Position numbers and translations under genes: made by a program | Part shown: piece by piece, positions 1-64,000 of the stretch | Layout of the letters: each line of letters begins with the position of its first letter | Position numbering within the stretch: the first letter of the stretch is position 1 | NCBI GenBank assembly: GCA_041648505.1 | Contig: JBAZOY010000006.1 | Span: 332 to 64,331 of the forward strand | Source: Syntrophales bacterium | GTDB taxonomy: Bacteria; Desulfobacterota; Syntrophia; Syntrophales; CG2-30-49-12 | Reading direction: 5' to 3' | Length of the DNA stretch: 64,000 nt | The notes under the pieces: generated by a model | What the model saw: only the letters and a program-made list of their open reading frames with translations | Databases searched by the model: none | Told to the model about the DNA's origin: nothing

Positions 1-391
1 AGCCCTGCGCGGCGTTGAAGTGCGGGTAATACTGCCGTCTTTAAACAACCTGCCCTTTGTACACTGGGCGTCGATGAAGATGCTCTGGGAACTCCTGCAA
101 ATAGGAATAAAAATTCATTACCAGCCACCCCCCTTTGTACACACCAAACTTTTCATTATTGATGACTGCTATGCCCATATCGGTTCGGCAAATATGGATC
201 CGAGAAGCATGCGCCTCAATTTCGAACTGGTCGTTGAAATCTACGATAAGTCTTTTATAAAGAGGCTCTCGACACATGTTGAAAAGAGCCTGAATAATTG
301 CAGAGAAATCTTTTTAGAGGATCTGGACAATCGTTCATTACCCGTTATGGTTCGGGATGCGGCGGCCTGGCTGTTTACCCCTTATCTCTGA
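1..391 (+). CDS. cls: Cardiolipin synthase / phospholipase D family protein, C-terminal part (5' end outside window)
   Basis: ORF open to the window edge. HKD motif HTKLFIIDDCYAHIGSANMDPRS. Confidence 0.8.
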   Translation, partial: ALRGVEVRVILPSLNNLPFVHWASMKMLWELLQIGIKIHYQPPPFVHTKLFIIDDCYAHIGSANMDPRSMRLNFELVVEIYDKSFIKRLSTHVEKSLNNCREIFLEDLDNRSLPVMVRDAAAWLFTPYL

Positions 392-620
392 TCAGGTTGA
401 TAAGGGTGTCCAGCTGTTGGGAAAAAATCAGGCACCGCCAATGAGAGTCACTTTTTAAACCGGAAAATAGTAACAGTTCATGGGTTACATTGTTTTATCG
501 CGGCAGGCGAAACATTACGGAAACGGTTTTGGAGGCGTCGAATAATTAGAGTGTTATCATGGTATGTGATAGATACAGGATAAAGGCAAACCTCAACATT
601 ACATTGAAGGAGTGGCTGAT

Positions 621-2753
621 ATGGCAATGATACAAAAAGAATTTCCAAACCTTCCTCAGCGCATCAAAGGGCTGGGTGAATTGGCTGAAAATCTATGGTG
701 GAGCTGGCATCCGGAAGCAAGGATGCTCTATAAAATGCTGGACCGTCAGGTGTGGAAAGAGACCGGCCATAATCCCGATAAAACGCTCAGGGGGCTCTCC
801 CAGGAAACATTGGAATCGGCAGCCGGAAACGTTTGTTACCTGCGCCGCTATGACATAGTCATGTCTCGGTTCCGGAAAGATATCGAGGCAAAGGGATATT
901 GCTTCCTGGAAATTGTTCCCGATCAAAAAATGCATACCATTGCTTATTTTTCCGCGGAATACGGTTTGCACCATTCACTCCCTTTTTACGCTGGGGGGTT
1001 AGGGTTTCTGGCTGGCGATTACATCAAGGAATGCAGTGACCTTGGTGTTCCCCTGATAGCGGTTGGATTTATGTATCCCGAAGGATATGTCCGCCAGTTC
1101 ATCAGGGATGATGGCTGGCAGGAAAGTATGGATCAGCCTCTTGATCGTGATGCCGCATCAATCTCAAGGGTCCTGGATTACAAGGGGAAACAGCTTCTGG
1201 TCAAAGTGCCGTTGATAGAACCACCGATTTTTGTGACCGTCTGGAAGGTTACGGTGGGAAAAGTTTCCCTCTACCTTATGGATACGGATAATGAGTTTAA
1301 TGATCTGTCGAGCAGAGGTATTTCCGCACGGCTTTACACAGGCAATATGGAGCAGCGTTTGCATCAGGAAATCGTTTTAGGCATCGGCGGGTCAGAGGTC
1401 TTAGAGACACTCGGAATTAAACATACGATTTTACATCTGAATGAAGGGCATGCCGCTTTTGCCCTGTTGGAAAGGATACGTGATCGCGTTCAGGGAGGGA
1501 TGAGCTATGAAGATGCGTCACGGGAGGTAAAAGACACTACGGTATTTACAACCCACACCCCGGTCCCCGCAGGTCACGATGTTTTTCCTTTTTACCTGAT
1601 GGAAAAATATTTTGCATCTTATTGGCCATCATTGGGACTCGATCGTGACCGTTTTATTCAACTGGGTTTCCACCCGTATGACCACGGGGCCGGATTTAAC
1701 ATGACAGCTTTTGCGCTTCGCATGTCAGGTTGCAGCAATGGTGTCAGCATGAGACACGCAGAGGTGACACGCCGCATGTGGCAAAGCCTGTGGCCTGATT
1801 TACCGGAGGAGAAAGTCCCCATTGATTACGTTACCAACGGCATACACGTTCCAACATGGATAGAACCCAAAATGCAGCTTCTCTTCGATAAGTATCTTGG
1901 ACCAAACTGGCTGAAGGATCACGATAACCCCTTCCTCTGGGAAATGATCGAGGAAATTCCCGATGAAGAACTATGGAAAACCCATTACTGGTTAAAAATC
2001 AAATTGATCGATGTTGTCAGGGAACGCGCGCGCCGACGCTGGGTCAAAGACAGGGGCGGTACACCCACTGTATTAGCCGGTGGCGCCATGCTGGATCCCT
2101 CCATCCTGACTATCGGTTTTGCCCGCCGATTTGCGACATACAAGAGGGCTGATCTAATTCTACATGACGCGGAACGTTTAAAAAAACTTTTAAATGACCG
2201 TTGGCGTCCCATTCAGATTATCTTTGCCGGAAAGGCGCATCCCGCTGATGACCCGGGAAAGCGGATTCTACAAAAAATATTTCATGCGGCCTGCAATCCG
2301 GAGATGGGGGGGCACATAGCATTTCTGGAGAACTACGGAGAGCAGTATGCGCAATACATGGTCCATGGGGTCGATATCTGGTTAAACAATCCGTTACCGC
2401 CTATGGAGGCCTGCGGAACCAGCGGCATGAAGGCTGCCCTCAACGGTGTGCCCAACCTGAGCATTATGGACGGATGGTGGATTGAGGGATTCAATGAAGA
2501 CAACGGTTGGGCGTTTGGTCAGGAAGGAATACAGGGTAACAGAGATCCGCTTGACGCCGAAGCGATCTACCGGCTTCTGGAAGAAAAAATCATCCCCCTT
2601 TATTACAAAGTTTCGGATGACGGCGTACCCCGCGACTGGGTCAAAGTGATGAAGGAATCAATTAAGACAAACGCTTCAAGATATTCGGCCCGGAGGATGG
2701 TTAAGGAATATATCCAGAAATTTTATGCCAGGGCGGTCACATCATCTCCTTAG
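621..2753 (+). CDS. glgP: Alpha-glucan (glycogen/maltodextrin) phosphorylase, GT35
   Basis: About 710-aa ORF with WSWHPEA, EGHAAFALLERIR and CGTSGMKAALNG (PLP-Lys region). GGAG lies 9 nt upstream of ATG 621; the ORF track starts at GTG 612. Confidence 0.9.
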   Translation: MAMIQKEFPNLPQRIKGLGELAENLWWSWHPEARMLYKMLDRQVWKETGHNPDKTLRGLSQETLESAAGNVCYLRRYDIVMSRFRKDIEAKGYCFLEIVPDQKMHTIAYFSAEYGLHHSLPFYAGGLGFLAGDYIKECSDLGVPLIAVGFMYPEGYVRQFIRDDGWQESMDQPLDRDAASISRVLDYKGKQLLVKVPLIEPPIFVTVWKVTVGKVSLYLMDTDNEFNDLSSRGISARLYTGNMEQRLHQEIVLGIGGSEVLETLGIKHTILHLNEGHAAFALLERIRDRVQGGMSYEDASREVKDTTVFTTHTPVPAGHDVFPFYLMEKYFASYWPSLGLDRDRFIQLGFHPYDHGAGFNMTAFALRMSGCSNGVSMRHAEVTRRMWQSLWPDLPEEKVPIDYVTNGIHVPTWIEPKMQLLFDKYLGPNWLKDHDNPFLWEMIEEIPDEELWKTHYWLKIKLIDVVRERARRRWVKDRGGTPTVLAGGAMLDPSILTIGFARRFATYKRADLILHDAERLKKLLNDRWRPIQIIFAGKAHPADDPGKRILQKIFHAACNPEMGGHIAFLENYGEQYAQYMVHGVDIWLNNPLPPMEACGTSGMKAALNGVPNLSIMDGWWIEGFNEDNGWAFGQEGIQGNRDPLDAEAIYRLLEEKIIPLYYKVSDDGVPRDWVKVMKESIKTNASRYSARRMVKEYIQKFYARAVTSSP

Positions 2754-3109
2754 AGAAGAGAATTTTCCGGCATGGGACATACCAGGTGTCATTTGTCTGG
2801 GAAAATATCGATAGTTCCGAAGTCCGAAAAAGAAAATACCGAAGAAATTTATTGTAATAGAATGATCCTCTGAATATAATATAAGTAAATTCAAGTAAAT
2901 TTGTTTTCGTCCCACGGGTTAGTGGTAAAATCAACGCTGTAAGGGTTTAACCGTGTTGATAAATGGGAGCTTCTATTTTTCTAAATTCTTAAAAACACCA
3001 AAGATATCAGTACGGCAATTTTTTAACCCGTATTCTCAATAAAGGAGGGCATGGGAGCGCAAGCCGGTCGATGGACTATCGTCCGGTTTATACAGACTGT
3101 ATAATCATT

Positions 3110-3116
3110 GTTGGGC
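3110..3116 (+). mobile_element. Integron-type core site GTTGGGC (R' of an attI or attC preceding the first recognisable cassette)
   Basis: GTTRRRY match 24 nt upstream of ORF 3140. TTGGGC is the perfect complement of the R'' GCCCAAC at 3610-3616. Confidence 0.5.
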
Positions 3117-3139
3117 CAGACTAAAAGAGGAGGTGAATT

Positions 3140-3544
3140 GTGAGTGAAGAATGGCGAAGCAATTGGAGCCGACATTATGATCAGGTGCAATGGACGGCAA
3201 CCACCTTGTTGATGGCCGCAATTGGCGGTCTGCTCGCCTTTTCGTATTCGCAAGCTGGGGTTCCCTTTGACCCGTGGATTCCCGCCATTGGCTTGTGGTT
3301 AACGTGGCTTGCGGTCTATTACGCCGCCAGTTGTCGTGAACTCCGACGACTCCTTCATGACGACCTTCCTGCGGGCGACGAGAAGGCCTTTCTGAGCAAG
3401 TGTCGTGATCTTAGGCAGTGGCCGGTGTTTCTAGTGACGTTTGCAATCATCACGATCGCCTGGTTATGGCACTGCTGGGCACATGACTGGCACTGGTTGT
3501 CGCTGGCTCTGCTTGGCTTGCCGTCAGTATTGCATGGTTCCTGA
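3140..3544 (+). CDS. Hypothetical multi-pass membrane protein (cassette ORF)
   Basis: 134-aa ORF with GAGGAGG upstream of a GTG start and 3-4 hydrophobic Trp-rich segments. No recognisable family. Confidence 0.55.
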   Translation: MSEEWRSNWSRHYDQVQWTATTLLMAAIGGLLAFSYSQAGVPFDPWIPAIGLWLTWLAVYYAASCRELRRLLHDDLPAGDEKAFLSKCRDLRQWPVFLVTFAIITIAWLWHCWAHDWHWLSLALLGLPSVLHGS

Positions 3545-3609
3545 TGTCCTATCATGCCAGCCGACGAACATGCAGTCAGCCGGAGAAAGAGCATATGGAA
3601 GAGGGGGAG

Positions 3610-3671
3610 GCCCAACATCCGCCTGCAAAATAGCGTCGCTTCGCGCTGCAGTTTGAGGCGGGGCGTTAGCC
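3610..3671 (+). mobile_element. attC-like site P1 (62 bp)
   Basis: GCCCAAC ... GTTAGCC with internal pairing CCGCC/GGCGG and TGCA/TGCA. It lies between two ORFs, and the next ORF starts 20 nt after it. Confidence 0.7.
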
Positions 3672-3690
3672 CTTCTCGTCAGGAATAAAC

Positions 3691-4590
3691 ATGTCTCATG
3701 ATCACAACCATCAAGCGGGGAATTACAATCGTGCCTTTGCCATTAGTGTTGTCCTCAATGTTGTTTTCGTCGTCATTGAAGCAAGCTATGGTATTGTGGC
3801 CGAATCCATGTCCCTGGTGGCAGATGCCGGCCATAATCTGAGCGATGTGCTAAGCCTGTTACTAGCTTGGGGGGCAAGTGTGCTGGCCGCAAAAGCCGCA
3901 ACAGAGCAAAGAACATATGGATTCCGCAAAGCAACGATAATGGCTTCTTTGGCAAGTGCAATATTGCTACTGGTTGCCATGGGCGGCATTATACTGGAAG
4001 CCATTGGTCGATTCTTCGACCCAAAACCAGTTGAGGGTATGACCATAATAGTGGTTGCTGCTATTGGCGTTCTTATTAATACAATCACAGCCTTGCTTTT
4101 TGTATCTGGCCGAAAAGATGATCTGAACATTAGAGGTGCGTATCTTCATATGGCCGCTGATGCTGGTGTTTCATTCGGTGTTGTTGTGGCAGGTATAGTT
4201 ATCGTGCTCAAAGGCTGGTTATTGATTGATCCTCTGATCAGTCTAGTTATTGTGGCTGTTGTTCTCATCAGCACCTGGTCTTTGTTACGTGATTCGATGA
4301 ATCTTGCCATAGATTCAGTACCTGCAGGCATTGATATGGCTGGAATAAAAACATACTTGAACTGTCTTGAAAGCGTTTGTCAGATACATGATCTGCATGT
4401 TTGGCCTCTGAGTACTTCAGAGATTGCTCTGTCTGTCCATTTGATTGGAACCGGCGATCCCATGAGAAACGATTTTCTGATTGAAGTCCAGCAACATTTA
4501 CATGATCAGTTCGGCATAGAGCATGCCACAATTCAGGTTGAAAACGAAGCTGATGGTCAATGTGTTTTGAACAAGAACAGCTGTATATAG
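3691..4590 (+). CDS. czcD: Cation diffusion facilitator family metal efflux transporter
   Basis: His-rich N-terminus (HDHNHQ), CDF signature region SLVADAGHNLSDV, six TM segments and a C-terminal cytoplasmic domain. Confidence 0.9.
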   Translation: MSHDHNHQAGNYNRAFAISVVLNVVFVVIEASYGIVAESMSLVADAGHNLSDVLSLLLAWGASVLAAKAATEQRTYGFRKATIMASLASAILLLVAMGGIILEAIGRFFDPKPVEGMTIIVVAAIGVLINTITALLFVSGRKDDLNIRGAYLHMAADAGVSFGVVVAGIVIVLKGWLLIDPLISLVIVAVVLISTWSLLRDSMNLAIDSVPAGIDMAGIKTYLNCLESVCQIHDLHVWPLSTSEIALSVHLIGTGDPMRNDFLIEVQQHLHDQFGIEHATIQVENEADGQCVLNKNSCI

Positions 4591-4593
4591 AAG

Positions 4594-4652
4594 GGCTAAC
4601 AATTCCTTCAAGGCGACACCAAGGGGTGTCCTCCCTTGAGCCTCGGTTCATT
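4594..4652 (+). mobile_element. attC-like site P2 (59 bp)
   Basis: GGCTAAC-AATTCC-TTCAAGG-CGACACCAAGGGGTGTC-CTC-CCTTGAG-CCTCG-GTTCATT. The 5' half resembles, from memory, aadA-type 59-base elements (TAACAATTCGTTCAAGCCGAC). R'' is the perfect complement of P1's R'. Confidence 0.75.
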
Positions 4653-4806
4653 CCCGAAAGTCGTCCAGTTTCCTCTTTGCGCCCGATAGACGGCTGGCTT
4701 TAATTCAGGTCATCTGTTACAATTTCGCTAATGAACGTGGGCGCAAAGGTTCATTCCGCAGGCGCCCTTGGCGCGCCTCAATTGGCGTTATGCCTGAAAA
4801 AGGCTC

Positions 4807-4836
4807 TTGCAAATACTAAATATTGTACGTTATAAT
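4807..4836 (+). promoter_or_regulatory. Sigma70-like promoter with overlapping palindrome (probable Phd operator)
   Basis: TTGCAA-N18-TATAAT. The inverted repeat TGTAC-N8-GTACA spans the -10 box, 33 nt upstream of phd. Confidence 0.55.
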
Positions 4837-4868
4837 GTACATAATTTAGAAACAACGCGAGGTGAAAA

Positions 4869-5150
4869 ATGCAAAGATTAAAAATTAATCAAGATATCAA
4901 ACCACTATCCGAGGTAAGGATAGGTATCGCAAACTTCATAAAGCAAGTTCATGATACAAAAAGACCTTTGATTATTACGCAGCACGGAAAAGGTGTTGCC
5001 GTTTTATTGGATGCTTATGAATATGAAGCAATTCAGGAGAAACTTGAGCTTTTGACAGATGTTCAGGCATCCCTTAATCAACTCGAAAATGGACAAGGTA
5101 TTGCTCATGAAGATGCAAGGGGAAAAGTTTTGAAGAGAGTCCAGGAATGA
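4869..5150 (+). CDS. Phd/YefM family type II antitoxin
   Basis: 93 aa; the KRPLIITQHGKGVAVLLDAYEYE region is typical of Phd/YefM. GAGGTG RBS. The stop overlaps the next ATG (ATGA). Confidence 0.85.
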   Translation: MQRLKINQDIKPLSEVRIGIANFIKQVHDTKRPLIITQHGKGVAVLLDAYEYEAIQEKLELLTDVQASLNQLENGQGIAHEDARGKVLKRVQE

Positions 5151-5317
5151 AAATCATTTGGTCGCCGTTGGCTATTGATAGAGCTTCGGAAATCGCTGAA
5201 TATATAGCCCAGGACAAACCATCTGCAGCAGAAAAATGGATTAACACGGTATTTTCAAAAGTTGAGCAGCTAAAATTTTCTCCTGAAATCGGCACGGTAA
5301 GCAGATACTGCCAATAG
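5147..5317 (+). pseudogene. ParE/RelE-family toxin, truncated after 56 codons
   Basis: MKIIWSPLAIDRASEIAEYIAQDKPSAAEKWINTVFSKVEQLKFSPEIG is a ParE-like N-terminal half. It then ends abruptly at TAG 5315-5317. Too short for the ORF track. Confidence 0.6.
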
Positions 5318-5722
5318 ATGAAATTTTGGCATAACTACAGCTTGAGGGACGTGGGTTCCGCTGCGGCTGCCAAGAACCCCCCTGAACTGCGCGCACTGGG
5401 GACAGGACTCCTGGCGGGAGTCGGGGGTGTTTCTGTCGTTCTTGGCCTCGCTGCCCAGAACACTCTTTCCAATCTGGTTGCGGGACTGTCACTGGTGCTC
5501 TACAGGCCCATTCGAGTAGGAGACAACGTTCAACTGACCACCCCAAGAGGGCTGATGACTGCCACTGTGGAGGTTGTCTCTCTCGGCTGCACGGTTCTTC
5601 GCGATGCTGACAAGCACGAGGTTATTGTCCCCAACAGCGTGATGGCGAGCAGCGTAGTGATTTCGGCTCGGAGCAACAAGAGTGTCTACCGATTGAACTG
5701 CCGACAGTTAGCCGGTAAATGA
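5318..5722 (+). pseudogene. C-terminal fragment of an MscS-family mechanosensitive channel
   Basis: Only the TM3/beta-domain region is present (LGLAAQNTLSNLVAGLSLVLYRPIRVGDNV...). The N-terminal TM helices are missing, and it abuts the truncated toxin. Confidence 0.65.
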
Positions 5723-5907
5723 AACATGCAACTCCTTTTCTGTAAACAAGATTCAAGTAAGTCTAAAAGGCTTGAGCACATAACTCCTGGGACGTAATGC
5801 CGGGGACGGGACGGTAATTACGCGGAAGTACGACGACCATCCTCCGCGTCTTCTGCTCTTTGCGGGTTAGTTCAGGTGTTGTAAAAACAATAAGGAGCTC
5901 TTGAATC

Positions 5908-6783
5908 ATGAAACTAATCGTTCAGTCAATAATTATTTGCATTATCCTGTCAACAGGGCCGGCCTTTTCCAAAACGATAAAAATAGCTGTCATACAAGAC
6001 AAACACACGGAAGGCTCTACATATTTGCTGTTGCAAGACTATCTGAAGAGCAAGAATATTGACGCCATGTTGTATTCATATGGCAGCTATCTGCTTGCGG
6101 CAAAAAACTTTGAAAAGGGTGTTGTCGATATCATGTTTACGGGATCAGGCATTGCGGGATGGATGATCATCAAAAATATTGCCTATCCGGTGGTACGACC
6201 AGTAGCTAAGGAAGGCTGGAGCACTTACTCTGCTGTTATAATCGCACCCGCCGGCTCATCCCACTTTACAGGAGAACTATCAGCGCTGAAAGGGAAAAGG
6301 ATAGCGGCCTGCGAGTTGGCATCAAGTGGTGAGTTTTTTGTCCGTTCTCTTCTGGGAGATGAGAGCGATCTGGTAATAACAGAGTCTCATAGTGATGCAC
6401 TCGAGAAACTCAAAAGCGGTGTTGTAGATATAGCCGTGATCAAGAATAGGGTATGGGATGTTTTGAAAAAGAAATATCCCGGGTTTGAGCAGATTAGCGG
6501 AGATAAGGCAGAACACCCTAATGGCACGCTTATGGCGTCTTACAATGCTGATAAGAATATCATCAAGAAGCTCAAGACATTGTTGCTTGGCTTTGAGAAC
6601 GACAGATCTCCTCAGGCGATGCGAATAAAAACAGCCATGAACATAAAGGGATTTATCCTCACACAAGAAAAAGATTTCGAACAGACCCTGGCATTACTGA
6701 AAAAAGCCGGGATATCGGAAAGGTCCGAATTTGTCTTTCACGAAGACTTGCAAAGTTCTTCTAAAAAAAAGAACAACGAATGA
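5908..6783 (+). CDS. PhnD/SsuA-like periplasmic substrate-binding protein (orphan)
   Basis: Signal peptide and AAGGAG RBS. The overall pattern (MFTGSGIAG..., ...KGKRIAA...SGEFF) resembles phosphonate-type SBPs. No cognate permease or ATPase is adjacent. Confidence 0.65.
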   Translation: MKLIVQSIIICIILSTGPAFSKTIKIAVIQDKHTEGSTYLLLQDYLKSKNIDAMLYSYGSYLLAAKNFEKGVVDIMFTGSGIAGWMIIKNIAYPVVRPVAKEGWSTYSAVIIAPAGSSHFTGELSALKGKRIAACELASSGEFFVRSLLGDESDLVITESHSDALEKLKSGVVDIAVIKNRVWDVLKKKYPGFEQISGDKAEHPNGTLMASYNADKNIIKKLKTLLLGFENDRSPQAMRIKTAMNIKGFILTQEKDFEQTLALLKKAGISERSEFVFHEDLQSSSKKKNNE

Positions 6784-6907
6784 ACCAGGCCAGTCAGAAG
6801 GTCGTTATTTGCCCAGTTGCTGAACCTGATGAACAGTATTCGCATCTAGTTTTTGTCGAAAGGTTAGCATTCTGTTCTGCGTCGACCACAAAGATGGAGG
6901 TGATTTC

Positions 6908-7291
6908 ATGTATTATATAGTTGAAACCGACAAATCATTCGACCAGGCGTCGGCAGACCTTGAATCAGCGGTTAAACGTCATGGCTTCGGGGTACTGCAT
7001 GTCCACGACCTGGGTACAACTCTCCGCGTTAAAGGCATTGTCTTTGATGAGCAATGCAAGGTTTTTGAAGTCTGCAATCCGGTGCAGGCGGCAAAAGTTC
7101 TGTCAACCGATATGCGCCTGAATATGGCGCTGCCGTGTCGTATCTCGGTGTTTACGGAGAAAGGCAAAACGAAGATTGGTCTTATTAAACCAGGGCAAAT
7201 GCTTTCGGCGCTATCTCAGGATGCAGCGTTAGTTCAAGTTGCCAAAGGGGTTGAGGAAAAGACCATTCAGATGGTTGACGAGGCGAAATGA
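6908..7291 (+). CDS. DUF302 domain protein
   Basis: 127 aa. The pattern FGVLHVHDLG...FEVCNP...ALPCRISVF is typical of DUF302. Confidence 0.75.
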   Translation: MYYIVETDKSFDQASADLESAVKRHGFGVLHVHDLGTTLRVKGIVFDEQCKVFEVCNPVQAAKVLSTDMRLNMALPCRISVFTEKGKTKIGLIKPGQMLSALSQDAALVQVAKGVEEKTIQMVDEAK

Positions 7292-7300
7292 ATAATCGCC

Positions 7301-7357
7301 GCAAAACCAATAAGGATTGATTAGACCTGCGGGAATTCCTAATCCCAAAACTGTACG
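7301..7357 (+). repeat. B-type attC-like repeat, copy B1
   Basis: AACCAATAAGGATTGATTAGACCTG matches the 22737-22793 copy (minus strand) at 23/25 positions. Inverted repeat GATTAG/CTAATC. It lies just downstream of a stop codon. Confidence 0.55.
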
Positions 7358-7381
7358 GGAAGATATTAACTTTTACACATT

Positions 7382-8131
7382 ATGCATAAGCTTGTCTTGC
7401 TTCGCTACGGCGAATCACAATGGAATCTTGAAAACCGTTTTACGGGATGGGTTGATGTTGATCTTTCCCAGGAGGGAATTGAGGAGGCTATTGGTGCAGG
7501 CCGAACATTGAAAGAACATGGTTTCTTCTTCGATGCCGCATTCACATCGGTCCTGAAGAGAGCGATCCGCACGTTATGGATTGTTCTTGATCAGATGGAT
7601 TTGATGTGGATTCCTGTTTACCATTCGTGGAGGCTCAACGAACGCCACTATGGCGCTCTTCAGGGGTTGAATAAAACAGAAATGGCGGAGAAGTACGGAG
7701 AGAAGCAGGTGAATATCTGGCGGCGGAGCTACGATACTCAGCCGCCTGCTCTTGATAAGAACCACCCGATGTATTCCGGTAATGATCCTCGGTACCGTAA
7801 TCTCGCCGCGAAAGATATTCCACTCACAGAATGCCTCAAGGATACTGTTGCCCGCTTTCTTCCCTACTGGCATGATTCTATAGCCCCTACGATCAAGAGT
7901 GGGAAACGAGTAATTATTGCCGCTCATGGCAACAGTTTGCGTGCATTGGTTAAATATCTCGATAATACCTCTGATGAGGAGATAACTGAGCTGAATATTC
8001 CTACCGGTGTTCCGCTTCTTTATGACCTCGATGCAGACCTGAAGCCGCTGAGTCACAAGTTTCTCGGCGATGAAGAGGCGATCAAAGCGAAAATGCAGGC
8101 CGTCGCGAATCAGGGGCAAGCAAAACGGTGA
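7382..8131 (+). CDS. gpmA: 2,3-bisphosphoglycerate-dependent phosphoglycerate mutase with Tyr in place of the phospho-accepting His
   Basis: [12 protein letters not shown] (normally RHGESxWN), ERHYG and [10 protein letters not shown] are present. Codon TAC at 7406-7408. Confidence 0.85.
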
Positions 8132-8156
8132 CTGTGCACGGCGACTCCAGTAAAAG

Positions 8157-8263
8157 ATGAAAACGATAAGTAATTTCGAAAAGAGCCCGATTATAAAGGA
8201 GCAGGAGATTGAGTGTGAAATCATTGACCTTGCCCATGGAGGCGATTCGGTCGCGAAACACGG
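8157..8263 (+). pseudogene. Relic 5' fragment of an rlmD (RumA) gene
   Basis: 8173-8262 matches 12093-12182 at 79/90 nt with no gaps (manual count). It encodes the start of the TRAM domain (IIKEQEIECEIIDLAHGGDSVAKH), then diverges. Confidence 0.7.
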
Positions 8264-8470
8264 GGTAATTTCCGAAATTCCGCGACTTGTCGAACGGATG
8301 TTTAATCTGCACAAACACTGTTGGAAGCCAGGACGAGCCACGATAAAACTTCTGTCCAGCGTCAGATTGACAATCTGGTATGAGTTGTATAGACTGACCC
8401 AGGAAGAAATCGCCATTGCGGAGACTTGTCAGACAATACGGCAGCTATAAATCATTCCCATAGGTTTTGA

Positions 8471-9598
8471 ATGACGACGAACAAACAAATTTTTTATGTG
8501 TTCTTGATGTGTATCTCTTTTTTGTTGGTGTCTTGCGGAAAGGATTCGGTTGTGTCTTATGTGCCGGTTACAGGTTGGGTCATTGGCACCGCAACGGACG
8601 AAGACACGGGTATTCCCACGCCTGAAGTTCTCAAAACAACAAACGGCGGTGCGACTTGGACGCTGCAATCCCTGCCTGCCGAGTGCGTCGGCTTTCAGGG
8701 AAACGATATCAGCGCCGTCAATCATCAGGTGGCTTGGGCGGCGATAGGTGATTTATACAGCTTGGAGGGTGGTATTGTGCATACCTTGGATGGCGGCGCA
8801 ACCTGGGCTATGCAAACGCTTCCCGACGGAATGGGCAACCGGCATATCAAAGGGATCAAAGGGGTCAGCGCCATGGAAGCCTGGGCCGTCAGCATCGGCG
8901 GTGACGTGCTGCATACCACGGACGGCGGGAACAACTGGTACATTGTTCCGACGCGTACTGTTTCGGGCGAGGTCATTACGATGACGATGGTCAATCGGAT
9001 GGATGTGACAGACAGTAACATCTGGATTGTCGATGTGCCGGCGCACAACATGGGCGTGATCCACTCGCCGGACGGCGGTCAAACGTGGCGGCATGAACAA
9101 CTGCCGGATGTTGGTTCCGGACACGGACCTCTCGCCATCTCCGCCTTTAGCTCATTGGTTGCCTATGTCTCGGTGAATTCCGAAGGTACTTTATGGTGGA
9201 CAAGCAATGGTGGCGAATCATGGAACAAAAGCGTCGATGCCATTTCCGGCACGGCGGATTTCGACGAAATCTGCGCCTCCAGCACCAATGTCGTCTGGGT
9301 TGCCATGAACAACGGCGGTTCCAGCGGTGGCTTGGCCGCCCGAATTACGGTGACGGACGGCAGCTTTGACTCCAATATCTATATGAACGTGGACTACATG
9401 ATGGAAGGGATTTCCGCCATGAACGATACAAACGCTTGGCTGGTCGGATTCAAAACATTTCGCGCCGACCCTTCTCTTCCCAAGGGCGCAATCTATGTCA
9501 CGTACGATGGCGGGGTCAACTGGCAGCTCCAAACTCTGCCGGATAACGCCTGCGACATCGATTTATGGAAAGTCTCGTTTGTGGGCGCAAGACGTTAA
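8471..9598 (+). CDS. Lipoprotein with six Asp-box (BNR) repeats; beta-propeller, Ycf48/sialidase-like fold
   Basis: Lipobox LLVSC. Repeated S/T-x-D/N-G-G-x-T/N/S-W units: TNGGATW, LDGGATW, TDGGNNW, PDGGQTW, SNGGESW, YDGGVNW. Confidence 0.7.
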   Translation: MTTNKQIFYVFLMCISFLLVSCGKDSVVSYVPVTGWVIGTATDEDTGIPTPEVLKTTNGGATWTLQSLPAECVGFQGNDISAVNHQVAWAAIGDLYSLEGGIVHTLDGGATWAMQTLPDGMGNRHIKGIKGVSAMEAWAVSIGGDVLHTTDGGNNWYIVPTRTVSGEVITMTMVNRMDVTDSNIWIVDVPAHNMGVIHSPDGGQTWRHEQLPDVGSGHGPLAISAFSSLVAYVSVNSEGTLWWTSNGGESWNKSVDAISGTADFDEICASSTNVVWVAMNNGGSSGGLAARITVTDGSFDSNIYMNVDYMMEGISAMNDTNAWLVGFKTFRADPSLPKGAIYVTYDGGVNWQLQTLPDNACDIDLWKVSFVGARR

Positions 9599-9864
9599 CG
9601 CCGGAATTATCGCTCCGGCAATGAAATGCTGACATACGATATATTTTTCTTCTACCTGTGGTTGCGAGGCGCGCTGCTATCGTAAAGCTGCAGGACATTG
9701 AGTATGCCGACTTTATGAAGTTTTGTTCCTTAGTAGTCATCGACAAGGGCCAAACCCAGTTTATCCGATTCGGCTCATACAGCCATCGTGCAGGCAAACA
9801 GCGAAACCAATCCCGGAGATACAAAAAGTTCTTTTTTCCACCACTCTTTCCGTATTTAAGGAAC

Positions 9865-10764
9865 TCAATCCTCAAGGAACTCAAGTACAATCTTACTGAA
9901 TTTTTTCGGCCACTGATACATAAGGCCATGACCGCCACCTTTAATCTGCACCAGCCAGGCGCCGGGAATTTTTTGTGCTAAGATTAAAGAATTGAGTGTC
10001 GGCGTATTGACATCTTCGGATCCGGTAATGAGTAAAGTAGGCTGCGTAATTTGTGGAAGGCGACTATAAGACCCAGTCCATGCCTCATTTGCCTTCCATT
10101 GACGTTGAATATTAGTTGTGGATGTAGTTTCTTTGGGGTGGGGAAAATATTTCCGGGGGTCAGGATTATCTTTCAGCCATTGCTCGGGGAATAATGTCCT
10201 GAGAGCTTTCATCTGTCTTTCTCGCTCTGTACCGGATTCATCAATCATTGCCCGGATGACATCCGGGGTCGGCTGGATGGCTTCTTTACCTCCGCAATCT
10301 GCCGCATACAGGATAAGCTTATTGACCTTTTCTGGATGCCTGAGCGTAAGCTCCTGAGCGACACAAGTACCCATAGACCAGCCAAGCACATGCGCTTTAT
10401 TGATCTTCAGGGCTTCCATCAATCTGGCTGTATCATCTGCGAATAGTTCGATCGAAAATTCTCTGTCTGAGTCATCGCTATACCCCATCCCCCGGTTATC
10501 AAAGATAATTACTCTATAATGAGACGCAAGTTCTCCCAAAACCACAGGGCTCCAAAGGTCCATGGTTCCGCTAAAACCCATGATCAAAACAATCGGGTAG
10601 CCTTTGCCAAATGTCTTATAGGCGATATTTATATCGCCTGCATGAATCATTCCGGTTTTTAATTTTGTGACGTCGATTTCTTTAGCACAGCCGCAGCCTG
10701 CTGAAAAAATCATGAGGCCGCGCAGAAACCAGAGACTAATTATCTTGAATGTCTGTCTCTTCAT
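9865..10764 (-). CDS. Alpha/beta-fold hydrolase lipoprotein
   Basis: Start chosen at MKRQTF, preceded by AAAGGAGGG. Lipobox FSAGC, nucleophile elbow GWSMG, C-terminal GGGH. Confidence 0.8.
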   Translation of the reverse strand: MKRQTFKIISLWFLRGLMIFSAGCGCAKEIDVTKLKTGMIHAGDINIAYKTFGKGYPIVLIMGFSGTMDLWSPVVLGELASHYRVIIFDNRGMGYSDDSDREFSIELFADDTARLMEALKINKAHVLGWSMGTCVAQELTLRHPEKVNKLILYAADCGGKEAIQPTPDVIRAMIDESGTERERQMKALRTLFPEQWLKDNPDPRKYFPHPKETTSTTNIQRQWKANEAWTGSYSRLPQITQPTLLITGSEDVNTPTLNSLILAQKIPGAWLVQIKGGGHGLMYQWPKKFSKIVLEFLED

Positions 10765-10800
10765 CAACCTGCACCCTCCTTTTTTTAGGGTAGAAAAAAT

Positions 10801-10880
10801 GGGGTTACTGAGGAGGATCGAACTTCCAACCCCCAGAACCACAGTCTGATGCTCTTCTTTCCAATTGAACTGTATCCGCC
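10801..10880 (-). tRNA. tRNA-His(GUG)-like sequence with an unpaired acceptor stem (probable pseudogene or attachment-site relic)
   Basis: D arm GTTC/GAGC, anticodon arm TCAGA-CTGTGGT-TCTGG, T arm GGAAG-TTCGATC-CTCCT, 3' C-CCA. The 5' GCGGATA pairs with 3' CAGTAAC at only 3 of 7 positions. Confidence 0.35.
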
Positions 10881-11297
10881 ATTTCAACACACATAAATTT
10901 TATCCGATTTATTAACTGCTGTAAAGAAAGATAACGATTTGCGTCATTTCCCTGAATGATTCTTCAATCCGCATACCCCCAAACGAACATTACTATGGAG
11001 GCCAAACCATATTTTTCAATTGAACAAGGCTTCCTCTGGAGGTACGTTATTCGATAGACCTTGGGGTAATTTCCGGGAACTTCTCCGGGTTGTAATTCCG
11101 GTTTTAAATCAGAGATGAAATCAAGGTGGCAGGGAGGAAGCGCCGCAAGCGTACATGAAACGTACTCCGAGGAGCCTAATGCGACAATTGTGTCCTAACG
11201 TTAAAAGAACCGAGAATTTTCTTGGTTATGCTGGTATGCAAATAAAAGAGTAAGATGACTTATTGTTATCAGTGGAGGAGAGAATTGCTTTTTGAAA

Positions 11298-11682
11298 TCA
11301 GAAAGGGATCACATAAACTGTGTCCCCCTCTTTTCGCCCCTTTACCAGTTCGCAGTGTCTCAGGATAGCTATCTGATTCTCCAGTTCTTGAAGGAGATAG
11401 ATGGAATGTGTCGGTAAGCTCTGCGGCGGTGGTCTTACCTTTAGAATTGACGAATTCACAAATTGACTTTTGCAGCTCAGTTAAACCTTCTGTTGCTTCA
11501 AGTCCGGACGCCTTTCGGTATTGCGTGGCCGAACGTACTGCAAAGGGATCACAAGTTTGAACCCGCTGGGTTGCCATTATATAGCAGTCTTCACAAACAA
11601 CCAGCTCTCCGAGATTCAAGCTATCATCCGGGGAAATTTCATCCCCGCATTTTTGACATTTAACTTTTTCGGTCTGTGTCAT
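11298..11682 (-). pseudogene. Small zinc-ribbon plus winged-helix protein, frameshifted
   Basis: N-terminal CQKCG...CEDC. After about 11394 the conserved C-terminus LQELENQIAILRHCELVKGRKEGDTVYVIPF* is in the +1 frame and ends at 11298. Removing one nt in TCTCCTT restores it. Confidence 0.6.
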
Positions 11683-12082
11683 TAAACTACCCTTCGTTTC
11701 ACAGGCCCTACTATAACTTTACTATGGCTCTTTTGCATAAGGCAATACTCTTTAAGAAAAACAACTGGTTCGTCATTGATGAGGGATTGTTTTTCATGCC
11801 GGAAGTATACGAGGACGGATATTGTGTGTCAATGGAATAATGATCACAAAAATATTGGTTGTGGTATCGATGAATATGGGAGGTGTGGGAGGGGGGGGAT
11901 GATTCCCGGGAAGAGTATACTTAATTGTGGAGAATACCCAAAGTTATTACATTGGCTCTGTGGCGTAAAAACTTTTATATGGTATACTAGTTTTAAAAAT
12001 TGGTTATTCGTGGCGAGACGGTGTTAACCGAGTATAAATTGGTCCCAAGAGCTTGTGCGCTGGGTTCCAGAAAGAGAAGAAA

Positions 12083-13459
12083 ATGACAAAAAAATTCGAA
12101 CAGATCCCGGTTATAAAAGGGCAGGAGATTGAGACCGAAATCATTGACCTTGCCCATGGTGGCAATTCGGTCGCGAAACACGACACTTTCACCCTTTTCA
12201 TACCGTATGGAGTCCCAGGCGACAAAGTCAAAGTAAAAATCACTGACGTTAAAAAGAATTTCGCCAATGCCGAAATAGAATCTATTATTACCCCTTCAGC
12301 GTTAAGGATTATACCCCCCCCGTGTCCATATTTCGGGCAATGCGGCGGCTGCCACTGGCAGAACGTTGCCTATAATGCCCAGTTGGAATTCAAGTTAAAA
12401 TCAATAACCTCGTCCCTCAAAAAAATCGCCGGTTTGACGATTGAAACACCGGAAATAAAAGGGTACGAAAATCCCTTTTCCTACCGCGACAGGTCGCAGT
12501 ACAAGCTCGCGCAGGGGGAAGATACGGTGATGATGGGTTTTTACAGAGCAGGAAGCCACGATGTCATAGACGTGCAAAAATGCTTGATACAAAAAGAGGT
12601 CATCAACCACGTCATGGCGGGCGCGCGAGAGTTCCTGGCCGCGAACAAAAATACGAGCCTTTCAATGTATGACGAGAGCAGGGCAAGTGGCGCGTTACGC
12701 TATTTGACAGCCAGGGTGAACAGCACCGGCGAATGTCTCTTTACCGTAATTACCCACGAGAAGAGAAGGAACGACTCCATAGAAAAATTCGCAAAATATA
12801 TGAAAGAAAATTACTCCGAGATAAAAGGGGTTGTAATGAACGTCAACCCGCTGACTGGCAACAGGATATTCGGCAACAGGGAAGACACGCTGGCAGGGGA
12901 GGGCAGTATAAGAGAAAAAATAAGGGGTGTGGAATTCGAGCTCGGGGCGGAGACATTTTTTCAGGTAAATACGGAGCGTTTGAACGACATACTGGATTTT
13001 ATAGATGCAAACATACCGGAGGGCGATTCCGTGGTTGACCTTTACGCGGGCGTGGGCGCTCTCTCCCTTCCTTTACATGGAAAAATCAGAGAACTCAAGG
13101 CAGTCGATGTTTTTTACAAGTCCATTAATTCCTTCAGAAAAGCTGTGGAAACAGGGCAGATCGCGAACGCGGAGATAATAAAAGCAACGGCAGAAGCCGC
13201 GGCGGATGAAGTGATACAGAAGGGTAAAACCGGCACGGTAATAGTAGACCCGCCTCGCAAAGGGCTTCATAAGTGGGTAATACAGGCCATCAAGAAGAAG
13301 AGAGTGGAAAACTTGATATATATTTCCTGCGACCCGGCTACCTTTGCCAGGGATTTGAAAGAACTGGGAGATATGTATATTATTAAGAAAATAGAAGCGG
13401 TTGACATGTTCCCGCAGACTTACCATGTAGAAACGCTGTGCGCGTTGGGGTTGAAGTAA
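12083..13459 (+). CDS. rlmD: 23S rRNA (uracil-C5)-methyltransferase, RlmD/RumA family
   Basis: TRAM domain, Fe-S Cys cluster (CPYFGQCGGCHWQ), SAM motif VVDLYAGVGALS, catalytic region YISCDPATFARD. Confidence 0.9.
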   Translation: MTKKFEQIPVIKGQEIETEIIDLAHGGNSVAKHDTFTLFIPYGVPGDKVKVKITDVKKNFANAEIESIITPSALRIIPPPCPYFGQCGGCHWQNVAYNAQLEFKLKSITSSLKKIAGLTIETPEIKGYENPFSYRDRSQYKLAQGEDTVMMGFYRAGSHDVIDVQKCLIQKEVINHVMAGAREFLAANKNTSLSMYDESRASGALRYLTARVNSTGECLFTVITHEKRRNDSIEKFAKYMKENYSEIKGVVMNVNPLTGNRIFGNREDTLAGEGSIREKIRGVEFELGAETFFQVNTERLNDILDFIDANIPEGDSVVDLYAGVGALSLPLHGKIRELKAVDVFYKSINSFRKAVETGQIANAEIIKATAEAAADEVIQKGKTGTVIVDPPRKGLHKWVIQAIKKKRVENLIYISCDPATFARDLKELGDMYIIKKIEAVDMFPQTYHVETLCALGLK

Positions 13460-13536
13460 AGGGGGAACGGAGTTTTCCGTTTAGAGATTTCCTCCTTTAA
13501 AGCATTACCCTATATATAGATAGAAACCAGCGGCTT

Positions 13537-13593
13537 CTTGAACAAGGGATTGAACGAGATATTTCAGGTTTCATAAATCTTGATTGGTTATCA
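13537..13593 (-). mobile_element. B-type attC-like repeat, copy B3 (terminal site of the minus-strand array)
   Basis: About 80% identical and ungapped to 22737-22793. Read on the minus strand: TGATAAC...GTTCAAG. The res stop codon sits in the R''-like end. Confidence 0.5.
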
Positions 13594-16425
13594 TTTCTCT
13601 TCAGTTACATCGTGCCTGATTAGAATATCCCGAATCTCGCCCGGAGCCTTCGCAACCGCACAATGCCAGTGCCCAAAGCCCCCGTGGGCGTTTATTGCCT
13701 GTGCCCATTCCTCCAAATAACGCCGTTTGACCTGATCTTGCTCCGTGTCCTGCCCTTTGGTCTCCAGGACGAGCATTTTGCCATTAGTCAGCCTCACCAG
13801 GAAGTCGGGCCGGTATTTGCGCACTATGCCGCGATAAACGTAGAGAACCTCAAACCCTAGGTGATCGTTCTTGGCCCAGGCGGCGACGTGGTTGCTGTCG
13901 TCCAGCACAAAGGCGTCCGACGCTTCCCAGGTGCTGTCATAGACACAGACGTTGATGTGCGATTTCTTTGTCCGCTCGCAAGGCTTGCCGGTGTACCAGG
14001 TGCGCATTTCGCCCGTGGCGCGGATGGGATGGTCGCGGTCGAACACCGGCGTAAGCCGTTCGGTGTTATCCTGCCGCACCGCCTCCCAGACGTGCTGTAC
14101 CACCCGCGACATATTGAGGGTGATGATCAACCGGCGGCGCAGTTCATCCTGATAAAACAGCGGCGGGGAAATAAAGATCTTGTCCGAACGGATGAACTCC
14201 TCCACGATGTGCACCAACTGGGCCAGCAAGACCTCGCGGCTGCCCTGCCAGGTGCGCTTCATCTGGTCAAACACGTCCCGCGCCGTCTCAAAGATGATGC
14301 GCTGGGTGCGGAACTCCCGCGCCAGACGTTCCAATTCGATGCGGCTGATCTGGCTTACATCCGGCTTACCTTCCAGCACCGGAGCCAGTTCGGCCACCTG
14401 CGCGGTGTGGGCTGCGTCCAGTTCCAGCGACCGTGCCTTGGCCCAATCCAGCGTCAGCGTTGGCTGAAAGACGCGCTCAATGCGTACCACGTTGGGCCAG
14501 CGGATTTCAAATTCCGCATTGTTCAGGTCCGGTTCAACAGGGGTCTTGGGTGTAGGCGGAGGCGGCGGCCCGTCTTCGCCCCCTTCGTGGGGCAGGAAGG
14601 TAAAGGGCACGCCAAAGATGTTGACATATTCCGGCTCGAACATTCCCGTCTCCGGGTTGACCTCGTAGGACGTGCGTCGCAGGCCGCGCCCCACCACCTG
14701 CTCGCATAGCAACTGGCTGGTAAAGGCGCGCAGGCCCATAATGTGCGTCACCGTCTTGGCGTCCCAGCCCTCGCTCAGCATCCCGACGGAAATGACCTTC
14801 CGGATGCCCGCGCCCGGCAGCCCGGCCTTGCCCACTGTGTCCACCATACGGCGCAGCAGTTCGGCTTGTGCGACTTTGGTCAGCTTGCGCTCCACTGGCG
14901 CTTCGGCTTCTTCGATCTCAGTATCAGCTTCCGCCGTCTCCAGCGGTGCAACCGGCTCCTCGCGCTCTTCCGCCTCCTTGAGCACCTTCGAGTCAATATG
15001 CAGGATGCGCTCCGGGTCGCACAGTTCGTCAATGTGAATGCGCCGGGAGTCGAAGGCGTGCTTCACCCGTGCCGCCGTCTCGGTGCGGTTGCACACTGTG
15101 ATCATCACCGGCGGGGTGGGCGCACCTATCTCCGCCCATTTCTTGTATGCCTCGCGCCAGTCGTAGCCCAGCAGGTAATAGGCGTTCAGCACCAGGTCGG
15201 GTAACGGTTCTTCCGGCTCGGCCTTGCGGTTCAGGTCGTCTTTCACGTCCGGATCGTTGTAGATGTGGTAGAGACGCGATTTGTAGGTCTTCGCGTCCGG
15301 CACAGCGTCGTCGCGTACCACCACGCGCGGAGTCTTGACCAGCCCAGATTCGATGGCGTCGTTCAGCCCAAAGTCGCTGACGATCCAGCCGAACAGCGCC
15401 TCCTCGCTGCTCTTCTTGCCCGACGGTGTAAATGGCGTAGCGGAAAAGTCGTAGCAGGTAAGGATGCCCCGCGAACGGTGCAGCCGGTCCAGCCCGCCGA
15501 TCCAGACCGTGGCCTCCTCGGCGCTGTCTTTCATATCCCGGCTGCGCAGGTATTTGCCTTCCGCATCCCAGTTGACCCGCCAGGCGTGGTGTGCCTCGTC
15601 GTTGATGACCAGCAGATTGCGGGCGTTGGCCATCTCACCAAGCACCTCGCGTGTGTAAGCTTCATCGCTCTTTACGCCGCGCTTGTCCACGCTACGCCGT
15701 TTCTTGACCTGCTCCTCGCTGTCCCAAGCCAGGACGTGCCAGTTGCGCACCAGCACCTTGCCCTGCCGCAGCTTATCCAGCAGGGCCGAGGGCACGATGT
15801 TGAACTCCTCGTAATAATTCCCAACCTTCGACGGTTCGAGTACGGCCAGCCTGCTTTTTACCGTCAGTCCTGGGGCCATCACCAAAATATTTTTGGCGAA
15901 GCGGGCGTCCTGCGGATAGGTCACCTTATTGAGGATGTGCCAGGCAATCGCCATTGCCATCACGATGGTCTTGCCGGAACCAGTCGCCATCTTGCAGCAC
16001 TGTCGCAGAAAAGCCCCGCCGTCGCCCGGAATTTCGATGCCCACCCGCTCGGCGGCGGGCGCTTCGGTCAGCCAGATCAGCGTCTCAATGGCTTCCAACT
16101 GGCAGAAGAAAAAGCGCCGCGCCTCGAACTCTTCCGGGTCCCGCCAGTGTTCCAGCAGACGCTTGGTGATGCTGGAGACGCCCGGCCAGCCCGCTTCACC
16201 CCAAGCGGCCACACGCGGACGAATCTGGTTGACCAACGGGATTTCCACAAAAATGCCGGGATCATCGAAAGCCTTGGACTCGCCCGATGCCACCACGTAG
16301 CCTGCCGGACGGCGACCCTCCACCAGATCGAAGCTGCGCGTCTCGCGTTCGTAGCGCCAGTGGCGTTCCGGCTCCGCGTAGGGAGAGTTGATGATAAGGC
16401 GATCAATCGTGGTGCGGGCCATCAA
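13591..16425 (-). CDS. res: Type III restriction endonuclease, Res subunit (SF2 helicase-nuclease)
   Basis: 944 aa. Walker A MATGSGKT, DEAH box NDEAHH, C-terminal nuclease-like region. The start overlaps the hepT stop by 4 nt. Confidence 0.9.
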   Translation of the reverse strand: MMARTTIDRLIINSPYAEPERHWRYERETRSFDLVEGRRPAGYVVASGESKAFDDPGIFVEIPLVNQIRPRVAAWGEAGWPGVSSITKRLLEHWRDPEEFEARRFFFCQLEAIETLIWLTEAPAAERVGIEIPGDGGAFLRQCCKMATGSGKTIVMAMAIAWHILNKVTYPQDARFAKNILVMAPGLTVKSRLAVLEPSKVGNYYEEFNIVPSALLDKLRQGKVLVRNWHVLAWDSEEQVKKRRSVDKRGVKSDEAYTREVLGEMANARNLLVINDEAHHAWRVNWDAEGKYLRSRDMKDSAEEATVWIGGLDRLHRSRGILTCYDFSATPFTPSGKKSSEEALFGWIVSDFGLNDAIESGLVKTPRVVVRDDAVPDAKTYKSRLYHIYNDPDVKDDLNRKAEPEEPLPDLVLNAYYLLGYDWREAYKKWAEIGAPTPPVMITVCNRTETAARVKHAFDSRRIHIDELCDPERILHIDSKVLKEAEEREEPVAPLETAEADTEIEEAEAPVERKLTKVAQAELLRRMVDTVGKAGLPGAGIRKVISVGMLSEGWDAKTVTHIMGLRAFTSQLLCEQVVGRGLRRTSYEVNPETGMFEPEYVNIFGVPFTFLPHEGGEDGPPPPPTPKTPVEPDLNNAEFEIRWPNVVRIERVFQPTLTLDWAKARSLELDAAHTAQVAELAPVLEGKPDVSQISRIELERLAREFRTQRIIFETARDVFDQMKRTWQGSREVLLAQLVHIVEEFIRSDKIFISPPLFYQDELRRRLIITLNMSRVVQHVWEAVRQDNTERLTPVFDRDHPIRATGEMRTWYTGKPCERTKKSHINVCVYDSTWEASDAFVLDDSNHVAAWAKNDHLGFEVLYVYRGIVRKYRPDFLVRLTNGKMLVLETKGQDTEQDQVKRRYLEEWAQAINAHGGFGHWHCAVAKAPGEIRDILIRHDVTEEK

Positions 16426-16787
16426 TACACCCCCTTGTCCAACGCCTTTTCCAAGATGGATATCAGAGATGGCAAGTCATGCCTGACCGTTTGCCAGAGA
16501 ATATCCAGATTAACGTCGAAATAGGCATGGACCAGCCTATGACGCATACCGACGATGTCAGCCCAAGGAATATCCGGCACCCACGCTTGCCCGCTATTCG
16601 TAACTTGGCCAGCCGCCTCGCCAACGATCTCAACCAGCTTCACCAGCGACAACATCAACATAGGATCACGATCGAGGTCACCGCGCTTTCTGCCCTGCGT
16701 GAATTGAACCGCCTGGCGTGCCGCGTCCAGCATATGACGCAGTCGGATGGCATCATCCTTGTGCATATTGCACCTCCGCTTCCTCAA
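16422..16787 (-). CDS. hepT: HepT (DUF86) ribonuclease toxin
   Basis: 121 aa with R-x4-H-x-Y motif (RHRLVHAY). Overlaps mntA by 35 nt. Confidence 0.85.
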
Positions 16788-17058
16788 GCACGCTTTGACG
16801 AAAGTACCGGCTCAGATCTTCCGGCGTGCGAAGATCAACCTTTCGACCTTCGAGCAGGGCCGACAGATCCCGTTCCATACGCGCTATCCCGAAAAGACCA
16901 GGAATGTGATCCGATTCAAACTCGACCAGCACGTCAATGTCACTTTCGGGCCGGAAATCGGGTCGCAGCGCCGAGCCAAAGATGGCCAGACGTCGGATGT
17001 GCCGATCCCGGCAGAATGCGGCAATCCGTTCTTTAGGAATATAAATCGCGGTATTCAT
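16753..17058 (-). CDS. mntA: MntA minimal nucleotidyltransferase antitoxin
   Basis: 101 aa with [18 protein letters not shown] (GS-x10-DxD). The start overlaps the mod stop by 4 nt. Confidence 0.85.
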
Positions 17059-19628
17059 TCTCCTACCTCCATGATCTTCAAACTCTCGATGCCCCGGTCG
17101 TCCACGATCTTGACAGCGATGCGCTTGTGTTCGCCCGCCGGAAAGGGCAACGACACCGAACCCCGGTAGGCCTCGATCAACTCCTCGTCAATCTCAGCTT
17201 TGAGGTTCTTCGCCAGTTTCGTCCAGCCTTCTTTTTCTCCTGCCTGCGGGAAAAAGACCTGGCGCGGATAGAGACTGCGCCCGTCATAGTCGGTATCCAG
17301 CAGCCAGATGGCGATCTGATGCGCGCCGCCCGATTCGATGGCGCCAGTCCTGGTGTTGTAATAGTCGAACCCCTCGACGCTGACCCGCCACTTGCCCTTC
17401 TCCTCGCCTTTGGCAATGCGCTCCAGCCTCACATCCGGCTGACCGATGAGCCAGAAGGATTCGTTGCTGGCCCGCTTCTTCTTTAGGTCGTCGGTCAGCA
17501 GATCGGCGTTCATCTGTGCCTTGAGCAGGGTGACGCCCGGCCAATTGGTTTCGTCAATGTCCTTGGCGGCTTCAGGATCGAACTGGAAGGCGGCGAAGAC
17601 AATCAGTTTGGGCCTGGGCACGAGCGTTTGGGCCTCTTCGATGGCCTGGGCCACCTGGCGCTGTTCCAGCGGGGCGTGCTCCGGGCCGAAGGAGACGACG
17701 ATGCGCTGCGGCGCATAGGCCGTGCCAGCTTCACGCACCGAGTCCTTGCCTTCGGCGCTGGGGCGGGTCTCACCATCGGCGTGCAGGTGGCGGCAGCCGG
17801 GCAGGGGTTCCAGCCGGGCAAAACGGATGTGCTGGCCCGCCTTGCCGCGAATGCCCGTGCGCAGCAGTTCGTCGCGCCATTCACCCTGGCGCAGGGTTTC
17901 TCCGGAACGGGCAATGGAGAGATCGGCGCCAAACTCCCTCTCCCTCTGGGAGAGGGTCGGGGTGAGGGTCTCCTCGATAGACTTGACAGCCGGGGCTGGC
18001 ACGGCCTCCACAGTAAACGGGCCGCTGACGCGGTGTTTCTTGCGGTCCACAAGCGGCTGGTCGTAAAGCGTTTCCGTGCCGGGCGGCTCGTTGTTGGCGA
18101 TAGACTTGAGGGTGACGTGCGGCACGGTCTTGTAATTGAAGCCGCTGCCCACGCCTTCCTGCGGGTGGGCCAGTTCGTAGTAGTTGAAGACGGCAGTCAT
18201 CAGCCGCTGCTTTGCCAAGGTGAGGGCCACTCGGGATGTATCGCAGGTAATCCACCGCCGCCCCCACTGCTCGGACACATAGGCGGTGGTGCCGCTGCCG
18301 CAGGTGGGATCGAACACCAGGTCGCCCGGGTCGGTGGTCATCAGGAGGCAGCGCTTTATTGCCTCTGTCGAAGTTTGAACAACGTAGATTTTTCCTTCAA
18401 TCCTGTTCTGAACACCACCAATATCTGTCCATAGGTTGTTTATTGGATATACAGGGAAGTCATCCAAGAAGCGCAAGAACCTTGGTGAATTACCTTCAAT
18501 AACGACCCTTCTGGCCTTCAGCAAACGATATAGTCCTTCCACTTTAGTCTTCCAGTGCATACCTTTTGGCGGATGATAGTTCTTTCCATTAACCTCAAAC
18601 CTCGTTTCACTTTCAGTGGGCCCTTGGCTTGTAAGCGAGTCCACACTGACCAGTTTATCTTCTGGCCACCAATTTTGTGGTATGTTCTTATAACTTCCTA
18701 CAGGCTTGTATTTTGTTGCACCTTCTTCTCCTGCTGCTTTTTCGTTATAGAGCTGCCGGTATTTAATTCTTGCTTTATCCTTTGCGTACCAAACCAAATA
18801 ATCGCCAGCACGGCTCAAGGTCAAAGAGGCGAATCCGCTTGTCGTAGAAAATGAGACAAGGCTGACAAAATTTCCCGCCCCAAACACCTCATCCATCAAT
18901 TCCCGCACGTGATGAACGTTCTCGTCGCTGATCTGCACAAAGACGCTGCCGGATTCGGTCAGCAGTTCACGGGTTAAGAGAAGGCGGTCGCGCAGGTAGG
19001 TCAGGTAGGAGTGGATGCCCAGTTCCCAAGTGTCGCGGAAGGCACGGATCTGCTCCGGCTCGGCGGTCAGATCCTCGTCCTTGCCGTCTTTCACGTCTCG
19101 TTTATTGACAAAGGGCTGGAAATTGGAGCCGTACTTGATGCCGTATGGCGGGTCGAGATAGACCATTTGCACCTTGCCGGCCATGCCCTCTTTTTCCAGC
19201 AGCGAGTTCATCACCAGCAGGCTGTCACCGGCCACCAGACGGTTACTCCAGCCGTGGGCGTGTTGGTAGAACTCAATGGCCTCCCGGAGTGGCGGGTTTT
19301 CCTGCGACGTGGCGAACAGCGAAAACTGCACCGGCGCGGCGGGGTCGGGGACGCGGCGCACGGCCTCGATGATCGTGCGCGGGTCAATGCGCTCGTGGAC
19401 GTGCAGTGAGACGGTGGGAATCTCGAACGACGTGTGCTCCGCCTTGCCCGCCCATTTCAGTTGCGGGTCCAGGTGCGGGTCGTAGGCGTAGGTTTTCTTT
19501 GCTCCGGCGTCCGGATCGGTGTCCGGTGTTACCAGGCCGACAGGCGGATTATTCACCCGCTCTTTGCCTTTATGCTCGTAGGACTCGATCGGTTTTTTTG
19601 TTTCGGTTGTCTTTTTTCTTGCCATCAA
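17055..19628 (-). CDS. mod: Type III R-M DNA methyltransferase, Mod subunit
   Basis: 857 aa. DPPYG (motif IV) precedes [10 protein letters not shown] (motif I), the beta-class order typical of type III Mod. Confidence 0.9.
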
Positions 19629-19665
19629 TGACCTGCCTTTTGTATTTCGCGCAATTGATTGGGTA

Positions 19666-19737
19666 GGCTAACGGCGGGCATGAATGGTTGGGAAAAGCGC
19701 AAGCTTTTTTTAATCCATCTCGATGCCCCTGTTAGGC
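19666..19737 (-). mobile_element. attC-like site S1 (72 bp)
   Basis: Minus-strand read: GCCTAAC-AGGGG-CATCGAGATGG...CCATTCATG-CCCGCC-GTTAGCC. Lies between the 169-aa ORF and mod. Confidence 0.7.
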
Positions 19738-19757
19738 AATCCCTCTGAAGGAACAGT

Positions 19758-20267
19758 CTATCTTACACCTATCGCACAGGAACCATTCTTGCGCAGCCAA
19801 ATGCCGATGGACAGATTCTGGAAGACGTTTCCGATCATCGTAACTCCACCCACTTGGATCGCGCTTCCCGTTAAATCAAAGAGTTCCGGCTTAGGAGCAC
19901 CCGTACATTTAACAAAGTACCCGTCTGGCGTATATAATTCTGCGTCCGCCTTGAACGCGTCGCTAACACCGTGGGTTAGTTCGAACATCACTTTATTGTC
20001 AAGACTGCATATGAACTTACCTTGCTGGTCTCTTATGTTGATGCTCGCTTTTTTCCCAGCTTCGGTAGGATAGACTCGGTTGCCTTTAACCTTCGCCAGA
20101 TATGTTCCGTCCGAGTGATAAATTGGTATTTGTGTAGTGAAACCAACACCTTGTTCTTTAATAACCTCTATAAGTGGTGTGTCCTCATACTTCAGAATGA
20201 CAGGAACATTGATAAACGTATTCGTTGCGACGGTTATACTTGGCGACGACTGAAAAACAAGTTTCAT
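19758..20267 (-). CDS. Hypothetical protein (169 aa), single-ORF cassette, predicted beta-rich
   Basis: Intact ORF bounded by attC-like S2 and S1. Internal repeat Y-x-x-DG-x-[YF]-h-x-K/C (IYHSDGTYLAKVKG / LYTPDGYFVKCTG). No family recognised. Confidence 0.55.
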   Translation of the reverse strand: MKLVFQSSPSITVATNTFINVPVILKYEDTPLIEVIKEQGVGFTTQIPIYHSDGTYLAKVKGNRVYPTEAGKKASINIRDQQGKFICSLDNKVMFELTHGVSDAFKADAELYTPDGYFVKCTGAPKPELFDLTGSAIQVGGVTMIGNVFQNLSIGIWLRKNGSCAIGVR

Positions 20268-20289
20268 AATTTCCCTCCTAGATAAACTG

Positions 20290-20350
20290 GCCTAACGCCG
20301 ACATCAGCGAGAGCCAGCTTTTTCGGCGATTCGGTGCATGGCGGTTCGGC
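20290..20350 (-). mobile_element. attC-like site S2 (61 bp)
   Basis: Minus-strand read: GCCGAAC-CGCCA-...AATCGCCGAAAAAGCTGGCTCT...-TCGGC-GTTAGGC. Its centre is homologous to S3 and S4. Confidence 0.75.
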
Positions 20351-20401
20351 AAATCCTGTTGGTTGTCTCATCCTGCATTATTGTATATGCCGTCTCGGTT
20401 C

Positions 20402-21004
20402 CTATATGTCCCGCTCTGGCGCGTCCCCGTCATTCCGCCTAAATGTCTCTGCAATGTCTTTAAGCTTTGCAAGGGTCTGCGCAATCTGCTCAAGTTGTTC
20501 AGCGGCTTTTTTGTCCCAATTGTGGTCAGAAGCGTCGGTCCCTTGAAACGACTTGATGTCGATATGAGAGGTTGTCTTGTGTTTCTTTGGTGTGAATCGT
20601 AGGGCCGGATAGCTCTTATATGTTGCCGTAATATCCAATACGTTATCTCCGAGCCCTTTTTGCAGCCCGTGAAACTGGCCCCATGTGATTATTCTTTTTT
20701 CACCTGCGGCGAATGCTGGAATACCGTGAATCAAAGGGCCGTTCTTCATTGCGTCTGGTTCAGGTGCGTTGCCGAAGCCGAAGGCTCGTTGTGGGATTGG
20801 GCGACTTGCCTGAAATCTAACATCTCTCGCTCGGCCATTACCGATATTCTCTATGACCAAGTTGATAAATGACGGTCGTCGCGAGTCCGGTAATGCGTAC
20901 ACTATAACTTCAGGGTCTCGCTGAGAGCGCAGCACAAGATAGTTGATGATCGTGGATGTAAGGGCAATAACCAGTGCGACAAGGCTAAGTATTTCCGTTT
21001 CCAT
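20402..21004 (-). CDS. Hypothetical membrane-anchored protein (200 aa), single-ORF cassette
   Basis: N-terminal TM helix (ILSLVALVIALTSTIINYLVL), a beta-rich middle and a charged C-terminal helix. No family recognised. Confidence 0.55.
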   Translation of the reverse strand: METEILSLVALVIALTSTIINYLVLRSQRDPEVIVYALPDSRRPSFINLVIENIGNGRARDVRFQASRPIPQRAFGFGNAPEPDAMKNGPLIHGIPAFAAGEKRIITWGQFHGLQKGLGDNVLDITATYKSYPALRFTPKKHKTTSHIDIKSFQGTDASDHNWDKKAAEQLEQIAQTLAKLKDIAETFRRNDGDAPERDI

Positions 21005-21109
21005 GGTCTAAGGTGTTTTCCCCATTAGGCAGTCTTTGCAACAAAGTTGCATGAAGTATTCGATCAGGTCCATTCTTCCGCTTTCCCCATAGTATGAATC
21101 ATTTCATGT

Positions 21110-21172
21110 GCCGAACGATGAGTTCAGCCAGAGCCCGCTGTTTGGGCGATTGGCTCCAACGCCTGGTTGGGC
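21110..21172 (-). mobile_element. attC-like site S3 (63 bp)
   Basis: Minus-strand read: GCCCAAC-CAGGC-GTTGGAGCC-AATCGCCCAAACAGCGGGCTCT-GGCTGAAC-TCATC-GTTCGGC. Confidence 0.75.
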
Positions 21173-21189
21173 CTTATCATTTTGCCTCT

Positions 21190-21810
21190 TCACCTTATTC
21201 TCTCGGCTAAGATTTCTTTCAAAGAGTCCTTCTTTTTTCTATTACAACTGCGGCAAAGCAATCTGATGTTCTCTGCATGTGTTGGGCCACCAAGCGAATG
21301 TGGAATAATATGATCGAATTCGATCTCGTCATCTGGAACATTCTTCTGGCAGACGCGGCACACTTGCCCATCACGACGCACTACTTTCAGCATAATATCT
21401 CGGGGAATTCCTCGTTCGATCCTTCGGTCTTGTTTCGTTTCCGTGAAAGGCTCGGCAGAAAAAAATACCGGGCAAATATGGCCAAAGACAGAGCAACTCA
21501 GTTCTTCCGTCCGATATTGGTTGATCAATTCCCACCGCTTTGGCTCCAGTGACAGGATGGCTTCTATCGCTCTGTTAATCTCCCTAAATGTCTTTAATGA
21601 TCCGCTACGCACCTCAGCGATCCAACTCTTATAAGCCTTTTTCACGTCGCTGAACGGCAGATCATCAGCCGGTAGCGGAAAGAACTCTACCAATGGACCA
21701 TAGGGGCAGTATTTGAGCTCCCAGCATGGCTTGCACACTACGTGTTTCAATCGTGGCTTCTTCGCGTAGTATTCATTTTCCGTGGCTAAGTTGACATTTC
21801 TACTTCTCAT
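21190..21810 (-). CDS. HNH endonuclease with Cys-rich N-terminal domain
   Basis: C-terminal CRVCQ...DHIIPHSLGGPTHAENIRLLCRSCNRKK. N-terminal CKPCWELKYCPYG. An AT-rich promoter-like region lies upstream. Start is ATG 21810 or TTG 21837. Confidence 0.8.
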   Translation of the reverse strand: MRSRNVNLATENEYYAKKPRLKHVVCKPCWELKYCPYGPLVEFFPLPADDLPFSDVKKAYKSWIAEVRSGSLKTFREINRAIEAILSLEPKRWELINQYRTEELSCSVFGHICPVFFSAEPFTETKQDRRIERGIPRDIMLKVVRRDGQVCRVCQKNVPDDEIEFDHIIPHSLGGPTHAENIRLLCRSCNRKKKDSLKEILAERIR

Positions 21811-21949
21811 AGACCGAACATAGATTATCCATACCAATTGACGTATTAAAAAACAGAAAATGATTTTAACTTATCGAAAACATATTACAATAAAAAATAG
21901 CTGTCAATAAACAAATGGTTATATTGAACCGATAAATACAGAAATAGGG

Positions 21950-22639
21950 CTATATGAAACTGCCCGATTCGGTCAGCAGTTCACGGGTTAAGAGAAGGCG
22001 GTCGCGCAGGTAGGTCAGGTAGGAGTGGATGCCCAGTTCCCAAGTGTCGCGGAAGGCACGGATCTGCTCCGGCTCGGCGGTCAGGTCCTCGTCCCTGCCG
22101 TCCTTCACGTCTCGTTTGTTGACGAAGGGCTGGAAATTGGAGCCGTATTTGATGCCGTAGGGCGGGTCAAGGTAGACCATCTGCACCTTGCCGGCCATGC
22201 CCTCTTTTTCCAGCAGCGAGTTCATCACCAGCAGGCTGTCGCCGGCCACCATGCGGTTGCTCCAGCCGTGGGCGTGCTGGTAGAACTCAATGGCCTCCCG
22301 GAGCGGCGGGTTTTCCTGCGGCGTGGCGAACAGCGAAAACTGCACCGGCGCTGCGGGGTCGGGGGTGCGGCGCACGGCCTCGACGATCGTGCGCGGGTCA
22401 ATGCGCTCGTGGACGTGCAGTGAGACGGTGGGAATCTCGAACGACGTGTGCTCCGTCTTGCCCGCCCATTGCAGTTGCGGGTCAATGTGCGGGTCGTAGG
22501 CGTAGGTTTTCTTCGCTCCGGCGTCCGGGTCGGTGTCCGGCGTTACCAGCCCGACGGGCGGATTGTTCACCCGCTCCTTGCCTTTGTGCTCGTAGGACTC
22601 AATGGGTCTTTTCGTTTCGGTTGTCTTTTTTCTTGCCAT
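21950..22639 (-). pseudogene. Truncated second copy of mod (N-terminal about 228 codons)
   Basis: About 96% aa identity to residues 1-228 of the 17055-19628 Mod. Retains DPPYG but lacks motif I. Homology ends near 21958, at the AT-rich DNA. Confidence 0.85.
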
Positions 22640-22679
22640 CTATAATCTTCCTCATCTGATTTCTGTCGCTGCTTGGGGA

Positions 22680-22742
22680 GGCTAACGCCTGGGTCAGCCA
22701 GGGCCCTCCGTTTGGACGATTGGCTGCACCCGGAAGTTTGAA
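22680..22742 (-). mobile_element. attC-like site S4 (63 bp)
   Basis: Minus-strand read: TTCAAAC-TTCCG-GGTGCAGCC-AATCGTCCAAACGGAGGGCCCT-GGCTGACC-CAGGC-GTTAGCC. Homologous to S3. Confidence 0.65.
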
Positions 22743-22793
22743 CAAAGGATTGAATGCGACCTTTCAGATCTCATCAATCCTTATTGGTTATGC
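22737..22793 (-). mobile_element. B-type attC-like repeat, copy B2 (S5)
   Basis: Minus-strand read: GCATAAC-CAAT-AAGGATTGA...TCAATCCTT-T-GTTCAAA, with a perfect 9-bp stem. The ORF stop TAA lies inside R''. Confidence 0.6.
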
Positions 22794-23420
22794 GTCCTCA
22801 TCTTTATCTTTGGCTGCCTTAGAAACAGAGACCTCTAGCTTGCGTTTGCCATCAATGAGTTCCTTAAATCCTTCGCGAAGGTCCTTTTGCTCCTTTAAAG
22901 CCTCCTCACTCACAGGAAAACTCGTGACGTCCATTTTGAGGTGGGCATCACCATACAGTAGTCTGACCAAGCCACCCCGAATCAACCGCTCTTCGGTCTC
23001 AAACTGAGCATGGGCCTCCGGAGCGTAGATTCCTCGCTTAACGTGGACTTCGTCAAAGACGTATCCGAGTGATTTTCCCATTTCCATGAGAAGTTTAGCT
23101 AGAAGGTCGACACGACGTTCTCCCCATATCGGTTGCTGCTTCTCATCGTCCTTCGGGTAGTGGTAGAGGTGATCCAAGTATGTCTTCCAGGCATCAGTTA
23201 CTCCCTTGTACTTCATGCCTTGGAACTCGAGGTCAATCATGTTCAGTGCCTGAACGTGCTGAGGTGATACGGTGGCAGCACGAGTCGCCATCAATATCTT
23301 GAATACATTCAGTTTGCGGGTTTTGTCCTCGCGGTAACGCTCCAGGAGTTTCTGCACTTGAACAGCAACCAGTGGCGCGAGAAGAACCGCAACGATCATC
23401 AGCCAATCTGCTATCCTCAT
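22788..23420 (-). CDS. Hypothetical membrane-anchored protein (210 aa), cassette ORF
   Basis: N-terminal TM helix (WLMIVAVLLAPLVAV) followed by a helical domain (FKILMATRAATVSPQHVQALNMIDLEF). GGAGG RBS. I recall similar DUF-type proteins but cannot verify this. Confidence 0.55.
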   Translation of the reverse strand: MRIADWLMIVAVLLAPLVAVQVQKLLERYREDKTRKLNVFKILMATRAATVSPQHVQALNMIDLEFQGMKYKGVTDAWKTYLDHLYHYPKDDEKQQPIWGERRVDLLAKLLMEMGKSLGYVFDEVHVKRGIYAPEAHAQFETEERLIRGGLVRLLYGDAHLKMDVTSFPVSEEALKEQKDLREGFKELIDGKRKLEVSVSKAAKDKDEDA

Positions 23421-23491
23421 TGCTCGCTTCCTCCGTAATCATTGCGCCGTTCATCCCGACTGCAAGCGGGCGGAGCTGCCGTAAAACCTTA

Positions 23492-23498
23492 GCTTAAC
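23492..23498 (-). mobile_element. Core site GTTAAGC upstream of the first minus-strand cassette (attI-like, or R' of a lost attC)
   Basis: GTTRRRY match 72 nt upstream of ORF 23420. It complements the R'' of S5 (GCATAAC) at 6 of 7 positions. Confidence 0.35.
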
Positions 23499-23797
23499 AA
23501 ACCCTTTCGCGATGATTTGCTGCTCTCTGGAATTTAATCATCCTATGTGTTTATTTGTAAGGTAGTATGGGGAAATTTTCTCATGAAATCAAGAACTGAT
23601 TGTAAGATATTAGGGATTTTATGGTAGTATTGGATGAGTGTCATGGTCAGCATCATGGTGCTCAATCGAAGGAGATGGACAGATTCCGGCCTGTAAGCAC
23701 ATGAACAGGATACCGGAAACAAAGATATTTCGCTTGCCGTTGGTATAAGCGGAAAGATTTATAAGTAATAGCAGGTAACTATTTGTAATTATTTTCA

Positions 23798-23826
23798 TTG
23801 ACAACTCAGTATCATTTTCTTAGTAT
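23798..23826 (+). promoter_or_regulatory. Sigma70-like promoter upstream of the TunR-like regulator
   Basis: TTGACA-N17-TAGTAT, 27 nt upstream of ATG 23853. Confidence 0.4.
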
Positions 23827-23852
23827 TTTATTATTTTGTTGGGAGGGTAGCC

Positions 23853-24770
23853 ATGTCTGAAGAGATGATGAATACTAAAGAGCTGGCTCAATATCTGGGG
23901 ATTCACGAGAAGCAGGTCTATATCTTGATCAAATCGAAGAGGCTTCCGTCTACACGGGTGACCGGGAAGTGGGTTTTCCCAAAGATGTTGATTGACGAAT
24001 GGATTAATTCGAGCGCAAAAACAGGTCTTGAACAGGCCAGAGAGAGAAGCAAGAAATTCGAGGGAGTTCTTCTGGCCTCAGGCAGCAATGACCCCGTTCT
24101 GGATATGCTCCATACCAATATGAGAAAATCGTGCCCTGAATTTTATATATTTTCCGCGAACACAGGAAGTACTGATGGCCTTAAAGCCCTGAACCTGGGT
24201 TATACCGATATCGCCTGGTCTCACCTTTTCGATCCAAAGAGCGGTGAATATAATATTCCTTTTCTTGCGAACTATCTTCCTAATATAAAACCTGTTGTAG
24301 TTAATCTCTTCCGACGTGATCTCGGATTCGTGGTTGCTCCTGAAAATCCTCTCTGCATTCGCGGGTTCGAGGATCTGACTCAGAAAGAGGTAAGGTTAAT
24401 TAACCGGCAGAAGGGTTCCGGTACAAGGGTGCTGTTGGACCATCACCTGAAGAGATTAAATATCCCAACATCCGAAATTCGCGGGTATGAAAATGAGGTT
24501 TATACCCATTTTGAAGTAGGTCTTGCCATTCTCTCCAGTGAGGCGGATATTGGTATTGCCACGATCGCTGTTAGTAAACTCCTCGGCCTTCCTTTTATTC
24601 CTATTACCCAGGAAAGTTTTGACATGATCCTTGATCAAGCGACGTTTTTTGAAAAAGGTATCCAGACCTTCATTGATATTCTAAACTCCCTGGAATTTCG
24701 AAACAGGGTTGAAAGATTGGGAAGCTACGACTTCAAAAATTCAGGAAAAATTCTTTATTCAAAAAATTAA
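23853..24770 (+). CDS. Excisionase-type HTH plus PBP-like domain regulator (TunR-like tungstate/molybdate-responsive regulator)
   Basis: N-terminal MNTKELAQYLGIHEKQVYILIKSKRLPSTRVTGKWVFP (MerR/excisionase HTH) and a C-terminal periplasmic-binding-protein-like domain. Sits next to tupBC-like genes. Confidence 0.65.
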   Translation: MSEEMMNTKELAQYLGIHEKQVYILIKSKRLPSTRVTGKWVFPKMLIDEWINSSAKTGLEQARERSKKFEGVLLASGSNDPVLDMLHTNMRKSCPEFYIFSANTGSTDGLKALNLGYTDIAWSHLFDPKSGEYNIPFLANYLPNIKPVVVNLFRRDLGFVVAPENPLCIRGFEDLTQKEVRLINRQKGSGTRVLLDHHLKRLNIPTSEIRGYENEVYTHFEVGLAILSSEADIGIATIAVSKLLGLPFIPITQESFDMILDQATFFEKGIQTFIDILNSLEFRNRVERLGSYDFKNSGKILYSKN

Positions 24771-24856
24771 TGTGACTATTCAGAATTAAGAATTCAGAAG
24801 GTGAGGGGAGAATATCAGGTAGTATTAAGGTCTTTTGATTGTGACAGGAAAATAAG

Positions 24857-25555
24857 ATGGATCTGATTTTTGAAGGGATTAAAAAAGCCTTCTGGCTATT
24901 AGTAACTTTTGACCCGGAGGTGATGCATATCACCTTTCTTTCGCTCCGTGTTTCCGGAACAGCTACCCTTATCAGCCTACTGATAGGAGTCTCTATCGGG
25001 ACAGCCGTTGCGCTTTCAAGATTTCCGGGGAAAAGGGTGGTTGCAAGTCTCATCAATACGGGTATGGGACTTCCGCCAGTCGTGGTTGGTCTTTTCGTTA
25101 CCATTTTATTGTGGAGAAACGGGCCACTTGGACTGCTGGAAATCCTCTATACGCCCACCGCCATGATTATCGCTCAAACGATCATTGCCACACCTATTGT
25201 GATGGGTATCACGCTGGCCGCCATTCAGCAGCTTCCACAAAAACTACGACTTCAGATTCTTGGCCTCGGGGCAACTCGTCTCCAGATGGTCTGGATTCTT
25301 CTGAGAGAAGCCAAACTTCCGCTCCTGGCTGCCGTAATGGCTGGATTCGGCGGGGTAATCTCCGAAGTCGGCGCTTCTATCATGGTGGGGGGTAATATCA
25401 AGGGCTATTCACGAGTTCTTACCACAGCGACGGTTATGGAAACGAATCGGGGAAACTTTGATATTGCAATTGCCATGGGTATTATCCTTATGTTGTTTAC
25501 CTTTTTCGTTAATTTGATCCTCACCCAGATCCAGCAGAGAGAAAGGCCGCGATAA
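24857..25555 (+). CDS. tupB: ABC transporter permease, tungstate (TupB)-type
   Basis: 232 aa, 5-6 TM. The N-terminus MDLIFEGIKKAFWLL...DPEV and the GLPPVVVGL loop resemble COG4662 permeases (recollection). Confidence 0.6.
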   Translation: MDLIFEGIKKAFWLLVTFDPEVMHITFLSLRVSGTATLISLLIGVSIGTAVALSRFPGKRVVASLINTGMGLPPVVVGLFVTILLWRNGPLGLLEILYTPTAMIIAQTIIATPIVMGITLAAIQQLPQKLRLQILGLGATRLQMVWILLREAKLPLLAAVMAGFGGVISEVGASIMVGGNIKGYSRVLTTATVMETNRGNFDIAIAMGIILMLFTFFVNLILTQIQQRERPR

Positions 25556-25615
25556 AAACTGAGCGTGGATTGTGTCTGTTTGCCGGCAGACACAGTCGTG
25601 GTATCGGGAACGGGA

Positions 25616-26722
25616 ATGAATGTAAAAGAATTTAATCCGCTCATAGAGATTAAAAACCTTAAGGTTATAAGAGGAGGGACATTAATACTGAATGTCCCAT
25701 CCTTTTCAGTCCGGGAAGGTGAAGTTCTTTCCCTGATAGGACCGAATGGGGCGGGAAAGACCACTTTTCTCCAGACCCTGTCTTACATAGCGAAACCTTT
25801 TCAGGGTGAAATTCATTTCAGGGGAAAGAGGGTTGAGAAGGATCATTCCGTTTTAGAGTACCGAAGGAAACTGGCCATGGTATTTCAGGAGCCTCTTCTC
25901 TTTGATACAACTGTCTTTAACAACGTCGCAGCAGGTCTGAAAATTCGCGGAGTCAAGAAAAGAGAGATTCGTGAAAGAGTGATGAAGCAATTGGAGAGAT
26001 TAGGAATTAGTCGTCTCATAGATCGCTCTGCGAAAACACTTTCAGGAGGTGAGGCACAGAGAACGAGCCTGGCAAGGGCATTTGCCCTTGAACCGGAAAT
26101 TCTTCTCCTTGATGAACCTTTTATTTCCCTGGACCCTCCTACCCGTGATTCCCTGATTGAAGACTTTGAACTTATCCTTAAGAAAACTAAAACTACGGTG
26201 ATATTGGCTACTCATGATCGCCTGGAGGCCTTAAGGCTTTCAACACAGATGGCAGTGATGAATGAGGGAAGAATAATACAGGCGGGACTTCCTGAAGAGC
26301 TGATGAATCAACCTGTTAGTGAATGGGTGGCTTCATTTGTGGGAGTGGAGACAATTCTGAGCGGGGAGGTGGTTAAGCAGAATGGTGGAACCATCATCGT
26401 ATCAATTGAAGGTCAGGAGATCGAAGCCATAGGAGATTGCCGTTTGGGTGAGTCTGTTATTCTCTGTATTAGACCGGAAAATGTCACTCTTTCGACCCAC
26501 AACCATCACGAAAAGACAGTTACGGGGAATGTATTCCCGGGCAGGATTGTAAAGGCCATTCCCCTTGGTTTCTATCAAAAAGTTCATCTTAATTGCGGGT
26601 TTCCTCTCGTTGCCTATGTAACCAATCCTTCTCTCGAAGAATTATCTTCGGGGAAGGAAAAAGAGATAAGAGCTTCCTTTAAAGCCACTGCAGTTAACAT
26701 AGTAAAAAAGGAACTTTATTAA
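25616..26722 (+). CDS. ABC transporter ATP-binding protein with C-terminal TOBE-like domain (TupC/ModC-like)
   Basis: Walker A GPNGAGKTT, signature LSGGEAQR, Walker B LLLDEPF, plus an extra C-terminal beta domain of about 120 aa. Confidence 0.8.
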   Translation: MNVKEFNPLIEIKNLKVIRGGTLILNVPSFSVREGEVLSLIGPNGAGKTTFLQTLSYIAKPFQGEIHFRGKRVEKDHSVLEYRRKLAMVFQEPLLFDTTVFNNVAAGLKIRGVKKREIRERVMKQLERLGISRLIDRSAKTLSGGEAQRTSLARAFALEPEILLLDEPFISLDPPTRDSLIEDFELILKKTKTTVILATHDRLEALRLSTQMAVMNEGRIIQAGLPEELMNQPVSEWVASFVGVETILSGEVVKQNGGTIIVSIEGQEIEAIGDCRLGESVILCIRPENVTLSTHNHHEKTVTGNVFPGRIVKAIPLGFYQKVHLNCGFPLVAYVTNPSLEELSSGKEKEIRASFKATAVNIVKKELY

Positions 26723-26809
26723 ACCCATTCCTTCTCTATATTCAAGAATGTGCAACTTTAAGAATATAAAAACTTCCCGGTGCTCTCATGTTTTATGGCC
26801 TTTCTTTCT

Positions 26810-26838
26810 TGACACACAACCCTCTTTTCCTTATAATC
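26810..26838 (+). promoter_or_regulatory. Consensus sigma70 promoter for the MFS gene
   Basis: TTGACA (26810-26815), 17-nt spacer, TATAAT (26833-26838). Confidence 0.6.
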
Positions 26839-26869
26839 CCTCAACATAAAAGCGAGTCCTTATCAAACC

Positions 26870-28096
26870 ATGGCTGAAGCCGAAAAAGCCACCCCTCAAT
26901 CCTGTTCTCCTGCGCAGCAAAACGCCAATTGGCTGGATTCTCTTGGGTCTCTTCTTTATCTGGTTGGGATTTTTTTTATCAATTTCCTTTCCCGGGTTAT
27001 TTTGGGTCCTCTGCTGGTCGTTATTGAAAAAGACCTCCATCTTACCCACATGGAAGCCGGAGGCCTCTTTTTTTTCATTACGCTTGGGTACAGTTTCTCT
27101 ATCCTGGGGTCCGGCTATATTGCCTGCCGGTTGACCCATCGCCAGGTGATCTTTATTTCCGCCTTAGGTATGGGGATAGCGCAGTTTATCATTTCCCTTC
27201 ACCTGCCTCTTTGGGGTGTCCAGTTTTCTTTGCTGCTTCTTGGATTAACGACAGGAATCTATCTACCGTCCGGGATGGCGACCCTGACTTCGATCGTAAA
27301 ACCACAGCACTGGGGAAAAGCGGTGGCGGTTCATGAACTGGCTCCGAATTTAGGTTTTATAGCGGCCCCTTTCTTAGCGGAGGTTTTTCTACGCTGGTCT
27401 TCCTGGCGGGGACTCCTCCTGGTTTTCAGTGTTATTTCTATTCTGCTCGGATTAACGTATAACCGCTTCAGTAAAGGGGGAGATTTTTATGGGGAGGCAC
27501 CTACTCTGAAGGTGGTCTCGGGTTTATTCAGAAACCCCTCCTTCTGGACCATGATGGTCATGTTTGGATTGGGTATTGCAACCAGTTTTGGCCTTTACTC
27601 TATGTTGCCCCTTTTTCTGGTGAGCGGACGCGGATTGGAACGTACCTGGGCCAACACACTCATTGCTCTGTCACGTATAACCAGTTTGTTTATCGCCTTT
27701 GCTGCCGGGTGGTTTGTCGACCGCTGGGGTGTAAAGAAATCTCTGTCTGTTTTTTTTGGTGCAACGGGGATTCTGACTATTATGGTAGGGATATTTACCG
27801 GTTCCTGGCTGACGATTGTAGTCTTCCTTCAGCCTCTGGTGGCCGTTTGTTTTTTCCCTGCCGGATTTACAGCCATCAGCCGGGTTGGCCCACCAGAGCT
27901 TCGTAATGTAGCGGTGTCTGTTACCATCTCCCTGGGGTATGTTTTTGGCGGCGGGTTCATTCCCACTTTTATAGGTTGGGCCGGAGAACATGGATCTTTT
28001 GCCGGCGGAATTATTGGAACAGGTTTGTTCACCCTGCTTTGTCTGCCATTGATCCGGAAATTGAAATTAACCGCTATTACCGATCAAAAGCAATAA
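26870..28096 (+). CDS. MFS transporter
   Basis: 408 aa with about 12 hydrophobic segments in a typical two-times-six-helix layout. Confidence 0.8.
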   Translation: MAEAEKATPQSCSPAQQNANWLDSLGSLLYLVGIFFINFLSRVILGPLLVVIEKDLHLTHMEAGGLFFFITLGYSFSILGSGYIACRLTHRQVIFISALGMGIAQFIISLHLPLWGVQFSLLLLGLTTGIYLPSGMATLTSIVKPQHWGKAVAVHELAPNLGFIAAPFLAEVFLRWSSWRGLLLVFSVISILLGLTYNRFSKGGDFYGEAPTLKVVSGLFRNPSFWTMMVMFGLGIATSFGLYSMLPLFLVSGRGLERTWANTLIALSRITSLFIAFAAGWFVDRWGVKKSLSVFFGATGILTIMVGIFTGSWLTIVVFLQPLVAVCFFPAGFTAISRVGPPELRNVAVSVTISLGYVFGGGFIPTFIGWAGEHGSFAGGIIGTGLFTLLCLPLIRKLKLTAITDQKQ

Positions 28097-28235
28097 TTCC
28101 AATAGAAAAGCAAGCATTTATCTCGGCGGATTTCTTCATACTCCACTCGTGAGGTTATCAATACTGAGCCGAATTCCCTTGGCAGCATATTCAGTTTTAG
28201 ATATACACTTTTATATATTCATCAGGAGAATAGTG

Positions 28236-28784
28236 ATGTCCATTAAATACGCCATGCTTGGTATCCTGGCCGAAAGGGATCTGCACGGCTATGAGTTAAA
28301 AAGCAGCTTTGACGAGAAGGTCGGTGAGTTTTGGAGTCTGAACTACGGCCAGATTTATTCCACACTTGATCGTCTCGAAAAGGAGGCCCTCGTTACCTAT
28401 GACCGGCAGGCACAGGATAAGCGGCCGGACCGAAAGATTTTCAGCATAACTACGAAAGGCCGGAAGGAACTGGATGAATGGCTTTCAACGCCGGTAACCA
28501 GGGTACGGGCGCTGCGCGACGAATTATTTATCAAACTCGTGTTCATGGACAAGAATAATCCTGCCCCCGTTCTGGAACTGATCGAAAAGCAAAAAATTTT
28601 ATACCTTAAGCAGATGAACCGGCTTACTCACCAAAAAGTGGCGCTTAAAAAGGAAGCCAAAAGTCTTGACACCATTGCTACGGAACTGCTGATGGATGCG
28701 GGACTCTTTCACGCCGAGGCGGATATCAAGTGGCTGACCCTGTGCGAGTCGAAGATCAAGGCAGCTACTGTGAAAAAGAATTGA
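28236..28784 (+). CDS. PadR family transcriptional regulator
   Basis: MLGILAERDLHGYELKS...WSLNYGQIYSTLDRLEKEALV. AGGAG RBS before ATG 28236. Confidence 0.85.
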   Translation: MSIKYAMLGILAERDLHGYELKSSFDEKVGEFWSLNYGQIYSTLDRLEKEALVTYDRQAQDKRPDRKIFSITTKGRKELDEWLSTPVTRVRALRDELFIKLVFMDKNNPAPVLELIEKQKILYLKQMNRLTHQKVALKKEAKSLDTIATELLMDAGLFHAEADIKWLTLCESKIKAATVKKN

Positions 28785-28804
28785 GGAATTGAGGAGGTTG
28801 AATC

Positions 28805-29495
28805 ATGATCGAACTGAAGAATGCCGGTAAGAAATATCAGCAGGGTGAGCGTGAGGTTCATGCGTTGCGGAATGTTTCTCTCTTTATCAAAAAAAGGTGA
28901 GTTTTTGAGCATCATGGGACCGAGTGGTTCCGGGAAGAGCACGCTCCTGAATCTTATGGGAGGTCTGGACCAGCCGACATCCGGTGAGGTATTTATCGAC
29001 AATAAGCCGCTCCATGGAATCAAGGACGACGAGCTCACCCTTATCAGGCGCAGACGGGTTGGATATATTTTTCAGTTTTTTAACCTTCTCCCTTTGCTCA
29101 CGGCGGCCGAAAACATAGGCTTGCCGCTTTTGCTGGAAGGCATTCCCTTTTCAGAGATCAGACCCAGGGCCGAATTACTCTTGCAGAAAGTTGGTCTGGG
29201 AGAGCGATACGAACACCGGCCGGAACAGCTTTCAGGCGGGGAGATGCAGCGGGTCGCTATTGCCCGTGCACTGATAGCGAGCCCTGCCGTTCTTCTCGCA
29301 GATGAGCCTACCGGCAATCTCGATTCCCATACCAGTGAAGAAATATTCCTCCTCCTAAAATCTTTTAACGAACATGGCCAGACCATCGTGATGGTAACGC
29401 ATGACCCCAAAGCTGCGGCCTACGGCACGCGCATTATCACGCTCAAGGACGGCGCGCTGTCGGAAGATATTTCCATAGGGGGGGCTGCAATATGA
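28805..29495 (+). pseudogene. MacB/LolD-type ABC ATP-binding protein, +1 frameshift in an A7 run (possibly an assembly artefact)
   Basis: MIELKNAGKKYQQGEREVHALRNVSLFIKK is in frame 1 up to A7 (28880-28886). [30 protein letters not shown] continues in the next frame. Confidence 0.8.
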
Positions 29496-32085
29496 ACCTC
29501 GGGAATCTGCTCCGTTACATCAGTCTCAAACACGTAAAGCTTCAGAAAGTGCAGTTGCTTATGGCTATATCCGGCATCTGCCTGGGTGTGGCCGCCATGG
29601 TTTCGATTGATATTGTAAACCGGAGCGTACTCCACTCATTCGAGGATTCCATCAATCACATCACCGGCCGCGCTGCTCTTCAAGTTACCGGCGCGGAATC
29701 GGGATTTCCGGAAGCAATGCTCGAACAGGTTCAAAACGTCCCCGGAGTTGAATATGCTGTGCCTGTGATAGAGACCAACGCCAATCTCTCGGGAGGAAGT
29801 GAACGATCTTTAATGATCCTCGGCGTCGATGTGTTGCAGGACAATCAAATCCGAGACTATGACATTACGGACGAAAGCGCCGATATTCCGGACCCTCTTC
29901 TGTTTCTTGCCAAACGCGATTCCATTCTTATTACCCGCACTATGGCGGAACGTGAAGGAATGAAGATCGACCAGGAGATCAAGGTCCAGACCGTGGCCGG
30001 CATAAAGACGTTCAAGGTGCGAGGTCTTCTCAATCCCGAAGGTCCGGCGAAAGTGGCGGGGGGAGACATCGCGATCATGGATGTCTATGCGGCACAGATG
30101 GCCTTTGGAAAGGAAGGCCGCATCGACCGGATAGATATAAGCTTTTTGCCTGGAGAGAAGCTCGATGTCATGAAGGAGCGCATTCAGGATGTATTTCCGA
30201 AAGGTTACAGTGTGGACACACCGGCCGCAAGGACCAGACAGGTCGAGATGCTTCTCAACCGCTTCCGTAAAAGCATAGGACTCATAAGCTTGATGGCCGT
30301 ATTTGTCGGCATGTACCTCATCTACAACGCGGTTTCTATCTCGGTGGTTCAACGCAGGAAGGAGATCGGCATCCTGCGCGCTCTCGGTGCCCGAAGAGGT
30401 GAGGTCGTAGGGCTTTTCCTGGGAGAGACGATCGCGATCTCCATCCTCGGCTCTCTTATGGGCGTCGTCCTGGGCCTTGTCTTTGCCAAACTGACCATAG
30501 GTGTGGTTGCCCAGAGTGTAACAGAGATGTTTTTAAAGACGTCTGTCAACGGTCTCGCTTTCTCGTGGAAGGATGTTGTCCAGGGTGTGAGTGTCGGAAT
30601 AGTTGCCAGTTTAGCCGCAAGCAGTGTTCCCCGCCGTTTCAAGCGCTCGAATCACACCCATTTCCGCCATACGTGCCGTTCCCTATGCGGGAGATGGAAA
30701 GCTGTTCTCCAGAAAGATAAAAATCGCCTCGGCTCTCTCCATTCTCATATCCGCTCTCATCTTTGCAGCCTATAAGACGGTGGATGTCTCCTCGGCCATC
30801 AGAAGTTCCGCTACCATATTCGCATCGGTGATCTTTCTCATGCTCGGCGTATCGCTCTTTACACCGGTTTTCCTCAAGTGGTTTACAACCTTTTTCCCGT
30901 ATCTTCTTTTCATCGCGCCTCGGTGTGGAAGGCAAGCTCGCGGGTCTGAACCTGCAAAAAAACATATCGAGGAACGCCGTGGCGGTCGCCGCCATTTTTT
31001 TCAGCATCGCCTTGTTTGTCAGTTCGGCAAATGTGGTCAATACCGCGCGAAAATCCATCTTTGACTGGCTGGATTCCATAGTGCGCGCTGATATCCTGGT
31101 GAGTTCCGGACACCCTCTGGCTACAGGTGGAACTCCCTTCATTCCCATGCCCCCCGAAATCTTGAAAGAGATCGAGGAAATACCGGGCGTGCTCTCGGCG
31201 GAACCATACCGTAAAGGATACTTGAACTACAATGGAAGGAAAGTCCTGCTTGAGATATTTGACGTGGCTCTTAGAATGGAATACTGCCCGGGCATGTTCA
31301 CGGAAGGCACCAGAGAGGAGGTGGTCCGGCTGGTACCCGGCAGGGACAATATCTTCGTGAACGAAGGATTTGCAGCCAGATACCGGATAAAGCCGGGAGA
31401 CTCTCTCCTTCTTCCAACTCCCAACGGGATGGTGCGCTTCGGAGTGGCCGCCATCGCCGTAAGCTACTCTTCGGACTCGGGCGTTGTCTGGATGGATATA
31501 AACACCTATCGTCGCCACTGGCAGGATAATCTGGTTGATATCTACGAGGTGCGTGTTAAATCAGGGGAGGATATCTCAAGCGTGCGCGGGGCGATTCTGA
31601 AGAAAATGGGTAAAGAGAGAAAGCTGTTTGCCCTGGACGCCGCCGATTTCAAAGTGGAGGTAAAAAAGATACTTAACCGTTCTTTTGCTGTAAGCAATGC
31701 GGTTAACATCATTACCTTGATTATTGCGGGCTTCGGAATCGTGGTCACACTCTTTGCCTCCGTTCTCGAGCGGACACGCGAAATTGGAGTTTTGCGATCT
31801 ATAGGTATGAAGAGAAGACAGGTCTCCGGCGTCGTGATCATCGAGTCGGCACTGATCGGCGTTGCGGGAGGGTTACTAGGTTCAGTTACGGGGATGCTGG
31901 TAGGCTGGCTGGAACTTGAGGGTTTTTTCCGGCCCGATTTCGGCGCAAGCCTTACCTACCATATTCATTATGCGTCCATTGCCTGGGCGCTTTTGCTCTC
32001 CGCCGGGCTTTCGGCTATTGCTGGTCTCTATCCCGCACGTCGGGCGGCGAAAACTAACATCGTAGAGGCACTGGCTTATGAATAG
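29492..32085 (+). pseudogene. Double-FtsX-domain ABC permease (about 860 aa) interrupted by two frameshifts
   Basis: Three consecutive frames carry one continuous protein. The junctions are near 30621 (LAAS / VFPAVSSARITPISAIR) and 30891-30898 (a T5C3 run; ..TTFF / RIFFSSRLGVEGKLAGLNL). Confidence 0.8.
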
Positions 32086-32135
32086 ATTGAGGATCATGGA
32101 TTGCATATCGAATAGCGATCGTATTTATTCTTTTT

Positions 32136-32894
32136 GTGTTATGCGCTCTTGTAATAACCGTGTTTTCAATATCTTCTGTCTATGCCATGTCCGGCCTGGA
32201 TGTGTATGAGAAGGTGCATGAGGTACGGTCCAGATCGCTCGACCGGAAGACGGAAGCCACCATGGTACTGTTTGACAGGGGCGGCGGCAGGCGCACCCGC
32301 ACTCTTGTTGAATACAGTAAAAAGGCTGGTCCGGAATCCTACAAGGTTCTTGTAGTCTTTGAAACACCCCCTGATCTGAAAGATGTAGGTTTTCTGGTCC
32401 ACGCACGCACGTTCTCAGATCGTGATTTATGGGCGTACTTTCCCGAATTCAAACGCATCCGGCGTATATCTACAAAGTCACAGGACGATTCATTCTTCGG
32501 TTCCGATTTTTCGTACGATGATTTTTCCGGTCCGCCAAACCTTGACGATTATTCATTCAAGATTTTAAGAGAGGATGTCATGGACGGTAAACCATGCTAC
32601 GTGGTCGAGGTAATTCCCAAAATTCACCGGAAGTATTCACGGTATGTAGCCTGGGTGGCGAAGGAGCTCTGGATCCACCTGAAGATAGAATATTATCAGG
32701 AGAAGGAACTTTACCGCGGAGGGACGTTCAGGGATGTACAAGTAGTGGACGGCATCCCTACACCCTTCAAGATGTTGATGGAGAACAAAAAAACGGGGCA
32801 CAAGACAGAGCTCACTATCGAGGGTATTAAATACCATACCCGGTTCCCCGACGATCTCTTCACCCAGCAATCGCTCGAAAGAGCGGGAAGATGA
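32136..32894 (+). CDS. LolA-like outer-membrane lipoprotein-sorting protein
   Basis: Signal peptide. Motifs DLWAYFPEFKRIRRIS and FFGSDFSYDDF are typical of the LolA_like family found next to FtsX exporters. Confidence 0.7.
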   Translation: MLCALVITVFSISSVYAMSGLDVYEKVHEVRSRSLDRKTEATMVLFDRGGGRRTRTLVEYSKKAGPESYKVLVVFETPPDLKDVGFLVHARTFSDRDLWAYFPEFKRIRRISTKSQDDSFFGSDFSYDDFSGPPNLDDYSFKILREDVMDGKPCYVVEVIPKIHRKYSRYVAWVAKELWIHLKIEYYQEKELYRGGTFRDVQVVDGIPTPFKMLMENKKTGHKTELTIEGIKYHTRFPDDLFTQQSLERAGR

Positions 32895-32898
32895 AGTA

Positions 32899-34365
32899 AT
32901 GTATTTCATATCCGCTTTCCGAAAATCGATAGAGCGCACAGAGATCACAGAGTTCTTCTTTCAGTTTTTGAGAAGACTTTGTCTCTGCGGGCTCTGCAAG
33001 AAATACATTGGTTTGGCTTTCTCCTTGTTATTCCTTATAGTTAGTGCCGTTACCCTCTATGCTGCCGATTACCTTTCCGTCGCGGGACGGCTGAGTCTGT
33101 GGGGTGCGTATGCGCTTGACAACGACAGTATCAAAGAAGATCCAAGCCTGACCGGCAGGATTAAAATCGATGCGCAGAAATCTGAATGGCGTCTTCATGC
33201 CTGGACTGAAGGAGGTTGGGAAGGGACGGTGCGCAGTCCGCGGCAAGACCATTCAATTTTCAAGAACTTCGATGAGGTATATCAGGACAATACCCCATAC
33301 CTTGAGTTCAAGGAGCTTTACATGGAACGTTCGCTCCAGAGCATCGATTTCAGGATCGGGATTCAGCGCTTTGCCTGGGGAAGGCTTGACGAATATCCCG
33401 TGAATGATCTCTTCAATCCCTGGGATTACACGCAGTTTATCGTAAGACCGTTGGAAGAAAGAAAAATCGGTGTCCCGTCCCTTTCAGCGGGCATGAGCCG
33501 AACGGACTGGAGATATGAGGTGGTTTGGGTCCCGTGGTTTGTGCCTTACCGCCTTTCCAAGCCCAATGAGAGGTGGTCGCTTATTCCGGCGGGAACGGCC
33601 CTTTCGGAGGTCCCGAATGCCGAAGTTATTCCGCAGGAGCCTGATCTGCCTGCGAGAAAGCTCGAAAACAGTTCCGTCGGGTTTCGCATACAGCGTATGG
33701 GTGAGATCGAGTGGGCGGTGAATCTTTTTCACGGTTTTGATCCGCGTCCCCTATTCAGAACCACAACGCTCCACATTACAGAGCAAGGGGGGAAACTTCT
33801 TATCGATCCGGGATTTGTCCCCTCGTTCCATAAGATCACGTCGCTGGGGATGGATGCTGCCGCGGTAAAAGACGACTGGAGCCTGAGAGCCGAGGCTGCA
33901 TACACATTCAACCGGCCTTTCAATATGCGCCAGGAGCTCTGGGGATATCCACAAGCACCATGTTCCGGCGTAACTTCCTTGAACCCCGTCGAGATAGAGA
34001 AGGACGCCCTCGACTATGGAATTGCTGCCGACTATCGCCTCTTTGAGGATGGTCTTCTGACTATACAGGCGCAGCAGGCCGTGATCTTTGACCGGCCCGC
34101 CACGTTGTATGACCACTCAGTTGAAACCATACTCTGGGGCAACTTCAAGGTCGGCTGGATGAACCGGAAGCTTGAAACGAACATCAATCTCGCTTACAAC
34201 CCCGAACATGGTGATAGTTTGGTGAAGGCAAATGCATATTACGTTTTTACCGACACATGGAAGGCAGGCGTTACAGCTCTCCTGTTGGATGGCCCCCCGC
34301 AGTCAATATTTGGAAGATATGCAGAAAATGATCAGATCATGATGGAAGGGGTTTATTCGTGGTAG
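32899..34365 (+). CDS. Putative outer-membrane beta-barrel protein
   Basis: 488 aa with alternating aromatic/polar beta-strand pattern and a C-terminal ...GVYSW. Conserved position after the LolA-like gene. Confidence 0.45.
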   Translation: MYFISAFRKSIERTEITEFFFQFLRRLCLCGLCKKYIGLAFSLLFLIVSAVTLYAADYLSVAGRLSLWGAYALDNDSIKEDPSLTGRIKIDAQKSEWRLHAWTEGGWEGTVRSPRQDHSIFKNFDEVYQDNTPYLEFKELYMERSLQSIDFRIGIQRFAWGRLDEYPVNDLFNPWDYTQFIVRPLEERKIGVPSLSAGMSRTDWRYEVVWVPWFVPYRLSKPNERWSLIPAGTALSEVPNAEVIPQEPDLPARKLENSSVGFRIQRMGEIEWAVNLFHGFDPRPLFRTTTLHITEQGGKLLIDPGFVPSFHKITSLGMDAAAVKDDWSLRAEAAYTFNRPFNMRQELWGYPQAPCSGVTSLNPVEIEKDALDYGIAADYRLFEDGLLTIQAQQAVIFDRPATLYDHSVETILWGNFKVGWMNRKLETNINLAYNPEHGDSLVKANAYYVFTDTWKAGVTALLLDGPPQSIFGRYAENDQIMMEGVYSW

Positions 34366-34461
34366 CAGGTCTACGGAAAAGTTGCTCAGGGTTTGGGACA
34401 ATATCCAAAGATATCTCGAGCGGCTGGTTTGTTGACCGCTGGGGCGCAAGAAAAGCTACGG

Positions 34462-34977
34462 CTATTTTTCGATTCCTTCTCTTGCCTGCACTCCGTTCTG
34501 ATAGTAATGCTTGATCTCTCTCATCTCCGTTACCAGATCGGCCTCGGCGATAACCCTTGGATCGGCCTTTCTTCCGGTAATGACCAGTTCCACATTTTCC
34601 GGTTTTGCATGAATCAGATCCAGAAGATCATCCACTGAAAATAATTCGAAGTAGGTGGCGATATTGGCCTCGTCAAGGATGATCAGTTGATATTGACCAC
34701 TGCACATGATATCCCATACCTCTTTAAGTCCTTCCCGGGCAAGCTTCCTGTCCTCTTCGTCCGGTGCTCGGGTGATAAAACAGTCCCGGCCGTACTGTTT
34801 GATCACAATGGAATCGGCAAATTTTTTCAGAGAAATCAATTCGCTGTATTTCATTCCCTTGACAAATTGAGCGATATACACCTTGAGATCAGCACCGACG
34901 GCGCGTAGCGCGAGACCCAGCGCTGCAGTTGTCTTTCCTTTCCCGTCTCCTGTGTAAACCTGAACGTACCCTTTCAT
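34462..34977 (-). CDS. cobO: Cob(I)yrinic acid a,c-diamide adenosyltransferase
   Basis: 171 aa with YTGDGKGKTTAALGLALRA and DEANIA motifs. Confidence 0.9.
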   Translation of the reverse strand: MKGYVQVYTGDGKGKTTAALGLALRAVGADLKVYIAQFVKGMKYSELISLKKFADSIVIKQYGRDCFITRAPDEEDRKLAREGLKEVWDIMCSGQYQLIILDEANIATYFELFSVDDLLDLIHAKPENVELVITGRKADPRVIAEADLVTEMREIKHYYQNGVQAREGIEK

Positions 34978-35122
34978 TTTTATCTCCCTTTGATTTTTAA
35001 TATCCCAAAAAGTAAGGATTCAAAGCATAAAGACCAACCGTTTTACAGAGAAGACATCATTAAGGTGGTGGAAGTTCTAGAAACGCTCCATATCAACCAG
35101 ACCCGGATAGTTTTATGCTCTG

Positions 35123-35794
35123 TTACATTAATTCACATTCCGATATGTCTAGAAAGGAAAGTTCCCCCCGGGGAATCTTTTCAGATTTCAGAATCTTCAA
35201 TTTTTTCTTGAACATGGGTCCCGATAGCACAAAGGTATGATATTCACCACCCTCCCCGGAGATATCAACACCGCTGACCTTGGAGATTTCTGTAACGAAA
35301 TCGTTATCAATAATGCGTCCCAGCCATTCCTGCCCCAGCAAATCATTTCTTGTAGCTACAATAACGGTTTCAAATCCTGTTTCTAACAATTCCTGTATTA
35401 AATGTTCTCTATTCGTCTCTCCCCAGAGAGGTAAGACAGCCTTAATCCCCGATTCTCTACTGACCCGTTCCACCCATTCACGGTGCTCTTCAAGGTCAAT
35501 ATCTCCAAATATACCTACCTCAATCTCTTTTTCTTTAAGAGAGGAGAGGGTCTTCTTAAATTCTGCCTCATAGCTTTCCCACGAACTCCTGACCTGAACA
35601 ACAGGAAGCCCCATTGCTTCCCCTTGCATCTGTAAGATGTTTGTCCTGACGCCGTGAGAGCGACAACGGGTACCATCTTCTATGATCATATTCAGGAGGC
35701 AGGTAACATTAAAGTCCTCTCTTGCCCTGTAGCAGGCGAGGGCACTATCCTTTCCCCCGCTCCACGAAACAAATGCTTTTAACTTGTTTTCCAT
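35123..35794 (-). CDS. PP-loop ATPase of the DUF71 / Dph6 (diphthine-ammonia ligase)-like family
   Basis: SWSGGKDSALACY PP-loop; 223 aa. Overlaps the upstream gene by 16 nt. Confidence 0.7.
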   Translation of the reverse strand: MENKLKAFVSWSGGKDSALACYRAREDFNVTCLLNMIIEDGTRCRSHGVRTNILQMQGEAMGLPVVQVRSSWESYEAEFKKTLSSLKEKEIEVGIFGDIDLEEHREWVERVSRESGIKAVLPLWGETNREHLIQELLETGFETVIVATRNDLLGQEWLGRIIDNDFVTEISKVSGVDISGEGGEYHTFVLSGPMFKKKLKILKSEKIPRGELSFLDISECELM

Positions 35795-36717
35795 TCAGTG
35801 ACCTCCCCACATAGCTTGCAGTGAAATGCGCTTGAGTCCATTCCTGTGCCACAACAATTGCATATCTTTTCCCCTTCTTGAGGGGCGGGGATCTCCCCCA
35901 CCACCTCCCGATAGATATGATAGTAATAGAAATGTTCTTTGTTCCAGAATTTTATGGGAAACTTATCTTTGCCTTCAGCGAATTCTTCATCGGAGACCAT
36001 TGAGGGTATGATCCTCCTGAGTTCCGTCATACCGGAACCGTATTCCAGGGGTCTCTTCCCCTGCCAGAGCAGCTCCGGGGGCAGTACGCCGGCAAAGGCT
36101 TCTCTCAGTATCCATTTTCCCCAAGGCTTGTTCCCATCTCTTCTAACCTTAAGATCGAGAGGGATCTCCTGGCTGAATCCCATAAATTCCCTGTCCAGAA
36201 AGGGTTGTCTGATCTCAATTCCAAAGGCTTCTCCGATCTTATTCGAACTGAATTGCATGGCGGAATGCATTCGCTTCATATACTGTTCCAGGTCTTTCAT
36301 CTTGAGCATGAAATCATAGCCGGCAAAGATCTCATCACTTCCGTCACCCGTCATCATGCTTCTGATACCCTTATCTTTCGCCAACTTCAGACCAAGGTAA
36401 ACAGGCAGGTCATTGGGAAGGGCGGGATCGAAGCTTTTGAGTATCTTTATGACTTCAGGGATTGCGGCGATGGCGTCTTCCACCGTGACCGTCACATGGA
36501 GATAATCTATTCCGAGAAAATCCGCCACCCGTGCAGAGTAGCTTTTATCCTCCCCATAAGATTCGAGACCTATGGAGATAGCTTTGGCACCTTTTGCGTA
36601 TGCCGCTGCAAGAGAAGAATCCAGGCCACCGGACAGGAGAATCCCTTCGGTTCGATTTCTATCAACCGATTCGGCAAATCTTTTTTTTAATTCAAGGGAA
36701 ATATCACTTATAATCAT
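35779..36717 (-). CDS. Asparagine synthetase-like amidoligase, synthetase domain only, with C-terminal zinc ribbon
   Basis: LLSGGLDSSLAAAYA PP-loop. No N-terminal glutaminase domain. C-terminal CNCC-x11-CKLC. Confidence 0.7.
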   Translation of the reverse strand: MIISDISLELKKRFAESVDRNRTEGILLSGGLDSSLAAAYAKGAKAISIGLESYGEDKSYSARVADFLGIDYLHVTVTVEDAIAAIPEVIKILKSFDPALPNDLPVYLGLKLAKDKGIRSMMTGDGSDEIFAGYDFMLKMKDLEQYMKRMHSAMQFSSNKIGEAFGIEIRQPFLDREFMGFSQEIPLDLKVRRDGNKPWGKWILREAFAGVLPPELLWQGKRPLEYGSGMTELRRIIPSMVSDEEFAEGKDKFPIKFWNKEHFYYYHIYREVVGEIPAPQEGEKICNCCGTGMDSSAFHCKLCGEVTEWKTS

Positions 36718-38765
36718 ATCTCGTAGCCTACACTGAGAAAGATCGATCGGCCGGCCCCCGGATAAGAACAGAGCGTTCCTGTACCTGTATAATCATAGAA
36801 AGTATTTACATAGGTTTCGTATCCTTTATTAAACAGGTTGTTACCCGTAAGTGAAACTTTCCAGTGGTCGGAAACTCGCTGCTCGATTTTAATGTCCGTT
36901 GTCCAATACGATGACATAGTCCGGGAAGGATTGATATCAGTGTCGTTATCATATAGCCCTGGTCGCTTACTTACATAGTTAAGTGTGGCGGTTGCATTAA
37001 GACCGAATTGAGTCCACCAGGTCAGACTTCCCTTGAACTGATCATCAGGGGTATAGAGTGCTTGACGTTTAGTGCCGCTGTTTTTGTTTTCTTTCGCGTT
37101 AGTGTTTGTGTAGCTGATACCCAAAGTCAGATTATAAAACGGGCCTATTTTTGTTCCAAGCTCCCAGCCATCAGCCTCATAGCTATCGAGGTTTTGTGGT
37201 CTATAGAAGAAACTGCTATCGGGAACCCAGCGAATCTTATCGTCAATATCCCATTTGAAATACGAAAGGGTAATGAATAATTTTTCGTCGAGAAGAGTTT
37301 GTTCAATGGTTGCGTCTGTATGCCATCCTGTTTCAGGTTTTAGATTCGGGTTTCCTTGAGCACCCATTCCCCATCCCCAATCTTCATAAGGCCAGAAGAG
37401 GTCGTTAGGTGTAGGTGCCTTGAAATGCTTTCCTCGACTAAATTTCAGAACTGTGTCTTGAAGAGGGTTTACGATCAGGCCGAGCCTGTAAATGTCTTCG
37501 TATCCGAAAGTAGAATGGTTTTCGTGTCTTAAGCCGGCTATTGTTTTTACGTACTTGCAGGGACGATACTGGGCTTCCGCATACAGGCCATTGGAAAAAA
37601 GATGGGCTTTACTTTTTCCGCTCGATGCCGCAACTTCATTACCATTATTATCCAGAGCTGCATTTTCACTTTTCCAGTCATAATCTCTATAATCTGCGCC
37701 TAACAAAAGACTTGCGCCTTCAAAGGGTTTTATATTTGCGTTGCCCTCAATTGTTGAAACCTCATTGGTTACCCATGACTTACTGCCAGGGACGCCCCCG
37801 GCCCACGCATCGTAGTAACGCATGTAGTTGTAGTTCTCCATATATGTATAATCGCCTCGAACTTTGAGTTCCAGCCAGTCTGCGGGACGACTCTCGATAT
37901 TAAGCACCAGGTGGGCATCTTCGTCACCGCCTTCATCAAGCGTACTCGCTGCGTTACTGCTATAAACCTGTACCCCGGTGGCGTAAAAATTTTGTGTTCC
38001 CGAAGGCGGCTCTACGCCAGGTCTGCCGTATTTTCGATCAATGTAATCAGCATAAAGGCTCACATCCAGAATATCTCCCTTATCATAAACCAGTTTCAGA
38101 GAGGCATCATTATGGGTAAGGTCGCTGTTATCTCGAAAACCATCGGTTTCCTTTCGACCTAATGTGAAATAATATCCAAAATCCTCTGTAAGAAACATTC
38201 CTTGTTCGGCGGATAACTGATAAGTGTCCTCAGTGCCGTAACCAGCGGTTACTTTTAAATCCATTTTATCGTGTTTCGGACTTTTTGTTATAATATTGAC
38301 GGTTCCTCCCATAGCGCCGGTGCCATAGAGGAGAGAGCCTGACCCTTTCACCACCTCTATGCGTTCAATGTTGCTGAGTGGTATTTTAGATACGTCAGCA
38401 ACTCCGAGAGACGGTGAAATAAGACTTGTTCCGTTAATAAAAACCTGTGTTGAATCACCACTCATACCCCTGATATGGATCTCCTGAGCAGCGCCTCCAT
38501 AATTTCCGTACGTTCTCCAGTCTATGCCCGGTTCGTTCGCCAAAAGCTCACCTATGCTGTCTGCTGTGGATTCCTGAATATCAATTTCGTTTTTCAGGAT
38601 CACGGCATTGGCAATATCTTTTCGTTTTTCTGCAGTTTTGGTTGCACTAACCACAACTTCCTCCAGAGTTACCGGTTTACCTTCTTCCTGTGCAGAAACA
38701 GGGGCGGGTAAAATTAAAAATATACAAACAGATAGCACGACGATACAACTTGACAATTTCTTCAT
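36714..38765 (-). CDS. TonB-dependent outer-membrane receptor (probable corrinoid receptor)
   Basis: Signal peptide, TonB-box-like LEEVVVSAT, plug plus 22-strand barrel length. A cobalamin riboswitch lies upstream. Confidence 0.85.
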   Translation of the reverse strand: MKKLSSCIVVLSVCIFLILPAPVSAQEEGKPVTLEEVVVSATKTAEKRKDIANAVILKNEIDIQESTADSIGELLANEPGIDWRTYGNYGGAAQEIHIRGMSGDSTQVFINGTSLISPSLGVADVSKIPLSNIERIEVVKGSGSLLYGTGAMGGTVNIITKSPKHDKMDLKVTAGYGTEDTYQLSAEQGMFLTEDFGYYFTLGRKETDGFRDNSDLTHNDASLKLVYDKGDILDVSLYADYIDRKYGRPGVEPPSGTQNFYATGVQVYSSNAASTLDEGGDEDAHLVLNIESRPADWLELKVRGDYTYMENYNYMRYYDAWAGGVPGSKSWVTNEVSTIEGNANIKPFEGASLLLGADYRDYDWKSENAALDNNGNEVAASSGKSKAHLFSNGLYAEAQYRPCKYVKTIAGLRHENHSTFGYEDIYRLGLIVNPLQDTVLKFSRGKHFKAPTPNDLFWPYEDWGWGMGAQGNPNLKPETGWHTDATIEQTLLDEKLFITLSYFKWDIDDKIRWVPDSSFFYRPQNLDSYEADGWELGTKIGPFYNLTLGISYTNTNAKENKNSGTKRQALYTPDDQFKGSLTWWTQFGLNATATLNYVSKRPGLYDNDTDINPSRTMSSYWTTDIKIEQRVSDHWKVSLTGNNLFNKGYETYVNTFYDYTGTGTLCSYPGAGRSIFLSVGYEI

Positions 38766-38899
38766 TTTTTCTATTTCTCCTTCTTATAATTTTCAGTCTT
38801 GTAAAGAATTTTTTTTCTATTTCCCTTACAAATTACCCTTGTAAGGATGGTTCTTTTTTATCGCCTTCTCTCATATAACCTCCTCTCCCCCTCGGGATA

Positions 38900-39060
38900 T
38901 ATTTTGTCAGATGAGTTTTCTGGCTTGCGGTTACATTTCTGCCGCCATGTCTTCCTAATCATGTTTCAAGAAATCAGTGACGTCATATGGGCTTTGTTCC
39001 GCCTACAGTTGCGGGGCAGCGCCGGATTTTGACCGGCTTCCTCGTTCTGACAGTTTTGCT
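38900..39060 (-). promoter_or_regulatory. Cobalamin riboswitch (RS2)
   Basis: Minus-strand read: GGAAGCCGGTCAAAATCCGGCGCTGCCCCGCAACTGTA ... CACTG ... AGGAAG ... AGCCAGAAAACTCATC (B12-box-like). Its 5' part overlaps the last ~58 nt of the upstream ATPase ORF. Confidence 0.75.
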
Positions 39061-39833
39061 GCAACGAGTGTCACTCTCGGCAATCCGGCCTGCGGATTCC
39101 TGTCCACTAATACTTCTGTTCCATAAACCTTCCTTATATTTGATTCACTGATCACCTCTTCGGGAGTGCCAATACAGTGAATGTTTCCCCTGTCAAGAAG
39201 TATGATCCGGTCACAGTAAAGTGACGCTAAATTGATATCATGGGTAACGGAGATAACGGTCAGGCCATCTTCTTTATTCAGGGTCTTTACTAAATTGAAG
39301 AAGTTCACCTGATGCTTGATATCAAGAAAGGATGTAGGTTCATCGAGAAGCACAATCTGTGGTTCCTGGGTCAGCGCGCGTGCGATTAAAACTCTCTGCC
39401 GCTCACCACCACTCAACTCACCGATACTTCTGCAGGCAAAGCCGAGGGTATCTGTCATCTCCATTGATCTATGGGCTATTTCGTAGTCTTTTTTTCCCTC
39501 AAGCCTCAACTTTCCCAGATGGGGTGCCCTCCCCATTAAAACTATCTCCTCAACAGAGAAGGGAAATATCAGGGGAGCCTCCTGCGGGACAACGGCAACA
39601 AGCCTGGCCAGGGCATCCCTTTTCATTTCTTTGATATTAATGCCGTTGATAAAGACAGTTCCCTCCTGGGGAACTAAAATCCTGTTAATAATCTTGAGGA
39701 GGGTTGTTTTACCGGAGGCGTTTGGTCCTATTATTCCCCAAAACTCTCCCTTGCCGATGGCGAAAGAGATGTTGTTAAGTACCCATTCTTTCGTGTATCT
39801 GAATCCAATTTCTTTTGCCTGCACGATCGTCAT
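39003..39833 (-). CDS. Fe3+-siderophore/cobalamin-type ABC ATP-binding protein (BtuD/FecE-like)
   Basis: GPNASGKTT, LSGGERQR, VLLDEPT. Start chosen at MTIVQAKE, which overlaps the permease stop (ATGA). Confidence 0.85.
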   Translation of the reverse strand: MTIVQAKEIGFRYTKEWVLNNISFAIGKGEFWGIIGPNASGKTTLLKIINRILVPQEGTVFINGINIKEMKRDALARLVAVVPQEAPLIFPFSVEEIVLMGRAPHLGKLRLEGKKDYEIAHRSMEMTDTLGFACRSIGELSGGERQRVLIARALTQEPQIVLLDEPTSFLDIKHQVNFFNLVKTLNKEDGLTVISVTHDINLASLYCDRIILLDRGNIHCIGTPEEVISESNIRKVYGTEVLVDRNPQAGLPRVTLVAAKLSERGSRSKSGAAPQL

Positions 39834-40849
39834 GGCCGAGATATCCTCCTGCGGAGCAGATAGATGAAGTATGGAGCGCCGCACATGGCGGTGATAACCC
39901 CCACTGGCAATTCCGTATAGGGGATTATTGTCCTGGCGATAGTATCGGCTGCGATCAGAAAGGATGCCCCGAAGAGAAGAGAGGCGGGCAGCAACAGCCT
40001 GTGATCGGAACCGAAGAGCATTCTCATAATATGTGGGATAATAAGCCCTACAAAACCAATGATCCCACTGAATGAGACAGCCAGTCCGGTTATCATGGAG
40101 GCGGCAAGAAAGAGTATTATTTTTGTCCTTTCCACATTTACCCCCAGCTGCGTAGCAGTTTCCTCACCTGTGACGATCAGGTTCAGGGACCTTGCTTCGA
40201 TATATATGACGGCAAACCCGACCATCAGAAAAAATCCTGTCAGTATAATTTCGCTGTTGCCGGCGAAACTTAGATTTCCCATTAACCAGAATGTTATGTT
40301 ATGTAAGTCGGCATTGGTGGAAAGGGAAATAAAAAACATAATGATAGACGAAAAAAAAGCGTTGACGATAACGCCCGCAAGGAGGAGGGTGTTGGGATTC
40401 GTTCTACCAATGGCAAAAACAAGGACAACAGTGATAATAGCTCCAAGAAAAGCCAGTCCTGGAATGCTGAATGGGAGGAAACCTATACCGGTAACAATAC
40501 CAATAATGGCCCCGACAGCCGAACCTCCGGATATTCCCAGGATGTATGGATCAGCCAGGGGATTGCGCAGGAGGGCCTGGAAGACAACACCGGCAGTGGA
40601 AAGGGCGGCACCAACGATACCGGCAAAGATGATCCTGGGTAAGCGAATCGAAAAGATTATGGTCTTTTCTACCGGCGTCAATCCGGTAAAACCTTCTTGC
40701 CATCCGCACAGGATTTCCCTGAGGCTTTCGATGATGCCGATCTTTGCTGTTCCAAGAAGCAGAGATACAAGAACAACAACAAGCAAGACACCAGCCAGCA
40801 AAATGTTAATCTTAATTATCCGGGATAGAGTTACCGAAGATTTTATCAT
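39830..40849 (-). CDS. FecCD/BtuC-family ABC permease
   Basis: About 340 aa, polytopic, with the typical FecCD C-terminal region (TGLAVSFSGIIGFVGLIIPHIMR). Confidence 0.85.
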   Translation of the reverse strand: MIKSSVTLSRIIKINILLAGVLLVVVLVSLLLGTAKIGIIESLREILCGWQEGFTGLTPVEKTIIFSIRLPRIIFAGIVGAALSTAGVVFQALLRNPLADPYILGISGGSAVGAIIGIVTGIGFLPFSIPGLAFLGAIITVVLVFAIGRTNPNTLLLAGVIVNAFFSSIIMFFISLSTNADLHNITFWLMGNLSFAGNSEIILTGFFLMVGFAVIYIEARSLNLIVTGEETATQLGVNVERTKIILFLAASMITGLAVSFSGIIGFVGLIIPHIMRMLFGSDHRLLLPASLLFGASFLIAADTIARTIIPYTELPVGVITAMCGAPYFIYLLRRRISRP

Positions 40850-41009
40850 CACACAGAACCCCACATAATTTAAAAATAGCGGGAGAAGCTTGCCTATGGC
40901 AAAAGGATGGTTCCTTGACCCAAGAGTGCTTCAGTGGTTTCCTGTGGATGAACAACAGGGCAGGTAAATTCAAAGAATTTCTCATGGCACACCTCCCGCG
41001 AGGAATATG

Positions 41010-41200
41010 GAATGGATAGGTCTTCCGGCTCAAGGCTATCTACTTGTCCGCCTTCCCACCATGGTATCACCCATGACAGTGGCTTAAAAAGTCATTAGTC
41101 GCTATTTGAAATTTTCGACTCGTGACTTTTACTGGACTTTCGCTCCCTTCACGGCTGCGGGGCAGCTGGGGATTTACACCCCTCTTCCTCACATCCACTC
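41010..41200 (-). promoter_or_regulatory. Cobalamin riboswitch (RS1)
   Basis: Minus-strand read: GGAAGAGGGGTGTAAATCCCCAGCTGCCCCGCAGCCGTGAAGGGAG ... GCCACTG ... GGGAAGGC ... GAGCCGGAAGACCTATCC (B12 box). Confidence 0.8.
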
Positions 41201-41427
41201 AATTATGATCTAACTTAGCAAAAGGTAGGTTAAAAATCGTAGGATGTCAAGAAAAAAACAACTAGTCTTGTAAGTAGATAATTCATATGGATTAATATGT
41301 TATTGGTCGGTGAAAGGTGAAGCGGAGAAGGTTGTTAGGGTTGCCGGTGTGGCGCTACGCTGCGACGGCATGGTGAAAAAACTATTGATCCGTGCCTGCT
41401 GAATCCAATTTGCAAAGCTCTCGCCCA

Positions 41428-41922
41428 TCATTTTCTTTTTATTGATAAATGTTTCAGGAGTCCCCCGTCTCGTATAAGTTCCTGCATGAAAGGCGGGATG
41501 GGCTGAATGGACAGGGGGGGCATTTTCGATCCTACGATGGTGATCTTTCCTGCATCTCCATCCACATCAATCTCCTGGCCTTCCGATACCAGGTCCCACA
41601 TATCCTTCGATTCGAAAATAGGGAGGCCCATATTGAACGCATTCCGGTAAAATATCCGGGCGAAGCTCCTGGCAACGATGCAGGAAATCCCAGCGGCCTT
41701 AATGGCTATGGGGGCGTGTTCTCTTGAAGAGCCACAGCCGAAGTTTTCTCCTGCTACGATGATATCCCCGACACTCACTTTTCTCACAAATTCCCGGTCA
41801 AGACCCTCCATGCAGTGGGAGGCAAGGACTTCCGGATCAAACGTAGTCAAACAGCGTGCCGGGATAATGACATCGGTATCTATATTATCTCCAAACTTCC
41901 AGACTTTTCCTCTGTATTTCAT
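41428..41922 (-). CDS. leuD: 3-isopropylmalate dehydratase small subunit
   Basis: 164 aa with GENFGCGSSREHA. Confidence 0.9.
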   Translation of the reverse strand: MKYRGKVWKFGDNIDTDVIIPARCLTTFDPEVLASHCMEGLDREFVRKVSVGDIIVAGENFGCGSSREHAPIAIKAAGISCIVARSFARIFYRNAFNMGLPIFESKDMWDLVSEGQEIDVDGDAGKITIVGSKMPPLSIQPIPPFMQELIRDGGLLKHLSIKRK

Positions 41923-41930
41923 TAAGAGTC

Positions 41931-43198
41931 CTAACCTCCTGTAATTTCATTCGGTCCTGCAATACGTCCCATTATTGCAGATGCGGCGGCCACCGCCGGG
42001 TTGGTTAAGTACACCTCACTCGTCGGATGGCCCATGCGACCGATAAAGTTTCTATTCGTTGTCGCGACGGCCCTTTCACCTTCTGCAAGTATACCCATAT
42101 ACCCGCCCAAACAGGGACCGCAGGTTGGGGGGCTGATCACCGCCCCGGCATCTATAAATGTTTCCAAGAGTCCTTCTTGCAAAGCGGTCCTGTAAACCTG
42201 TGATGTAGCGGGGATGACGATCAGGCGGACATACGGGGCTGTTTTTCTCTTTTTCAGGACAGAAGCGGCTATCCGCAGGTCTTCTATTCGTCCGTTTGTA
42301 CAGGAGCCGATTACCACTTGATCGATCATTATATTTCCCACTTGGCTGATTCCCCTTACGTTGGAAGGGAGCGACGGAAAGGCTACCTGCGGTTCGATTT
42401 TGCTAATGTCGATTTCCTGTTGTCGGCGTAGACAGCATCGGGGTCCGAGTCGTATATGGTGTATGCACGTTTGGCCTTGCTCTCAGCATATACCTTCGTA
42501 ACTTTATCAGGGATGAATATGCCGTTTTTTGCGCCTGCCTCGATGACCATGTTGGCGATTGTAAATCGGTCTGCCATGCCGAGTTGGCTTGTCGCTTCGC
42601 CGGTGAACTCCATAGTGCGGTAGAGGGCTCCGTCCACGCCTATTTTACCGATGATGTAAAGAATAACGTCCTTTCCCGACACCCACTTATTCAAGCGTCC
42701 GGAAAGGATGATCTTCATGGTCTCGGGAACCTTGAACCAGACCTCTCCGGTCAGCATGGCAGCGGCCAGATCGGTGCTGCCCACGCCGGTGGCGAAAGCC
42801 CCGAGGGCACCGTAGGTGCATGTATGGCTGTCAGCACCAATAATGAGGTCCCCGGGCAGGACTATGCCCTGTTCGGGAAGAAGGGCGTGTTCGATTCCGA
42901 CATTTCCACCTTCATAATAATGAATAATTCCCTGTTCTTTTGCAAATGTACGCATGACCTTGCATTGTTGGGCTGATTCAATGTCTTTAGTGGGGGTAAA
43001 ATGGTCCGCTACCAGAACCACCCTTTCCCTGTCAAAGACCTTCTCTCCACCAGCCTTCCGGAACTCGGCAATGGCCATAGGTGCCGTTATATCATTTCCC
43101 AGAGCGATATCTACTTTAGCGTTGATAAGCATTCCGGGATGCAATTCATGCATATCCGCATGCCGGCAAAGAATCTTTTCGGTTATAGTCATTCCCAT
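41931..43198 (-). pseudogene. leuC: 3-isopropylmalate dehydratase large subunit, split by a -1 frameshift (probably an assembly artefact)
   Basis: The N-terminal part ends ..[48 protein letters not shown] continues in another frame, with the junction near 42411-42420. Fe-S Cys ligands are present. Confidence 0.85.
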
Positions 43199-43270
43199 GT
43201 ATCATCTCCCGTTGCCGGTAATACAAAAGCTATGGTTTTTATTTGCTCATCATTACACCATAGAGGCTGA

Positions 43271-44815
43271 TTATTCAATAGTTACCTTCTTACCGCCGGA
43301 CTTGATCCATTCGAGGCGGTTCAGGGCATTGATATACGCTTTTGCCGAGGCGACGACAACGTCAGGATGTGCACCGCGGCCTATTACACTGTGCTCGTTA
43401 TACCTGAGCTGTACTGTTACTTCTCCCAGAGCATCGGCTCCTCCCGTAATGGCGTTGACGGCGTATTTCTCAAGGTGGTAATCGGTTTTCGTGATCTTTC
43501 TGATAGCCGCAAAGGTGGCATCTATAGTACCGACGCCGAAACCCGCATCCAGGATTACCGCGCCACCTATTTCCATCTGCATAATTGCCGTGGGAACAGC
43601 AACATTACCGCTCACTACGTTCAGATAGACGAGTTTGTATGTGTCCGGTACACGTAACACTTCCTCGTAGATAATAGCCTCCATATCCTCATCAAATATT
43701 TCCTTTTTCACGTCGGCCAGGTTTTTAAACTGGACGAAGACCCTGTTTATCTCTTCCTCGCTTAGATTGAAACCCATCTTCTTGAGGTGCTCAGAGATGG
43801 CATGCCGGCCTGAGTGCTTTCCCATAACAAGATGGGTGTCTGATATACCGACGGTTTGGGGCTTTATTATCTCATAGGTGATCTTTTCCTTGATAAGGCC
43901 GTCCTGATGTATGCCGGATTCATGCGAGAAGGCATTGGCGCCGACGATTGCTTTATTCGGCTGCACGCCTACACCCGTTATCTGCGTGAGGAGCCGGGAG
44001 GTCTGGTAAAGGTGTTCTGTCTTTATGTTAGTGGTAAGATTCAAGAGGTCCTTCCTCGTCTCAATGGCCATAACAACTTCCTCGAGGGCGGTATTGCCGG
44101 CCCTTTCACCAATCCCGTTGATAGCGCATTCTACCTGTCGTGCCCCTTGCTTCAAGGCAGCCAGGGAATTGGCTACGGCAACACCGAGATCGTTGTGACA
44201 GTGAGCGGAAATGATGGCCTGATGGATGTTTTTCACCTTGGCAAAAAGGTAGGCGATTAGCCCACCAAATTCGTCCGGCAGGGCGTAACCTACTGTATCT
44301 GGGATATTGATAGTCGTGGCACCTTCGGAGATGGCCGCCTCGACGATGTTGCACAGGTAGTCTTTGTCCGTCCGGCTGGCATCCATGGGGGAAAACTCAA
44401 CATTATCCGTATAACGCCGGGCTCGGGCTACGGCGGCTCGGGCCTCTTCCAGTACCTGCTCCCGAGTCTTACGCAACTGGTAATGCAGGTGAATGTCGGA
44501 CGATGACAGGAAGACGTGAATCCTGGGATTGGCCCCATCTTTGATGGCCTCCCACGCCCTGTCGATGTCATCGGAACTAGCCCGGGCCAGGCCTGTTATC
44601 TGGGCGCCTCTGACCTCACGAGCTATCTGTTGCACTGATAAAAAGTCACCTTCCGAGGCGGTTGGGAAGCCAGCCTCGATCACATCCACCCCAAGCTTTT
44701 CCAATTGTTTCGCAAGGCGTAGTTTCTCATCGGGGTTCATGCTGCACCCAGGCGACTGTTCGCCGTCTCTCAATGTGGTGTCGAAAATGATAACCTTTTC
44801 TATATTTGCATCCAT
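43271..44815 (-). CDS. leuA: 2-isopropylmalate synthase
   Basis: FDTTLRDGEQSPG, HCHNDLG and a C-terminal LeuA dimerisation/regulatory domain. Start chosen at MDANIEKV. Confidence 0.9.
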   Translation of the reverse strand: MDANIEKVIIFDTTLRDGEQSPGCSMNPDEKLRLAKQLEKLGVDVIEAGFPTASEGDFLSVQQIAREVRGAQITGLARASSDDIDRAWEAIKDGANPRIHVFLSSSDIHLHYQLRKTREQVLEEARAAVARARRYTDNVEFSPMDASRTDKDYLCNIVEAAISEGATTINIPDTVGYALPDEFGGLIAYLFAKVKNIHQAIISAHCHNDLGVAVANSLAALKQGARQVECAINGIGERAGNTALEEVVMAIETRKDLLNLTTNIKTEHLYQTSRLLTQITGVGVQPNKAIVGANAFSHESGIHQDGLIKEKITYEIIKPQTVGISDTHLVMGKHSGRHAISEHLKKMGFNLSEEEINRVFVQFKNLADVKKEIFDEDMEAIIYEEVLRVPDTYKLVYLNVVSGNVAVPTAIMQMEIGGAVILDAGFGVGTIDATFAAIRKITKTDYHLEKYAVNAITGGADALGEVTVQLRYNEHSVIGRGAHPDVVVASAKAYINALNRLEWIKSGGKKVTIE

Positions 44816-44842
44816 ATACTTTTCCTTTCTTTGATGAGAAAC

Positions 44843-44879
44843 AAAAAAGGCCATGGAGTTGTTTGCCCATGGCCTTTTT
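44843..44879 (-). terminator. Rho-independent terminator/attenuator hairpin
   Basis: GGCCATGG-N10-CCATGGCC flanked by A6 and T5-6. Lies 28 nt upstream of the leuA ATG. Confidence 0.65.
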
Positions 44880-45189
44880 GCAGTTCATTGAAGTTTTTAT
44901 TTATTGGCTACCTAAAAAGGACAGGCGGTGTGTATGAATATGTGAGCAAAGAAGGGCGAGGCCCAGAACAAGTGTCAAAAGCGAACTATTTAGAATCTTT
45001 ACCCCTGCCGCCATTATCCAGCCATCCTTTTAAATACTATAGAAATATTTAAAATAGGATAACATTTTTGTCAAGCATTTTCTTTTATGTTTTGAGGAGC
45101 ACATAATCCGTATAGTTTAATATGTGAACAGGGGGGGGCAGATGAGATGGATAGAATTGCTAAGGGAGATTCGGAAGATGTAAAGGGGG

Positions 45190-45648
45190 TTAGGGGGAAG
45201 AATTTCTGTTTCTCAACATGGAAAAAAGTTCTTTCTCCTTGTTTTCCATTCGGATTGTTTCATCTTCTCCGGTATTCTCATGATTATATCCTATAAGATG
45301 GAGAAAGCCATGGATCATGAGAAAATCTATTTCATCGTCGAATTCAATAGAAGCTTCCAGGGCATCTGTAAAAGCTGTTTCCACTGAAATAACAATGTCT
45401 CCAAGTATATGGGGATTAATGTTACCGAATTCACCCTCCGACATGGAAAACGATATGACATTGGTGGAGTAGTCCCTGTTCAAAAAACGCCTGTTTATCG
45501 CCCTGATGCCTTCGTCATCCACAAACAGCAAGCTGATTTCTTTATCTTTGCAATCTAGATTTCTCAGTATCTTATTAAGTGCCCGCCGCACACGCTGGAG
45601 GTCTATCTTTATTTTTTTCTGCCGGTTTTCTATCAATACTGCTGCCAT
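45190..45648 (-). CDS. ybeY: rRNA maturation endoribonuclease YbeY
   Basis: HGFLHLIGYNH zinc motif; 152 aa. Confidence 0.9.
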   Translation of the reverse strand: MAAVLIENRQKKIKIDLQRVRRALNKILRNLDCKDKEISLLFVDDEGIRAINRRFLNRDYSTNVISFSMSEGEFGNINPHILGDIVISVETAFTDALEASIEFDDEIDFLMIHGFLHLIGYNHENTGEDETIRMENKEKELFSMLRNRNSSP

Positions 45649-48016
45649 TGTTTAATTTCCTGTTACCGTTGTTACGAGTGATAGAATCAGGATAATCTAT
45701 GCGGTGATGGAAAATACCGTTTAGGATTCTCGCGAAGGTTTGGGCAATTTTGTTTATGTCACGCAATGTCAATTCACAATCATCAAGCTGACCATCTGCA
45801 AAGACCTTTTCTATTCTTTCACTAACGAGATGACTGATCCTCGAGGGAGTAGGATTAGACAATGTCCGTGACGAGGCCTCCACAACATCGGCCAGCAAAA
45901 CAAGCCCAGCTTCCTTGGTTTGAGGCTTCGGCCCCGGGTATTGAAAATCACTTTCTGAGAGCGATCTAATAGAGGGATCACTATCCTTTTTTGCCTTATC
46001 GTAAAAGTAGTTTACGAGACCGGTTCCATGATGTTGTTTGATGATATTTATAATTTCCGGTCCCAGCTTGAATTTACCGGCCATCTCGCAGCCGTCTTTG
46101 ACATGGGAAATAATTACGAGACTGCTCATTTTGGGAGACAGTTTATCATGCTTATTCTCTCCGCTTTGCTGATTTTCAATAAAGTACTGGGGTTTTTTCA
46201 TTTTTCCGATGTCGTGGTAAAAAGCACTGACCTTAGCCAGAAGGGGGTTGGCCCCTATAGCATCGGCTGCTGCCTCCACCATTGATCCTACAATAATACT
46301 ATGGTGATAGGTGCCCGGCGCCTCCATAATCATCTGCTGGAATATAGGTTGATTAAGATTGGCAAGTTCAAGGAGTTTGATATCTGTGGTGTAGTGAAAA
46401 ATGTTTTCAAAAAACGGGGTAATGCCGGCGACGACAATTCCGGCAAGTATCCCTCCTGAAGTACCCATGAGGAGTTTGATTATGATATCTAAGGATGCAA
46501 TGCTGCCTGAGAGAAGAGAGATGAAAATAATAGCGAGACCATTCATGGCGCCTAAAAAAAGCCCGGTACGGAAAAAAGCCGAGCGTTGTCTGTGAGTTAC
46601 AATATAATAAGATACGGCAACGCTTCCAAAGAAGGAAAAGAGGAACATGGACATCTTAGCGTTAAAGAGGAAAGTAATAAGAAAGGATATAAAGATCGAA
46701 AAAATAAAAGCAACATTCCGGTTGATAAGGGTGCCGACCAGCATGGTGCCTACGGCAAAAGGTATGAGAAAAAAACATGCCTCTGAATGTAAAAAGGGAA
46801 ATGCCCGGGCAATAGCTTCTGAAATGAAAATCCCGGCTCTTACCAGCAGAACCTGAATAATAGCGGTAGTACTTAAGAATAATATATCTACCTTTATTTT
46901 TTCTAACCAGTTATTGGCTAAATTGAATAGCATGACAGTTAGAAAAATGATGGAGAGGAAGATGCCTCCTAAAACAGATATACTGGAAAATCTTCTCTCT
47001 CCTTCTATCTTATAAAAGGCCTGTAGCTTGTCCAGGTCGATACGGTCGATCTTTTCTCCTTCTCGCACAAGCATCTCATTTTTTTGAATTTGAAAGTAAA
47101 CAGGTTTTACACCTTCCATAAGGAGATGTTTTCTTTTTTCGGTGGCGTCCTTATTAAAAGTAATATTCGGCTGGATCATTTTTTCAGCTAAAGAAAGGAC
47201 AACCCTTTTAATCTCTTTACTATTGCCACCGAGAACGGTTTTTGCCTTTTTCAGTAATATAGGTTCAATGTTTTCTATAGATAAGATTTGGGGAGATTCT
47301 CTTCTCTCCAGCTTTTCCATGAAAACTCCTACGCCCTTTTCCTCCCGTATATGAAGGTCTGGTTTCTCTTCCAGCACAACACTTATTTCATTTTGGGTTC
47401 TCACATTCCTGACAATGATTCCCCTGTCTAAATCATGCTTGGGAAACGTTACGTTGGTTATCAGTCCTGTGCCATAAACGGCAGTGATCAGGTTGGAGAT
47501 TTTGCCTGTTACATTAGGGGGGAATTTGTATTTTTGGAGAATGCTAAATTCTTCATCATTAAGAGTTACTCCTAACGCCTTTTCAAAATCTTTTCTTGTC
47601 TGGATTAAGAACTTTTGGCCAACGATGTTGATATCAGTATCCTTGTTATTGTTCGTTGTTTCTATCAATGAAAAAGCATTATCCAGATTTGCTTTCACAT
47701 GGGCAACGATATCTCTGTCATAGTCATAGATCGAGACAATGGTTTTGATGGTTTCCAGTCTTTTCTGTTCTGTAGATGACTGGTCTTCGACGAGAAAATC
47801 CCGGTCGGCTTTTATGTCTTTAGTGGCTATGGAACCGACTTTATAATCGGGGTGAGTAAAGTGAATCTGAGGCGTGAGCAGGAAAGACAAGATAAGGCTC
47901 AAACAAATACAGATAACCCACCTGTGAAACGTGGTATTCTTGACAAATTTGACGCTATCAATGCGGTTAACTACTTTTTTATAGAGATGTTTATTCTTTA
48001 TATTAAAAAATTTCAT
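45575..48016 (-). CDS. 7TM-HD membrane phosphohydrolase (PgpH/YqfF-like)
   Basis: Extracellular N-terminal domain, seven TM helices, HD domain (HHSIIV...FYHDIGK). Conserved phoH-pgpH-ybeY order. The 3' end overlaps ybeY by 74 nt. Confidence 0.85.
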   Translation of the reverse strand: MKFFNIKNKHLYKKVVNRIDSVKFVKNTTFHRWVICICLSLILSFLLTPQIHFTHPDYKVGSIATKDIKADRDFLVEDQSSTEQKRLETIKTIVSIYDYDRDIVAHVKANLDNAFSLIETTNNNKDTDINIVGQKFLIQTRKDFEKALGVTLNDEEFSILQKYKFPPNVTGKISNLITAVYGTGLITNVTFPKHDLDRGIIVRNVRTQNEISVVLEEKPDLHIREEKGVGVFMEKLERRESPQILSIENIEPILLKKAKTVLGGNSKEIKRVVLSLAEKMIQPNITFNKDATEKRKHLLMEGVKPVYFQIQKNEMLVREGEKIDRIDLDKLQAFYKIEGERRFSSISVLGGIFLSIIFLTVMLFNLANNWLEKIKVDILFLSTTAIIQVLLVRAGIFISEAIARAFPFLHSEACFFLIPFAVGTMLVGTLINRNVAFIFSIFISFLITFLFNAKMSMFLFSFFGSVAVSYYIVTHRQRSAFFRTGLFLGAMNGLAIIFISLLSGSIASLDIIIKLLMGTSGGILAGIVVAGITPFFENIFHYTTDIKLLELANLNQPIFQQMIMEAPGTYHHSIIVGSMVEAAADAIGANPLLAKVSAFYHDIGKMKKPQYFIENQQSGENKHDKLSPKMSSLVIISHVKDGCEMAGKFKLGPEIINIIKQHHGTGLVNYFYDKAKKDSDPSIRSLSESDFQYPGPKPQTKEAGLVLLADVVEASSRTLSNPTPSRISHLVSERIEKVFADGQLDDCELTLRDINKIAQTFARILNGIFHHRIDYPDSITRNNGNRKLNNGSSIDRKPAEKNKDRPPACAAGT

Positions 48017-48021
48017 AATGG

Positions 48022-49016
48022 TTATTGACTTGTGTTTTTTCGTTTTCCTCGCGTCAGATGGTTGTAAGCCCTTATTACATCCTGGACAAGAGGATGTCTT
48101 ACCACATCAATTTCCGAGAAATAGACGAAACTGATTCCCTTTATTTTCTTTAGAATTTTTTCTGTTTCCACAAGACCGGATATTTTATCGGATGGAAGAT
48201 CAATCTGGGTAACGTCGCCCGTAATAACAGCCTTCGAATTAAATCCAAGCCTTGTCAAAAACATCTTCATCTGTTCTGAAGTGGTATTCTGGGCTTCGTC
48301 AAGGATAACGAAAGCATCATTCAATGTTCTACCACGCATGAAGGCAAGTGGGCAACCTCGATAATTCCCTTTCTGATAAGAGCGGATGATCTGTCAAAAT
48401 CAATCATATCAAAAAGAGCGTCATACAGCGGCCTGAGATAGGGATTAACTTTTTCGGAAAGGTCTCCCGGCAGAAACCCGAGTTTCTCACCGGCTTCAAC
48501 GGCGGGTCTTGTCAGAATAATCCGATTCACCTTCTTTTCCAGGAGGGTGGATACAGCCATAGCCATGGCCAGATATGTCTTCCCTGTCCCAGCCGGTCCA
48601 ATCCCAAAAACCATATCGTTTGTTCTGATTGAATCTATATAGAGCTTTTGGGCAACACTCTTTGGTGTAATTATTTGTTTTTTTGATGATATAAATACCG
48701 TATCCAGAAATATTTTCTCCAGGTTTGCTTTGCTGTTTTCGGAGAGTATTCTGTGGGCATAATCAATATCGGCAGAGTAGATGGGATAGCCTTTTTCCAT
48801 AATGTTGTAAAGCTGTAGAAAAAGATTTTTAATCAGCTCGACATCGGAAGTATTGCCGGAAATAGAGACGTCATTTCCACGGATATACACTTTGACTTGC
48901 GCTAATCTTTCAATGAGCTTTATATTTCTGTCATGTTCGCCGAGCAGGTTTGCGAGAATGGCGTTGTCCGTAAAACTGATCTTTTCGACAGTAGAACATT
49001 CAAGTTTTTTTTTCAA
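48022..49016 (-). pseudogene. phoH: PhoH-like ATPase split by a frameshift in a C/G run (probably an assembly artefact)
   Basis: GPAGTGKT and IIEVA are followed, after a shift at GGG 48350-48352, by [22 protein letters not shown]. Confidence 0.85.
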
Positions 49017-49228
49017 TTATGTCCTTGAAGCTAAGGGTCTCTTCCCGACATCAAAACAATAAGCAGACTTATTCAAGGTGCAGCTTACAAACCTGTGTTG
49101 GTTTTTAATATACCTATCATTCGGGAAAGGTCTTTTCTTCTTCTTCAAATGCCGTCTCTAAGGCAACTCTCGATTTTAATGTTTCATGCTAACCTAAGAT
49201 GTACCCAATTATCAAGACAATTTTATCA

Positions 49229-50062
49229 TTATTTGAGTCTTGGATCAAGAGTGTCCCTGATCCCTTCACCCAGAAGGTTATAGCCAAGTACTGTGATCAA
49301 AATGGCAAGACCGGGATATAAGGAAAGCCACCAGGCAATATCTATATTGTCCTTGCCTGCTGTGAGTATATTTCCCCAGCTTGGAGTGGGGGGCTGGACG
49401 CCGATACCGAGAAAACTGAGGGCTGACTCGGTCAGTATCGCACCGGCGACCCCGAGTGTTGCCGTAACAAGCACAGAAGCCATGGCATTGGGAAGAATAT
49501 GGATAAAGATAATCCGCAGATCACCGGCGCCAATGGCCCTTGCTGAACGAACAAAATCTCTCTCCTTCAGAGAGATAAAATCTGCCCGGACAAGGCGTGT
49601 AACCCCCATCCATCCGGTTAAACCAATGACAATCATGATGTTCCAGATGGATGGCTCCAGTATGGCAATAACAGCCAGAATAAGGAAAAATGTGGGGAAA
49701 CAGAGCATAATGTCCACGAATCTCATGATTACCACATCAACCCATTTCCCGTAATATCCTGCAACAGCACCCAAAATTGTGCCTATAAGAATGGAAAAGC
49801 CTGTTGCCACAAACCCCACTTTCAGAGATATTCTGGCACCCCATGTCATACGGCTGAAGACATCACGTCCCAGTTGATCTGTTCCCAGGAGGTGTTCGGG
49901 GGAAGGCGGAGCAAGAATCATCTGGAGATTGACCTCTGACGGATCGTAGGGGGCAATCCATGGTGCTGCCAGAGAAAGGATAAACAATAAAGTGACGACA
50001 ACACCGCCAGCAACAGCCATCTTATTTTTTAAAAACCTGTACAGGAAATCAGACTTCATCAT
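49229..50062 (-). CDS. Oligopeptide/dipeptide-type ABC permease (DppC/OppC-like)
   Basis: 277 aa with N-terminal OppC-type region and an EAA-like loop. Confidence 0.8.
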   Translation of the reverse strand: MMKSDFLYRFLKNKMAVAGGVVVTLLFILSLAAPWIAPYDPSEVNLQMILAPPSPEHLLGTDQLGRDVFSRMTWGARISLKVGFVATGFSILIGTILGAVAGYYGKWVDVVIMRFVDIMLCFPTFFLILAVIAILEPSIWNIMIVIGLTGWMGVTRLVRADFISLKERDFVRSARAIGAGDLRIIFIHILPNAMASVLVTATLGVAGAILTESALSFLGIGVQPPTPSWGNILTAGKDNIDIAWWLSLYPGLAILITVLGYNLLGEGIRDTLDPRLK

Positions 50063-50069
50063 TTCTTAT

Positions 50070-51044
50070 TCAAGATACCCTGATTCTCGGATCTGTCAGG
50101 GCATAACAGATATCCGCAATCATATTTCCTAAAAGTGTGAGGACTGCCCCGATAAACAGTATGCCCATCACCACAGGGTAGTCTCTGGCCATAACGGACA
50201 TATAGAAAAGCTGTCCCATGCCTGGTATGGCAAAGATGGTCTCAAATATAACGCTTCCTCCGATGAGCCCCGGTACGGAGAGACCTAGGATAGTGATGAC
50301 AGGGAGAAGGGCGTTGCGCAGAGCGTGTTTGTAAATGACCGCCCGTTCACTCAATCCTTTTGCTCTTGCCGTCATAATATAGTCCTGTCTGATCACTTCC
50401 AGCATATTGGCCCTCATATATCGCGAAAGACCCGCCAAGCCACCAAAGGCTGAGAGTAAAACGGGCAATATCAAGTGCTTGACCAGATCAATGAAGGACG
50501 CCAGCGGCGAGAGGTACTCATAATTCAAGGAGCGTATGCCGGAAATCGGAAGCCACCCCAGATGAACACCAAATAGAATCATTAAAAGAAGAGCCAGCCA
50601 GAATGTGGGAGTTGCAAAGCCGATAAAGACAAAAACAGCAGTTATCCGGTCAAAAAGAGAATCCCTGTGAACGGCGGAAAGGACACCGATCGGGATAGCT
50701 ACCAGCAGGATCAGTATTAAAGAAAGGATGTTGAGGGTGATCGTAATGGGAAGTCTTTCCAGTATCTTATCTGCAACCGGTCTTCGGTCAGGGGAAAATG
50801 ACTTTCCCAGATCCAGGACGGCGATTTTTTTCAGCCAGGAAAAATACTGTTGATATAATGGCTTGTCTAGATCGTACATGGCCCTGAGACGTTCCTTCAT
50901 CTCTGCAGAGACCCGCGGGTTCATCTGTGTCTGGAGGTCTGTCGGAGACCCAGGTGCCAGACGCATTACTACGAAACAGACAATAGTAATACCGATCAGA
51001 AGGGGCAGCATGAAGATCAATCTTCTCGTTATATATCCCGACAA
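50070..51044 (-). CDS. Oligopeptide/dipeptide-type ABC permease (DppB/OppB-like)
   Basis: 324 aa with N-terminal [17 protein letters not shown], typical of DppB/OppB. Confidence 0.8.
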
Positions 51045-51099
51045 ATGTTACTCTCCCAGGTTATTTATGGTATCCTCATAGATCTCTCTGTACCTGCCG

Positions 51100-51903
51100 C
51101 TATCTCTCCCCGTTTCCAGCGAGCAGCCCCAGGGTATTAATATTTTTTAACATCTGCCATAAATCTTTTTCCGAATGGGATTCAATGGTAATAATAGGAT
51201 TCAGGCCCCGCCCCCGAATTATTTGGAAAAAGTTATGGAAGGGGAAACTTCCCTCTCCCACAGGGAGATGTTCATCGGTAGTCCCCCCGTTATCATGTAG
51301 GTGAATCTGACCCAGACGGTATGCCAGTTTATCCATCCATGCCTCTAAAGGTACTCGGGAAAACGCGTTAAAATGCCCGGTATCAAAGCAAAAACGAATA
51401 TGGGGAGATGCAAGGACATCGAGGAGGAGAGTCAGGTGGTGGGGGTTCGTTTCATAGACATTCTCAAGGGTGATAATGGTCTCCATCTCCCTCGCCATGG
51501 TTAAAAAGCGTTTCCATGTATCTATGCTGTTCTCCAACCACATCTGCTCACCGGAGACATAGTACCTCTCATCAAAGGAGGGATGGCAGACTACAGAAAG
51601 TGGCTGGAAAAAAGGGACAAGATCAAATACCTGATGCAGACGATCTATAGTTGCCTGCCGAATCTTCGGATCAATGGCGCCGGGCCTTAAATCCATGAAA
51701 GGGGCGTGAAAGGTGATTGTTAATCCCGCTTCCCTCAAACTATCGGCGACCTTTAAAAAATCTTCTCTCTTCACCTGGTCGAGGACAAGATAATTGAAAC
51801 CGATCTCCGGGTTGATGCCTTCCTTTATCACTGTAGGAAGGAGTTTATCAAGGAGGAGATCGAAAGGGATATGTACCTGTACTTTCTTTAAAATCTCATA
51901 CAT
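51100..51903 (-). CDS. Sugar phosphate isomerase/epimerase (xylose isomerase-like TIM barrel)
   Basis: 267 aa with pattern ..HAPF...CHP...FDTGH..HLHDN.. typical of the AP_endonuc_2 fold. Confidence 0.65.
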   Translation of the reverse strand: MYEILKKVQVHIPFDLLLDKLLPTVIKEGINPEIGFNYLVLDQVKREDFLKVADSLREAGLTITFHAPFMDLRPGAIDPKIRQATIDRLHQVFDLVPFFQPLSVVCHPSFDERYYVSGEQMWLENSIDTWKRFLTMAREMETIITLENVYETNPHHLTLLLDVLASPHIRFCFDTGHFNAFSRVPLEAWMDKLAYRLGQIHLHDNGGTTDEHLPVGEGSFPFHNFFQIIRGRGLNPIITIESHSEKDLWQMLKNINTLGLLAGNGER

Positions 51904-52287
51904 CGTAATTTTCCCACAAATAACCGGAAACAGTTAAAATATCTATAATTAATAGACCTGAATCGCTAACTCCGGCAACGGTGCAATAAAAAGGTTAAAC
52001 CGTTTAAGTTTATTATAAAGTACATCCCTTCTGAAGGGTGCCAATGCGAAGGGATGTAGATGAATGAAAGGTTACTTCAGAAGGTTATCACACACGATTT
52101 ACGAATGCAAATATCACATAATGTTTTTAACATGTAGCATTATTGTCCGGTTTTGTCGCAATCCCGTCTTTTTGACATATCATCCCTCAAAGTGACATTG
52201 TAAACCGGACAGATGATGTGTTACCATTCCGGGCAGTTTACTTACTCTTGACATTGTTAGCTTAAAAGAGCAGCAACCCATGTTAAT

Positions 52288-52341
52288 TTTAAGGACTTAA
52301 TTATCACCACCACATCTGGTGGTGATAATTAAGTCCTTAAA
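52288..52341. repeat. Perfect 25-bp-arm inverted repeat with a 4-nt loop
   Basis: TTTAAGGACTTAATTATCACCACCA-CATC-TGGTGGTGATAATTAAGTCCTTAAA, verified base by base. Ends 13 nt before ATG 52355 and abuts the GGAG RBS. Confidence 0.9.
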
Positions 52342-52354
52342 GTGGAGATTTTAT

Positions 52355-54127
52355 ATGCCTGAAAAACCAAGCTATGAAGAGTTAGAACAGCGAGTGAAAA
52401 AGTTGGAAAAAGAAAGAACATCTTTAGACGAGACGAAGGATAAGTTGAGTGCGGTTGAGGAACAGATGCGCGCCATCATAAGGGCCTATGATGGATTGAT
52501 CTATGTCTGTTCACAGGATTACCGGGTGGAATATATGAACGACAGGTTGATTGAGCGCACCGGATACAATGCGACAGGAGAAAAGTGTTACAAGGTCCTT
52601 CACGATTGCGAATCTGTCTGTCCCTGGTGTATTAGTGAAAGAGTCTTTAAAGGGGAAACTGTTCGCTGGGATATTAAAAGCCCCAAAGACGACCGATGGT
52701 ACCATGTCGTGAATACGCCGTTGTGTAAATTAGACGGTACGATTTCCAAGATGGCAATGATTCAGGATATCACCGATTACAAACAACAGGAGGAAGAACT
52801 GCTGAGACACCAGGTGGATTTGGAACAACGAATAACAAGGTGCACCGCAGATCTTCTCAGGAAAAACGAACAATTGACGGCAGAAATAGAAAAATATGCA
52901 AAGGCTGAGTCTGACTTGAGGGCATCCGAAGAAAAGTACCGAAGTTTAGTGGAGAACATCGGTGTAGGCGTGTCGCTTATCAGTCCGAAGATGGAGATAT
53001 TGACACTGAATCCCCTGATGAGGGAATGGTTTCCCTTGATCAATCCTTCTGAACAACCCTTATGTTATAAAGCATTCAATACTCCGCCCCGGGACGGCAT
53101 CTGTGCCTACTGTCCGACCTATAAGACTCTTTTGGATGGGCAGGTTCACGAAGCGGTGTCTGAAACGCCGATGGGTGATGATACTAAAAACTTCAGGATC
53201 ATCTCAAGTCCGGTTAAGGATCAAGACGGTAAAGTTATTGCCGCGATAGAGATGGTGGAAGATGTAACCGAAAAGAATCAGATGAAAGAAAGGTTGAGAG
53301 AGTCCGAAGAGAAGTATCGTACCATTTTTGAAACAACCGCTTCAGGGACTATGATCATAGAAGAAGACACGACTATATCTCTCGTTAATAAGGCGTTTGT
53401 TCATATAACCGGTTATTCCAAGGATGAAATTGAAGGCAAAAAAAGCTGGACAAAATTTGTTCATGCCGAAGACCTCGTGAAGACAAAAAAATATCACTAT
53501 TTGCGAAGGGTTAATCCGAACGCCGCTCCCAGAAGATATGAGGCTCGGGTCGTCGATAATCGAGGTCATGTCAAGGATGTTCTGGTCACGGCTTCACTGA
53601 TATCGGGAACAAAAATCAGTATTGTGTCTTTTGTGGACATTACGGAGCAGAAGAACATCGAAAAAGCATTGCAGAAAAGAGAGAAGGAGTTAGAGGCCAA
53701 ATCCAGGATGCTCCAAGAAGGTAATACGGCATTACGGGTTTTAGTGAATCAGAGGAACGAAGATAAAAAGGAATTGGAGGAAAAACTTTTAACCAACGTT
53801 AAGGAGCTTGTGCTGCCTTATGTGAAAAAGATAAAAAAAGGGCATTTGACTGCTGATCAGTTAATCTTCTTGAACATTCTTGAAACCAACCTGGATAATA
53901 TTATTTCTCCTTTCTTGCGTAACATCATTATTAAACATTTAAACTTGACCCCCAAAGAGATACAGATTACAAGTCTCATTAAAGATGGAAAAACAACAAA
54001 AGAAATTGCCGAGTTGTTGGATATTTCTACCAGGGCTATCGAATTTCACAGAGATAATATTCGGACTAAACTTCAACTGAAAAATAGAAAAACTAACTTG
54101 AGATCTTATCTTACAACTCTTTCTTAG
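52355..54127 (+). CDS. Multi-PAS LuxR-family transcriptional regulator
   Basis: Coiled-coil N-terminus, three or more PAS-like modules and a C-terminal LuxR HTH (LTPKEIQITSLIKDGKTTKEIAELLDISTRAIEFHRDNIRTKL). Confidence 0.8.
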   Translation: MPEKPSYEELEQRVKKLEKERTSLDETKDKLSAVEEQMRAIIRAYDGLIYVCSQDYRVEYMNDRLIERTGYNATGEKCYKVLHDCESVCPWCISERVFKGETVRWDIKSPKDDRWYHVVNTPLCKLDGTISKMAMIQDITDYKQQEEELLRHQVDLEQRITRCTADLLRKNEQLTAEIEKYAKAESDLRASEEKYRSLVENIGVGVSLISPKMEILTLNPLMREWFPLINPSEQPLCYKAFNTPPRDGICAYCPTYKTLLDGQVHEAVSETPMGDDTKNFRIISSPVKDQDGKVIAAIEMVEDVTEKNQMKERLRESEEKYRTIFETTASGTMIIEEDTTISLVNKAFVHITGYSKDEIEGKKSWTKFVHAEDLVKTKKYHYLRRVNPNAAPRRYEARVVDNRGHVKDVLVTASLISGTKISIVSFVDITEQKNIEKALQKREKELEAKSRMLQEGNTALRVLVNQRNEDKKELEEKLLTNVKELVLPYVKKIKKGHLTADQLIFLNILETNLDNIISPFLRNIIIKHLNLTPKEIQITSLIKDGKTTKEIAELLDISTRAIEFHRDNIRTKLQLKNRKTNLRSYLTTLS

Positions 54128-54247
54128 TATCAGGTTAATACTGATATTATCCCCGAATTTAATTAGTATTGCATTTCTTCGTTTCAGACTTATATTATTA
54201 TAAATATCATTGACAATCCTTGGCAAAGAATGAAGGGAGGTTTTCAT

Positions 54248-54433
54248 ATGAAGATTCAGGAAATACGTGGAATAGCGAGGGACTGGGGAGTGGACGTGAG
54301 AGTGGGGCGTTCCAAACAGGATATTATCCGGGATATTCAGACAAAAGAAGGTAATTCACCGTGTTTTAGAACGAAAGAAGAATGTGAAAATAATTGCGCA
54401 TGGAAGTTTGATTGTTTAAACAGCAAGAGATGA
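54248..54433 (+). CDS. Small SAP/Rho-N-like domain protein with C-terminal Cys motif
   Basis: 61 aa: MKIQEIRGIARDWGVDV..SKQDIIRDIQ then C-x9-C-x3-C-x5-C. AAGGGAGG RBS. Confidence 0.5.
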   Translation: MKIQEIRGIARDWGVDVRVGRSKQDIIRDIQTKEGNSPCFRTKEECENNCAWKFDCLNSKR

Positions 54434-54516
54434 TTGATAAAACGGACATATGAAGATCAACCATTTCAGTAGAAAGCATTCCGATTTATTTTCCGGCAGG
54501 AAAGGAGGTAATTCAA

Positions 54517-55788
54517 ATGCGGACGCTTATGTTCGGCTGGGAGTTTCCGCCGTATATAACCGGTGGTCTTGGTACGGCCTGTTTCGGCATTACAAAGGCC
54601 TTAACCGGTCTTGGCCACGAGATTATCTTTGTCCTGCCGAGAGTAAAAGGTGAAAGACATCCGTCGCACGTAGAACTAATTTCCGCAGCAGAATTTCCTG
54701 TCTCAGAACAATATCTCAAGGAATATTCATCCAGGCTCGACATCAGGTTGGTCGATTCCACCCTCCGTCCCTATCTCAGCGAAGATCAGTATAAATCTCT
54801 ATTGACCGGCCAACGAATTGGACAGGAGAAAGCCGGCATGTTTTTTGATATCTCCGGAGACTATGGTCCTGACATAATTTCCGAGGTATTGAGATATGGA
54901 AAGGCAGCCGGGACAATCGCTAAAAACCTTTCCTTTGATGTAATCCACGCCCACGACTGGATGACAATCTTTGCCGGTCTTCATGCGCGAGAGATTAGTA
55001 GAAAGCCCTTTATACTTCACATTCATTCTCTTGAGTTTGACCGGAGCGGTGAAAACATCAACCGGGCTGTTTTTGATATAGAACGCCATGGCATGATGAA
55101 AGCCGACCATATTATTGCCGTCAGCCATTATACAAAGAATATAATTGTCAATCGTTATGGTATCCCCCCGGAGAAGATCTCTGTTGTGCATAATGCCGTT
55201 TCACGCATTGAAGGGAGAGATGCTTATCATGTGAAACACGGGCAGGGCGGAAAGATCGTCCTGTTCCTAGGCAGGATCACCTTTCAGAAGGGCCCCGACT
55301 ATTTCGTTGAGGCGGCGGCAAAGGTCATAAAGGCAATCCCGGAGGTAACATTCGTTATGGCAGGGACAGGAGACATGATGCCCCGTATGGTTGAACGCGT
55401 AGCCGAGCTCGGGATTGGCGAGCATTTCCACTTTACCGGTTTTCTCAAGGGAGCGGAACTCGAACGGATTTATACCATAAGCGACCTGTATGTCATGCCG
55501 AGTGTCTCCGAGCCTTTTGGAATCTCTCCCCTTGAGGCGATGATGTACGATGTGCCGGTAATTATCTGTAAACAGTCGGGTGTTGCGGAGATACTTCACA
55601 ATGCCCTGAAAGTTGATTTCTGGAATGTGAATGAGATAGCCAACAAGATCATTGCGGTCTTAAAACACCCCCCATTGGTCGATGAGATGCTTAATAAGTC
55701 CCGGGAGGAACTGCGTAATATCCGCTGGGAGAAAGCCGGGGAGAAAATTGTAGATGTCTACCGGCATTTGTTAAACCCGGATATTTAG
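54517..55788 (+). CDS. GT4/GT5 glycosyltransferase (glycogen synthase-like)
   Basis: N-terminal FGWEFPPYITGGLGTAC, C-terminal E-x7-E region (PSVSEPFGISPLEAM). AGGAGG RBS. Confidence 0.65.
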   Translation: MRTLMFGWEFPPYITGGLGTACFGITKALTGLGHEIIFVLPRVKGERHPSHVELISAAEFPVSEQYLKEYSSRLDIRLVDSTLRPYLSEDQYKSLLTGQRIGQEKAGMFFDISGDYGPDIISEVLRYGKAAGTIAKNLSFDVIHAHDWMTIFAGLHAREISRKPFILHIHSLEFDRSGENINRAVFDIERHGMMKADHIIAVSHYTKNIIVNRYGIPPEKISVVHNAVSRIEGRDAYHVKHGQGGKIVLFLGRITFQKGPDYFVEAAAKVIKAIPEVTFVMAGTGDMMPRMVERVAELGIGEHFHFTGFLKGAELERIYTISDLYVMPSVSEPFGISPLEAMMYDVPVIICKQSGVAEILHNALKVDFWNVNEIANKIIAVLKHPPLVDEMLNKSREELRNIRWEKAGEKIVDVYRHLLNPDI

Positions 55789-55825
55789 CGAGCGGCCGTA
55801 ATTCATTGATAAGAAAGGACTTTTT

Positions 55826-56788
55826 TCATAGCCCACGGAGAAACTCTGGACGAAGGAGAGATGGGTCTCTTTTGGACAAGGCTGCTTCTACGATTTTCAA
55901 CATCTTTTCCTTGTCATGGGGCATTCTTCCACGAACGGAAAGGTAATTCGAGGCGTGCATGGAGCTGAAGAAGCAATCGGTAAAATCGGAATTTTCTATG
56001 ATAATTTCCAACTCTTCAAGAGAATGAAAAGGAGAGATGGGGGAAAAACTACCCTCTTTCCACTCCTGGTAGAGGGGTGTGCCGGGCGTTAATGTCAGGG
56101 TCAAGGCGCCGGCATACTCGGGATCAATTTTGCTTAGTATCTTAGATGTTTGTATGGTGTGCTTTTCGCTGCTCTCTACTCCACCAAGACCCAGAATTAC
56201 TGTAACTGAAAGGGTTATCCCTGCTTCCTTTGCCTTCCTTCCCGCTTCGATCATCTGGTCGATATTTGCCCCTTTAGAAATATGTTGCAGGATCTCATCA
56301 TCGCCGCTTTCCACTCCCATATAGACGATGCCCAGCTTGAGTTCCTTAAGGATCTTTAGCTCATCCAGGCTCCGGCGCAGGATATCCTTAGGTGTGGCGT
56401 AGGTAGCGATCCTTTCCAGATGAGGAAATTTCTCATTCAAATATTGCAGGACTTTCCTGAGTTTGGGGAAAGGGTAAACGAGGGCGTCACCGTCCTGAAA
56501 AAATATCCTTTTCCCATTCCAACTCTGGGCTATGGCATATACTATATCCGGAATGCCGGGAAGACAGCGACCGTGCTGAGCATATAAAGACAGGGCGTCA
56601 ATCTCTTTATTAACATCATCCAGCTCCCTCATTATGAGCTTGGAACCGTGGTAACTGCAGAATTTACAGCTGTTATTCGAGCAGCCACTCGTCAGGGGCA
56701 GGAAATAGCTCTTCCATTCACTTGGGGGGCGGATGATATCCGGTCTTTTAAATAAAATATCCATTCTCCTGTTATGTGAAACTAACAC
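55826..56788 (-). CDS. Radical SAM domain protein
   Basis: Cluster motif C-x4-C-x2-C (GCSNNSCKFCSY) and a GGE-like VYMGVESG. Start uncertain (56788 GTG or 56764 ATG). Confidence 0.7.
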   Translation of the reverse strand: MLVSHNRRMDILFKRPDIIRPPSEWKSYFLPLTSGCSNNSCKFCSYHGSKLIMRELDDVNKEIDALSLYAQHGRCLPGIPDIVYAIAQSWNGKRIFFQDGDALVYPFPKLRKVLQYLNEKFPHLERIATYATPKDILRRSLDELKILKELKLGIVYMGVESGDDEILQHISKGANIDQMIEAGRKAKEAGITLSVTVILGLGGVESSEKHTIQTSKILSKIDPEYAGALTLTLTPGTPLYQEWKEGSFSPISPFHSLEELEIIIENSDFTDCFFSSMHASNYLSVRGRMPHDKEKMLKIVEAALSKRDPSLLRPEFLRGL

Positions 56789-56856
56789 TTAAAATTATAT
56801 CAGTGTGCTATAGTAATTGCAAGATGAAGAAAATCAACCCGGACCGGAGGCGCCGG

Positions 56857-57885
56857 ATGAAAGCAATGGTTTTGCATGAGCTTGGCAGCTTATTAGAAAA
56901 CGAAACTCCGTTGAAATTGACTATGCTTCCAGTGCCTGTTCCAGAGGAAAAGGAAATTTTAGTCAGGGTCTCGGTTTGTGGAGTTTGTCATACCGAATTG
57001 GATGAAATAGAGGGGAGAACTCCCCCGCCACGTTTACCGGTTGTGCTCGGCCATCAGATTGTAGGAAAAGTCGAAGCGGTTGGGAGTAAGGCGAGTATCT
57101 TTAAAGTCGGTGATCGGGTTGGTATTGCCTGGATTCATTCGGCTTGTGGGAATTGTTCGTTCTGTAGGGCGGGGAAAGAAAATTTATGTAATTTTTTTAA
57201 AGCAACGGGCAGGGATGTCGATGGTGGATATGCCCAGTATATGAAGATTATGGAAGAATTTGCCTACCTTATTCCTGGCGCTTTTTCCGACGTGGAAGCA
57301 GCTCCCCTTCTTTGCGCCGGGGCTATTGGCTACAGGTCTTTGAAGCTGACAGGTCTTAAAGACGGGCAGAATCTGGGACTTGCCGGGTTCGGAGCATCCG
57401 CCCACCTGGTATTGAAGATGGTCAAACATCGCTATCCGAACACGAAGGTCTTTGTATTTGCCCGAAACACCGAGGAAAAAGCCTTTTCAAAGGAGCTTGG
57501 GGCTTACTGGGATGGGAACCACGGGGAGCTTTCACCGGAAAAACTGGATAGCATCATTGATACCACACCGGCCTGGAAACCAGTAGTTGGGGCTTTGAGG
57601 AATCTGAAGCCCGGCGGAAGATTGGTGATTAACGCTATTCGCAAAGAAGAAGCAGACAAGGAGTCTCTTTTGTGCTTGAATTATGCTGATCATCTTTGGC
57701 TGGAAAAGGAGATAAAGAGTGTAGCTAATGTGACTCGAAGCGACGTGAGAGATTTCCTGGAGTTAGCTGCTGAGATCCCTATCAAACCTGAAGTACAGGA
57801 GTTCACTCTGGAAGATGCGAACAAAGCCTTGGTGGAGCTTAAAACAAGAAAGATAAGAGGTGCAAAAGTTTTACGGATTACTTGA
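56857..57885 (+). CDS. Zinc-dependent alcohol dehydrogenase family oxidoreductase
   Basis: CGVCHTE, GHQIVG, structural Zn CGNCSFCRAGKENLC, Rossmann GFGASAH. GGAGG RBS. Confidence 0.85.
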   Translation: MKAMVLHELGSLLENETPLKLTMLPVPVPEEKEILVRVSVCGVCHTELDEIEGRTPPPRLPVVLGHQIVGKVEAVGSKASIFKVGDRVGIAWIHSACGNCSFCRAGKENLCNFFKATGRDVDGGYAQYMKIMEEFAYLIPGAFSDVEAAPLLCAGAIGYRSLKLTGLKDGQNLGLAGFGASAHLVLKMVKHRYPNTKVFVFARNTEEKAFSKELGAYWDGNHGELSPEKLDSIIDTTPAWKPVVGALRNLKPGGRLVINAIRKEEADKESLLCLNYADHLWLEKEIKSVANVTRSDVRDFLELAAEIPIKPEVQEFTLEDANKALVELKTRKIRGAKVLRIT

Positions 57886-57920
57886 GCGCCAATATCAAGA
57901 ACATTGCACATAGACTACGG

Positions 57921-58334
57921 TCATAGCTTAGATTTAAAAACTCCTTCTATTTTTGCCATCAATTCTTCCGGTGTTACCGGTTTGGCAATAAAGTTTCTTC
58001 CGCCAATTATTCCCTCCTGTGACTGGACCTCGCTTCTTGAGGCTATTGCAGTAATGAAAAGGACGGGAATACTTTTTGTTTTTGGGTTATTAAGGAGTAA
58101 TTCCGCAACCTGCCCGCCGCTCATCTCCGGCATGATAATGTCCAGAAGAACCAGATCGGGAACTTCCTTTGAAGCCATGATTATCCCGTTGGATGCGCTT
58201 GTGGTCGTCAGTACTTCGAGTTTTCCTGTTTTTTCAAGGTTAAGCTTGACAAAAAAACAGAAGTCTTCTTCGTCGTCAATGAGCAGGATTTTTTTCTTTA
58301 CAGATAGCGCTTCTGATTTATTTTCTACGTCCAT
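57921..58334 (-). CDS. Stand-alone response regulator receiver protein
   Basis: 137 aa with LLIDDEED, phospho-acceptor LVLLDIIMP and conserved Lys (AKP). Confidence 0.85.
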   Translation of the reverse strand: MDVENKSEALSVKKKILLIDDEEDFCFFVKLNLEKTGKLEVLTTTSASNGIIMASKEVPDLVLLDIIMPEMSGGQVAELLLNNPKTKSIPVLFITAIASRSEVQSQEGIIGGRNFIAKPVTPEELMAKIEGVFKSKL

Positions 58335-58405
58335 GATCTCCTCCCATACTTGTTACTTTCGTATTTTTACAAATTTTAAGTTAGATATATATGCTTTCGG
58401 GCTTT

Positions 58406-59329
58406 TCAGCAAGTATTGCTGGCGGGTAATCTGATGATGACCCGCGTTCCCTTCTCAAAATCGCTTTCTATCCGGATCGTCCCATGGTGCTTGTCAATAA
58501 TTCCTTTTGTAATAGAGAGCCCCAAACCCGCATTCCCAGGAGTATCACTTGTTGTATAGAATGGATCAAATACTTTTTCAATTTTATCTGCGGGGATGCC
58601 GCAACCCGTATCGGCAAAAACGATTTGCAGGCAGTCTTGACCCGCTTCAGTCTTTATCGAGTTTGTACTTATAGTAATATTTCCTCCATCTTGCATAGCC
58701 TCGACCGAATTCATGAGGATATTGACGAATACTTGCTTGATCTGGTTATTGTCAATATTTACTGTCGGTACATTGGGAGAGAACTGCCTGATTATTGTTA
58801 TGCGCCGGGATTTGATATGATGTTCTGTAAAAGACAGGGTTTCTTCAATGATAGGTGCAATCTCAGCTTCCTCTGTCTGAATAGGCATCTGGCGGGTAAA
58901 GCTCAATAGACCTTTTACTATGGAGTCCGCTCTGAAGGCAGATTTGTTGATCCTCTCCACAATGTCAACCAGGACAGCATCAGAGGCAACAGAGGTTTTT
59001 AAATACTCCACACCCTGGATAATAATCGCCAGAGGATTCTTCACCTCATGGGCGATGCCGGCGGCCACTATACCCAGAGCAGCGAGTTTTTCGGACTGGA
59101 TAAGTTGTTTTTGGGTTTTCTCCTTTTCTTCAAGCGCTGCCTGTCGGGAATTTATCAATGTCTGGGTGAATATCCCGTATATAATCACGAAACCGGCAAT
59201 CATTACACGTGTAAGCACTTGATCTGATGACATGGAATCGAGAATCCAGTAAATCAGCACCATGAAAAATGCAATCAGTATCAAGCCATTGCGTTCTATT
59301 TGTCGGCTAATCATATTTCCCTTTGTCAT
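58406..59329 (-). CDS. Sensor histidine kinase (short, two TM helices)
   Basis: H box GIAHEVKNPL, N/G boxes (NSVEAM, DTGCGIP, GLGLSI). Confidence 0.85.
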   Translation of the reverse strand: MTKGNMISRQIERNGLILIAFFMVLIYWILDSMSSDQVLTRVMIAGFVIIYGIFTQTLINSRQAALEEKEKTQKQLIQSEKLAALGIVAAGIAHEVKNPLAIIIQGVEYLKTSVASDAVLVDIVERINKSAFRADSIVKGLLSFTRQMPIQTEEAEIAPIIEETLSFTEHHIKSRRITIIRQFSPNVPTVNIDNNQIKQVFVNILMNSVEAMQDGGNITISTNSIKTEAGQDCLQIVFADTGCGIPADKIEKVFDPFYTTSDTPGNAGLGLSITKGIIDKHHGTIRIESDFEKGTRVIIRLPASNTC

Positions 59330-59379
59330 TTAGATTTTACCCTATTATTATCGTTGATATCTATAAATTCTCGGGCTTT

Positions 59380-61434
59380 TCAGCAAGTATTGCCGGCGGG
59401 TAATCTGATGATGACCCGCGTTCCCTTCTCTAAATCGCTTTCTATCCGGATCGTCCCATGGTGCTTGTCAATAATTCCTTTTGTAATAGAGAGCCCTAAA
59501 CCAGTATTTCCAAGAGTATTACTTGTTGTATAGAACGGATCAAACACTTTTTCAATTTTATCCGCGGGGATGCCGCAGCCCGTATCGGCGAAAACTATCT
59601 GCAGGCAGTCTTGATCCGCTTCAGTCTTGATTGAGTTTGTACTTATGGTAATAGTTCCTCCGTCTTGCATAGCTTCGACCGAGTTCAAGAGGACATTGAC
59701 GAATACTTGTTTGATCTGGTTACTGTCAATGGTTACTTTCGGTACATCGGGAGAGAACTGCCTGATTATTGTTATGCGTTTGGATTCGATATGATGTTCT
59801 GTAAAAGAGAGAGTTTCTTCGATGATAGGCGCAATCTCTGCTTCCTCTGCCTGAATAGGCATCTGACGGGTAAAACTCAGAAGGCCTTTCACTATGGAGT
59901 CTGCTCTCAGGGCAGATTTGTTGATTTTCTCCACAATGTCAACCATGCCGGCATCAGAGGCAACCGATGTTTTTAGATACTCCACGCCCTGGATAATGAT
60001 CGCCAGAGGATTCTTCACCTCATGGGCAATACCGGCGGCCAGTATGCCCACAGCGGCCAGTTTCTCGACTTGTATTAGATCCTCCTGAAGTTTTTTCTGC
60101 ATTTCTTCCACCCGTTTTTGTTCGGCAATATCTACGGCGATACCACGTAATCCAATAATTTTGTTTTCTTGTCTGACAGAATTTGCGTATACAATAACCG
60201 GGAATGTATCTCCGTCTTTTTTTAATGCTGTATATTCAACACCCCCTACATTTTCTCCATTGAGAATCTTTCTGACATTTTCAGATACTCTGTCCCTGTC
60301 TTCCGGAATGAACATGTGAATAACACTCTGGCCGTCTTCAAAATCTTTCCGGGTGTAACCGAATAACTCGAATGCCGCTCTGTTTGTGAATATTAGACTA
60401 TCATTTCGATCCGTCTCGAATACAGGCTGGGGCAGTAAATCTGCGAGTTCCCTGAATCGCGTCTCACTTTTTTTCAGGGATATCTCGGCGTGTCTGCGTA
60501 CGGCTATTTCCTGCTCCAATCTAATGTTGCGTTCCTCGATATCTTTTATGTATTCCGCCATTTTCGCATGGAGCAGAGCGTTCTCCATATTGAAGCTGAT
60601 ATCGACTAACATGGTGGAGAGAATATTTGCATCGTTCGTGTCAAAGACCTCTCCCGTTTCTTTATGTGAAAGATTAAGAACCGCTGCAACTTCACCATTT
60701 TGCCCGGAATAAACAGGCATTATCAGAAATGACGGAGATCCGTATCTGGGATTGTTTTTCTTCTTAATCCTCGCGTCATTTTCGATGTCAGTGACAAGGA
60801 GAGGTTTTTTTTCGGAAACAACGTGCTGGATCAATGAGTCGCTAATATTAATATACGAGTCCTTTTCCATGCCGGTAAGTCCCCTTGATCCGACAAGACG
60901 GAGACGCCCTGATTGAGAATCAATCACGAAAAACGACCCGATTTGTGCGTTAGTTAAAGTAAGAGCTTTATCGAGTACCTCATTCAGCAGATCCTCCGTA
61001 TTTATTTTTTGTGAAGCAGCTTTGGAGATGTCTTTGATAGCGCTTAGTTCGAGAGTTTTCTGGGTTGACAGTTTAGTTGTCTGCTCGAATTTTTGCAGGA
61101 GAGTGTTGAATGATGTGAATACGTCACCCAGTTCGGCCACATCTTTTTTCAGGTCCGTTGAGATCATCTTGCCGGACTCGGTCGCTTCTCTCAGTAATCT
61201 CGCTGCAGAGAAAATGCTGTCAAAGATATACCGGAGGATCATCATACCAGCGAGAATGAGCAGGAGAATGAAGGCGGAAACGATCAAAAGATATAAATCG
61301 AAAATGACCCCTTCCCTGTAGAGGATGTAAGAAAGAATCAGGGTAGGTAAAACAAACATCAGCGAAGAGATGATGAGGAACTGGTATTTCAATCCCTTGT
61401 TCTGCAAATCCATCTGTTCAAGCCACAATGACAC
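59380..61434 (-). CDS. Sensor histidine kinase with TM, HAMP-like, GAF and PAS modules
   Basis: 684 aa. The C-terminal approx. 235 aa are nearly identical to the 58406-59329 kinase. Confidence 0.85.
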   Translation of the reverse strand: MSLWLEQMDLQNKGLKYQFLIISSLMFVLPTLILSYILYREGVIFDLYLLIVSAFILLLILAGMMILRYIFDSIFSAARLLREATESGKMISTDLKKDVAELGDVFTSFNTLLQKFEQTTKLSTQKTLELSAIKDISKAASQKINTEDLLNEVLDKALTLTNAQIGSFFVIDSQSGRLRLVGSRGLTGMEKDSYINISDSLIQHVVSEKKPLLVTDIENDARIKKKNNPRYGSPSFLIMPVYSGQNGEVAAVLNLSHKETGEVFDTNDANILSTMLVDISFNMENALLHAKMAEYIKDIEERNIRLEQEIAVRRHAEISLKKSETRFRELADLLPQPVFETDRNDSLIFTNRAAFELFGYTRKDFEDGQSVIHMFIPEDRDRVSENVRKILNGENVGGVEYTALKKDGDTFPVIVYANSVRQENKIIGLRGIAVDIAEQKRVEEMQKKLQEDLIQVEKLAAVGILAAGIAHEVKNPLAIIIQGVEYLKTSVASDAGMVDIVEKINKSALRADSIVKGLLSFTRQMPIQAEEAEIAPIIEETLSFTEHHIESKRITIIRQFSPDVPKVTIDSNQIKQVFVNVLLNSVEAMQDGGTITISTNSIKTEADQDCLQIVFADTGCGIPADKIEKVFDPFYTTSNTLGNTGLGLSITKGIIDKHHGTIRIESDLEKGTRVIIRLPAGNTC

Positions 61435-61737
61435 TACTCTTTAACCTTTCAATAGAAAGTCTTTTTCCCGCGAAAAATCAAAAAAATGTCCCGGATTCAG
61501 TTATCAGCCCAAATGATTTCAAAATCTATTCACTTTGACAGCATGATCTCTGATGGTTTTCGTCATCATCAGAGGCTATTTAGTGGATTTTATAATAAAA
61601 TTGCAAAGTACGCAAAAAATTTTATTAAAAATTCTCATGATGACGTCCAGTGAAGCACGCGCTTAAGGATCCCGAATTGGTATGGAAACAATGATCTCTA
61701 TGATAGGGGTATCGGGCTTATGCAAGCGGTCAAGGTT

Positions 61738-62307
61738 CTAGGGCCGCGGTTTTCTGACCTCATTATATAAGAACTGGAAAGTTTCTAAAAAAATCTTCCC
61801 ATCAGATGCAGAGTCGAATTCTTTCAACCAGCCTTCAATGTACCGTATATCGATGCACGGATTTTTCATCATAACAACGCGCACATCTTCGATATCTCTG
61901 GGACGGCCTGCAAAGATCTTGTGGATAATCAGGTCTTCAAGAGAGGCAAAGCAGATGTCATGCTCCAGAATCTTTACTTTGTTCCCCTTTTTTATGGCCT
62001 GTGTCTCATAGGGGGTGAGTGAAAAGATAAAATCTACCCTGATCCCGGTGGATTCGTCCAAGGCAGGCAGAACGATTGTTTGCTTCACAAACGTTGAGAT
62101 GTCTTGAGGGAGAGGTTTGAGGGGAATCTGCTCAATAGCACAAAGAAGTCTATCGAGATGTTCAATGCCCACCCCGAGGGTAATGTCAATATCTTTGGTC
62201 AGACGGGGTTCTCCATAGAGGAGTACGGCCTGTCCTCCTATGATCATGTAGGGCAGATTGCTCTTGTCAAGGCAAACACCTATCTGGCGGAGAAGTCTGT
62301 CAAACAT
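61738..62307 (-). CDS. Minimal nucleotidyltransferase-fold protein (possible TA/Abi-type component)
   Basis: GGQAVLLYGEPRLTKDIDI (GG-x11-DxD) and a C-terminal IIHKIFAGRPRDIEDV helix motif. Confidence 0.5.
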   Translation of the reverse strand: MFDRLLRQIGVCLDKSNLPYMIIGGQAVLLYGEPRLTKDIDITLGVGIEHLDRLLCAIEQIPLKPLPQDISTFVKQTIVLPALDESTGIRVDFIFSLTPYETQAIKKGNKVKILEHDICFASLEDLIIHKIFAGRPRDIEDVRVVMMKNPCIDIRYIEGWLKEFDSASDGKIFLETFQFLYNEVRKPRP

Positions 62308-62501
62308 GAATTCAGTACCTGCGCGATTCTGATATCCGTGGCAATGTCATCAAGATGATTTTTGGGAGGAAGAACACCGAGTGAAACTCCTTCTTGCCAC
62401 ATCGATGTCAGCATATTCAGCGAGCGTGCATAAGAAATTACGGTTTCATTTCTGATGAGGTCATCTTCGAAATTTATCAATATCTCAGGGTTTGTAATCA
62501 T
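62280..62501 (-). CDS. Small hypothetical protein, possible partner of the nucleotidyltransferase
   Basis: About 73 aa from ATG 62501. The stop overlaps the downstream start by 28 nt. No family recognised. Confidence 0.35.
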   Translation of the reverse strand: MITNPEILINFEDDLIRNETVISYARSLNMLTSMWQEGVSLGVLPPKNHLDDIATDIRIAQVLNSCLTDFSAR

Positions 62502-62705
62502 ATTATTTCCATGCCATCTTTTCACGTAGCCGACAACCTTGAGTATCGGACAACATAACAGCCTTTCTGATTCTGTAGATATTTCCACTTTTCAGTATGT
62601 AAAATTTATGGATTGGGGTTTACATTATCTCCAAAGGTACAGTCCTGTTGTAATCTTAATCCTGCCATTCCGACCATAAACCACCGCTTCTCCTCAGTCC
62701 GATCC

Positions 62706-63731
62706 TTAATGGTCCGTATTATTTGCATTTACTCTACCGTCTCTTGGATTAACAGGTATTGCCGGATTCCAATCAAAGTTGGACAGCTGTTGATAAGTAT
62801 AGGTGATTGATGGTGAACAAGAGGTAATACAGTCGGTACATCCTGCATAATAGTCCATTGCCTGGCCTATGGTAAGATAAGCGGGTACGGCCGTTGTGAC
62901 ACTATAACAACTTCCGGCACTGGGAATGCGGACAGAGAAATTTCCTGCAACGGGCGCAAACACGGCCAAACGGGTGTTCTGGCTGTTGCATGCCTTGTTA
63001 TATAAGTCGCCATACGTTAGCTCGGCACCGAGGTTTCCGTACGTACTATCATTTTGCCTGCCTGCCATTTCGTATTCACGAGGTGTGCTGGCGACATTCT
63101 TTAGATTTAGTCCCGCCGGGGCATTAAAGATACTGCCTGCAGTATCGGTCTGGCTGATTATTATGGCAGCAATGGCATAGCCTTGACCCGCCGCACCGAT
63201 CTGGCCGTCGTCTGCCGCATCGTTTGTGTTTGTAACACACGGCACAACGGTTTGGGCGCCTGTATCCGTCGCATGAGACATATATTCAAATAAAACACCG
63301 CAGAATGTATCCTGTGTGGTATTGGTTAGTCCGCGCGTTCCCCCTGCAGTGTCGTAACCGATATCGTATCTGAATACGTTGCCGAAAGAATCTCTGCCTC
63401 CCGGCAGATTGATCTGCAGGGTCTGAAATGGCACATAACAGGGTGGGTTAGCACATCCTGCACAAGTACCGGCAGTAGCAGGATTTGATTGCCCTGTATT
63501 GTTCGGAGGTGTCGTTGAATTCGGACAAGGAAGCCTGCCGGTGGCCATTGCGAAATTGATAACAGCGGTTTTGATATTATCCAGGTTGGTTTTTGTGGTG
63601 GATAATCTTGTACTTTGAATTGAAGATCGAAAGATCGTGACACCCGCACTCATAATTAATCCGATTATCACAAGAACAATGGCAATCTCTATCAGGCTAA
63701 AGCCTTTTTTCTCACGTAATATCTGATTCAT
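62706..63731 (-). CDS. Large Cys-rich type IV pilin / pseudopilin-like protein
   Basis: Prepilin signal MNQILREKKG|FSLIEIAIVLVIIGLIM. About 330-aa mature part with 16 Cys. Confidence 0.75.
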   Translation of the reverse strand: MNQILREKKGFSLIEIAIVLVIIGLIMSAGVTIFRSSIQSTRLSTTKTNLDNIKTAVINFAMATGRLPCPNSTTPPNNTGQSNPATAGTCAGCANPPCYVPFQTLQINLPGGRDSFGNVFRYDIGYDTAGGTRGLTNTTQDTFCGVLFEYMSHATDTGAQTVVPCVTNTNDAADDGQIGAAGQGYAIAAIIISQTDTAGSIFNAPAGLNLKNVASTPREYEMAGRQNDSTYGNLGAELTYGDLYNKACNSQNTRLAVFAPVAGNFSVRIPSAGSCYSVTTAVPAYLTIGQAMDYYAGCTDCITSCSPSITYTYQQLSNFDWNPAIPVNPRDGRVNANNTDH

Positions 63732-63760
63732 AGGTAATTGCTCACGCTGATTAAAAATTT

Positions 63761-64000
63761 TCACAAAGGTTTGTTTGTTTCGTACTCCCTGATAAAGAGG
63801 ACGATTCCACGAATAAAGCGATTAAAATCCGGGAGATTATGGGTAATGATATCATAAATCTCATCAGGTGTAACTTCTCTATAAAAATGGACCATGCGGT
63901 TTCTGTAGCCGGCCATTTTCACGAGTAAATCGGAAAGCTCCACGGTAATAATACCTTTTTCACCAAGTTCCCTGGCGACCACTTTGTATTCAATCCCCCT
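63761..64000 (-). CDS. HepT (DUF86) toxin, C-terminal part (5' end outside window)
   Basis: R-x4-H-x-Y motif in GYRNRMVHFY. ORF open to the window edge. Confidence 0.7.
   Translation of the reverse strand, partial: RGIEYKVVARELGEKGIITVELSDLLVKMAGYRNRMVHFYREVTPDEIYDIITHNLPDFNRFIRGIVLFIREYETNKPL

Follow-up and report, generated by a model that had tools for sequence, protein, structure and literature searches.

Integron cassette clusters without an integrase nearby (CALINs) are common, mostly have no intI pseudogene and in 83% of cases hold fewer than six attC sites (PMC4889954). Cassettes have been shown to insert at GWT sites of the genome (Loot et al., bioRxiv 10.1101/2022.09.11.507474), and toxin-antitoxin cassettes with promoters of their own have been reported in chromosomal integrons (PMC13108822). 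The segment from 3110 to about 5385 of the window, the whole 64-kb stretch of Syntrophales DNA analysed here, is very probably a short cluster of this kind. As a CALIN it is ordinary and decaying, an element of a well-known kind whose mechanism is not new. It lies in the chromosome interval from glgP to gpmA, and its cargo is a small membrane protein, a CzcD-type metal exporter and a broken toxin-antitoxin pair (Table 1).

[quoted passage not shown] It differs in having a second CALIN 6 kb away in the opposite orientation and a partly degenerate second attC; owing to this degeneracy, a default IntegronFinder run might detect one site only and discard the array.

Table 1. Features of the cassette cluster and its right flank
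Feature	Position	Strand	Basis or remark
Left array junction, GTTGGGC	3110-3116	+	exact complement of R'' GCCCAAC at 3610
Cassette 1	3111-3665	+	cargo ORF134, ends in P1
ORF134	3140-3544	+	GTG start 23 nt after core; small multi-pass membrane protein
attC P1 (62 nt), R'' GCCCAAC 3610-3616, R' GTTAGCC 3665-3671	3610-3671	+	covariance model and geometry
Cassette 2	starts 3666	+	cargo czcD; 3' end is an attC with canonical 5' half
czcD-type cation diffusion facilitator	3691-4590	+	Pfam Cation_efflux and ZT_dimer; ATG 19 nt after core
attC P2 (59 nt), GGCTAAC 4594-4600, GTTCATT 4646-4652	4594-4652	+	5' half canonical, 3' half degenerate
ORF-less unit (103 nt)	4647-4749	+	bounded by direct repeat GGTTCATTCC
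Alternative P2 3' half, L' CGCCTCAA, R' GTTATGC 4787-4793	4772-4793	+	pairs with P2 L''
Sigma-70-like promoter of toxin-antitoxin cassette, TTGCAA-18-TATAAT	4807-4836	+	sequence motif, predicted
phd/yefM antitoxin	4869-5150	+	Pfam
Truncated parE toxin (56 aa)	5147-5314	+	Pfam, profile positions 1-51 of 89
Remnant attC of toxin-antitoxin cassette	5329-5385	+	R'' GCATAAC, complement of TTATGC 4788-4793
Internal MscS-type channel gene fragment (TM3 and beta domain)	5385-5722	+	Pfam; both ends truncated
PhnD-like periplasmic binding protein	5908-6783	+	Pfam
DUF302 protein	6908-7291	+	Pfam
B-type repeat	7300-7355	+	one of three window copies

Exact complementarity of the boundaries can be read from the sequence at four successive junctions (3110/3610, 3665/4594, 4646/4730 and 4787/5329). 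The first two had been proposed in an earlier, sequence-only reading; TTGGGC and TTAGCC are indeed exact complements of GCCCAA and GGCTAA, and every motif was found at the position given there. GC3 jumps sharply from gene to neighbouring gene (0.60 in ORF134, 0.40 in czcD, then 0.29 and 0.62). The attC sites were scored with two covariance models, R1 with 11 training sites from class 1 attCs only and R2 with 19 training attCs, which include three from the window's own minus-strand array but not P1. Both are small and stand in for the IntegronFinder model; we also applied our own scoring model. The signal exceeds chance: all window-wide matches with E<1 fall within the two proposed arrays and on the expected strand. 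Beyond about 5385, on the right, no attC can be detected. A strict-geometry scan gave eight sites where 2.8 +/- 1.8 were expected; P1 is one of them, as are two minus-strand attCs.

Site P1 is a bona fide attC. Its geometry is canonical (7+6+2 bp, a 1-nt bulge and a stem, against stem, 2 bp, 7 and 7 on the opposite arm) and is that of 20 of the 22 tabulated reference attCs. With R2 it scores 19.9 bits (E 0.014) on the plus strand only, the best match in the window outside the training sites; our own model gives 14.4-15.1 bits and R1 just 4 bits on either strand. The bottom strand folds into a single hairpin, and three of the eight L-box pairs are compensatory across three homologous cassettes, which is covariation.

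The cargo of cassette 1, ORF134, has no Pfam match and only four homologues among 5.8 billion proteins. Its C-terminus is truncated or frameshifted, the last helix being missing in the alignment with the homologues, and there is a 5-nt indel relative to contig L170. The cassette recurs with the same boundaries, GTTGGGC to GCCCAAC, in two unrelated contigs, the GTTGGGC heptamer preceding the homologue in both. In L170 it lies within a clear cassette array, downstream of two canonical attCs (4139-4195 and 4853-4939) chained by complementarity, and in L172 it immediately follows valS and has an attC behind it at 8488-8576. Nucleotide homology to L170 starts exactly at GTTGGGC, reaches into the attC and stops there, while the spacers upstream of the heptamer are unrelated between contigs (p 0.4-0.5). 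The G of this junction would stem from the target, and TTGGGC makes up the first 6 nt of the cassette.

This arrangement resembles the SALIN/attG route (10.1101/2022.09.11.507474) in that the first cassette abuts an ordinary chromosomal spacer at G|TT with no attI, in that the same ORF134 cassette stands beside valS in another genome, and in that the array is small and has no transposable elements at its flanks. Here, however, it holds more than one cassette, and the insertion event is inferred from sequence. With more than one cassette, further attC x attC insertions or a multi-cassette circle must be assumed. That a complete integron once stood here, its intI and attI since deleted from between glgP and 3110, is quite improbable. 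It is recognised that CALINs can arise by losing intI (PMC4889954), and the 357-nt non-coding spacer before the first cassette is AT-rich (GC 0.38) and contains a promoter-like site (2852-2880). This spacer is, however, too short for even a fragment of an integrase of about 320 aa. A tblastn search with IntI1 found no integron integrase in it or elsewhere in the 64 kb, with no IntI match at E<2, and intI pseudogenes are absent near 95% of CALINs (PMC4889954).

The 5' half of P2 (4594-4615) is an unmistakable attC half-site. It scores 29.1 bits against attC 5' halves, ranking first in 128 kb with a runner-up in the window at 13.9, and about 2e-4 chance occurrences are expected in 128 kb at 29 bits. 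The resemblance to aadA-type 59-base elements noticed earlier holds up: R'', spacer and L'' are identical in 21 of 24 nt to the 60-nt attCs of aadA2 and aadA1-type cassettes of class 1 mobile integrons (GnCTAACAATTCnTTCAAGnCGAC), which were taken from plasmid records. Length (59 and 60 nt) and layout are alike, and the part that varies is the GAC... stem-loop. Homology does not extend to the 3' half: L' of P2 has an additional G able to pair with the normally extrahelical base, and R' is GTTCATT, off the GTTRRRY consensus, instead of GTTAGAT. Over its full length, P2 has no match among plasmid records.

As a 59-nt site, P2 scores weakly in both covariance models, at 7.5 bits (R1) and 7.4 bits (R2), values that are not significant window-wide; our own model gives 15.1-15.7 bits, and the geometry fits only with 5/5 spacers or without a bulge. 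The 3' end of P2 is ambiguous, the crossover core being either GTTCATT (4646) or GTTATGC (4787). The alternative 3' half would make a 200-nt attC (4594-4793), which exceeds typical attC length and whose long-range pairing is absent from the minimum-free-energy fold. R1 gives 4594 to about 4793 a score of 16.8 bits (E 0.054, among the top three of the window), and our own model without loop-length penalty gives 42 bits, the best of the window. The distal half fits better than the 59-nt end. Homologues of czcD number more than 100 at 74-82% identity, in varied contexts. In L091 and L095 the stop codon is followed, 3 nt further on, by an R''-like GGCTAAC, and in L096 the gene has a full attC behind it; most of the loci have no recognisable attC.

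These sites also bear on whether the motifs might be terminator-like hairpins, or inverted repeats arisen by chance, around native genes that never belonged to an integron, a reading that is close to refuted already. Short hairpins after genes are common, strict geometry alone yields about three chance matches per 64 kb, and the 59-nt version of P2 scores no more than about 7.5 bits. The hairpins are not followed by T-runs, however, and chance would have to account for the E value of P1 under a model that excludes it, the P2 half-site, four exact complementary junctions in a row and an ORF134 cassette with identical boundaries in a clear array elsewhere. P1, the lack of IntI in the window, the recurring ORF134 boundaries and the P2 half-site together bear out the sequence-only reading of a plus-strand set of promoterless, attC-bounded cassettes without an integrase, facing a minus-strand array.

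Three features at and beyond the 3' end of P2 had been missed before. The 10-nt direct repeat GGTTCATTCC occurs at 4645-4654 and 4748-4757, a second AATGAAC at 4730-4736 is the complement of the first 6 nt of the 103-nt unit, and GCATAAC (5329) complements GTTATGC (4787). The unit may have arisen by duplication or may represent a mini or remnant cassette; its 26-nt AATGAAC..GTTCATT hairpin has just 7.1 bits. Read as an attC, 4730-4793 scores -22 in our own model. With GTTCATT/AATGAAC (4730) and GTTATGC/GCATAAC (5329) the chain of putative cores continues and, judged by these motifs, defines the toxin-antitoxin cassette. The earlier pairing of TTCATT (4750-4755) with AATGAAC (6779-6785) stands as to position and overlap with the PhnD-like stop codon but not as a pairing, attC structure being absent, and it is less convincing because of the nearer AATGAAC at 4730.

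The Phd/ParE cassette has lost the 3' part of parE and the R' core of its attC and is fused to an internal mscS fragment. The remnant attC, scored by neither covariance model, partly retains L'' and L' (TT.AGGG / CCCT.AA) and has GCACTGG in place of R'. MscS TM3 homology begins at about 5385, MS_channel_2nd matches residues 48-114 of the fragment's 134-aa ORF, and the fragment is not orthologous to the mscS adjoining glgP in L001. Sedentary chromosomal integrons, such as that of Vibrio cholerae (PMC13108822), likewise have a Phd/ParE pair with its own promoter bounded by complementary cores. They are large, whereas the array here is tiny, with a truncated toxin (56 aa) and an attC without R'; therefore the cassette is probably inactive and immobile.

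Between and after the PhnD-like and DUF302 genes there is no attC-like match (best 6.4 bits). The B-type repeat reported after DUF302 is present at 7300-7355; positions 7300-7329 are 90% complementary to 22765-22794. Each of the three copies in the window lies directly 3' of the last gene of a cassette-like unit, and the fold is weak with no covariation. It is unlikely that the minus-strand array (13.5-23.5 kb) and the plus-strand set once formed a single array, later split and turned by an inversion or other rearrangement, instead of being independent insertions. That CALINs can originate by rearrangement is accepted (PMC4889954), and the core segment carries a rearrangement scar, the 5' end of trmA being duplicated after gpmA. 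The ends of both sets facing the core genes gpmA...trmA carry mutually inverted copies of the B-type repeat, which is absent from the rest of the window and from 1.66 Mb of other loci, and P1 shares an unusual top-strand G as bulged base with two minus-strand attCs. Inversion between two B-type copies alone would, however, leave the relative orientation of the arrays unchanged, and inverting 3110-13537 would put GTTGGGC after a truncated attC-like stub at 13538, with an L''/L' remnant on neither side. P1 and P2 are also unlike the A-type attCs of the minus array, and the ORF134 cassette alone beside a housekeeping gene in L172 favours secondary-site insertion. The nearest glgP is 79% identical, and elsewhere these proteins occur only on contigs of the same strain, identical across this segment.

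Each cassette would once have been circular and inserted by an integron integrase encoded elsewhere, which is assumed to have been supplied in trans. The enzyme would have recombined the attC, folded as its bottom strand, at G|TT, which explains why the first six bases of each cassette complement the R'' core of that same cassette. The first cassette would have entered the non-coding spacer downstream of glgP at a GTT that served as a secondary or 'attG'-type site, not at an attI. ORF134 and czcD, without promoters of their own, may depend on transcription from upstream, for instance from the promoter-like site at 2852-2880. The array would now be eroding, as suggested by the frameshifted C-terminus of ORF134, the degenerate 3' half of P2, the truncated parE and the attC without R'. 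If a compatible integrase were supplied, P1 should still be recombinogenic.

The plus-strand set begins with two cassettes, one carrying an ORF for a small membrane protein (ORF134) and the other czcD, and each is bounded by the outer cores of an attC (R'' and R', with L'' and L' as the inner boxes). When the sequence was re-read, every element listed in the sequence-only reading was located where that reading had placed it, and the complementarity it had described at the boundaries of both cassettes is exact (TTGGGC/GCCCAA and TTAGCC/GGCTAA). A cassette start that is the complement of its own R'' was also found for TTCATT/AATGAA and TTATGC/GCATAA. The first six nucleotides complementing the cassette's own R'' are a trace of the circular intermediate. 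Just upstream of the first junction, a 17-codon ORF lies at 3051-3104 (MGAQAGRWTIVRFIQTV); its ribosome-binding site is strong, and it ends 6 nt before GTTGGGC.

Features of the two cassette sets and of other parts of the window
Feature	Position	Strand	Remarks
glgP			Left flank of plus-strand set
GTTGGGC left junction	3110-3116	+	
ORF134	3140-3544	+	134 codons; start 23 nt past GTTGGGC
P1 attC	3610-3671	+	R'' GCCCAAC, R' GTTAGCC
czcD	3691-4590	+	Pfam Cation_efflux and ZT_dimer; start 19 nt past P1 core
P2 attC, as first read	4594-4652	+	GGCTAAC ... GTTCATT, 59 nt
Promoter-like site of toxin-antitoxin pair	4807-4836		
Phd antitoxin	Right of P2		Pfam
ParE toxin	Right of P2		Pfam; cut to 56 aa
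MscS	Right of P2		Pfam; internal fragment
PhnD-like binding protein	Right of P2		Pfam
DUF302 protein	Right of P2		Pfam
gpmA			Right flank of plus-strand set
ResIII helicase/nuclease	13591-16425		In ~6-kb unit of minus-strand array
HepT toxin	16422-16787		In ~6-kb unit
Type III-like methylase	17055-19628		In ~6-kb unit
Minus-array attC	19737-19666	-	
Minus-array attC	20350-20290	-	Degenerate L box
Minus-array attC	21172-21110	-	
229-aa ORF	21950-22639		Truncated duplicate of methylase N-terminus
Minus-array attC	22742-22680	-	
Cobalamin riboswitch	38893-39093	-	Rfam RF00174; 71 bits
Cobalamin riboswitch	40998-41213	-	Rfam RF00174; 55 bits

A search of 5.8 billion proteins turned up only four homologues of ORF134. 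These form a conserved family of small membrane proteins, and the alignment shows that the last helix is absent in the window copy. In one of the compared loci, an array from a metagenome (L170), a homologue with 76% amino acid identity has two canonical attCs upstream (4139-4195, GCAGAAC..GTTAACC, and 4853-4939, GGTTAAC..GTTGGGC) and R'' GCCCAAC downstream. In another (L172) the homologue, with 63% identity, is preceded by valS, an unrelated spacer and GTTGGGC, and is followed by an attC, GCCCAAC..GTTATCT. The DNA homology between the window and L170 extends from GTTGGGC into the attC and no further, and the spacers upstream of the ORF134 copies are unrelated (p about 0.5). The occurrence of TATAATCA before GTTGGGC in both the window and L172 is attributed to chance (p about 0.5). 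Three of the eight L-box pairs in three homologous attCs change on both sides with the pairing kept. The ORF134 unit thus keeps its boundaries in different contexts, inside an array in L170 and after valS in L172, which is the opposite of the fixed place and invariant content that had been named beforehand as not cassette-like. The attC of the homologous cassette in L170 (5431-5492) keeps R'' and a perfect L box while GCTACTT replaces the GTT core, and is another decayed terminal attC.

Reference attCs were taken from six class 1 integron regions. One common layout is found in 20 of the 22 tabulated reference sites (class 1 and environmental; the exceptions are gcuL089 and w20340), with a 5' arm of R'' (7 nt), 6 nt, 2 bp, one unpaired base and a stem of at least 5 bp, and a 3' arm of the stem, 2 bp, 6-7 nt and R' (7 nt). 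A first covariance model (R1), with 11 class 1 sites as its training set, was run unfiltered over the window, where its top three matches were 19737-19666 (17.4 bits), 4594-4794 (16.8 bits, E 0.054) and 21172-21110 (16.6 bits). R1 is narrow: the sites of arr-3 and catB11 escaped it, as did two minus-strand attCs, and a genuine dfrA27 site received only 14.6 bits. A second covariance model (R2) used 19 sites trimmed to two 25-nt ends, namely 15 class 1 sites, three minus-strand sites of the window and one L096 site, with P1 and P2 left out. The untrained minus-strand site 20350-20290 reached 15.6 bits with R2, and beyond the training sites, this site and P1 there was no match with E<4 in the window.

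The third scoring model, position-plus-pair log-odds, has no penalty on loop length. Its six best sites in the window were 4594-4793 (42 bits), three minus-strand attCs (21-27), 4594-4652 (15-16) and P1 (14-15). When the sequence is shuffled, a score of 14 or more turns up 0.32 times per window, and none of 60 shuffles reached 25. A class-1-only version was also applied to other loci totalling 1.55 Mb. Of its six best matches there, five were independently identified attCs (L096, L170/L171 and L172), and the sixth, in L001, was a false positive inside dnaJ. A palindrome at 46901-46944 (TTCTAAC-N30-GTTAGAA) gave weak matches on both strands with both attC models (~10-11 bits, E 1.5-4.5), but its symmetry and its lack of L boxes make an attC improbable here.

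P1 has exactly the geometry of the 20 reference sites that share a layout, with 7 + 6 + CT + bulge G + CAAA against CAAA + CT + 7 + 7 and seven of eight pairs formed. Its GCCCAAC is an exact RYYYAAC, and GTTAGCC agrees with GTTRRRY at six of seven positions. The bulged base is a top-strand G, mostly C in other sites; two minus-strand sites of the window likewise have G. The covariance-model search proposed as a check on P1 was passed with R2, which had no training on it and placed it at exactly 3610-3671, on the plus strand only, with 19.9 bits (E 0.014), the best match after the two best training sites. R1 gave it only 4 bits on either strand.

In P2, which had been read as a 59-nt attC, the 5' half is unambiguous. 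With an attC 5'-half position matrix built without any window site it scored 29.1 bits and ranked first in 128 kb, the runner-up having 13.9. Its first 24 nt are identical to aadA2 and aadA1-type sites at 21 of 24 positions, so the likeness to aadA elements noted in the sequence-only reading was right. A BLAST search of P2 against plasmid records gave no useful match; the aadA1 attC as query had 100% matches in thousands of such records. The 59-nt site as a whole, however, scored only 7.5 bits with R1 and 7.4 with R2, and it fits the common layout only if both spacers are 5 nt long (5/5) or if the bulge base, normally unpaired, is allowed to pair.

The 3' end of P2 is ambiguous, but from either R' candidate the chain of complementarity runs on. 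R'' GGCTAAC agrees with the consensus at six of seven positions, and the candidates GTTCATT (4646) and GTTATGC (4787) each miss two of the four variable positions of GTTRRRY. GTTCATT is complemented by AATGAAC at 4730, inside a unit of 103 nt that has the direct repeat GGTTCATTCC at either end, and GTTATGC by GCATAAC at 5329, 14 nt past the truncated parE. The longer reading of 200 nt (4594-4793) has 6/5 spacing, a bulge C and seven of eight pairs; the R1 match in this region couples the P2 5' half with the distal 3' half CGCCTCAATTGGCGTTATGCC. The segment 4730-4793 was rejected as an attC of its own (score -22 in the log-odds model).

More than 100 homologues of czcD were found, at 74-82% identity and in varied contexts, and at most of their loci no attC was recognised. 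The same czcD unit recurs across contexts in part: GGCTAAC lies 3 nt past the stop codon of the homologue in L091 and L095, a complete attC is present in L096, and in L081 homology of the 5' leader starts at GTTAG, a 5' boundary in common with the window. R2 had no match at the czcD-homologue loci, a result that carries no weight because this model penalises long loops and misses even the 103-nt L096 site on which it was partly trained.

To the right of czcD, a Phd/ParE pair has its own promoter-like site, as do toxin-antitoxin cassettes reported with their own promoter (PMC13108822). Behind GCATAAC (5329) the L boxes survive in part, but GCACTGG stands in the place of R', and MscS homology starts there. 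The mscS fragment shows no similarity to the native mscS adjacent to glgP in L001, and an origin as a remnant of such a gene was rejected. A pairing of TTCATT (4750) with AATGAAC (6779) had been proposed further right; no attC structure lies behind this pair, and position 6779, past the PhnD-like gene, was rejected as an attC. R2 gave no scoring attC at 5329, 6779 or 7300, no attC was detectable around the PhnD-like and DUF302 genes by structure or covariance-model search, and Rfam and tRNA scans of the region had no matches. GC3 along neighbouring genes jumps (0.60, 0.40, 0.29, 0.62, 0.47 and 0.50).

A tblastn search of the whole 64 kb with full IntI1 from a plasmid record found no integrase (best E 2.6), and therefore both cassette sets are without an integrase within the window. 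The ORFs beside the arrays are glgP at the plus-strand set and an HTH_17/PBP_like regulator, not an integrase, at the minus-strand array. A complete integron with intI, an adjacent attI and a Pc promoter was not found, as there is no intI and the sequence upstream of 3110 differs between contexts. P1 and P2 are ~920 nt apart on the plus strand and, given P2, provide at least two attCs less than 4 kb apart. Judged on its sequence, the plus-strand locus is a CALIN, a cassette cluster without integrase, in the published sense (PMC4889954). Cassette insertion at secondary sites ('attG') has been shown experimentally (bioRxiv 10.1101/2022.09.11.507474), and two features here are similar: the first junction of the window is at an ordinary spacer G|TT, and the L172 copy is solitary beside valS.

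Synteny around glgP is uninformative because neither gpmA nor a cassette gene adjoins glgP in any of 74 loci from GTDB genomes (best identity 74%). There is no close relative for comparison, since a search of 5.8 billion proteins gave a nearest glgP of only 79% identity. Exact-protein look-ups returned only other contigs of the same strain, identical over the plus-strand segment.

The minus-strand array (13538-23500) has four attCs at 19.6-22.8 kb that are chained by complementarity. Its cargo, a DUF6680 protein, an HNH endonuclease, two unknown ORFs and a ~6-kb unit with methylase, HepT toxin and helicase/nuclease, looks defence-related. The 229-aa ORF matches the methylase gene over 300 nt at 95% identity (21960-22259 against 18946-19245). 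Both methylase copies begin just past a GTTAGCC core, which suggests a cassette duplication or a partial deletion. At the far end of the array, the metagenome contig ERZ27249422 k141_681607 agrees fully with the window as far as 13544. Over 13545-14590, its final 1 kb, which covers the 3' part of res, there are 20 mismatches, owing either to strain variation or to an assembly artefact.

The plus-strand set and the minus-strand array face each other, and the B-type repeat raises the question of a rearrangement between them. Its copies at 7300 and 13538-13602 lie at the ends of the two convergent arrays and bracket gpmA...trmA as inverted repeats, and positions 7300-7329 are 90% complementary to 22765-22794. 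If the repeat were recombinogenic, gpmA...trmA might be an invertible segment or the trace left by an integrase-mediated inversion. The three copies in the window each directly follow a (terminal) gene, with the stop codon inside an ATAAC motif in two of them, and none was found in the other fetched loci. The repeat has a weak fold without covariation, and it was rejected as an attC or the 5' part of a composite attC on its spacing (4 and 1 nt) and lack of covariation. It is quite improbable that it is a functional terminal or recombination element of the cassette arrays in this lineage, and an independent origin of the convergent arrays is judged more likely than a rearrangement. Within the bracketed segment, 8146-8262 and 12066-12182 form a 117-nt direct repeat with 85% identity, in which the trmA 5' end is duplicated right after gpmA (34 residues aligned at 71% amino acid identity). 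It may therefore be that gpmA and trmA once adjoined and that the intervening 3.9 kb, which holds a BNR-repeat protein, an alpha/beta hydrolase and a zinc-ribbon protein, was inserted where they met.

This is a known kind of element and no new mechanism is revealed. The locus shows that an uncultured Desulfobacteraceae lineage has integron cassettes, one carrying a predicted metal exporter of the CzcD type and one a member of a very rare membrane-protein family. The cassettes sit at an ordinary chromosomal spacer in an integrase-free neighbourhood, in keeping with the insertion of cassettes at secondary sites of the genome, a route described recently. The locus is also a worked example of the erosion of a cassette cluster, and because of such erosion automatic tools may miss clusters of this kind.

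Follow-up and report, generated by a model that had tools for sequence, protein, structure and literature searches.

The window analysed here, a 64,000-nt stretch of a Syntrophales bacterium (source contig, 66,043 nt), carries two sets of co-oriented genes punctuated by attC-like sites (Table 1). These arrays lie 8 kb apart in opposed orientation, and the DNA beside them codes for a ModE-like regulator and a glucan phosphorylase; relatives lack the array upstream of modE. Array B runs on the minus strand from about 23447 to 13537 in the order DUF6680, a fused truncated mod' plus HNH gene, a 200-aa ORF, a 169-aa ORF and a 6.1-kb mod-MntA-HepT-res cassette. Array A, on the plus strand between 3110 and about 5400, comprises a membrane ORF, a CDF transporter and a Phd/ParE-like toxin-antitoxin (TA) pair, and had been missed by the initial annotation of this DNA, in which only the minus-strand array was described.

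Table 1. Positions of cassettes, genes and recombination sites of the two arrays in the window.
Feature	Position	Strand	Description
Cassette 1 (array A)	3110-3671	+	Opens G|TTGGGC, 3110-3116; 134-aa membrane ORF 3140-3544; attC 3610-3671
Cassette 2 (array A)	3666-4794	+	CDF cation-efflux gene 3691-4590 (Pfam Cation_efflux); long attC 4594-4794
Cassette 3 (array A)	4788-5400	+	Phd/YefM antitoxin 4869-5150 (TIGR01552 phd_fam); truncated toxin ORF 5147-5317; R'' GCATAAC 5329-5335
B2 palindromic element	13537-13587	-	Directly after R-M cassette R''; 77% identical to B1; no model match
R-M cassette, about 6.1 kb	13587-19671	-	Opens TTAGCC; ends in mutated R'' TGATAAC (13587-13593) overlapping the res stop
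res	13591-16425	-	ResIII; NCBIfam BPTD_3080, 1148 bits (cutoff 800)
HepT	16422-16787	-	Pfam HepT-like, above cutoff
MntA	16753-17058	-	Pfam NTP_transf_2, above cutoff
mod	17055-19628	-	N6_N4_Mtase; PADLOC MTase_III, 540 bits
attC S1	19666-19737	-	R'' GCCTAAC, R' G|TTAGCC; 24.4 bits, E=1.8e-4, best match in the window
169-aa orphan cassette	19738-20295	-	ORF 19758-20267; opens TTAGGC, exact complement of own R'' GCCTAAC
attC S2	20290-20350	-	R'' GCCGAAC, R' G|TTAGGC; 14.6 bits, E=0.13; S-family member
200-aa orphan cassette	20351-21115	-	ORF 20402-21004; opens TTCGGC, exact complement of own R'' GCCGAAC
attC S3	21110-21172	-	R'' GCCCAAC, R' G|TTCGGC; 22.9 bits, E=5e-4, second-best match
HNH endonuclease gene	21190-21837	-	Pfam HNH_5 and HNH; segment 21190-21949
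mod', truncated 5' end copy of R-M cassette	21950-22679	-	229-aa ORF 21950-22639; begins at S4 G|TTAGCC
Interrupted DUF6680 attC	22680-22793	-	R'' GCATAAC 22787-22793; B1 insert 22737-22787; core and R' GTTAGCC 22680-22736
DUF6680 cassette body	22788-23447	-	ORF 22788-23420, 210 aa, N-terminal TM helix; Pfam PF20385, 202 bits

A covariance-model search of the window located four attC sites within 19666-22793 and two within 3610-4794. The model was home-made from 11 attC sites, all of class 1 integrons, with a short calibration, and its E-values are therefore rough; real attCs left out of its training scored 18-30 bits. The top two matches in the window (128 kb searched) were S1 and S3, at exactly the coordinates previously assigned to them, and both were significant, whereas S2 ranked fifth and S4 was matched in part (22680-22725, 9.7 bits, E=3.2), both being sub-threshold and scoring under the held-out attCs. 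The search thus bears out the attC-like character of S1, S2 and S3 on the minus strand, which is their coding strand, but left the B1 and B2 sites, also proposed as attCs, unmatched. Nothing was returned by the same model at E<=1 across 1.05 Mb of related Syntrophales DNA. An attC is expected to have R'' (RYYYAAC) and, 50-150 nt away on the coding strand, R' (GTTRRRY); both boxes are present in S1, S2, S3 and the sites at 3610 and 4594, with some R' boxes differing from the consensus at one position. An L''/L' stem with an extra unpaired base and unpaired central spacers of about 5 nt are visible in the model alignments of S1-S3, the 5' spacer of S2 being 2 nt short (3 nt). Folding of the bottom strand gave a divided result: S1 folds with z=-4.5 and has bulges on its R''/L'' arm, but the MFE folds of S2-S4 in isolation are no better than those of shuffled sequence. 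The claim that every gap between the ORFs holds a palindrome was too broad, as the mod'-HNH gap (21838-21949) lacks one, and res, hepT, mntA and mod overlap, leaving no gaps.

S2, S3 and S4 constitute one family, and the common centre attributed to them earlier is real: a 28-nt degenerate pattern for it occurs in the 64 kb at these three sites only, against 0 expected. The S-family core retrieved 70 metagenomic sites, about 60 of which have the full R''-5 nt-L''...L'-5 nt-GTT layout. Pairing holds in 90.5% of cells across 42 distinct sites, and the covariation score is 0.384, compared with 0.126 under shuffling (none of 500 shuffles attained 0.384) and <=0.062 with the partners slid; in all 42 the L stem has 11 nt opposite 10 nt, leaving a single unpaired base on the L'' arm. 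Three metagenomic contigs (L113, L173 and L175) each bear an integron integrase (TIGR02249, 243 bits, IntI-specific segment present) in the same orientation as the cassettes, with an S-family attC (23.8 bits) ~1 kb downstream of it, although the linked intI is internally deleted (degraded). It is conceivable that the sites are generic REP/BIME-like repeats or terminators whose R''/R' complementarity arose by chance, since they are imperfect intergenic palindromes 3' of ORFs and since S2-S4 alone fold as described. We consider this extremely unlikely, however, as none of the sites contains a T-run, the family is confined to the array within the window and absent from the 1.05 Mb of relatives, the attC model picks the sites up, breaks occur at G|TT across contexts, and the family is linked to intI.

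By established integron biology, the bottom strand of an attC would fold into a hairpin that runs from the R box through an unpaired spacer to the L box, which bears an extrahelical base, and ends in a variable loop, and an integron integrase acting in trans would cut R' between G and TT. Cassettes, each terminating in its own attC, would be freed as circles by this cut and then reinserted, those of the window may still be mobile in this way, and because R' is cut at G|TT the opening six bases of a cassette should complement its own R''. In five cassettes the opening bases are an exact complement of the cassette's own R'' (chance ~1/16 per match). For the 200-aa and 169-aa cassettes this confirms the perfect complementarity that had been reported. 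All three cassettes of array A conform as well. Cassette 1 begins with the exact complement of its R'' (GCCCAAC), and its attC (R' GTTAGCC) scores 10.6 bits with a bottom-strand hairpin of -14.2 kcal/mol; cassette 2 starts with TTAGCC, the exact complement of its R'' GGCTAAC (R' GTTATGC; 17.5 bits, E=0.019); and cassette 3 starts with TTATGC, the exact complement of its R'', after which the attC is broken and joined to an MscS-like fragment. Conversely, the match at 6 of 7 positions put forward for the 210-aa cassette (GTTAAGC, ~23503) is coincidental, as it lies ~50 nt upstream of the point at which homology to contig L176 starts and neither an attC nor an attI signal is present in 23380-23700.

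The same junctions occur in different contexts. In a metagenomic variant, contig L003, the 200-aa cassette is preceded by another ORF and attC, and the match to the window picks up again exactly at the G|TTCGGC of S3; the mod and mod' copies both open at GTTAGCC; and in L103, L184 and L185 the R-M unit likewise has its junction at G|TT. The 200-aa and DUF6680 cassettes are found with cognate attCs in other arrays, the former in a Syntrophus MAG (L004; 76% identity, followed by a GCCGAAC...GTTCGGC attC of 27.4 bits) and the latter in L176. The family of the 169-aa protein comprises 238 representative clusters, and a search for a Pfam entry for it found none.

Comparison with L176 also clarified the start of array B. 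The DUF6680 cassette is colinear with this contig, where it opens at G|TTATGC; in the window homology begins near 23447 and the upstream R' has been lost. L176 holds an unbroken version of the attC, GCATAAC-GAGTT-GGTGCAGCCAATCG...CTGGCTGACC, and S4 together with the R'' at 22787-22793 is one interrupted attC. The limits of S4 in the initial annotation were accordingly wrong, as the TTCAAAC at 22736-22742 is where a 51-nt insertion ends and the true R'' is GCATAAC. The adjoining mod' is ~95% identical to 18946-19640, the homology starting exactly at GTTAGCC. The R'' of S3 is not complementary to TTAGCC, which fits two cassettes having been fused, a deletion having joined the HNH segment to mod'. 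The spacer between the two genes is AT-rich and promoter-like, with TTGACA-17-TATGTT at 21907-21879 on the minus strand.

The B-type sites (22737-22793 and 13537-13593) had been listed as attCs, but without a model match even when searched alone they are better described as ~51-nt palindromes inserted after R'', always positioned at its AAC. That they represent a second, non-canonical class of attC is improbable. They are bounded by ...TAAC and GTTCAA[A/G], possess an L-like stem of 8-9 bp and are located at the 3' ends of cassettes, and similar downstream sequence is found in L168 and after B2, as if a further cassette followed. Yet neither strand matched the model even in a 221-nt search, the 3' spacer measures just 2 nt and an extrahelical base is lacking; moreover, L176 assigns the DUF6680 R'' to an S-family attC, making B1 extra DNA between R'' and L'', and what was taken for the R'' of B2 is the GGCTAAC of the R-M cassette in mutated form. 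As an insertion, the 51-nt element may be a trace of top-strand integrase recombination, in which case it would be the first natural one; alternatively, it may be a miniature mobile element that targets attC. IS1111-attC insertion sequences and group IIC-attC introns also reside inside attC at a fixed position and orientation, but the B element differs from them in being only about 51 nt and non-coding, and it does not resemble the single IS110-family element encountered (L012). The remainder of the R-M cassette attC is missing beyond B2, where the array abuts the rlmD terminator.

The R-M block encodes a Mod methyltransferase and a Res helicase-nuclease in one operon, as predicted from profile matches, and would thus qualify as a type III R-M system; for MntA and HepT, a putative type VII TA pair in which a nucleotidyltransferase antitoxin gene would overlap a HEPN RNase toxin gene, the Pfam matches exceed cutoff and the NCBIfam equivalogs scored under it (37 and 29 bits vs 60). 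Because its own attC is broken in the window, the status of the block as a cassette rests on other loci: it starts at G|TTAGCC here and ends in an attC in other genomes, which points to a cassette of ~6.1 kb. Colinearity with L101 and L184 extends through the 3' end of res as far as ...TAAC, and in L101, L103, L184 and L185 the unit begins GTT[A/G]GCCTCCC and finishes GGCTAAC. The accepted maximum size of a cassette is about one third of this, the GC content is about 60% vs about 46% for the host, and in L184 and L185 the unit stands alone in chromosomal contexts, with decayed ends and outside any array. These features, and the lack of an intact attC in the window, would suit an independently mobile R-M island that landed beside S1 by chance. 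We regard such an origin as unlikely, since each of the two copies in the window opens at the G|TT of a different, unrelated attC, the first 7 nt of the unit (GTTAGCC) complement the GGCTAAC over the res stop in L101, L103 and L185, the GGCTAAC box in Chlorobaculum tepidum opens a full attC over the res stop (20.2 bits), and the L101 copy is part of another array, where an S-family attC precedes it. Res proteins share 85-93% identity among Syntrophales, Chlorobi, Planctomycetota and Chloroflexota, and it is feasible, at a little short of an even chance, that the BPTD_3080-type R-M operon, with or without MntA/HepT, may be a bona fide cassette of 5.4-6.3 kb spread across phyla by integron integrases. 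The earlier suggestion of anti-phage cargo is supported for the type III-like R-M and is plausible for MntA/HepT and the HNH nuclease; if expressed, these genes may serve against phages.

No tyrosine recombinase was found in the window by tblastn with an IntI1 query (best E=5), in agreement with the initial annotation, and with neither IntI nor attI in the window the locus is not a complete integron. Nor, at only ~5 + 3 cassettes, does it count as a sedentary chromosomal integron as defined by >10-19 homogeneous attCs and species-wide conservation. CALINs are defined by at least two co-oriented attCs less than 4 kb apart with no intI within reach, and most have no intI nearby (PMC4889954); in the window at least two attCs lie on one strand within that distance of each other without a nearby integron integrase. 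The integron reading is supported by five independent lines, namely recovery by the model, covariation, G|TT junctions, linkage of the family to intI elsewhere and an integrase-free window. These uphold the original proposal of an integrase-less array and lead us to conclude that the window very probably contains two CALINs, facing each other in the chromosome. The category is established; the lineage carrying it is new.

The integrase may be gone from the locus or may lie outside the 66-kb contig. Both arrays are decaying: a 5' junction has gone, an attC has been broken at each distal end, a deletion has fused two cassettes and the 51-nt palindrome has split two attC sites. A tentative alternative, which we hold to be the less probable, is that a functional intI persists elsewhere in the genome and that the arrays are its active satellites or rearranged pieces of one sedentary chromosomal integron. 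Two facing arrays 8 kb apart do suggest rearrangement of a larger array, the S-family adjoins intI in L113, L173 and L175, and the exchange of cassettes at S3 between near-identical populations (L003, 97.8%) implies that an integrase was active recently. Active satellites are harder to reconcile with the absence of intI from the 64 kb examined, with the internal deletion in the sole linked intI found, with the decay of both arrays (terminal attCs broken, a cassette fused, attCs interrupted) and with the fact that most CALINs have no intI nearby (PMC4889954).

Like previously described CALINs (PMC4889954), the S4/S3/S2/S1 and 3610/4594 sites are co-oriented, the ORFs of the cassettes share the strand of the attCs and intI is lacking; unlike them, array B closes with a 6.1-kb cassette, and two attCs are interrupted by a 51-nt palindrome. 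The layout R''(7)-5 nt-L''(extra base)...L'-5/6 nt-R'(GTT...) is shared with class 1 attCs (aadA1, cmlA5, blaVIM-4 and others), and the L boxes of S3 and S4 (GTTGGAGCC and GGTGCAGCC) are similar to those of blaVIM-4 and cmlA5, but the loop sequences are different, the extra base on the bottom strand is C rather than G and there are no resistance genes. Inverted-integrase integrons, one of three intI groups, have intI and cassettes on the same strand (PMC3575428), as is the case for intI and the S-family cassettes of L173, although that intI is internally deleted and the window has none. The S-family itself defines an abundant environmental attC family tied to an integrase, the single 28-nt pattern having yielded about 60 contigs from sediment and groundwater, and could be used for cassette capture from such habitats.

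Sedentary chromosomal integrons are known to store anti-phage systems (Darracq et al., bioRxiv 10.1101/2024.07.02.601686). The systems reported in that survey were all small ("never exceeds 2 components"), for the most part type II/IV R-M and for the most part from Vibrio. The arrays described here similarly hold R-M, TA and nuclease genes among orphans, with mutually related attCs (the S-family), but differ in having a four-gene, 6.1-kb type III-like system, in Syntrophales, within a 5-cassette array without an integrase. The idea of a defence store would thereby reach past Vibrio-type superintegrons to a lineage of anaerobic syntrophs, and to a large multi-gene R-M system of a kind reported absent from cassettes by current surveys. 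That absence may in part reflect detection software that assumes cassettes of <=2 kb, and the default 4-kb clustering rule of IntegronFinder would exclude the 6.1-kb cassette of array B. If the R-M block is indeed a cassette, then cassettes can reach about three times the accepted maximum, and multi-gene defence systems in integrons would have been systematically overlooked by the 4-kb rule of present tools.

The initial annotation had placed a CALIN, an integrase-less array of attC cassettes, on the minus strand of the window, and our analysis shows that such an array is real and that there are two, not one. The kind of element is known, the lineage is new, and details of the earlier description needed correcting. 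Rfam has no attC family and matched nothing in the array region; its only matches in the window are two cobalamin riboswitches outside the array (RF00174), both upstream of transport-type genes. We therefore relied on a covariance model (7-bp R box, 3+6-bp L box, one extrahelical base, free loop) trained on 11 attC sites of class 1 integrons from clinical plasmids (blaVIM-4, aac(6')-Ib, arr-3, cmlA5, aadA1, aadA2, aadB, qacF, catB3, dfrA12, and gcuF), which was run on both strands of the entire window with filters off. The matches to S1, S2, and S3, three of the palindromes flagged as attC sites, agreed with the annotated coordinates to the base (see table). Held-out real attCs (dfrA1, dfrA27, and two orf cassettes) scored 18-30 bits, and the model found nothing at E<=1 across 1.05 Mb from related Syntrophales. 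With so small a model and so short a calibration the E-values are rough, and the argument is carried by the ranking and the controls. Three other matches (9593-9634, 6925-6955, and 46901-46944) were dismissed as too short for attC sites. Single-sequence DNA folding, suggested in the annotation as a check, was significant for S1 (z=-4.5) and not for S2-S4 or the "B-type" palindromes B1 and B2, so that folding energy alone is not decisive.

Features of the window and of comparison loci (window coordinates, forward strand, unless a locus is named)
Feature	Location	Strand	Detail
S1	19666-19737	minus (coding)	24.4 bits, E=1.8e-4; top-ranked in window
S2	20290-20350	minus (coding)	14.6 bits, E=0.13; ranked fifth
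S3	21110-21172	minus (coding)	22.9 bits, E=5e-4; ranked second
S4	22680-22725	minus (coding)	9.7 bits, E=3.2; partial match
B1	22737-22787
B2	13537-13587
Third B copy	L168 2482-2524
rlmD-like methyltransferase	12053-13459	+	one flank of minus-strand array
ModE-like regulator	23853-24770	+	other flank of minus-strand array
Array A cassette 1	start G|TTGGGC (3110); attC 3610-3671	+	134-aa membrane ORF; R'' GCCCAAC, exact complement
Array A cassette 2	start G|TTAGCC; attC 4594-4794	+	CDF transporter; R'' GGCTAAC; 17.5 bits
Array A cassette 3	start G|TTATGC; R'' GCATAAC at 5329	+	Phd antitoxin and truncated toxin; attC broken
Cobalamin riboswitch	38893-39093	-	71 bits
Cobalamin riboswitch	40998-41213	-	55 bits
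MntA/HepT at mod-res junction	16422-17058; L184 3314-3947		L184, Thermoguttaceae MAG
DUF1828 and 152-aa ORF at mod-res junction	L102 254-1495
DUF559/MTES_1575 fusion on Mod	L103 6633-10001; also in L185		L103, Chlorobaculum tepidum
Opposed attC matches	L103 12833-12997	+ and -	20.2 bits (+), 26.8 bits (-); AE006470
Integron-integrase gene	L173 6011-6904	-	internal deletion, short odd insertions; adjoins S-family cassettes

The nine ORFs between the rlmD-like and ModE-like genes are all on the minus strand and encode DUF6680 (210 aa), a truncated copy of the 5' end of mod (mod', 229 aa), an HNH nuclease (215 aa), two orphans (200 and 169 aa), Mod (857 aa), MntA, HepT, and Res (944 aa). The GC content of the R-M block (mod-MntA-HepT-res) is ~60%, versus ~46% for the host DNA. 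The best match to ModE among 185,579 species genomes, in Syntrophaceae MAGs, is 84% identical, from which we infer that the host is an unsampled Syntrophales species. All that 80 Syntrophales loci around modE have in common is the downstream mod genes; upstream of modE none has rlmD, cassettes, attC matches, or intI, and the S family of attC sites described below is not present in them.

Integron recombination cuts between the G and TT of the R' box, so that the first bases of a cassette are expected to complement the R'' at its end. The annotation had reported this relationship as perfect for the 200-aa (TTCGGC/GCCGAAC) and 169-aa (TTAGGC/GCCTAAC) cassettes, and so it is; in total five cassettes have a perfect start/R'' complement, with a chance of roughly 1/16 apiece. 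The second array (array A, plus strand, 3110-5400) had been missed; it ends in a broken attC that has become joined to an MscS-like fragment (5318-5722). The attC of its second cassette is 201 nt long, far above the usual 57-141 nt, and may have an insertion inside it. More direct evidence than the complements is a junction in the metagenomic contig L003, which is 97.8% identical to the window over the 200-aa cassette, has another ORF and another S-family attC upstream, and resumes identity at G|TTCGGC. The 200-aa gene also occurs, with its R'' GCCGAAC retained, in a TA-cassette array of a Syntrophus MAG (L004) that has seven co-oriented attC matches; its homologs in Geobacter FeAm09 (within an ICE) and Ca. 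Jettenia have no attC. An apparent cassette swap in L001 (a 78-aa ORF replacing the 200-aa ORF) was rejected, as the DNA is 99.9% identical and it is the gene call that differs.

The common center noted for S2, S3, and S4 is borne out by a 28-nt pattern that matches just these three sites, with none expected. An 18-base relaxed pattern retrieved 70 metagenomic contigs, ~60 of them with the full attC layout (xxxTAAC, 5 nt, NNTGCAGCS-AATCG-stem-loop-CTSGCTGANN, 5 nt, GTTxxxx). The L box and inner stem covary across 42 distinct S-family sites: 90.5% of cells are pairing, the covariation score is 0.384 versus 0.126 for shuffled alignments (reached by 0/500 shuffles) and <=0.062 with partners slid, and single pairs switch freely (GC:25/CG:14; AU:14/GC:11/CG:6/UA:5; CG:23/GC:17). 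Many of these contigs have additional co-oriented attC matches (six in L140).

No integrase was found in the 64 kb of the window, as the annotation had stated; the source contig is 66,043 nt long. Three S-family contigs (L113, L173, and L175) do carry an integron-integrase gene (TIGR02249, 243 bits; 47-50% identity to IntI1, with the IntI-specific segment present), which shares the orientation of the cassettes and has an S-family attC (23.8 bits) ~1 kb downstream of it, a layout termed "inverted integrase" (PMC3575428). This gene has no equivalent of IntI1 residues 100-215, and we consequently regard it as a decaying integrase.

The B-type palindromes are probably not the attC sites they were taken for: the attC model is blank for them on both strands, and they are insertions after R'' boxes. 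In all three copies, of which that in L168 was the sole further one among 183 comparison loci, a ~51-nt palindromic element begins directly after the AAC of the R'' box. L176 carries the DUF6680 cassette at 85% identity, starting at G|TTATGC and ending in GCATAAC-GAGTT-GGTGCAGCCAATCG...CTGGCTGACC, and is colinear with the window apart from the 51 nt of B1, which lie between GCATAAC and the spacer/L''. Because of this colinearity, S4 and the R'' at 22787-22793 represent a single attC split by the insertion. The GTTAAGC proposed as the start of the 210-aa cassette lies ~50 nt upstream of the homology start, with no attC or attI detectable, and the 5' junction of the minus-strand array is degenerate. 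Read from the other strand, the B element runs TT...G at a G|TT core, which for B1 is G|TTATGC; an integrase would cut at this position if it were to recombine the top strand, and PMC5027507 notes that no such event has been observed in nature. The B element may be the footprint left by recombination of the top strand, a miniature element that targets attC sites, or an odd class of attC.

The defense cargo proposed for the array is solid for the R-M system (PADLOC MTase_III, 540 bits), and a defense role is plausible for MntA/HepT (PDC-S09) and for the HNH nuclease (weak REase matches). Homologs of DUF6680 neighbor FRG, TIR, HsdR, DarT, and AbiE genes. These defense genes form co-oriented runs both in L176 (FRG, TIR protein; attC matches present) and in L180 (HsdR, DarT, AbiEi/AbiEii; no attC matches). 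None of the three orphans matched a protein family, PADLOC, or a known structure, and PADLOC, Pfam, and NCBIfam are all blank for the 169-aa and 200-aa proteins. The predicted structure of the 200-aa protein (pLDDT 85) has a TM helix, an Ig-like sandwich, and a C-terminal helix, and that of DUF6680 (pLDDT 72) a TM helix and a helical bundle; no PDB entry matches either model at E<0.001.

Identity between mod' and the mod 5' end is ~95%, and in both copies the homology opens at GTTAGCC, the R' of S1 and of S4, whose upstream parts are unrelated. Between mod' (21950-22679) and the corresponding 5' segment of mod (18936-19671) identity rises from ~65% in the 5' UTR to ~92% in early coding sequence and 100% across the final 150 nt before the truncation point, a gradient that suggests gene conversion.

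Res is a BPTD_3080-family protein (1148 bits) with homologs of 85-93% identity in several phyla. In C. tepidum TLS (L103) the 5' end of the operon is GTTAGCCTCCC and the res stop lies within GGCTAAC, which opens a 20.2-bit attC; in a metagenomic array (L101) an S-family attC precedes the 5' end and the 3' end is again GGCTAAC; and in two MAGs (L184 and L185) the 5' end is GTTGGCCTCCC, with unrelated DNA upstream and a decayed 3' end. Since the same ends occur in other genomes, the R-M operon appears to behave as a cassette of ~6.1 kb. The window copy has an R'' mutated to TGATAAC, with B2 immediately after it, and lacks the rest of the attC. The gene order mod-MntA-HepT-res is shared by the window and L184, and BPTD_3080 R-M operons have a hotspot for additional modules between mod and res (see table). 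The opposed attC pair of C. tepidum flanks a 39-nt hairpin directly after the res stop, giving this model organism a small CALIN-like structure.

The 6.1-kb size is notable against a RefSeq survey of defense cassettes, in which systems "never exceed 2 components" (bioRxiv 10.1101/2024.07.02.601686). It is this putative giant R-M cassette, together with the element inserted in attC sites, that we consider of most interest in these arrays.

Follow-up and report, generated by a model that had tools for sequence, protein, structure and literature searches.

The type III-like restriction-modification (R-M) operon mod-mntA-hepT-res in the 64-kb window (the whole stretch of DNA that was analysed) is, in our judgement quite probably, a gene cassette of an integrase-less array whose attC site was destroyed through an attC-targeting IS91-family element, and which is now locked in the chromosome. 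The features concerned are:

12053..13483, + strand: chromosomal flank, rlmD-type RNA methyltransferase gene with its stop at 13459 (PF05958 and TRAM)
13484..13539, + strand: remnant (~55 nt) of an IS91-family element, from its right (oriIS-type) end, with the CCTATATATAG palindrome and ...GCGGCTTCTT
13540..13586, + strand: decayed attC-like hairpin, designated B, probably the terminal hairpin of the IS91-family element (match to the right end of the element)
13587..13593, - strand: R''-type box TGATAAC, the last cassette-derived sequence (aligned with the boxes after res in related loci)
13587..19671, - strand: R-M gene cassette proper, 6085 nt, with leader, mod, mntA, hepT, res and R'' box (blastn against related loci)
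13591..16422, - strand: res, restriction subunit with SF2 helicase and C-terminal PD-ExK, 943 aa (NF046055, PF04851)
16422..16766, - strand: hepT-like HEPN RNase gene, 114 aa from ATG (PF01934, 5.3e-21)
16753..17058, - strand: mntA-like nucleotidyltransferase gene, 101 aa (PF01909 and PF18765)
19625-17055, - strand: mod, type III-like N6-adenine DNA methyltransferase, 856 aa (PF01555, 1.6e-29, and PADLOC MTase_III)
18865-18390, - strand: variable target-recognition segment of Mod, 476 nt, between motif IV and motif I
19666..19737, - strand: attC site S1 of the upstream 169-aa cassette (R'' GCCTAAC at 19737-19731, R' GTTAGCC at 19672-19666)
20290-20350: A-type attC site A2, called by hand
21110-21172: A-type attC site A3, called by hand
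22680-22793: A-type attC site A1, including a B insertion, called by hand

The four genes form one translationally coupled operon in which the catalytic motifs are intact. The mntA ATG overlaps the mod stop codon (ATGA), mntA and hepT overlap by 14 nt and the hepT stop codon overlaps the res ATG. The minus-strand open reading frames at 17055-19628, 16753-17058, 16422-16787 and 13591-16425 match the Pfam families N6_N4_Mtase, NTP_transf_2, HepT-like and ResIII, respectively. Mod matches the PADLOC profile MTase_III (PDLC03632) at 540 bits, and direct reading of the translation gives motif IV (DPPY) at residue 158, a variable segment at about 254-412 and then motif I (FxGxG). This order, with the target-recognition segment between the two motifs, is that of the beta-class N6-adenine methyltransferases. 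Res scores 1148.6 bits with the NCBIfam model NF046055, 'BPTD_3080 family restriction endonuclease' (cutoff 800). It carries the motifs GSGKT at 149, DEAH at 276, SAT at 328 and PDF...LETK at about 873-890, numbered from a TTG one codon upstream of the ATG; SF2 helicase motifs and a PD-(D/E)xK nuclease encoded downstream of mod are the type III arrangement. The sequence-only reading had described a complete type III R-M operon, and the Pfam, NCBIfam and PADLOC matches bear this out: the operon is a complete type III-like system of the BPTD_3080 family, with predicted activity. No mention of BPTD_3080 was found in the literature searched.

The order of mod and res, the DPPY-variable segment-FxGxG structure of Mod and the helicase motifs I-III and C-terminal PD-ExK of Res are shared with the type III systems EcoP15I and EcoP1I. 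The long Mod (856 aa), the MntA/HepT pair between mod and res and the weak match of Res to the PADLOC REase_III profiles (36 bits) are differences from them, the comparison being one of sequence and not of enzymology. Going by the families, Mod would methylate a recognition sequence fixed by a swapped-in target-recognition segment, and Res, an ATP-dependent helicase-nuclease, would cut unmethylated incoming DNA. A scan for promoters and terminators found no consensus promoter upstream of mod.

MNT/HEPN modules (MntA/HepT, type VII toxin-antitoxin) are known inside type I R-M operons. As in these, the pair consists of a minimal nucleotidyltransferase and an RX4HXY HEPN RNase encoded by overlapping genes. 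The RX4HXY motif is visible in the HepT translation as RHRLVHAY and the GSX10DXD nucleotidyltransferase motif is present in MntA, which together with the gene overlap corresponds to the type VII arrangement. Unlike the modules in type I loci, the pair is located between a type III-like mod and res and scores below the NCBIfam equivalog cutoffs (29.3 and 37.2 bits for NF047751 and NF047752 against 60, with MntA at 37 bits for NF047752), and it is therefore best named MntA/HepT-like. The HepT homologues in related loci have 114 amino acids, and the slot between mod and res is also filled by mntA-hepT in the loci L081-L087. Inserted in this position, the pair could stabilise the operon as a module for addiction or abortive infection.

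The 5' boundary of the cassette is at the G|TT crossover point (19672|19671) of the preceding core site (GTTRRRY) in S1, as expected of a gene cassette. On the minus strand GTTAGCC (19672-19666) is found 40 nt before the mod ATG at 19625, instead of the 38 nt given previously, and 37 nt before an alternative TTG at 19628. S1 folds as expected for an attC bottom strand; the hairpin formed by the + strand is long and imperfect (-19.1 kcal/mol, z = -4.0), and its bulged bases are mostly on the 3' arm. Farther up the array than S1 are A2, A3 and A1, three homogeneous A-type attC sites. The array, with S1, A2, A3 and A1 in a row and the minus-strand R-M operon as its last cassette, is a CALIN, because there is no integrase in the 64-kb window; the Pfam scan found no integron integrase or tyrosine recombinase among the 24 largest candidate open reading frames. 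It resembles other CALINs in its same-strand cassettes parted by attC sites, but the distal end is an IS91-family remnant rather than a final attC. The first three bases of TGATAAC (13593-13591) are the res stop codon TGA, and this R'' box is all that the R-M cassette has of an attC of its own in the window; it is followed by the hairpin, which is probably IS-derived, and by the IS remnant. A second copy of mod in the window is truncated and begins at the R' of another attC. A scan for attC sites by boxes and folding, which is unspecific with about 0.7 sites per 10 kb in shuffled sequence, gave only S1 and A2 in the window and the sites in L003 and L078 elsewhere. Rfam gave nothing relevant for the window at the gathering threshold or for 13380-13700 at E<=10, and ARAGORN found no tRNA gene.

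The cassette was compared by blastn with five related loci, of which L003 is from Chlorobaculum tepidum TLS and L001, L002, L078 and L080 are metagenome loci. The nucleotide identity to the window cassette is 77-85% for L003 and 84-89.5% for the other four. Where the GTTAGCC box is kept, the homology begins at this box (window position 19672 in L078 and L080); at the other end it extends to 13587 in L001 and L078, the two best cases. These edges agree with the proposal made from the sequence that the operon is one large cassette reaching from the G|TT of S1 to the R''-type box at the res stop. The G|TTAGCC edge is found behind unrelated DNA in the window copy, in the truncated second copy of the window and in L003, L078 and L080. 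At the position of TGATAAC after res, the box is GGCTAAC in L001, L003, L078, L080 and L088 and GAATAAC in L089. The search for the operon beside attC sites in other genomes, which had been suggested as a check, showed that in L003, L078 and L088 res is immediately followed by a canonical attC, whose R'' GGCTAAC contains the stop codon of res. Since these homologous cassettes have an attC, the window copy is a truncated member. The attC is decayed or absent in about half of the related R-M loci examined (L002, L081-L083, L087 and L089). In L078 the R-M unit is at the head of a same-strand row of small open reading frames and toxin-antitoxin pairs. Comparison of the loci shows that the mod-res unit evidently circulates as an integron gene cassette, with a fixed 5' edge G|TTAGCC and its own attC, the R'' of which adjoins or holds the res stop.

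The four-gene arrangement is also present in a Thermoguttaceae MAG and in further metagenome contigs. A four-gene defence cassette of this size had been called unusual; the large size does stand out, while the arrangement is not peculiar to this locus. Among the 120 best matches, the Res homologues have 85-93% identity and are found in genomes labelled Chloroflexota, Planctomycetota (Thermoguttaceae), Desulfobacterota, Chlorobi and Calditrichia. A plasmid collection contained only distant relatives of Res, with at most 64% identity and without obvious integron context. It is possible, though we would stop short of calling it likely, that the BPTD_3080-type mod-res clade, with or without mntA-hepT, is a 5.5-6 kb cassette that has been moved by integron integrases across several phyla with 85-93% protein identity kept.

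The R-M cassette is compositionally foreign. The GC content is 0.59-0.62 over 14-18 kb compared with 0.46 for the window outside the array, and GC3 is 0.77 in res and 0.75-0.79 in the conserved parts of mod compared with 0.41-0.56 in ten flanking genes. The contrast in composition reported earlier is thus found again with computed GC and codon profiles, which are distinct from the flanks. The profiles are not uniform inside the unit, and the description as a single GC-rich unit does not hold. The target-recognition segment of Mod has host-like composition (GC 0.435, GC3 0.41) and aligns with none of the five related loci in blastn, whereas both its flanks do; mntA and hepT have a GC content of 0.54. 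The R-M unit is a mosaic with a host-like target-recognition segment and with mntA-hepT as a recurrent insertion.

The stretch 13484..13539, between rlmD and the hairpin, aligns with the right ends of full element copies in L038, L020, L030 and L026 and with right ends at other loci. The element is about 2.5 kb long, encodes a Xer-like recombinase and a Y2 transposase and is found in many metagenome cassette arrays. In full copies, for example L037, the transposase matches NF033538 'IS91 family transposase' at 366 bits (cutoff 125), PF04986 and PF14319, and is a Y2 HUH transposase with a Zn-binding N-terminus, as is characteristic of the IS91 family. The left end of the element is GTTCAAGTAAGCCGCTACGCGGC in four contexts, and the right end consists of the CCTATATATAG palindrome and the B hairpin, followed by GTTAT or GTTAG. 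No target duplications were found at the element copies, which together with the distinct ends and the specific short target beside the oriIS end is in keeping with the IS91 family. In the published IS91 scheme the left end has GTTC and then one palindrome, the right end has two palindromes and there is no target duplication (PMC13181058), and the termini of the element match this. The element is thus like IS91, IS801 and IS1294 in having a transposase above the IS91 equivalog cutoff and ends on the IS91 plan. Unlike these it has an extra Xer/IntI-like recombinase gene, adjoins GTTA(T/G), from the R'' box, instead of GTTC/CTTG and ends in an attC-like hairpin; in the window, which has no IS91-family transposase gene, it is known from the terminal remnant of ~100 nt alone. 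The GTTAT or GTTAG(GC) that the element adjoins is the bottom-strand R'' box, and in 16 of the 24 open reading frames that adjoin the element the stop codon is the TAA within ATAAC. IS1111-attC insertion sequences and group IIC-attC introns are mobile elements that target attC sites, and the element beside res likewise sits at a fixed attC position.

The repeat at 13538-13602 occurs once more in the window, at 22738-22802, with 77% identity where none is expected by chance. The 52-nt unit 13540-13591, which comprises the hairpin and the first five R'' bases, agrees in 43 of 52 positions with the consensus of 28 distinct copies (51 of 52 for the copy at 22740). There are 45 non-redundant B sites, and to the left of most of them lies the right end of the IS91-family element. 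The B hairpin at 13540..13586 does not fold (-2.9 kcal/mol, z = +0.5), and with RNAalifold on 18 B variants only the outer stem was recovered, which was fixed beforehand by the search pattern; the inner stem is visibly variable and misaligned. The B hairpin may be part of the IS91-family element or an attC module targeted by it. Other identities of the hairpin were rejected: a solitary CRISPR-like repeat, as the ...GGATTGAAAG ending is not conserved among the copies; a promoter, as the hexamers are poor and the spacing is 19-21 nt; the end of a terminal-inverted-repeat transposon carrying the whole array, as the partner end is absent (an inverted-repeat search for a partner of the 13484-13592 segment found nothing); and an ORF-less mini-cassette having GTTCAAAC in common with the next attC, as insertion into an A-type attC is more parsimonious.

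The insertion and deletion history of the R-M cassette attC is partly shown and partly inferred. The IS91-family element would insert beside the R'' box in the attC sites of cassettes, and one such element would have entered the attC of the R-M cassette. A later deletion would have taken away the greater part of the element together with the L'/R' half of the attC and any sequence beyond it, and joined the remnant to the end of rlmD. Because the R-M cassette has lost its R' and the window contains no integrase, the cassette is not excisable by integron recombination, and it is probably immobilised. The sequence-only reading of 13537-13593 as a degenerate, immobilised cassette end is therefore kept as regards immobilisation but not as regards an attC of the cassette's own, as only the R'' is cassette-derived and the rest matches the right end of the IS91-family element.

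That the B-type site (13537-13593) nevertheless is the degenerate attC of the cassette, B being a homogeneous attC family like the Vibrio VCRs with a GTTC inside it that the IS91-family element prefers, seems unlikely to us. In about seven contexts B lacks the IS and comes immediately behind the stop of an open reading frame, and the stops of open reading frames are enriched in ATAAC. In L006 a GTTAGAG box, 13 nt past the B stem, is complementary in 6 of 7 positions to the preceding CTATAAC, and when CAAG...CTT is taken out of four IS-filled sites the GTT|GAAC junction of the IS-free sites is obtained. About three quarters of the B sites have the IS end, however, and there is one B site per related locus and two in the window, with no tandem rows of alternating open reading frames and B sites. 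The site at 22680-22793 with B removed is an ordinary A-type attC of the window with R'' GCATAAC, and the homologous R-M cassettes have unrelated simple attC sites, the homology to the window stopping exactly at TAAC. One IS copy adjoins GTTAGGC and not GTTAT, so the adjoining bases are the target and do not belong to the element.

Two further explanations call the relation between operon and array itself into question, and we regard both as very improbable. According to one, the operon is an ordinary horizontally acquired R-M island that was brought by another vehicle and lies beside the cassette array by chance. The absence from the window of an integrase and of an intact downstream attC, the several homologous loci without attC sites and the occurrence of the family on plasmids fit this explanation. 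It does not account for a 5' homology edge at the core-site crossover point in five independent contexts, for the three loci with canonical attC sites that have the res stop inside R'' or for a truncated second mod copy beginning at the R' of another attC. According to the other, the operon was misplaced in assembly, a GC-rich R-M contig of another organism of the groundwater metagenome having been joined through shared repeats (attC, B hairpin and the duplicated 5' end of mod). In favour of this, the interior of the cassette (13768-19542) is found only in short Logan contigs, with a summed depth of 14-20x and loose ends at 13902, 17968, 22791 and 22794 in the Logan contigs that represent related copies in the sample; the fragmentation is explained by the coexistence of these copies. 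Both junctions are nevertheless bridged by independent Logan contigs at 10-12x, similar to the flanks (10.3-10.7). One contig, 8480 nt long with a depth of 10.7, covers at least 9000-13768 and so connects rlmD through the IS remnant and B with res; a second one of 2305 nt (depth 12.2) leads from position 19542 in mod through S1 to the adjacent cassettes. The hairpin directly after the rlmD stop is terminator-like and is absent from the list of the terminator scan.

The genes in integron cassettes are generally held to be small and streamlined only. Work on 'BRiC' has reportedly described defence cassettes in mobile integrons. In integron cassettes, CALINs being included in the counts, anti-phage systems were found to be compact; among restriction systems types II and IV prevailed, and there were no long loci (Darracq et al. 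2024, doi 10.1101/2024.07.02.601686). The R-M cassette is a new, unusually large example of this known type: it resembles the defence cassettes in being one defence system in one cassette of an attC array with toxin-antitoxin neighbours, and differs from those of Darracq et al. 2024 in its 5.5-6.1 kb, in the full-size type III-like enzymes that it encodes (Mod with 856 aa, Res with 943 aa) and in its hosts, which are anaerobic sediment or groundwater lineages and not Vibrio.

A type III-like system of about 6 kb that acts as one cassette extends, both in size and in hosts, the range of DNA that integron recombination may move. If the clade has indeed been moved across phyla, mod-res would be the largest widely circulating cassette, integrons would traffic full-size ATP-dependent restriction systems and not compact ones alone, and the attC-homing IS91-type element would be a 'lock' that fixes such cassettes in chromosomes. 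The intact forms in L078 and L003 and the truncated form in the window make a concrete unit for testing. The locus in the window illustrates how a cassette may become a fixed chromosomal gene, by losing its attC to an insertion sequence that targets attC sites.

From 23420 down to 13591 every gene lies on the minus strand with core-site hairpins between the genes, and a Pfam scan of 24 ORFs of the window turned up none that resembles an integrase. The four minus-strand ORFs that the sequence-only reading had described as mod, mntA, hepT and res were recovered by ORF scan and profile matches.

Genes of the R-M cassette and attC sites of the array (window positions)
19625-17055, minus strand: Mod (PF01555; PADLOC MTase_III, 540 bits)
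17058-16753, minus strand: NTP_transf_2 protein, MntA (profile match)
16766-16422, minus strand: HepT-like protein (profile match)
16422-13591, minus strand: Res (PF04851; NCBIfam NF046055 'BPTD_3080 family restriction endonuclease', 1148.6 bits, cutoff 800)
19666-19737, plus strand folded: attC S1 (-19.1 kcal/mol, z = -4.0)
20290-20350, 21110-21172 and from 22680: attC A2, A3 and A1 (mutually 80-86% alike)

All three gene junctions of the operon have overlapping start and stop codons. The translations contain intact catalytic motifs: DPPY and a second motif downstream in Mod, GSGKT, DEAH, SAT and a C-terminal PD...ExK in Res, RX4HXY in HepT and GSX10DXD in MntA. For the MntA-like protein (16753-17058) a search at E<=1e-20 gives more than 7000 relatives. 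The best 120, from MAGs of Nitrospira, Planctomycetes, Chloroflexi and Anaerolineae, share 77-100% identity with it; so high and broad a conservation is unusual for an antitoxin.

The proposed core boxes at both ends of the operon were found. GTTAGCC occupies 19672-19666, with the mod ATG 40 nt further on, and an R''-type box, TGATAAC (13593-13587), opens with the TGA stop of res. Most bulged bases of S1 fall on the 3' arm of the plus strand, which is consistent with this being the bottom strand that recombines, and with the minus strand being the coding one. Res has thousands of relatives, of which the best 120 are 85-93% identical and labelled Chloroflexota, Thermoguttaceae, Desulfobacterota, Chlorobaculum, Calditrichia and others. 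Eleven Res-homologue loci were retrieved for comparison. Nucleotide identity to the window is 84-89.5% in loci L001, L002, L078 and L080 and 77-85% in Chlorobaculum tepidum TLS (L003). In L078 and L080 the alignment starts at 19672 (TTAGCC); in L001 and L078 it ends with the final C of TAAC (13587). The DNA 5' of GTTAGCC is unrelated in the isolate genome L003, in L078, in L080 and in the second window copy, and the 40-nt leader 3' of it is conserved, being near-identical in L078 and L080. In L003, L078 and L088 the res stop is contained in GGCTAAC, and a canonical attC follows res, an imperfect palindrome of 57-72 nt with GTTAGGC, GTTAGAC or GTTATGC at its end. In L078 the R-M unit is the first of a series that continues with small ORFs on the same strand, together with HicAB and PIN pairs. 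The fixed 5' edge and the attC sites after res are the signature of an integron gene cassette, and the alternative that the operon is merely chromosomal DNA beside the array is thereby ruled out. Around other R-M copies the attC sites are decayed or missing, and the unit thus persists outside arrays too.

The B-type site next to res had been taken as the degenerate attC of the cassette itself. This is not supported: the homology stops at TAAC, 3' of which the window resembles no R-M homologue, and what lies beyond is most probably an element-derived hairpin and remnant. The 52-nt unit starting at 13540 has one further copy in the window, at 22740. Pattern scans with the unit gave 12 MAG contigs and 59 metagenome contigs, ten of these being chance matches, and 45 non-redundant B sites remain. 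The DNA to the right of ...ATTGGTTAT is different at every B site, and 16 of 24 adjoining ORFs (>=60 aa) stop at the TAA of ATAAC, as is usual for cassette R'' boxes. At about three quarters of the sites the leftward extension is a conserved sequence that is present in the window at 13484-13539. The copy next to res is identical to the consensus at 43 of 52 positions and has no stable fold; the copy at 22740 is identical at 51 of 52 and has an 11-bp stem. Two loci from MAGs of one study, labelled Thermodesulfobacteriota (L007) and Patescibacteria (L013), are 100% identical over 127 nt around B, which points to a binning error or a very recent transfer.

In at least ten loci the conserved sequence to the left of B forms the final ~257 nt of an element of 2.5 kb. 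The element has two genes, one for a Xer/IntI-like tyrosine recombinase (TIGR02249, 178 bits, below the cutoff of 265) and one for an IS91-family transposase (NF033538, 366 bits, cutoff 125). Its left end, GTTCAAGTAAGCCGCTACGCGGC, does not vary among four different flanks, of which two or more are attC-like hairpins, and consists of GTTC and one palindrome. At the right end, CCTATATATAG and the B stem are both palindromes and a short specific target follows; target duplication is absent. This is the layout of IS91, IS801 and IS1294, with left GTTC and palindrome, two right palindromes, no target duplication and a short target (PMC13181058). One copy of the element adjoins GTTAGGC and not GTTAT, and these bases are therefore target DNA, the bottom-strand form of an R'' box. 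No description of such a preference for attC R'' targets in the IS91 family was found in a targeted literature search.

Full copies of ~2.5 kb, with the recombinase and the Y2 transposase, adjoin the R'' box of cassette attC sites (L038 ~838-3312, L076 ~2787-5261, also L020, L026, L030, L037, L069, L016 and L032). Many metagenomes and MAGs from groundwater and sediment contain such copies, which are 74-99% identical to one another. A Syntrophus sp. contig (L017) contains an internally deleted integron integrase gene (3233-3895, 220 aa), covered by TIGR02249 in the N- and C-terminal parts only, 3 kb from a B/IS-end site, and has ~180-nt long repeats between its cassettes.

A near-consensus solo B hairpin (22740-22786) sits at the R'' of the A-type attC (22680-22793) behind a DUF6680 cassette, and its insertion accounts for the pair of abutting attC sites with GTTCAAAC in common that had been noted earlier. 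Without B, 22680-22793 reads as a normal A-type attC of the window, whose R'' is GCATAAC. Since removal of B restores the attC, solo B hairpins are best read as footprints of the element, which would remain after loss of its body between the inverted GTTCAAG/CTTGAAC ends. In a minority reading, the IS91-type element targets B, which would itself be a conserved attC module.

With B read as an element end, about 55 nt of the element are left beside res, abutting a hairpin just 3' of the rlmD stop that looks like a putative rlmD terminator. The L'/R' half of the attC of the R-M cassette is lost. Excision requires recombination between S1 and the R' of the cassette itself, and with this R' gone the cassette is immobilised. 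Immobilisation had been suggested and stands, but not simple attC decay as its cause, given the element remnant and the lost half site.

The sharp compositional shift is real, with GC 0.59-0.62 in the cassette against 0.46 and GC3 0.75-0.79 against 0.41-0.56 in ten flanking genes. The cassette is a mosaic and not a single GC-rich unit. The segment 18865-18390 has no nucleotide homology with any related locus, both sides of it align, and its GC of 0.435 and GC3 of 0.41 are host-like; its position between motif IV and motif I of Mod identifies it as the target-recognition segment. The mntA-hepT segment (17055-16435) has GC 0.54. These two genes are missing in the closest Res loci, L001/L077, L078/L079 and L080 (Res 91-93%), and in L003 (86%), where mod directly overlaps res. 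The order mod-mntA-hepT-res is also found in L081/L082, L083-L086 and a Thermoguttaceae MAG (L087). This recurrence, together with the broad MntA family, shows that the four-gene operon is a recurrent variant and not a local accident.

The assembly was compared with independently assembled Logan contigs from X1, a source-like groundwater sequencing run.

Logan contigs of run X1
>=9000-13768: 8480 nt, depth 10.7; rlmD, IS remnant, B, res end
19542-21846: 2305 nt, depth 12.2; mod, S1, next two cassettes
from 22526 into chromosomal genes: 14291 nt, depth 10.3

The flank-like depth of these contigs ties both cassette ends to the host. Related R-M copies and other B sites in the sample have broken the cassette interior into short contigs, with extra depth and loose ends, which is a residual caveat. 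One X1 contig has a joint from 12182 to 9000 ('goes back 3183'; window 9000-12182).

A second, truncated R-M cassette start lies within 21190-22680, its 5' edge at the R' box (GTTAGCC) of attC A1. Its N-terminal Mod fragment (229 aa, 22636-21950) is ~94% identical in nucleotides to 19625-18946 and breaks off at 21960. It is followed by an AT-rich stretch containing a promoter-like site (TTGACA-17-TATGTT) and then by an HNH endonuclease gene (215 aa, 21837-21190) that ends at attC A3. Elsewhere in the window, ARAGORN makes no call for a tRNA-like relic at ~10800-10885, and two minus-strand cobalamin riboswitches (38893-39093, 71 bits, and 40998-41213, 55 bits) are both upstream of FecCD-type ABC-transporter genes.

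Overall, what the sequence-only reading observed stands, and its interpretation does so in part: the large, immobilised cassette was borne out, the uniform GC and B as its own attC were not. Defence systems in integron cassettes, CALINs (arrays without integrase), type III R-M systems, HEPN/MNT pairs within R-M loci and IS91 elements are already known. A literature search on this R-M family (BPTD_3080) found no paper. A survey of integron defence systems describes such systems as cassettes, with compaction, prevalent type II and IV restriction and no long loci (doi 10.1101/2024.07.02.601686). In contrast, the four-gene cassette described here is, as had been claimed, unusually large. Among known integron defence cassettes the R-M cassette is unusual in both size and spread.

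Follow-up and report, generated by a model that had tools for sequence, protein, structure and literature searches.

Results

The DNA analysed here, a stretch of 64,000 nucleotides from a Syntrophales bacterium that we call the window, contains both cobalamin riboswitches (RF00174) that a covariance-model search of the whole genome returned. The features described in this paragraph all lie on the minus strand. The first riboswitch (40998-41213, 54.8 bits) is located 5' of a gene for a btuC-like ABC permease (39830-40864, PF01032), which is followed by a gene for a btuD-like ABC ATPase (39003-39833, PF00005); the top NCBIfam match of the former, BtuC PRK09535, and the top match of the latter, the corrinoid ABC ATPase PRK09536, are both under the cut-off. 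The aptamer of the second riboswitch (38893-39093, E 1.5e-15) clears the RF00174 gathering score of 31.5 bits with 71.1 bits, covers the final ~90 nt of btuD and lies 127 nt from the start of a TonB-dependent receptor gene (36714-38765, 683 aa, PF07715 and PF00593, Plug and barrel). Then come an AsnB-type PP-loop synthetase without glutaminase and with a C-terminal Zn ribbon (35779-36717, 312 aa, PF00733 alone), a DUF71/COG2102 PP-loop ATPase of the DUF71-B12 type (35123-35794, 223 aa, PF01902, 187 bits) and the ATP:corrinoid adenosyltransferase CobO/BtuR (34462-34977, PF02572, 211 bits, PRK05986 above cut-off). The order from riboswitch to cobO had been given in the initial annotation and is confirmed by coordinates and domain matches. 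Its distances are also exact: successive overlaps of 4 nt (receptor and AsnB-like genes) and 16 nt (AsnB-like and DUF71 genes), then 145 nt between DUF71 and cobO.

Riboswitches of the RF00174 family permit gene expression at low B12. Since the second aptamer overlaps the 3' end of btuD, btuC-btuD probably belong to the same transcription unit, which would start at the upstream riboswitch. No U-tailed terminator was found on the minus strand between aptamer and receptor gene, and a promoter scan performed no better than chance. The top NCBIfam match of the receptor is TIGR01779 (BtuB), at 167 bits against an equivalog cut-off of 599.7 bits; its B12 specificity therefore rests on the gene context, by which it is a probable corrinoid receptor.

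The host genome contains cobU, cobT and cobS. The initial annotation had proposed a check for cbiA and cbiP, and neither cbiP nor a true cbiA was found in this 99%-complete genome, nor were cbiB, cbiZ, a CobD ortholog, CbiR or the peptide-modifying radical SAM protein CbpB. A cbiA-like match (402 bits) sits between dsrAB and dsrMKJOP, which is the DsrN position, and was rejected as a corrinoid gene; a CbiR-profile match at 51100-51903 of the window (74.5 vs 105 bits) had no BLAST match to true CbiR and was rejected as well. Since CbiB was not found, a pathway that passes via cobyric acid would come to a halt in this host, and at such completeness the substrate here must already bear the aminopropanol linker.

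The DUF71 protein carries the SGGKD PP-loop, the conserved H48 and the motif EGGEYHT, which places a His at the E188 position, and its gene clusters with B12 transport and salvage genes; by its sequence it matches the DUF71-B12 group. The His is invariant in 91/91 neighbouring DUF71 motifs that were read, and the Asn position of ENGE(F/Y)H, which is Gly here, is N in 29, G in 22, K in 15, A in 10 and another residue in 15 of the linked homologs. The protein is not assigned to Dph6, as it reaches 139.6 bits with TIGR03679 (cut-off 197.3) and has His188 instead of Glu188. A prediction of 2012 (de Crecy-Lagard et al., PMC3541065) connected the DUF71-B12 subgroup, e.g. PF0295, with B12 salvage, and the earlier statement that the two enzymes are not known from corrinoid metabolism was thus wrong for DUF71.

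The AlphaFold model of the AsnB-like protein (pLDDT 91) has a TM-score of 0.74 to E. coli AsnB, and beta-lactam synthetase-type AsnB-fold enzymes are the next closest folds. The N-terminal class II glutaminase domain is absent, the upstream DNA being the receptor gene, and the P-loop CbiA domain with GATase_3, as in CbiP/CobQ and CbiA/CobB, is absent from this protein as well as from DUF71. The AsnB catalytic residues are retained (PP-loop SGGLD, D128, E129 and K221, the last three equivalent to D351, E352 and K449 of AsnB). The alignments show intact adenylation residues in both proteins, which is in line with their description as adenylate-forming. The Zn ribbon, CxxC-x10-CxxC, has four Cys that are invariant across 38 homologs.

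One would argue that no corrinoid chemistry takes place and that the protein is an asparagine synthetase dependent on ammonia, or cyclises peptides together with the TonB receptor, because asparagine synthetases are its best matches by family and by fold, cbpB is near the AsnB-like gene in 5 loci and some distant members are without B12 context. However, the aspartate-binding segment YDCARANK (D384/R387) is replaced, the E348 position is D in 94% of the family vs E in 97% of glutaminase-bearing AsnB, and the scores are 167 bits with the AsnB profile (cut-off 499) and 38 bits with the lasso peptide cyclase NF033535 (cut-off 525). A full-length AsnB is encoded separately in this genome and CbpB is absent, and the B12 linkage and the CblC fusion described below would be left unexplained. 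We thus consider this explanation hardly tenable. An ESM Atlas search returned only unnamed asparagine-synthase clusters, many of them archaeal. Literature searches for AsnB-like proteins that act in B12 salvage or form fusions with MMACHC brought up nothing relevant, the coverage of subscription journals being thin, and the AsnB-like proteins are in this sense an undescribed B12-linked family.

The same genes cluster at ~110 related loci and at 0/20 control loci, therefore the arrangement is not due to chance. A core B12 gene or riboswitch is found near the AsnB-like gene at 30/32 genome loci, compared to 0/20 for full-length AsnB controls, and at 36/40 metagenome loci, where only loci of at least 8 kb were counted. 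The linkage to riboswitches and salvage genes, which the initial annotation had made a point of refutation, thus extends to other genomes. The two genes do not always occur together: DUF71 is missing at 4/32 genome loci and the AsnB-like gene in 44/60 DUF71 genomes. In related loci the AsnB-like gene is often directly 3' of cobD, and cbiR is present in 4 of them; no nitrogen-donor or glutaminase partner was found among the recurring neighbours.

Among 301 genomes of the phylum, cbiP was found in 1/19 genomes with the AsnB-like family, the 19 carriers representing only 10 families, vs 172/282 genomes without it; a salvaging lifestyle is a confounder of this anti-correlation. The family is present in 0/156 genomes having both cbiB and cbiP. 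We know of no source of the CbiB substrate in genomes with cbiB and without cbiP, and it bears on this source that 21/23 such genomes carry the AsnB-like family or DUF71 (20/23 when DUF71 alone is counted). One explanation is a strict replacement of CbiP, by which the pair would make cobyric acid for CbiB from imported cobyrinic acid a,c-diamide, and the operon studied here would be a remnant left after cbiB loss. It is in line with the 14/19 carriers that have cbiB without cbiP, with the three carriers that kept cbiC without cbiP and with the many relatives in which cbiB shares the locus with the AsnB-like gene. However, the two genes of the pair are intact here and their catalytic residues are conserved, although no cbiB or cobD ortholog was found; cbiB was not found in 7/25 carrier genomes, host included, and the oomycetes and fungi with family members are, to our knowledge, not expected to build the nucleotide loop. 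Thus a replacement of CbiP appears unlikely.

According to the 2012 proposal, DUF71-B12 would cleave pseudo-B12 or cobinamide to cobyric acid, as CbiZ does, in which case the AsnB-like protein would be an accessory. DUF71-B12 anti-correlates with CbiZ and clusters with cbiB (PMC3541065), and the above frequency of DUF71 in genomes with cbiB and without cbiP agrees with this. However, cobyric acid would lead nowhere in the absence of CbiB, and besides the host there are 27 DUF71 genomes in which neither CbiB nor cbiP was found; CbiZ is present in four carriers, in three of them together with DUF71 in the 301-genome sample. Additionally, PP-loop enzymes form amides and do not hydrolyse them, an objection raised by a reviewer of PMC3541065. 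A CbiZ-like route is, in our opinion, quite improbable.

Across oomycetes, CblC is fused to the AsnB-like domain (PF16690, 44.8 bits, cut-off 27), and the CblC part has a profile match to human MMACHC (E 1e-9) and a fold match to 5UOS (E 2e-8). In archaeal members the AsnB-like domain is fused to a CobY-like nucleotidyltransferase and adjoins cobS, and another fusion joins it to PF04071, adjoining cbiB. The named eukaryotic matches, which come from top-match lists and are not a census, belong to non-Dikarya fungi, oomycetes and one dictyostelid, with none from Dikarya, and these lineages agree with the reported B12 use (PMC8085122). The monophyly of the wider family, i.e. the host protein and the eukaryotic fusions, has moderate support (SH-aLRT 88, UFBoot 64); the host protein shares 29% identity with the oomycete fusion, no higher than with ordinary AsnB. 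Two distant members, probably thaumarchaeal, adjoin rpo6/alba, with no B12 genes there.

It could also be that one of the enzymes ligates an organic amine, e.g. aminopropanol onto the f-carboxyl of cobyric acid, and so bypasses CbiB. Enzymes with beta-lactam synthetase-type AsnB folds take organic amines, and the missing glutaminase, the frequent position directly after cobD and a host without cbiB would fit. Contrastingly, cbiB is present in 18/25 carriers, therefore the distribution is not complementary; a CobD ortholog is missing here, and the CblC fusion suits complete cobamides better. We regard organic-amine ligation as very improbable.

Discussion

The AsnB-like family is linked to B12, has an intact adenylation site, anti-correlates with cbiP, is independent of cbiB and is fused to cobalamin-handling domains. 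The most economical reading of these data is ammonia-dependent re-amidation of side-chain-deficient corrinoids, which we favour with moderate confidence; the idea was already present in the initial annotation and stands as a reading, while the reaction itself keeps its conditional status. We infer the substrate, the nitrogen donor, the regiospecificity and the division of labour between the two enzymes as follows. The host would be a bacterium unable to make the corrin ring, and its operon would serve corrinoid uptake and salvage. At low B12 the riboswitches would permit expression, the receptor and BtuCD would bring in corrinoids, CobO would adenosylate them, and CobU, CobT and CobS, encoded elsewhere in the genome, would complete the cofactor, all in agreement with the known roles of these families. 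The AsnB-like protein would most likely adenylate a free side-chain carboxylate (ATP to AMP and PPi) of an imported cobinamide or cobamide that is under-amidated or deamidated, and then amidate it with free ammonia, a donor suggested by the lack of a glutaminase domain. It would thereby play on scavenged material the part that CbiP plays in de novo producers. DUF71-B12 would probably catalyse this type of reaction too, either at other positions of the ring or with a different corrinoid form.

One B12 form with a damaged side chain, the c-lactone, has been found in natural samples and is an inhibitor of B12 enzymes (PMC4042564); the papers searched gave no figure for how frequent deamidated corrinoids are in sediments. 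In Thermosipho the ATP-binding ORF THA_1086 is repressed by B12 (PMC3509894). A wider and more tentative idea, possible but in our view doubtful, is that the AsnB-like/Zn-ribbon family is a cobamide repair enzyme in all three domains, which re-amidates damaged B12, with a coupling to CblC in oomycetes and retention in B12-using fungi; if true, it would be a cofactor-repair step new to B12 metabolism. The CblC fusion carries the question into eukaryotes. If re-amidation is true, salvagers could draw on more damaged or incomplete B12 than present pathway maps allow, and genome-based forecasts of B12 dependence between organisms would be affected.

CbiZ and CbiR likewise handle imported corrinoids in salvage operons, but these are hydrolases that strip the lower loop, and both were not found in the host genome. 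E. coli AsnB (PDB 1CT9) shares with the AsnB-like protein the fold, the PP-loop and the equivalents of D351, E352 and K449, whereas the latter lacks the glutaminase, has an additional four-Cys Zn ribbon and the change of E348 to D, and occurs in a B12 context. CbiP/CobQ and CbiA/CobB amidate corrin side-chain carboxylates, as is proposed here, and the distribution of the family is nearly complementary to that of cbiP; however, they occur in de novo producers and the pair described here in salvagers. They are P-loop, glutamine-dependent enzymes acting via acyl-phosphate, in fold and chemistry unrelated to PP-loop enzymes acting via acyl-adenylate. A close parallel to our DUF71 protein is DUF71-B12 itself (PMC3541065), a bacterial PF01902 PP-loop protein beside B12 transport and salvage genes with His at E188, although the motif is EGGEYH here vs ENGEF/YH and a CbiZ-like role as proposed requires cbiB, which was not found in the host. 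Finally, the AsnB-DUF71 fusions of some archaea, e.g. Methanohalophilus mahii (PMC3541065), unite the same two domain types in one unit, but they have a glutaminase and are discussed for diphthamide synthesis, whereas here the two genes are separate and encode no glutaminase.

Results

Downstream of cobalamin riboswitch 2 (38893-39093, minus strand; Rfam, 71.1 bits) lie the genes of a TonB-dependent receptor (36714-38765), of a 312-aa AsnB-like protein with only the synthetase domain of asparagine synthetase and a C-terminal four-cysteine ribbon (35779-36717), of a 223-aa DUF71 protein (PF01902; 35123-35794) and cobO (34462-34977). The overlaps of exactly 4 and 16 nt, the gap of exactly 145 nt and the gene order described in the initial annotation were borne out by Rfam, domain matches and coordinates. 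Rfam finds two cobalamin riboswitches genome-wide, both in the window, the other being riboswitch 1 (40998-41213), and btuC and btuD are located between them. The 3' part of btuD enters the second aptamer by about 90 nt; therefore, one transcript starting at the upper riboswitch and taking in btuC-btuD is likely. The btuD frame traverses the aptamer (shared stretch 39003-39093) with a tail, GAAPQL, identical in five loci (the window, L037, L041, L042 and L092), the riboswitch match contains the btuD stop in 12 of 18 loci that are related, and btuD translation could affect aptamer folding. The leuC-like gene (41428-43198) is in two frames (42383-43198 and 41931-42341), possibly due to a frameshift or an assembly error, and an ABC permease gene (29492-32085) is similarly split.

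Among named homologs, the nearest (72%) belongs to a Syntrophales bacterium of the same family. The host genome (99.25% complete) has cobU, cobT, cobS and btuF elsewhere, nine or more of its B12-binding domains score above cut-off, and no cbiP, cbiB, cbiZ, cbiC, cbiK or CobD ortholog was found in it. Therefore, the host looks like a B12-requiring cobinamide salvager without a known route to use cobyric acid. The initial annotation had proposed checking for cbiA and cbiP: the sole cbiA-like gene (L198:9563-11095, contig C3) was rejected as a corrinoid gene, as it is flanked by dsrAB and dsrMKJOP and is probably dsrN, which automated B12 pathway calls would miscount. A TIM-barrel protein (51100-51903) was rejected as CbiR (weak profile score of 74.5 vs 105, no BLAST match to true CbiR). 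The genome also encodes a separate full-length AsnB. A cluster at L044:1055-7739 (contig C63) combines a full-length AsnB with a corrinoid protein and a pair of MttB-like methyltransferases; one gene of this cluster contains an Rfam PYLIS_3 match and no in-frame stop, and PYLIS_3 matches occur near AsnB also in L043 and L045.

The linkage to B12 genes holds in other genomes: among related, non-independent loci, a core B12 gene or riboswitch accompanies the AsnB-like gene in 30 of 32 genome loci and B12 genes in 36 of 40 metagenome loci (at least 8 kb), compared to 0/20 full-length AsnB control loci. DUF71 is present in 28 of the 32, directly downstream in 24. The AsnB-like gene adjoins cobD, cobO, cobS or the receptor, and such widely varying order indicates that the B12 link persisted through rearrangement. 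Two distant, probably thaumarchaeal members (L205:7001-8101, L207:7001-7936) adjoin rpo6 and alba, lack B12 genes in their neighbourhood and count against a family-wide B12 role. A function unrelated to corrinoids is very improbable.

Other genes recur in these B12 loci. The peptide-modifying radical SAM protein CbpB (TIGR04163, 706 bits, L112:5477-6883) occurs in five (also L053, L088, L103, L123) and was not found in the host genome; an unnamed radical SAM protein of about 250 aa (L126:7679-8446) stands beside the AsnB-like and DUF71 genes there and in six other clusters, including archaeal L201. The cobamide-remodelling phosphodiesterase CbiR (NF041277, 255 bits, L166:9581-10459) is found in four AsnB-like operons (also L005, L006, L131), and metE or its fragments lie upstream in L001, L003, L004, L048 and L057.

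The predicted AsnB-like structure (pLDDT 91) resembles E. coli AsnB (TM 0.74). The PP-loop is conserved, as are residues equivalent to D351, E352 and K449; at the E348 position 94% of the family have D, and the aspartate-binding segment of AsnB is replaced. In trees computed after removing the Zn ribbon, the members without a glutaminase domain group in a single clade, separate from AsnB proteins that have this domain; its support is moderate (FastTree 0.86; SH-aLRT 88, UFBoot 64).

In oomycetes (Aphanomyces, Saprolegnia, Pythium, Phytophthora and others) a CblC/MMACHC domain precedes the AsnB-like domain. This domain is above the Pfam cut-off in one member, a profile search matches human MMACHC (E 1e-9), the fold matches CblC structure 5UOS, and single open frames in read assemblies span the junction. 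The AsnB-like protein of the window shares only 29% identity with the fusion, which weighs against this evidence. Saprolegniales also carry a second, unfused copy (P0391, P0438, P0443, P0446). Further fusions are to a CobY-like nucleotidyltransferase adjoining cobS (Thermoprotei) and, in one other member, to PF04071 adjoining cbiB. Named eukaryotic matches comprise chytrids, Blastocladiomycota, Kickxellomycotina, Mortierellomycotina, Umbelopsis, Basidiobolus, oomycetes and one dictyostelid, with no Dikarya among the matches listed before archaea begin, in agreement with the reported distribution of B12 use (PMC8085122).

Discussion

The AsnB-like and DUF71 proteins come from families whose enzymes adenylate a carboxylate, and an amine then displaces AMP. 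The simplest substrate common to a cbiB-less bacterium and a CblC-bearing eukaryote would be a corrinoid with its linker in place but short of one or more side-chain amides, a carboxylate of which would be re-amidated using ammonia. We therefore lean towards this ammonia-dependent re-amidation; we infer the substrate, the nitrogen donor and the division of work between the two enzymes. Ligation of an organic amine is quite unlikely. Hydrolysis products of B12 include b-, d- and e-monocarboxylic acids. Side-chain-damaged B12 is found in nature as c-lactone, which inhibits B12 enzymes (PMC4042564). Where cbiB is an orphan gene, this re-amidation could also yield finished cobyric acid.

The AsnB-like family occurs in 19 of 301 genomes of the phylum, 14 of them with cbiB and 16 with DUF71. 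Only one carrier has cbiP vs 172 of the 282 other genomes, an anti-correlation confounded with a salvaging lifestyle, and as the carriers represent only 10 families the nominal p of 1e-6 makes the association look too strong. The family is absent from all 156 genomes having both cbiB and cbiP, and it or DUF71 is found in 21 of 23 with cbiB but without cbiP. A rival reading is that the pair strictly replaces CbiP. Among 25 carriers cbiB is missing in seven and cbiZ is present in four, which speaks against strict replacement as the whole story and against a CbiZ-like role; we regard the replacement as doubtful.

CbiZ-like cleavage was predicted for DUF71-B12 in 2012, to which a reviewer countered that making amides is what PP-loop enzymes do (PMC3541065); with the above counts also against it, this reading is unlikely. 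The initial annotation held both enzymes to be not known from corrinoid metabolism, which is wrong for DUF71: the DUF71-B12 subgroup, 75 of whose 102 members adjoin B12 transporters, is marked by replacement of Glu188 by His (De Crecy-Lagard et al., 2012; PMC3541065), and this His is present in the window protein and in 91 of 91 readable motifs of linked homologs. For the AsnB-like family the fusions are informative, and a cheap assay could decide its function. The operon feature is real and half known: its DUF71-B12 half is already a published prediction, and the new half, the AsnB-like partner, represents a B12-linked family not described before.
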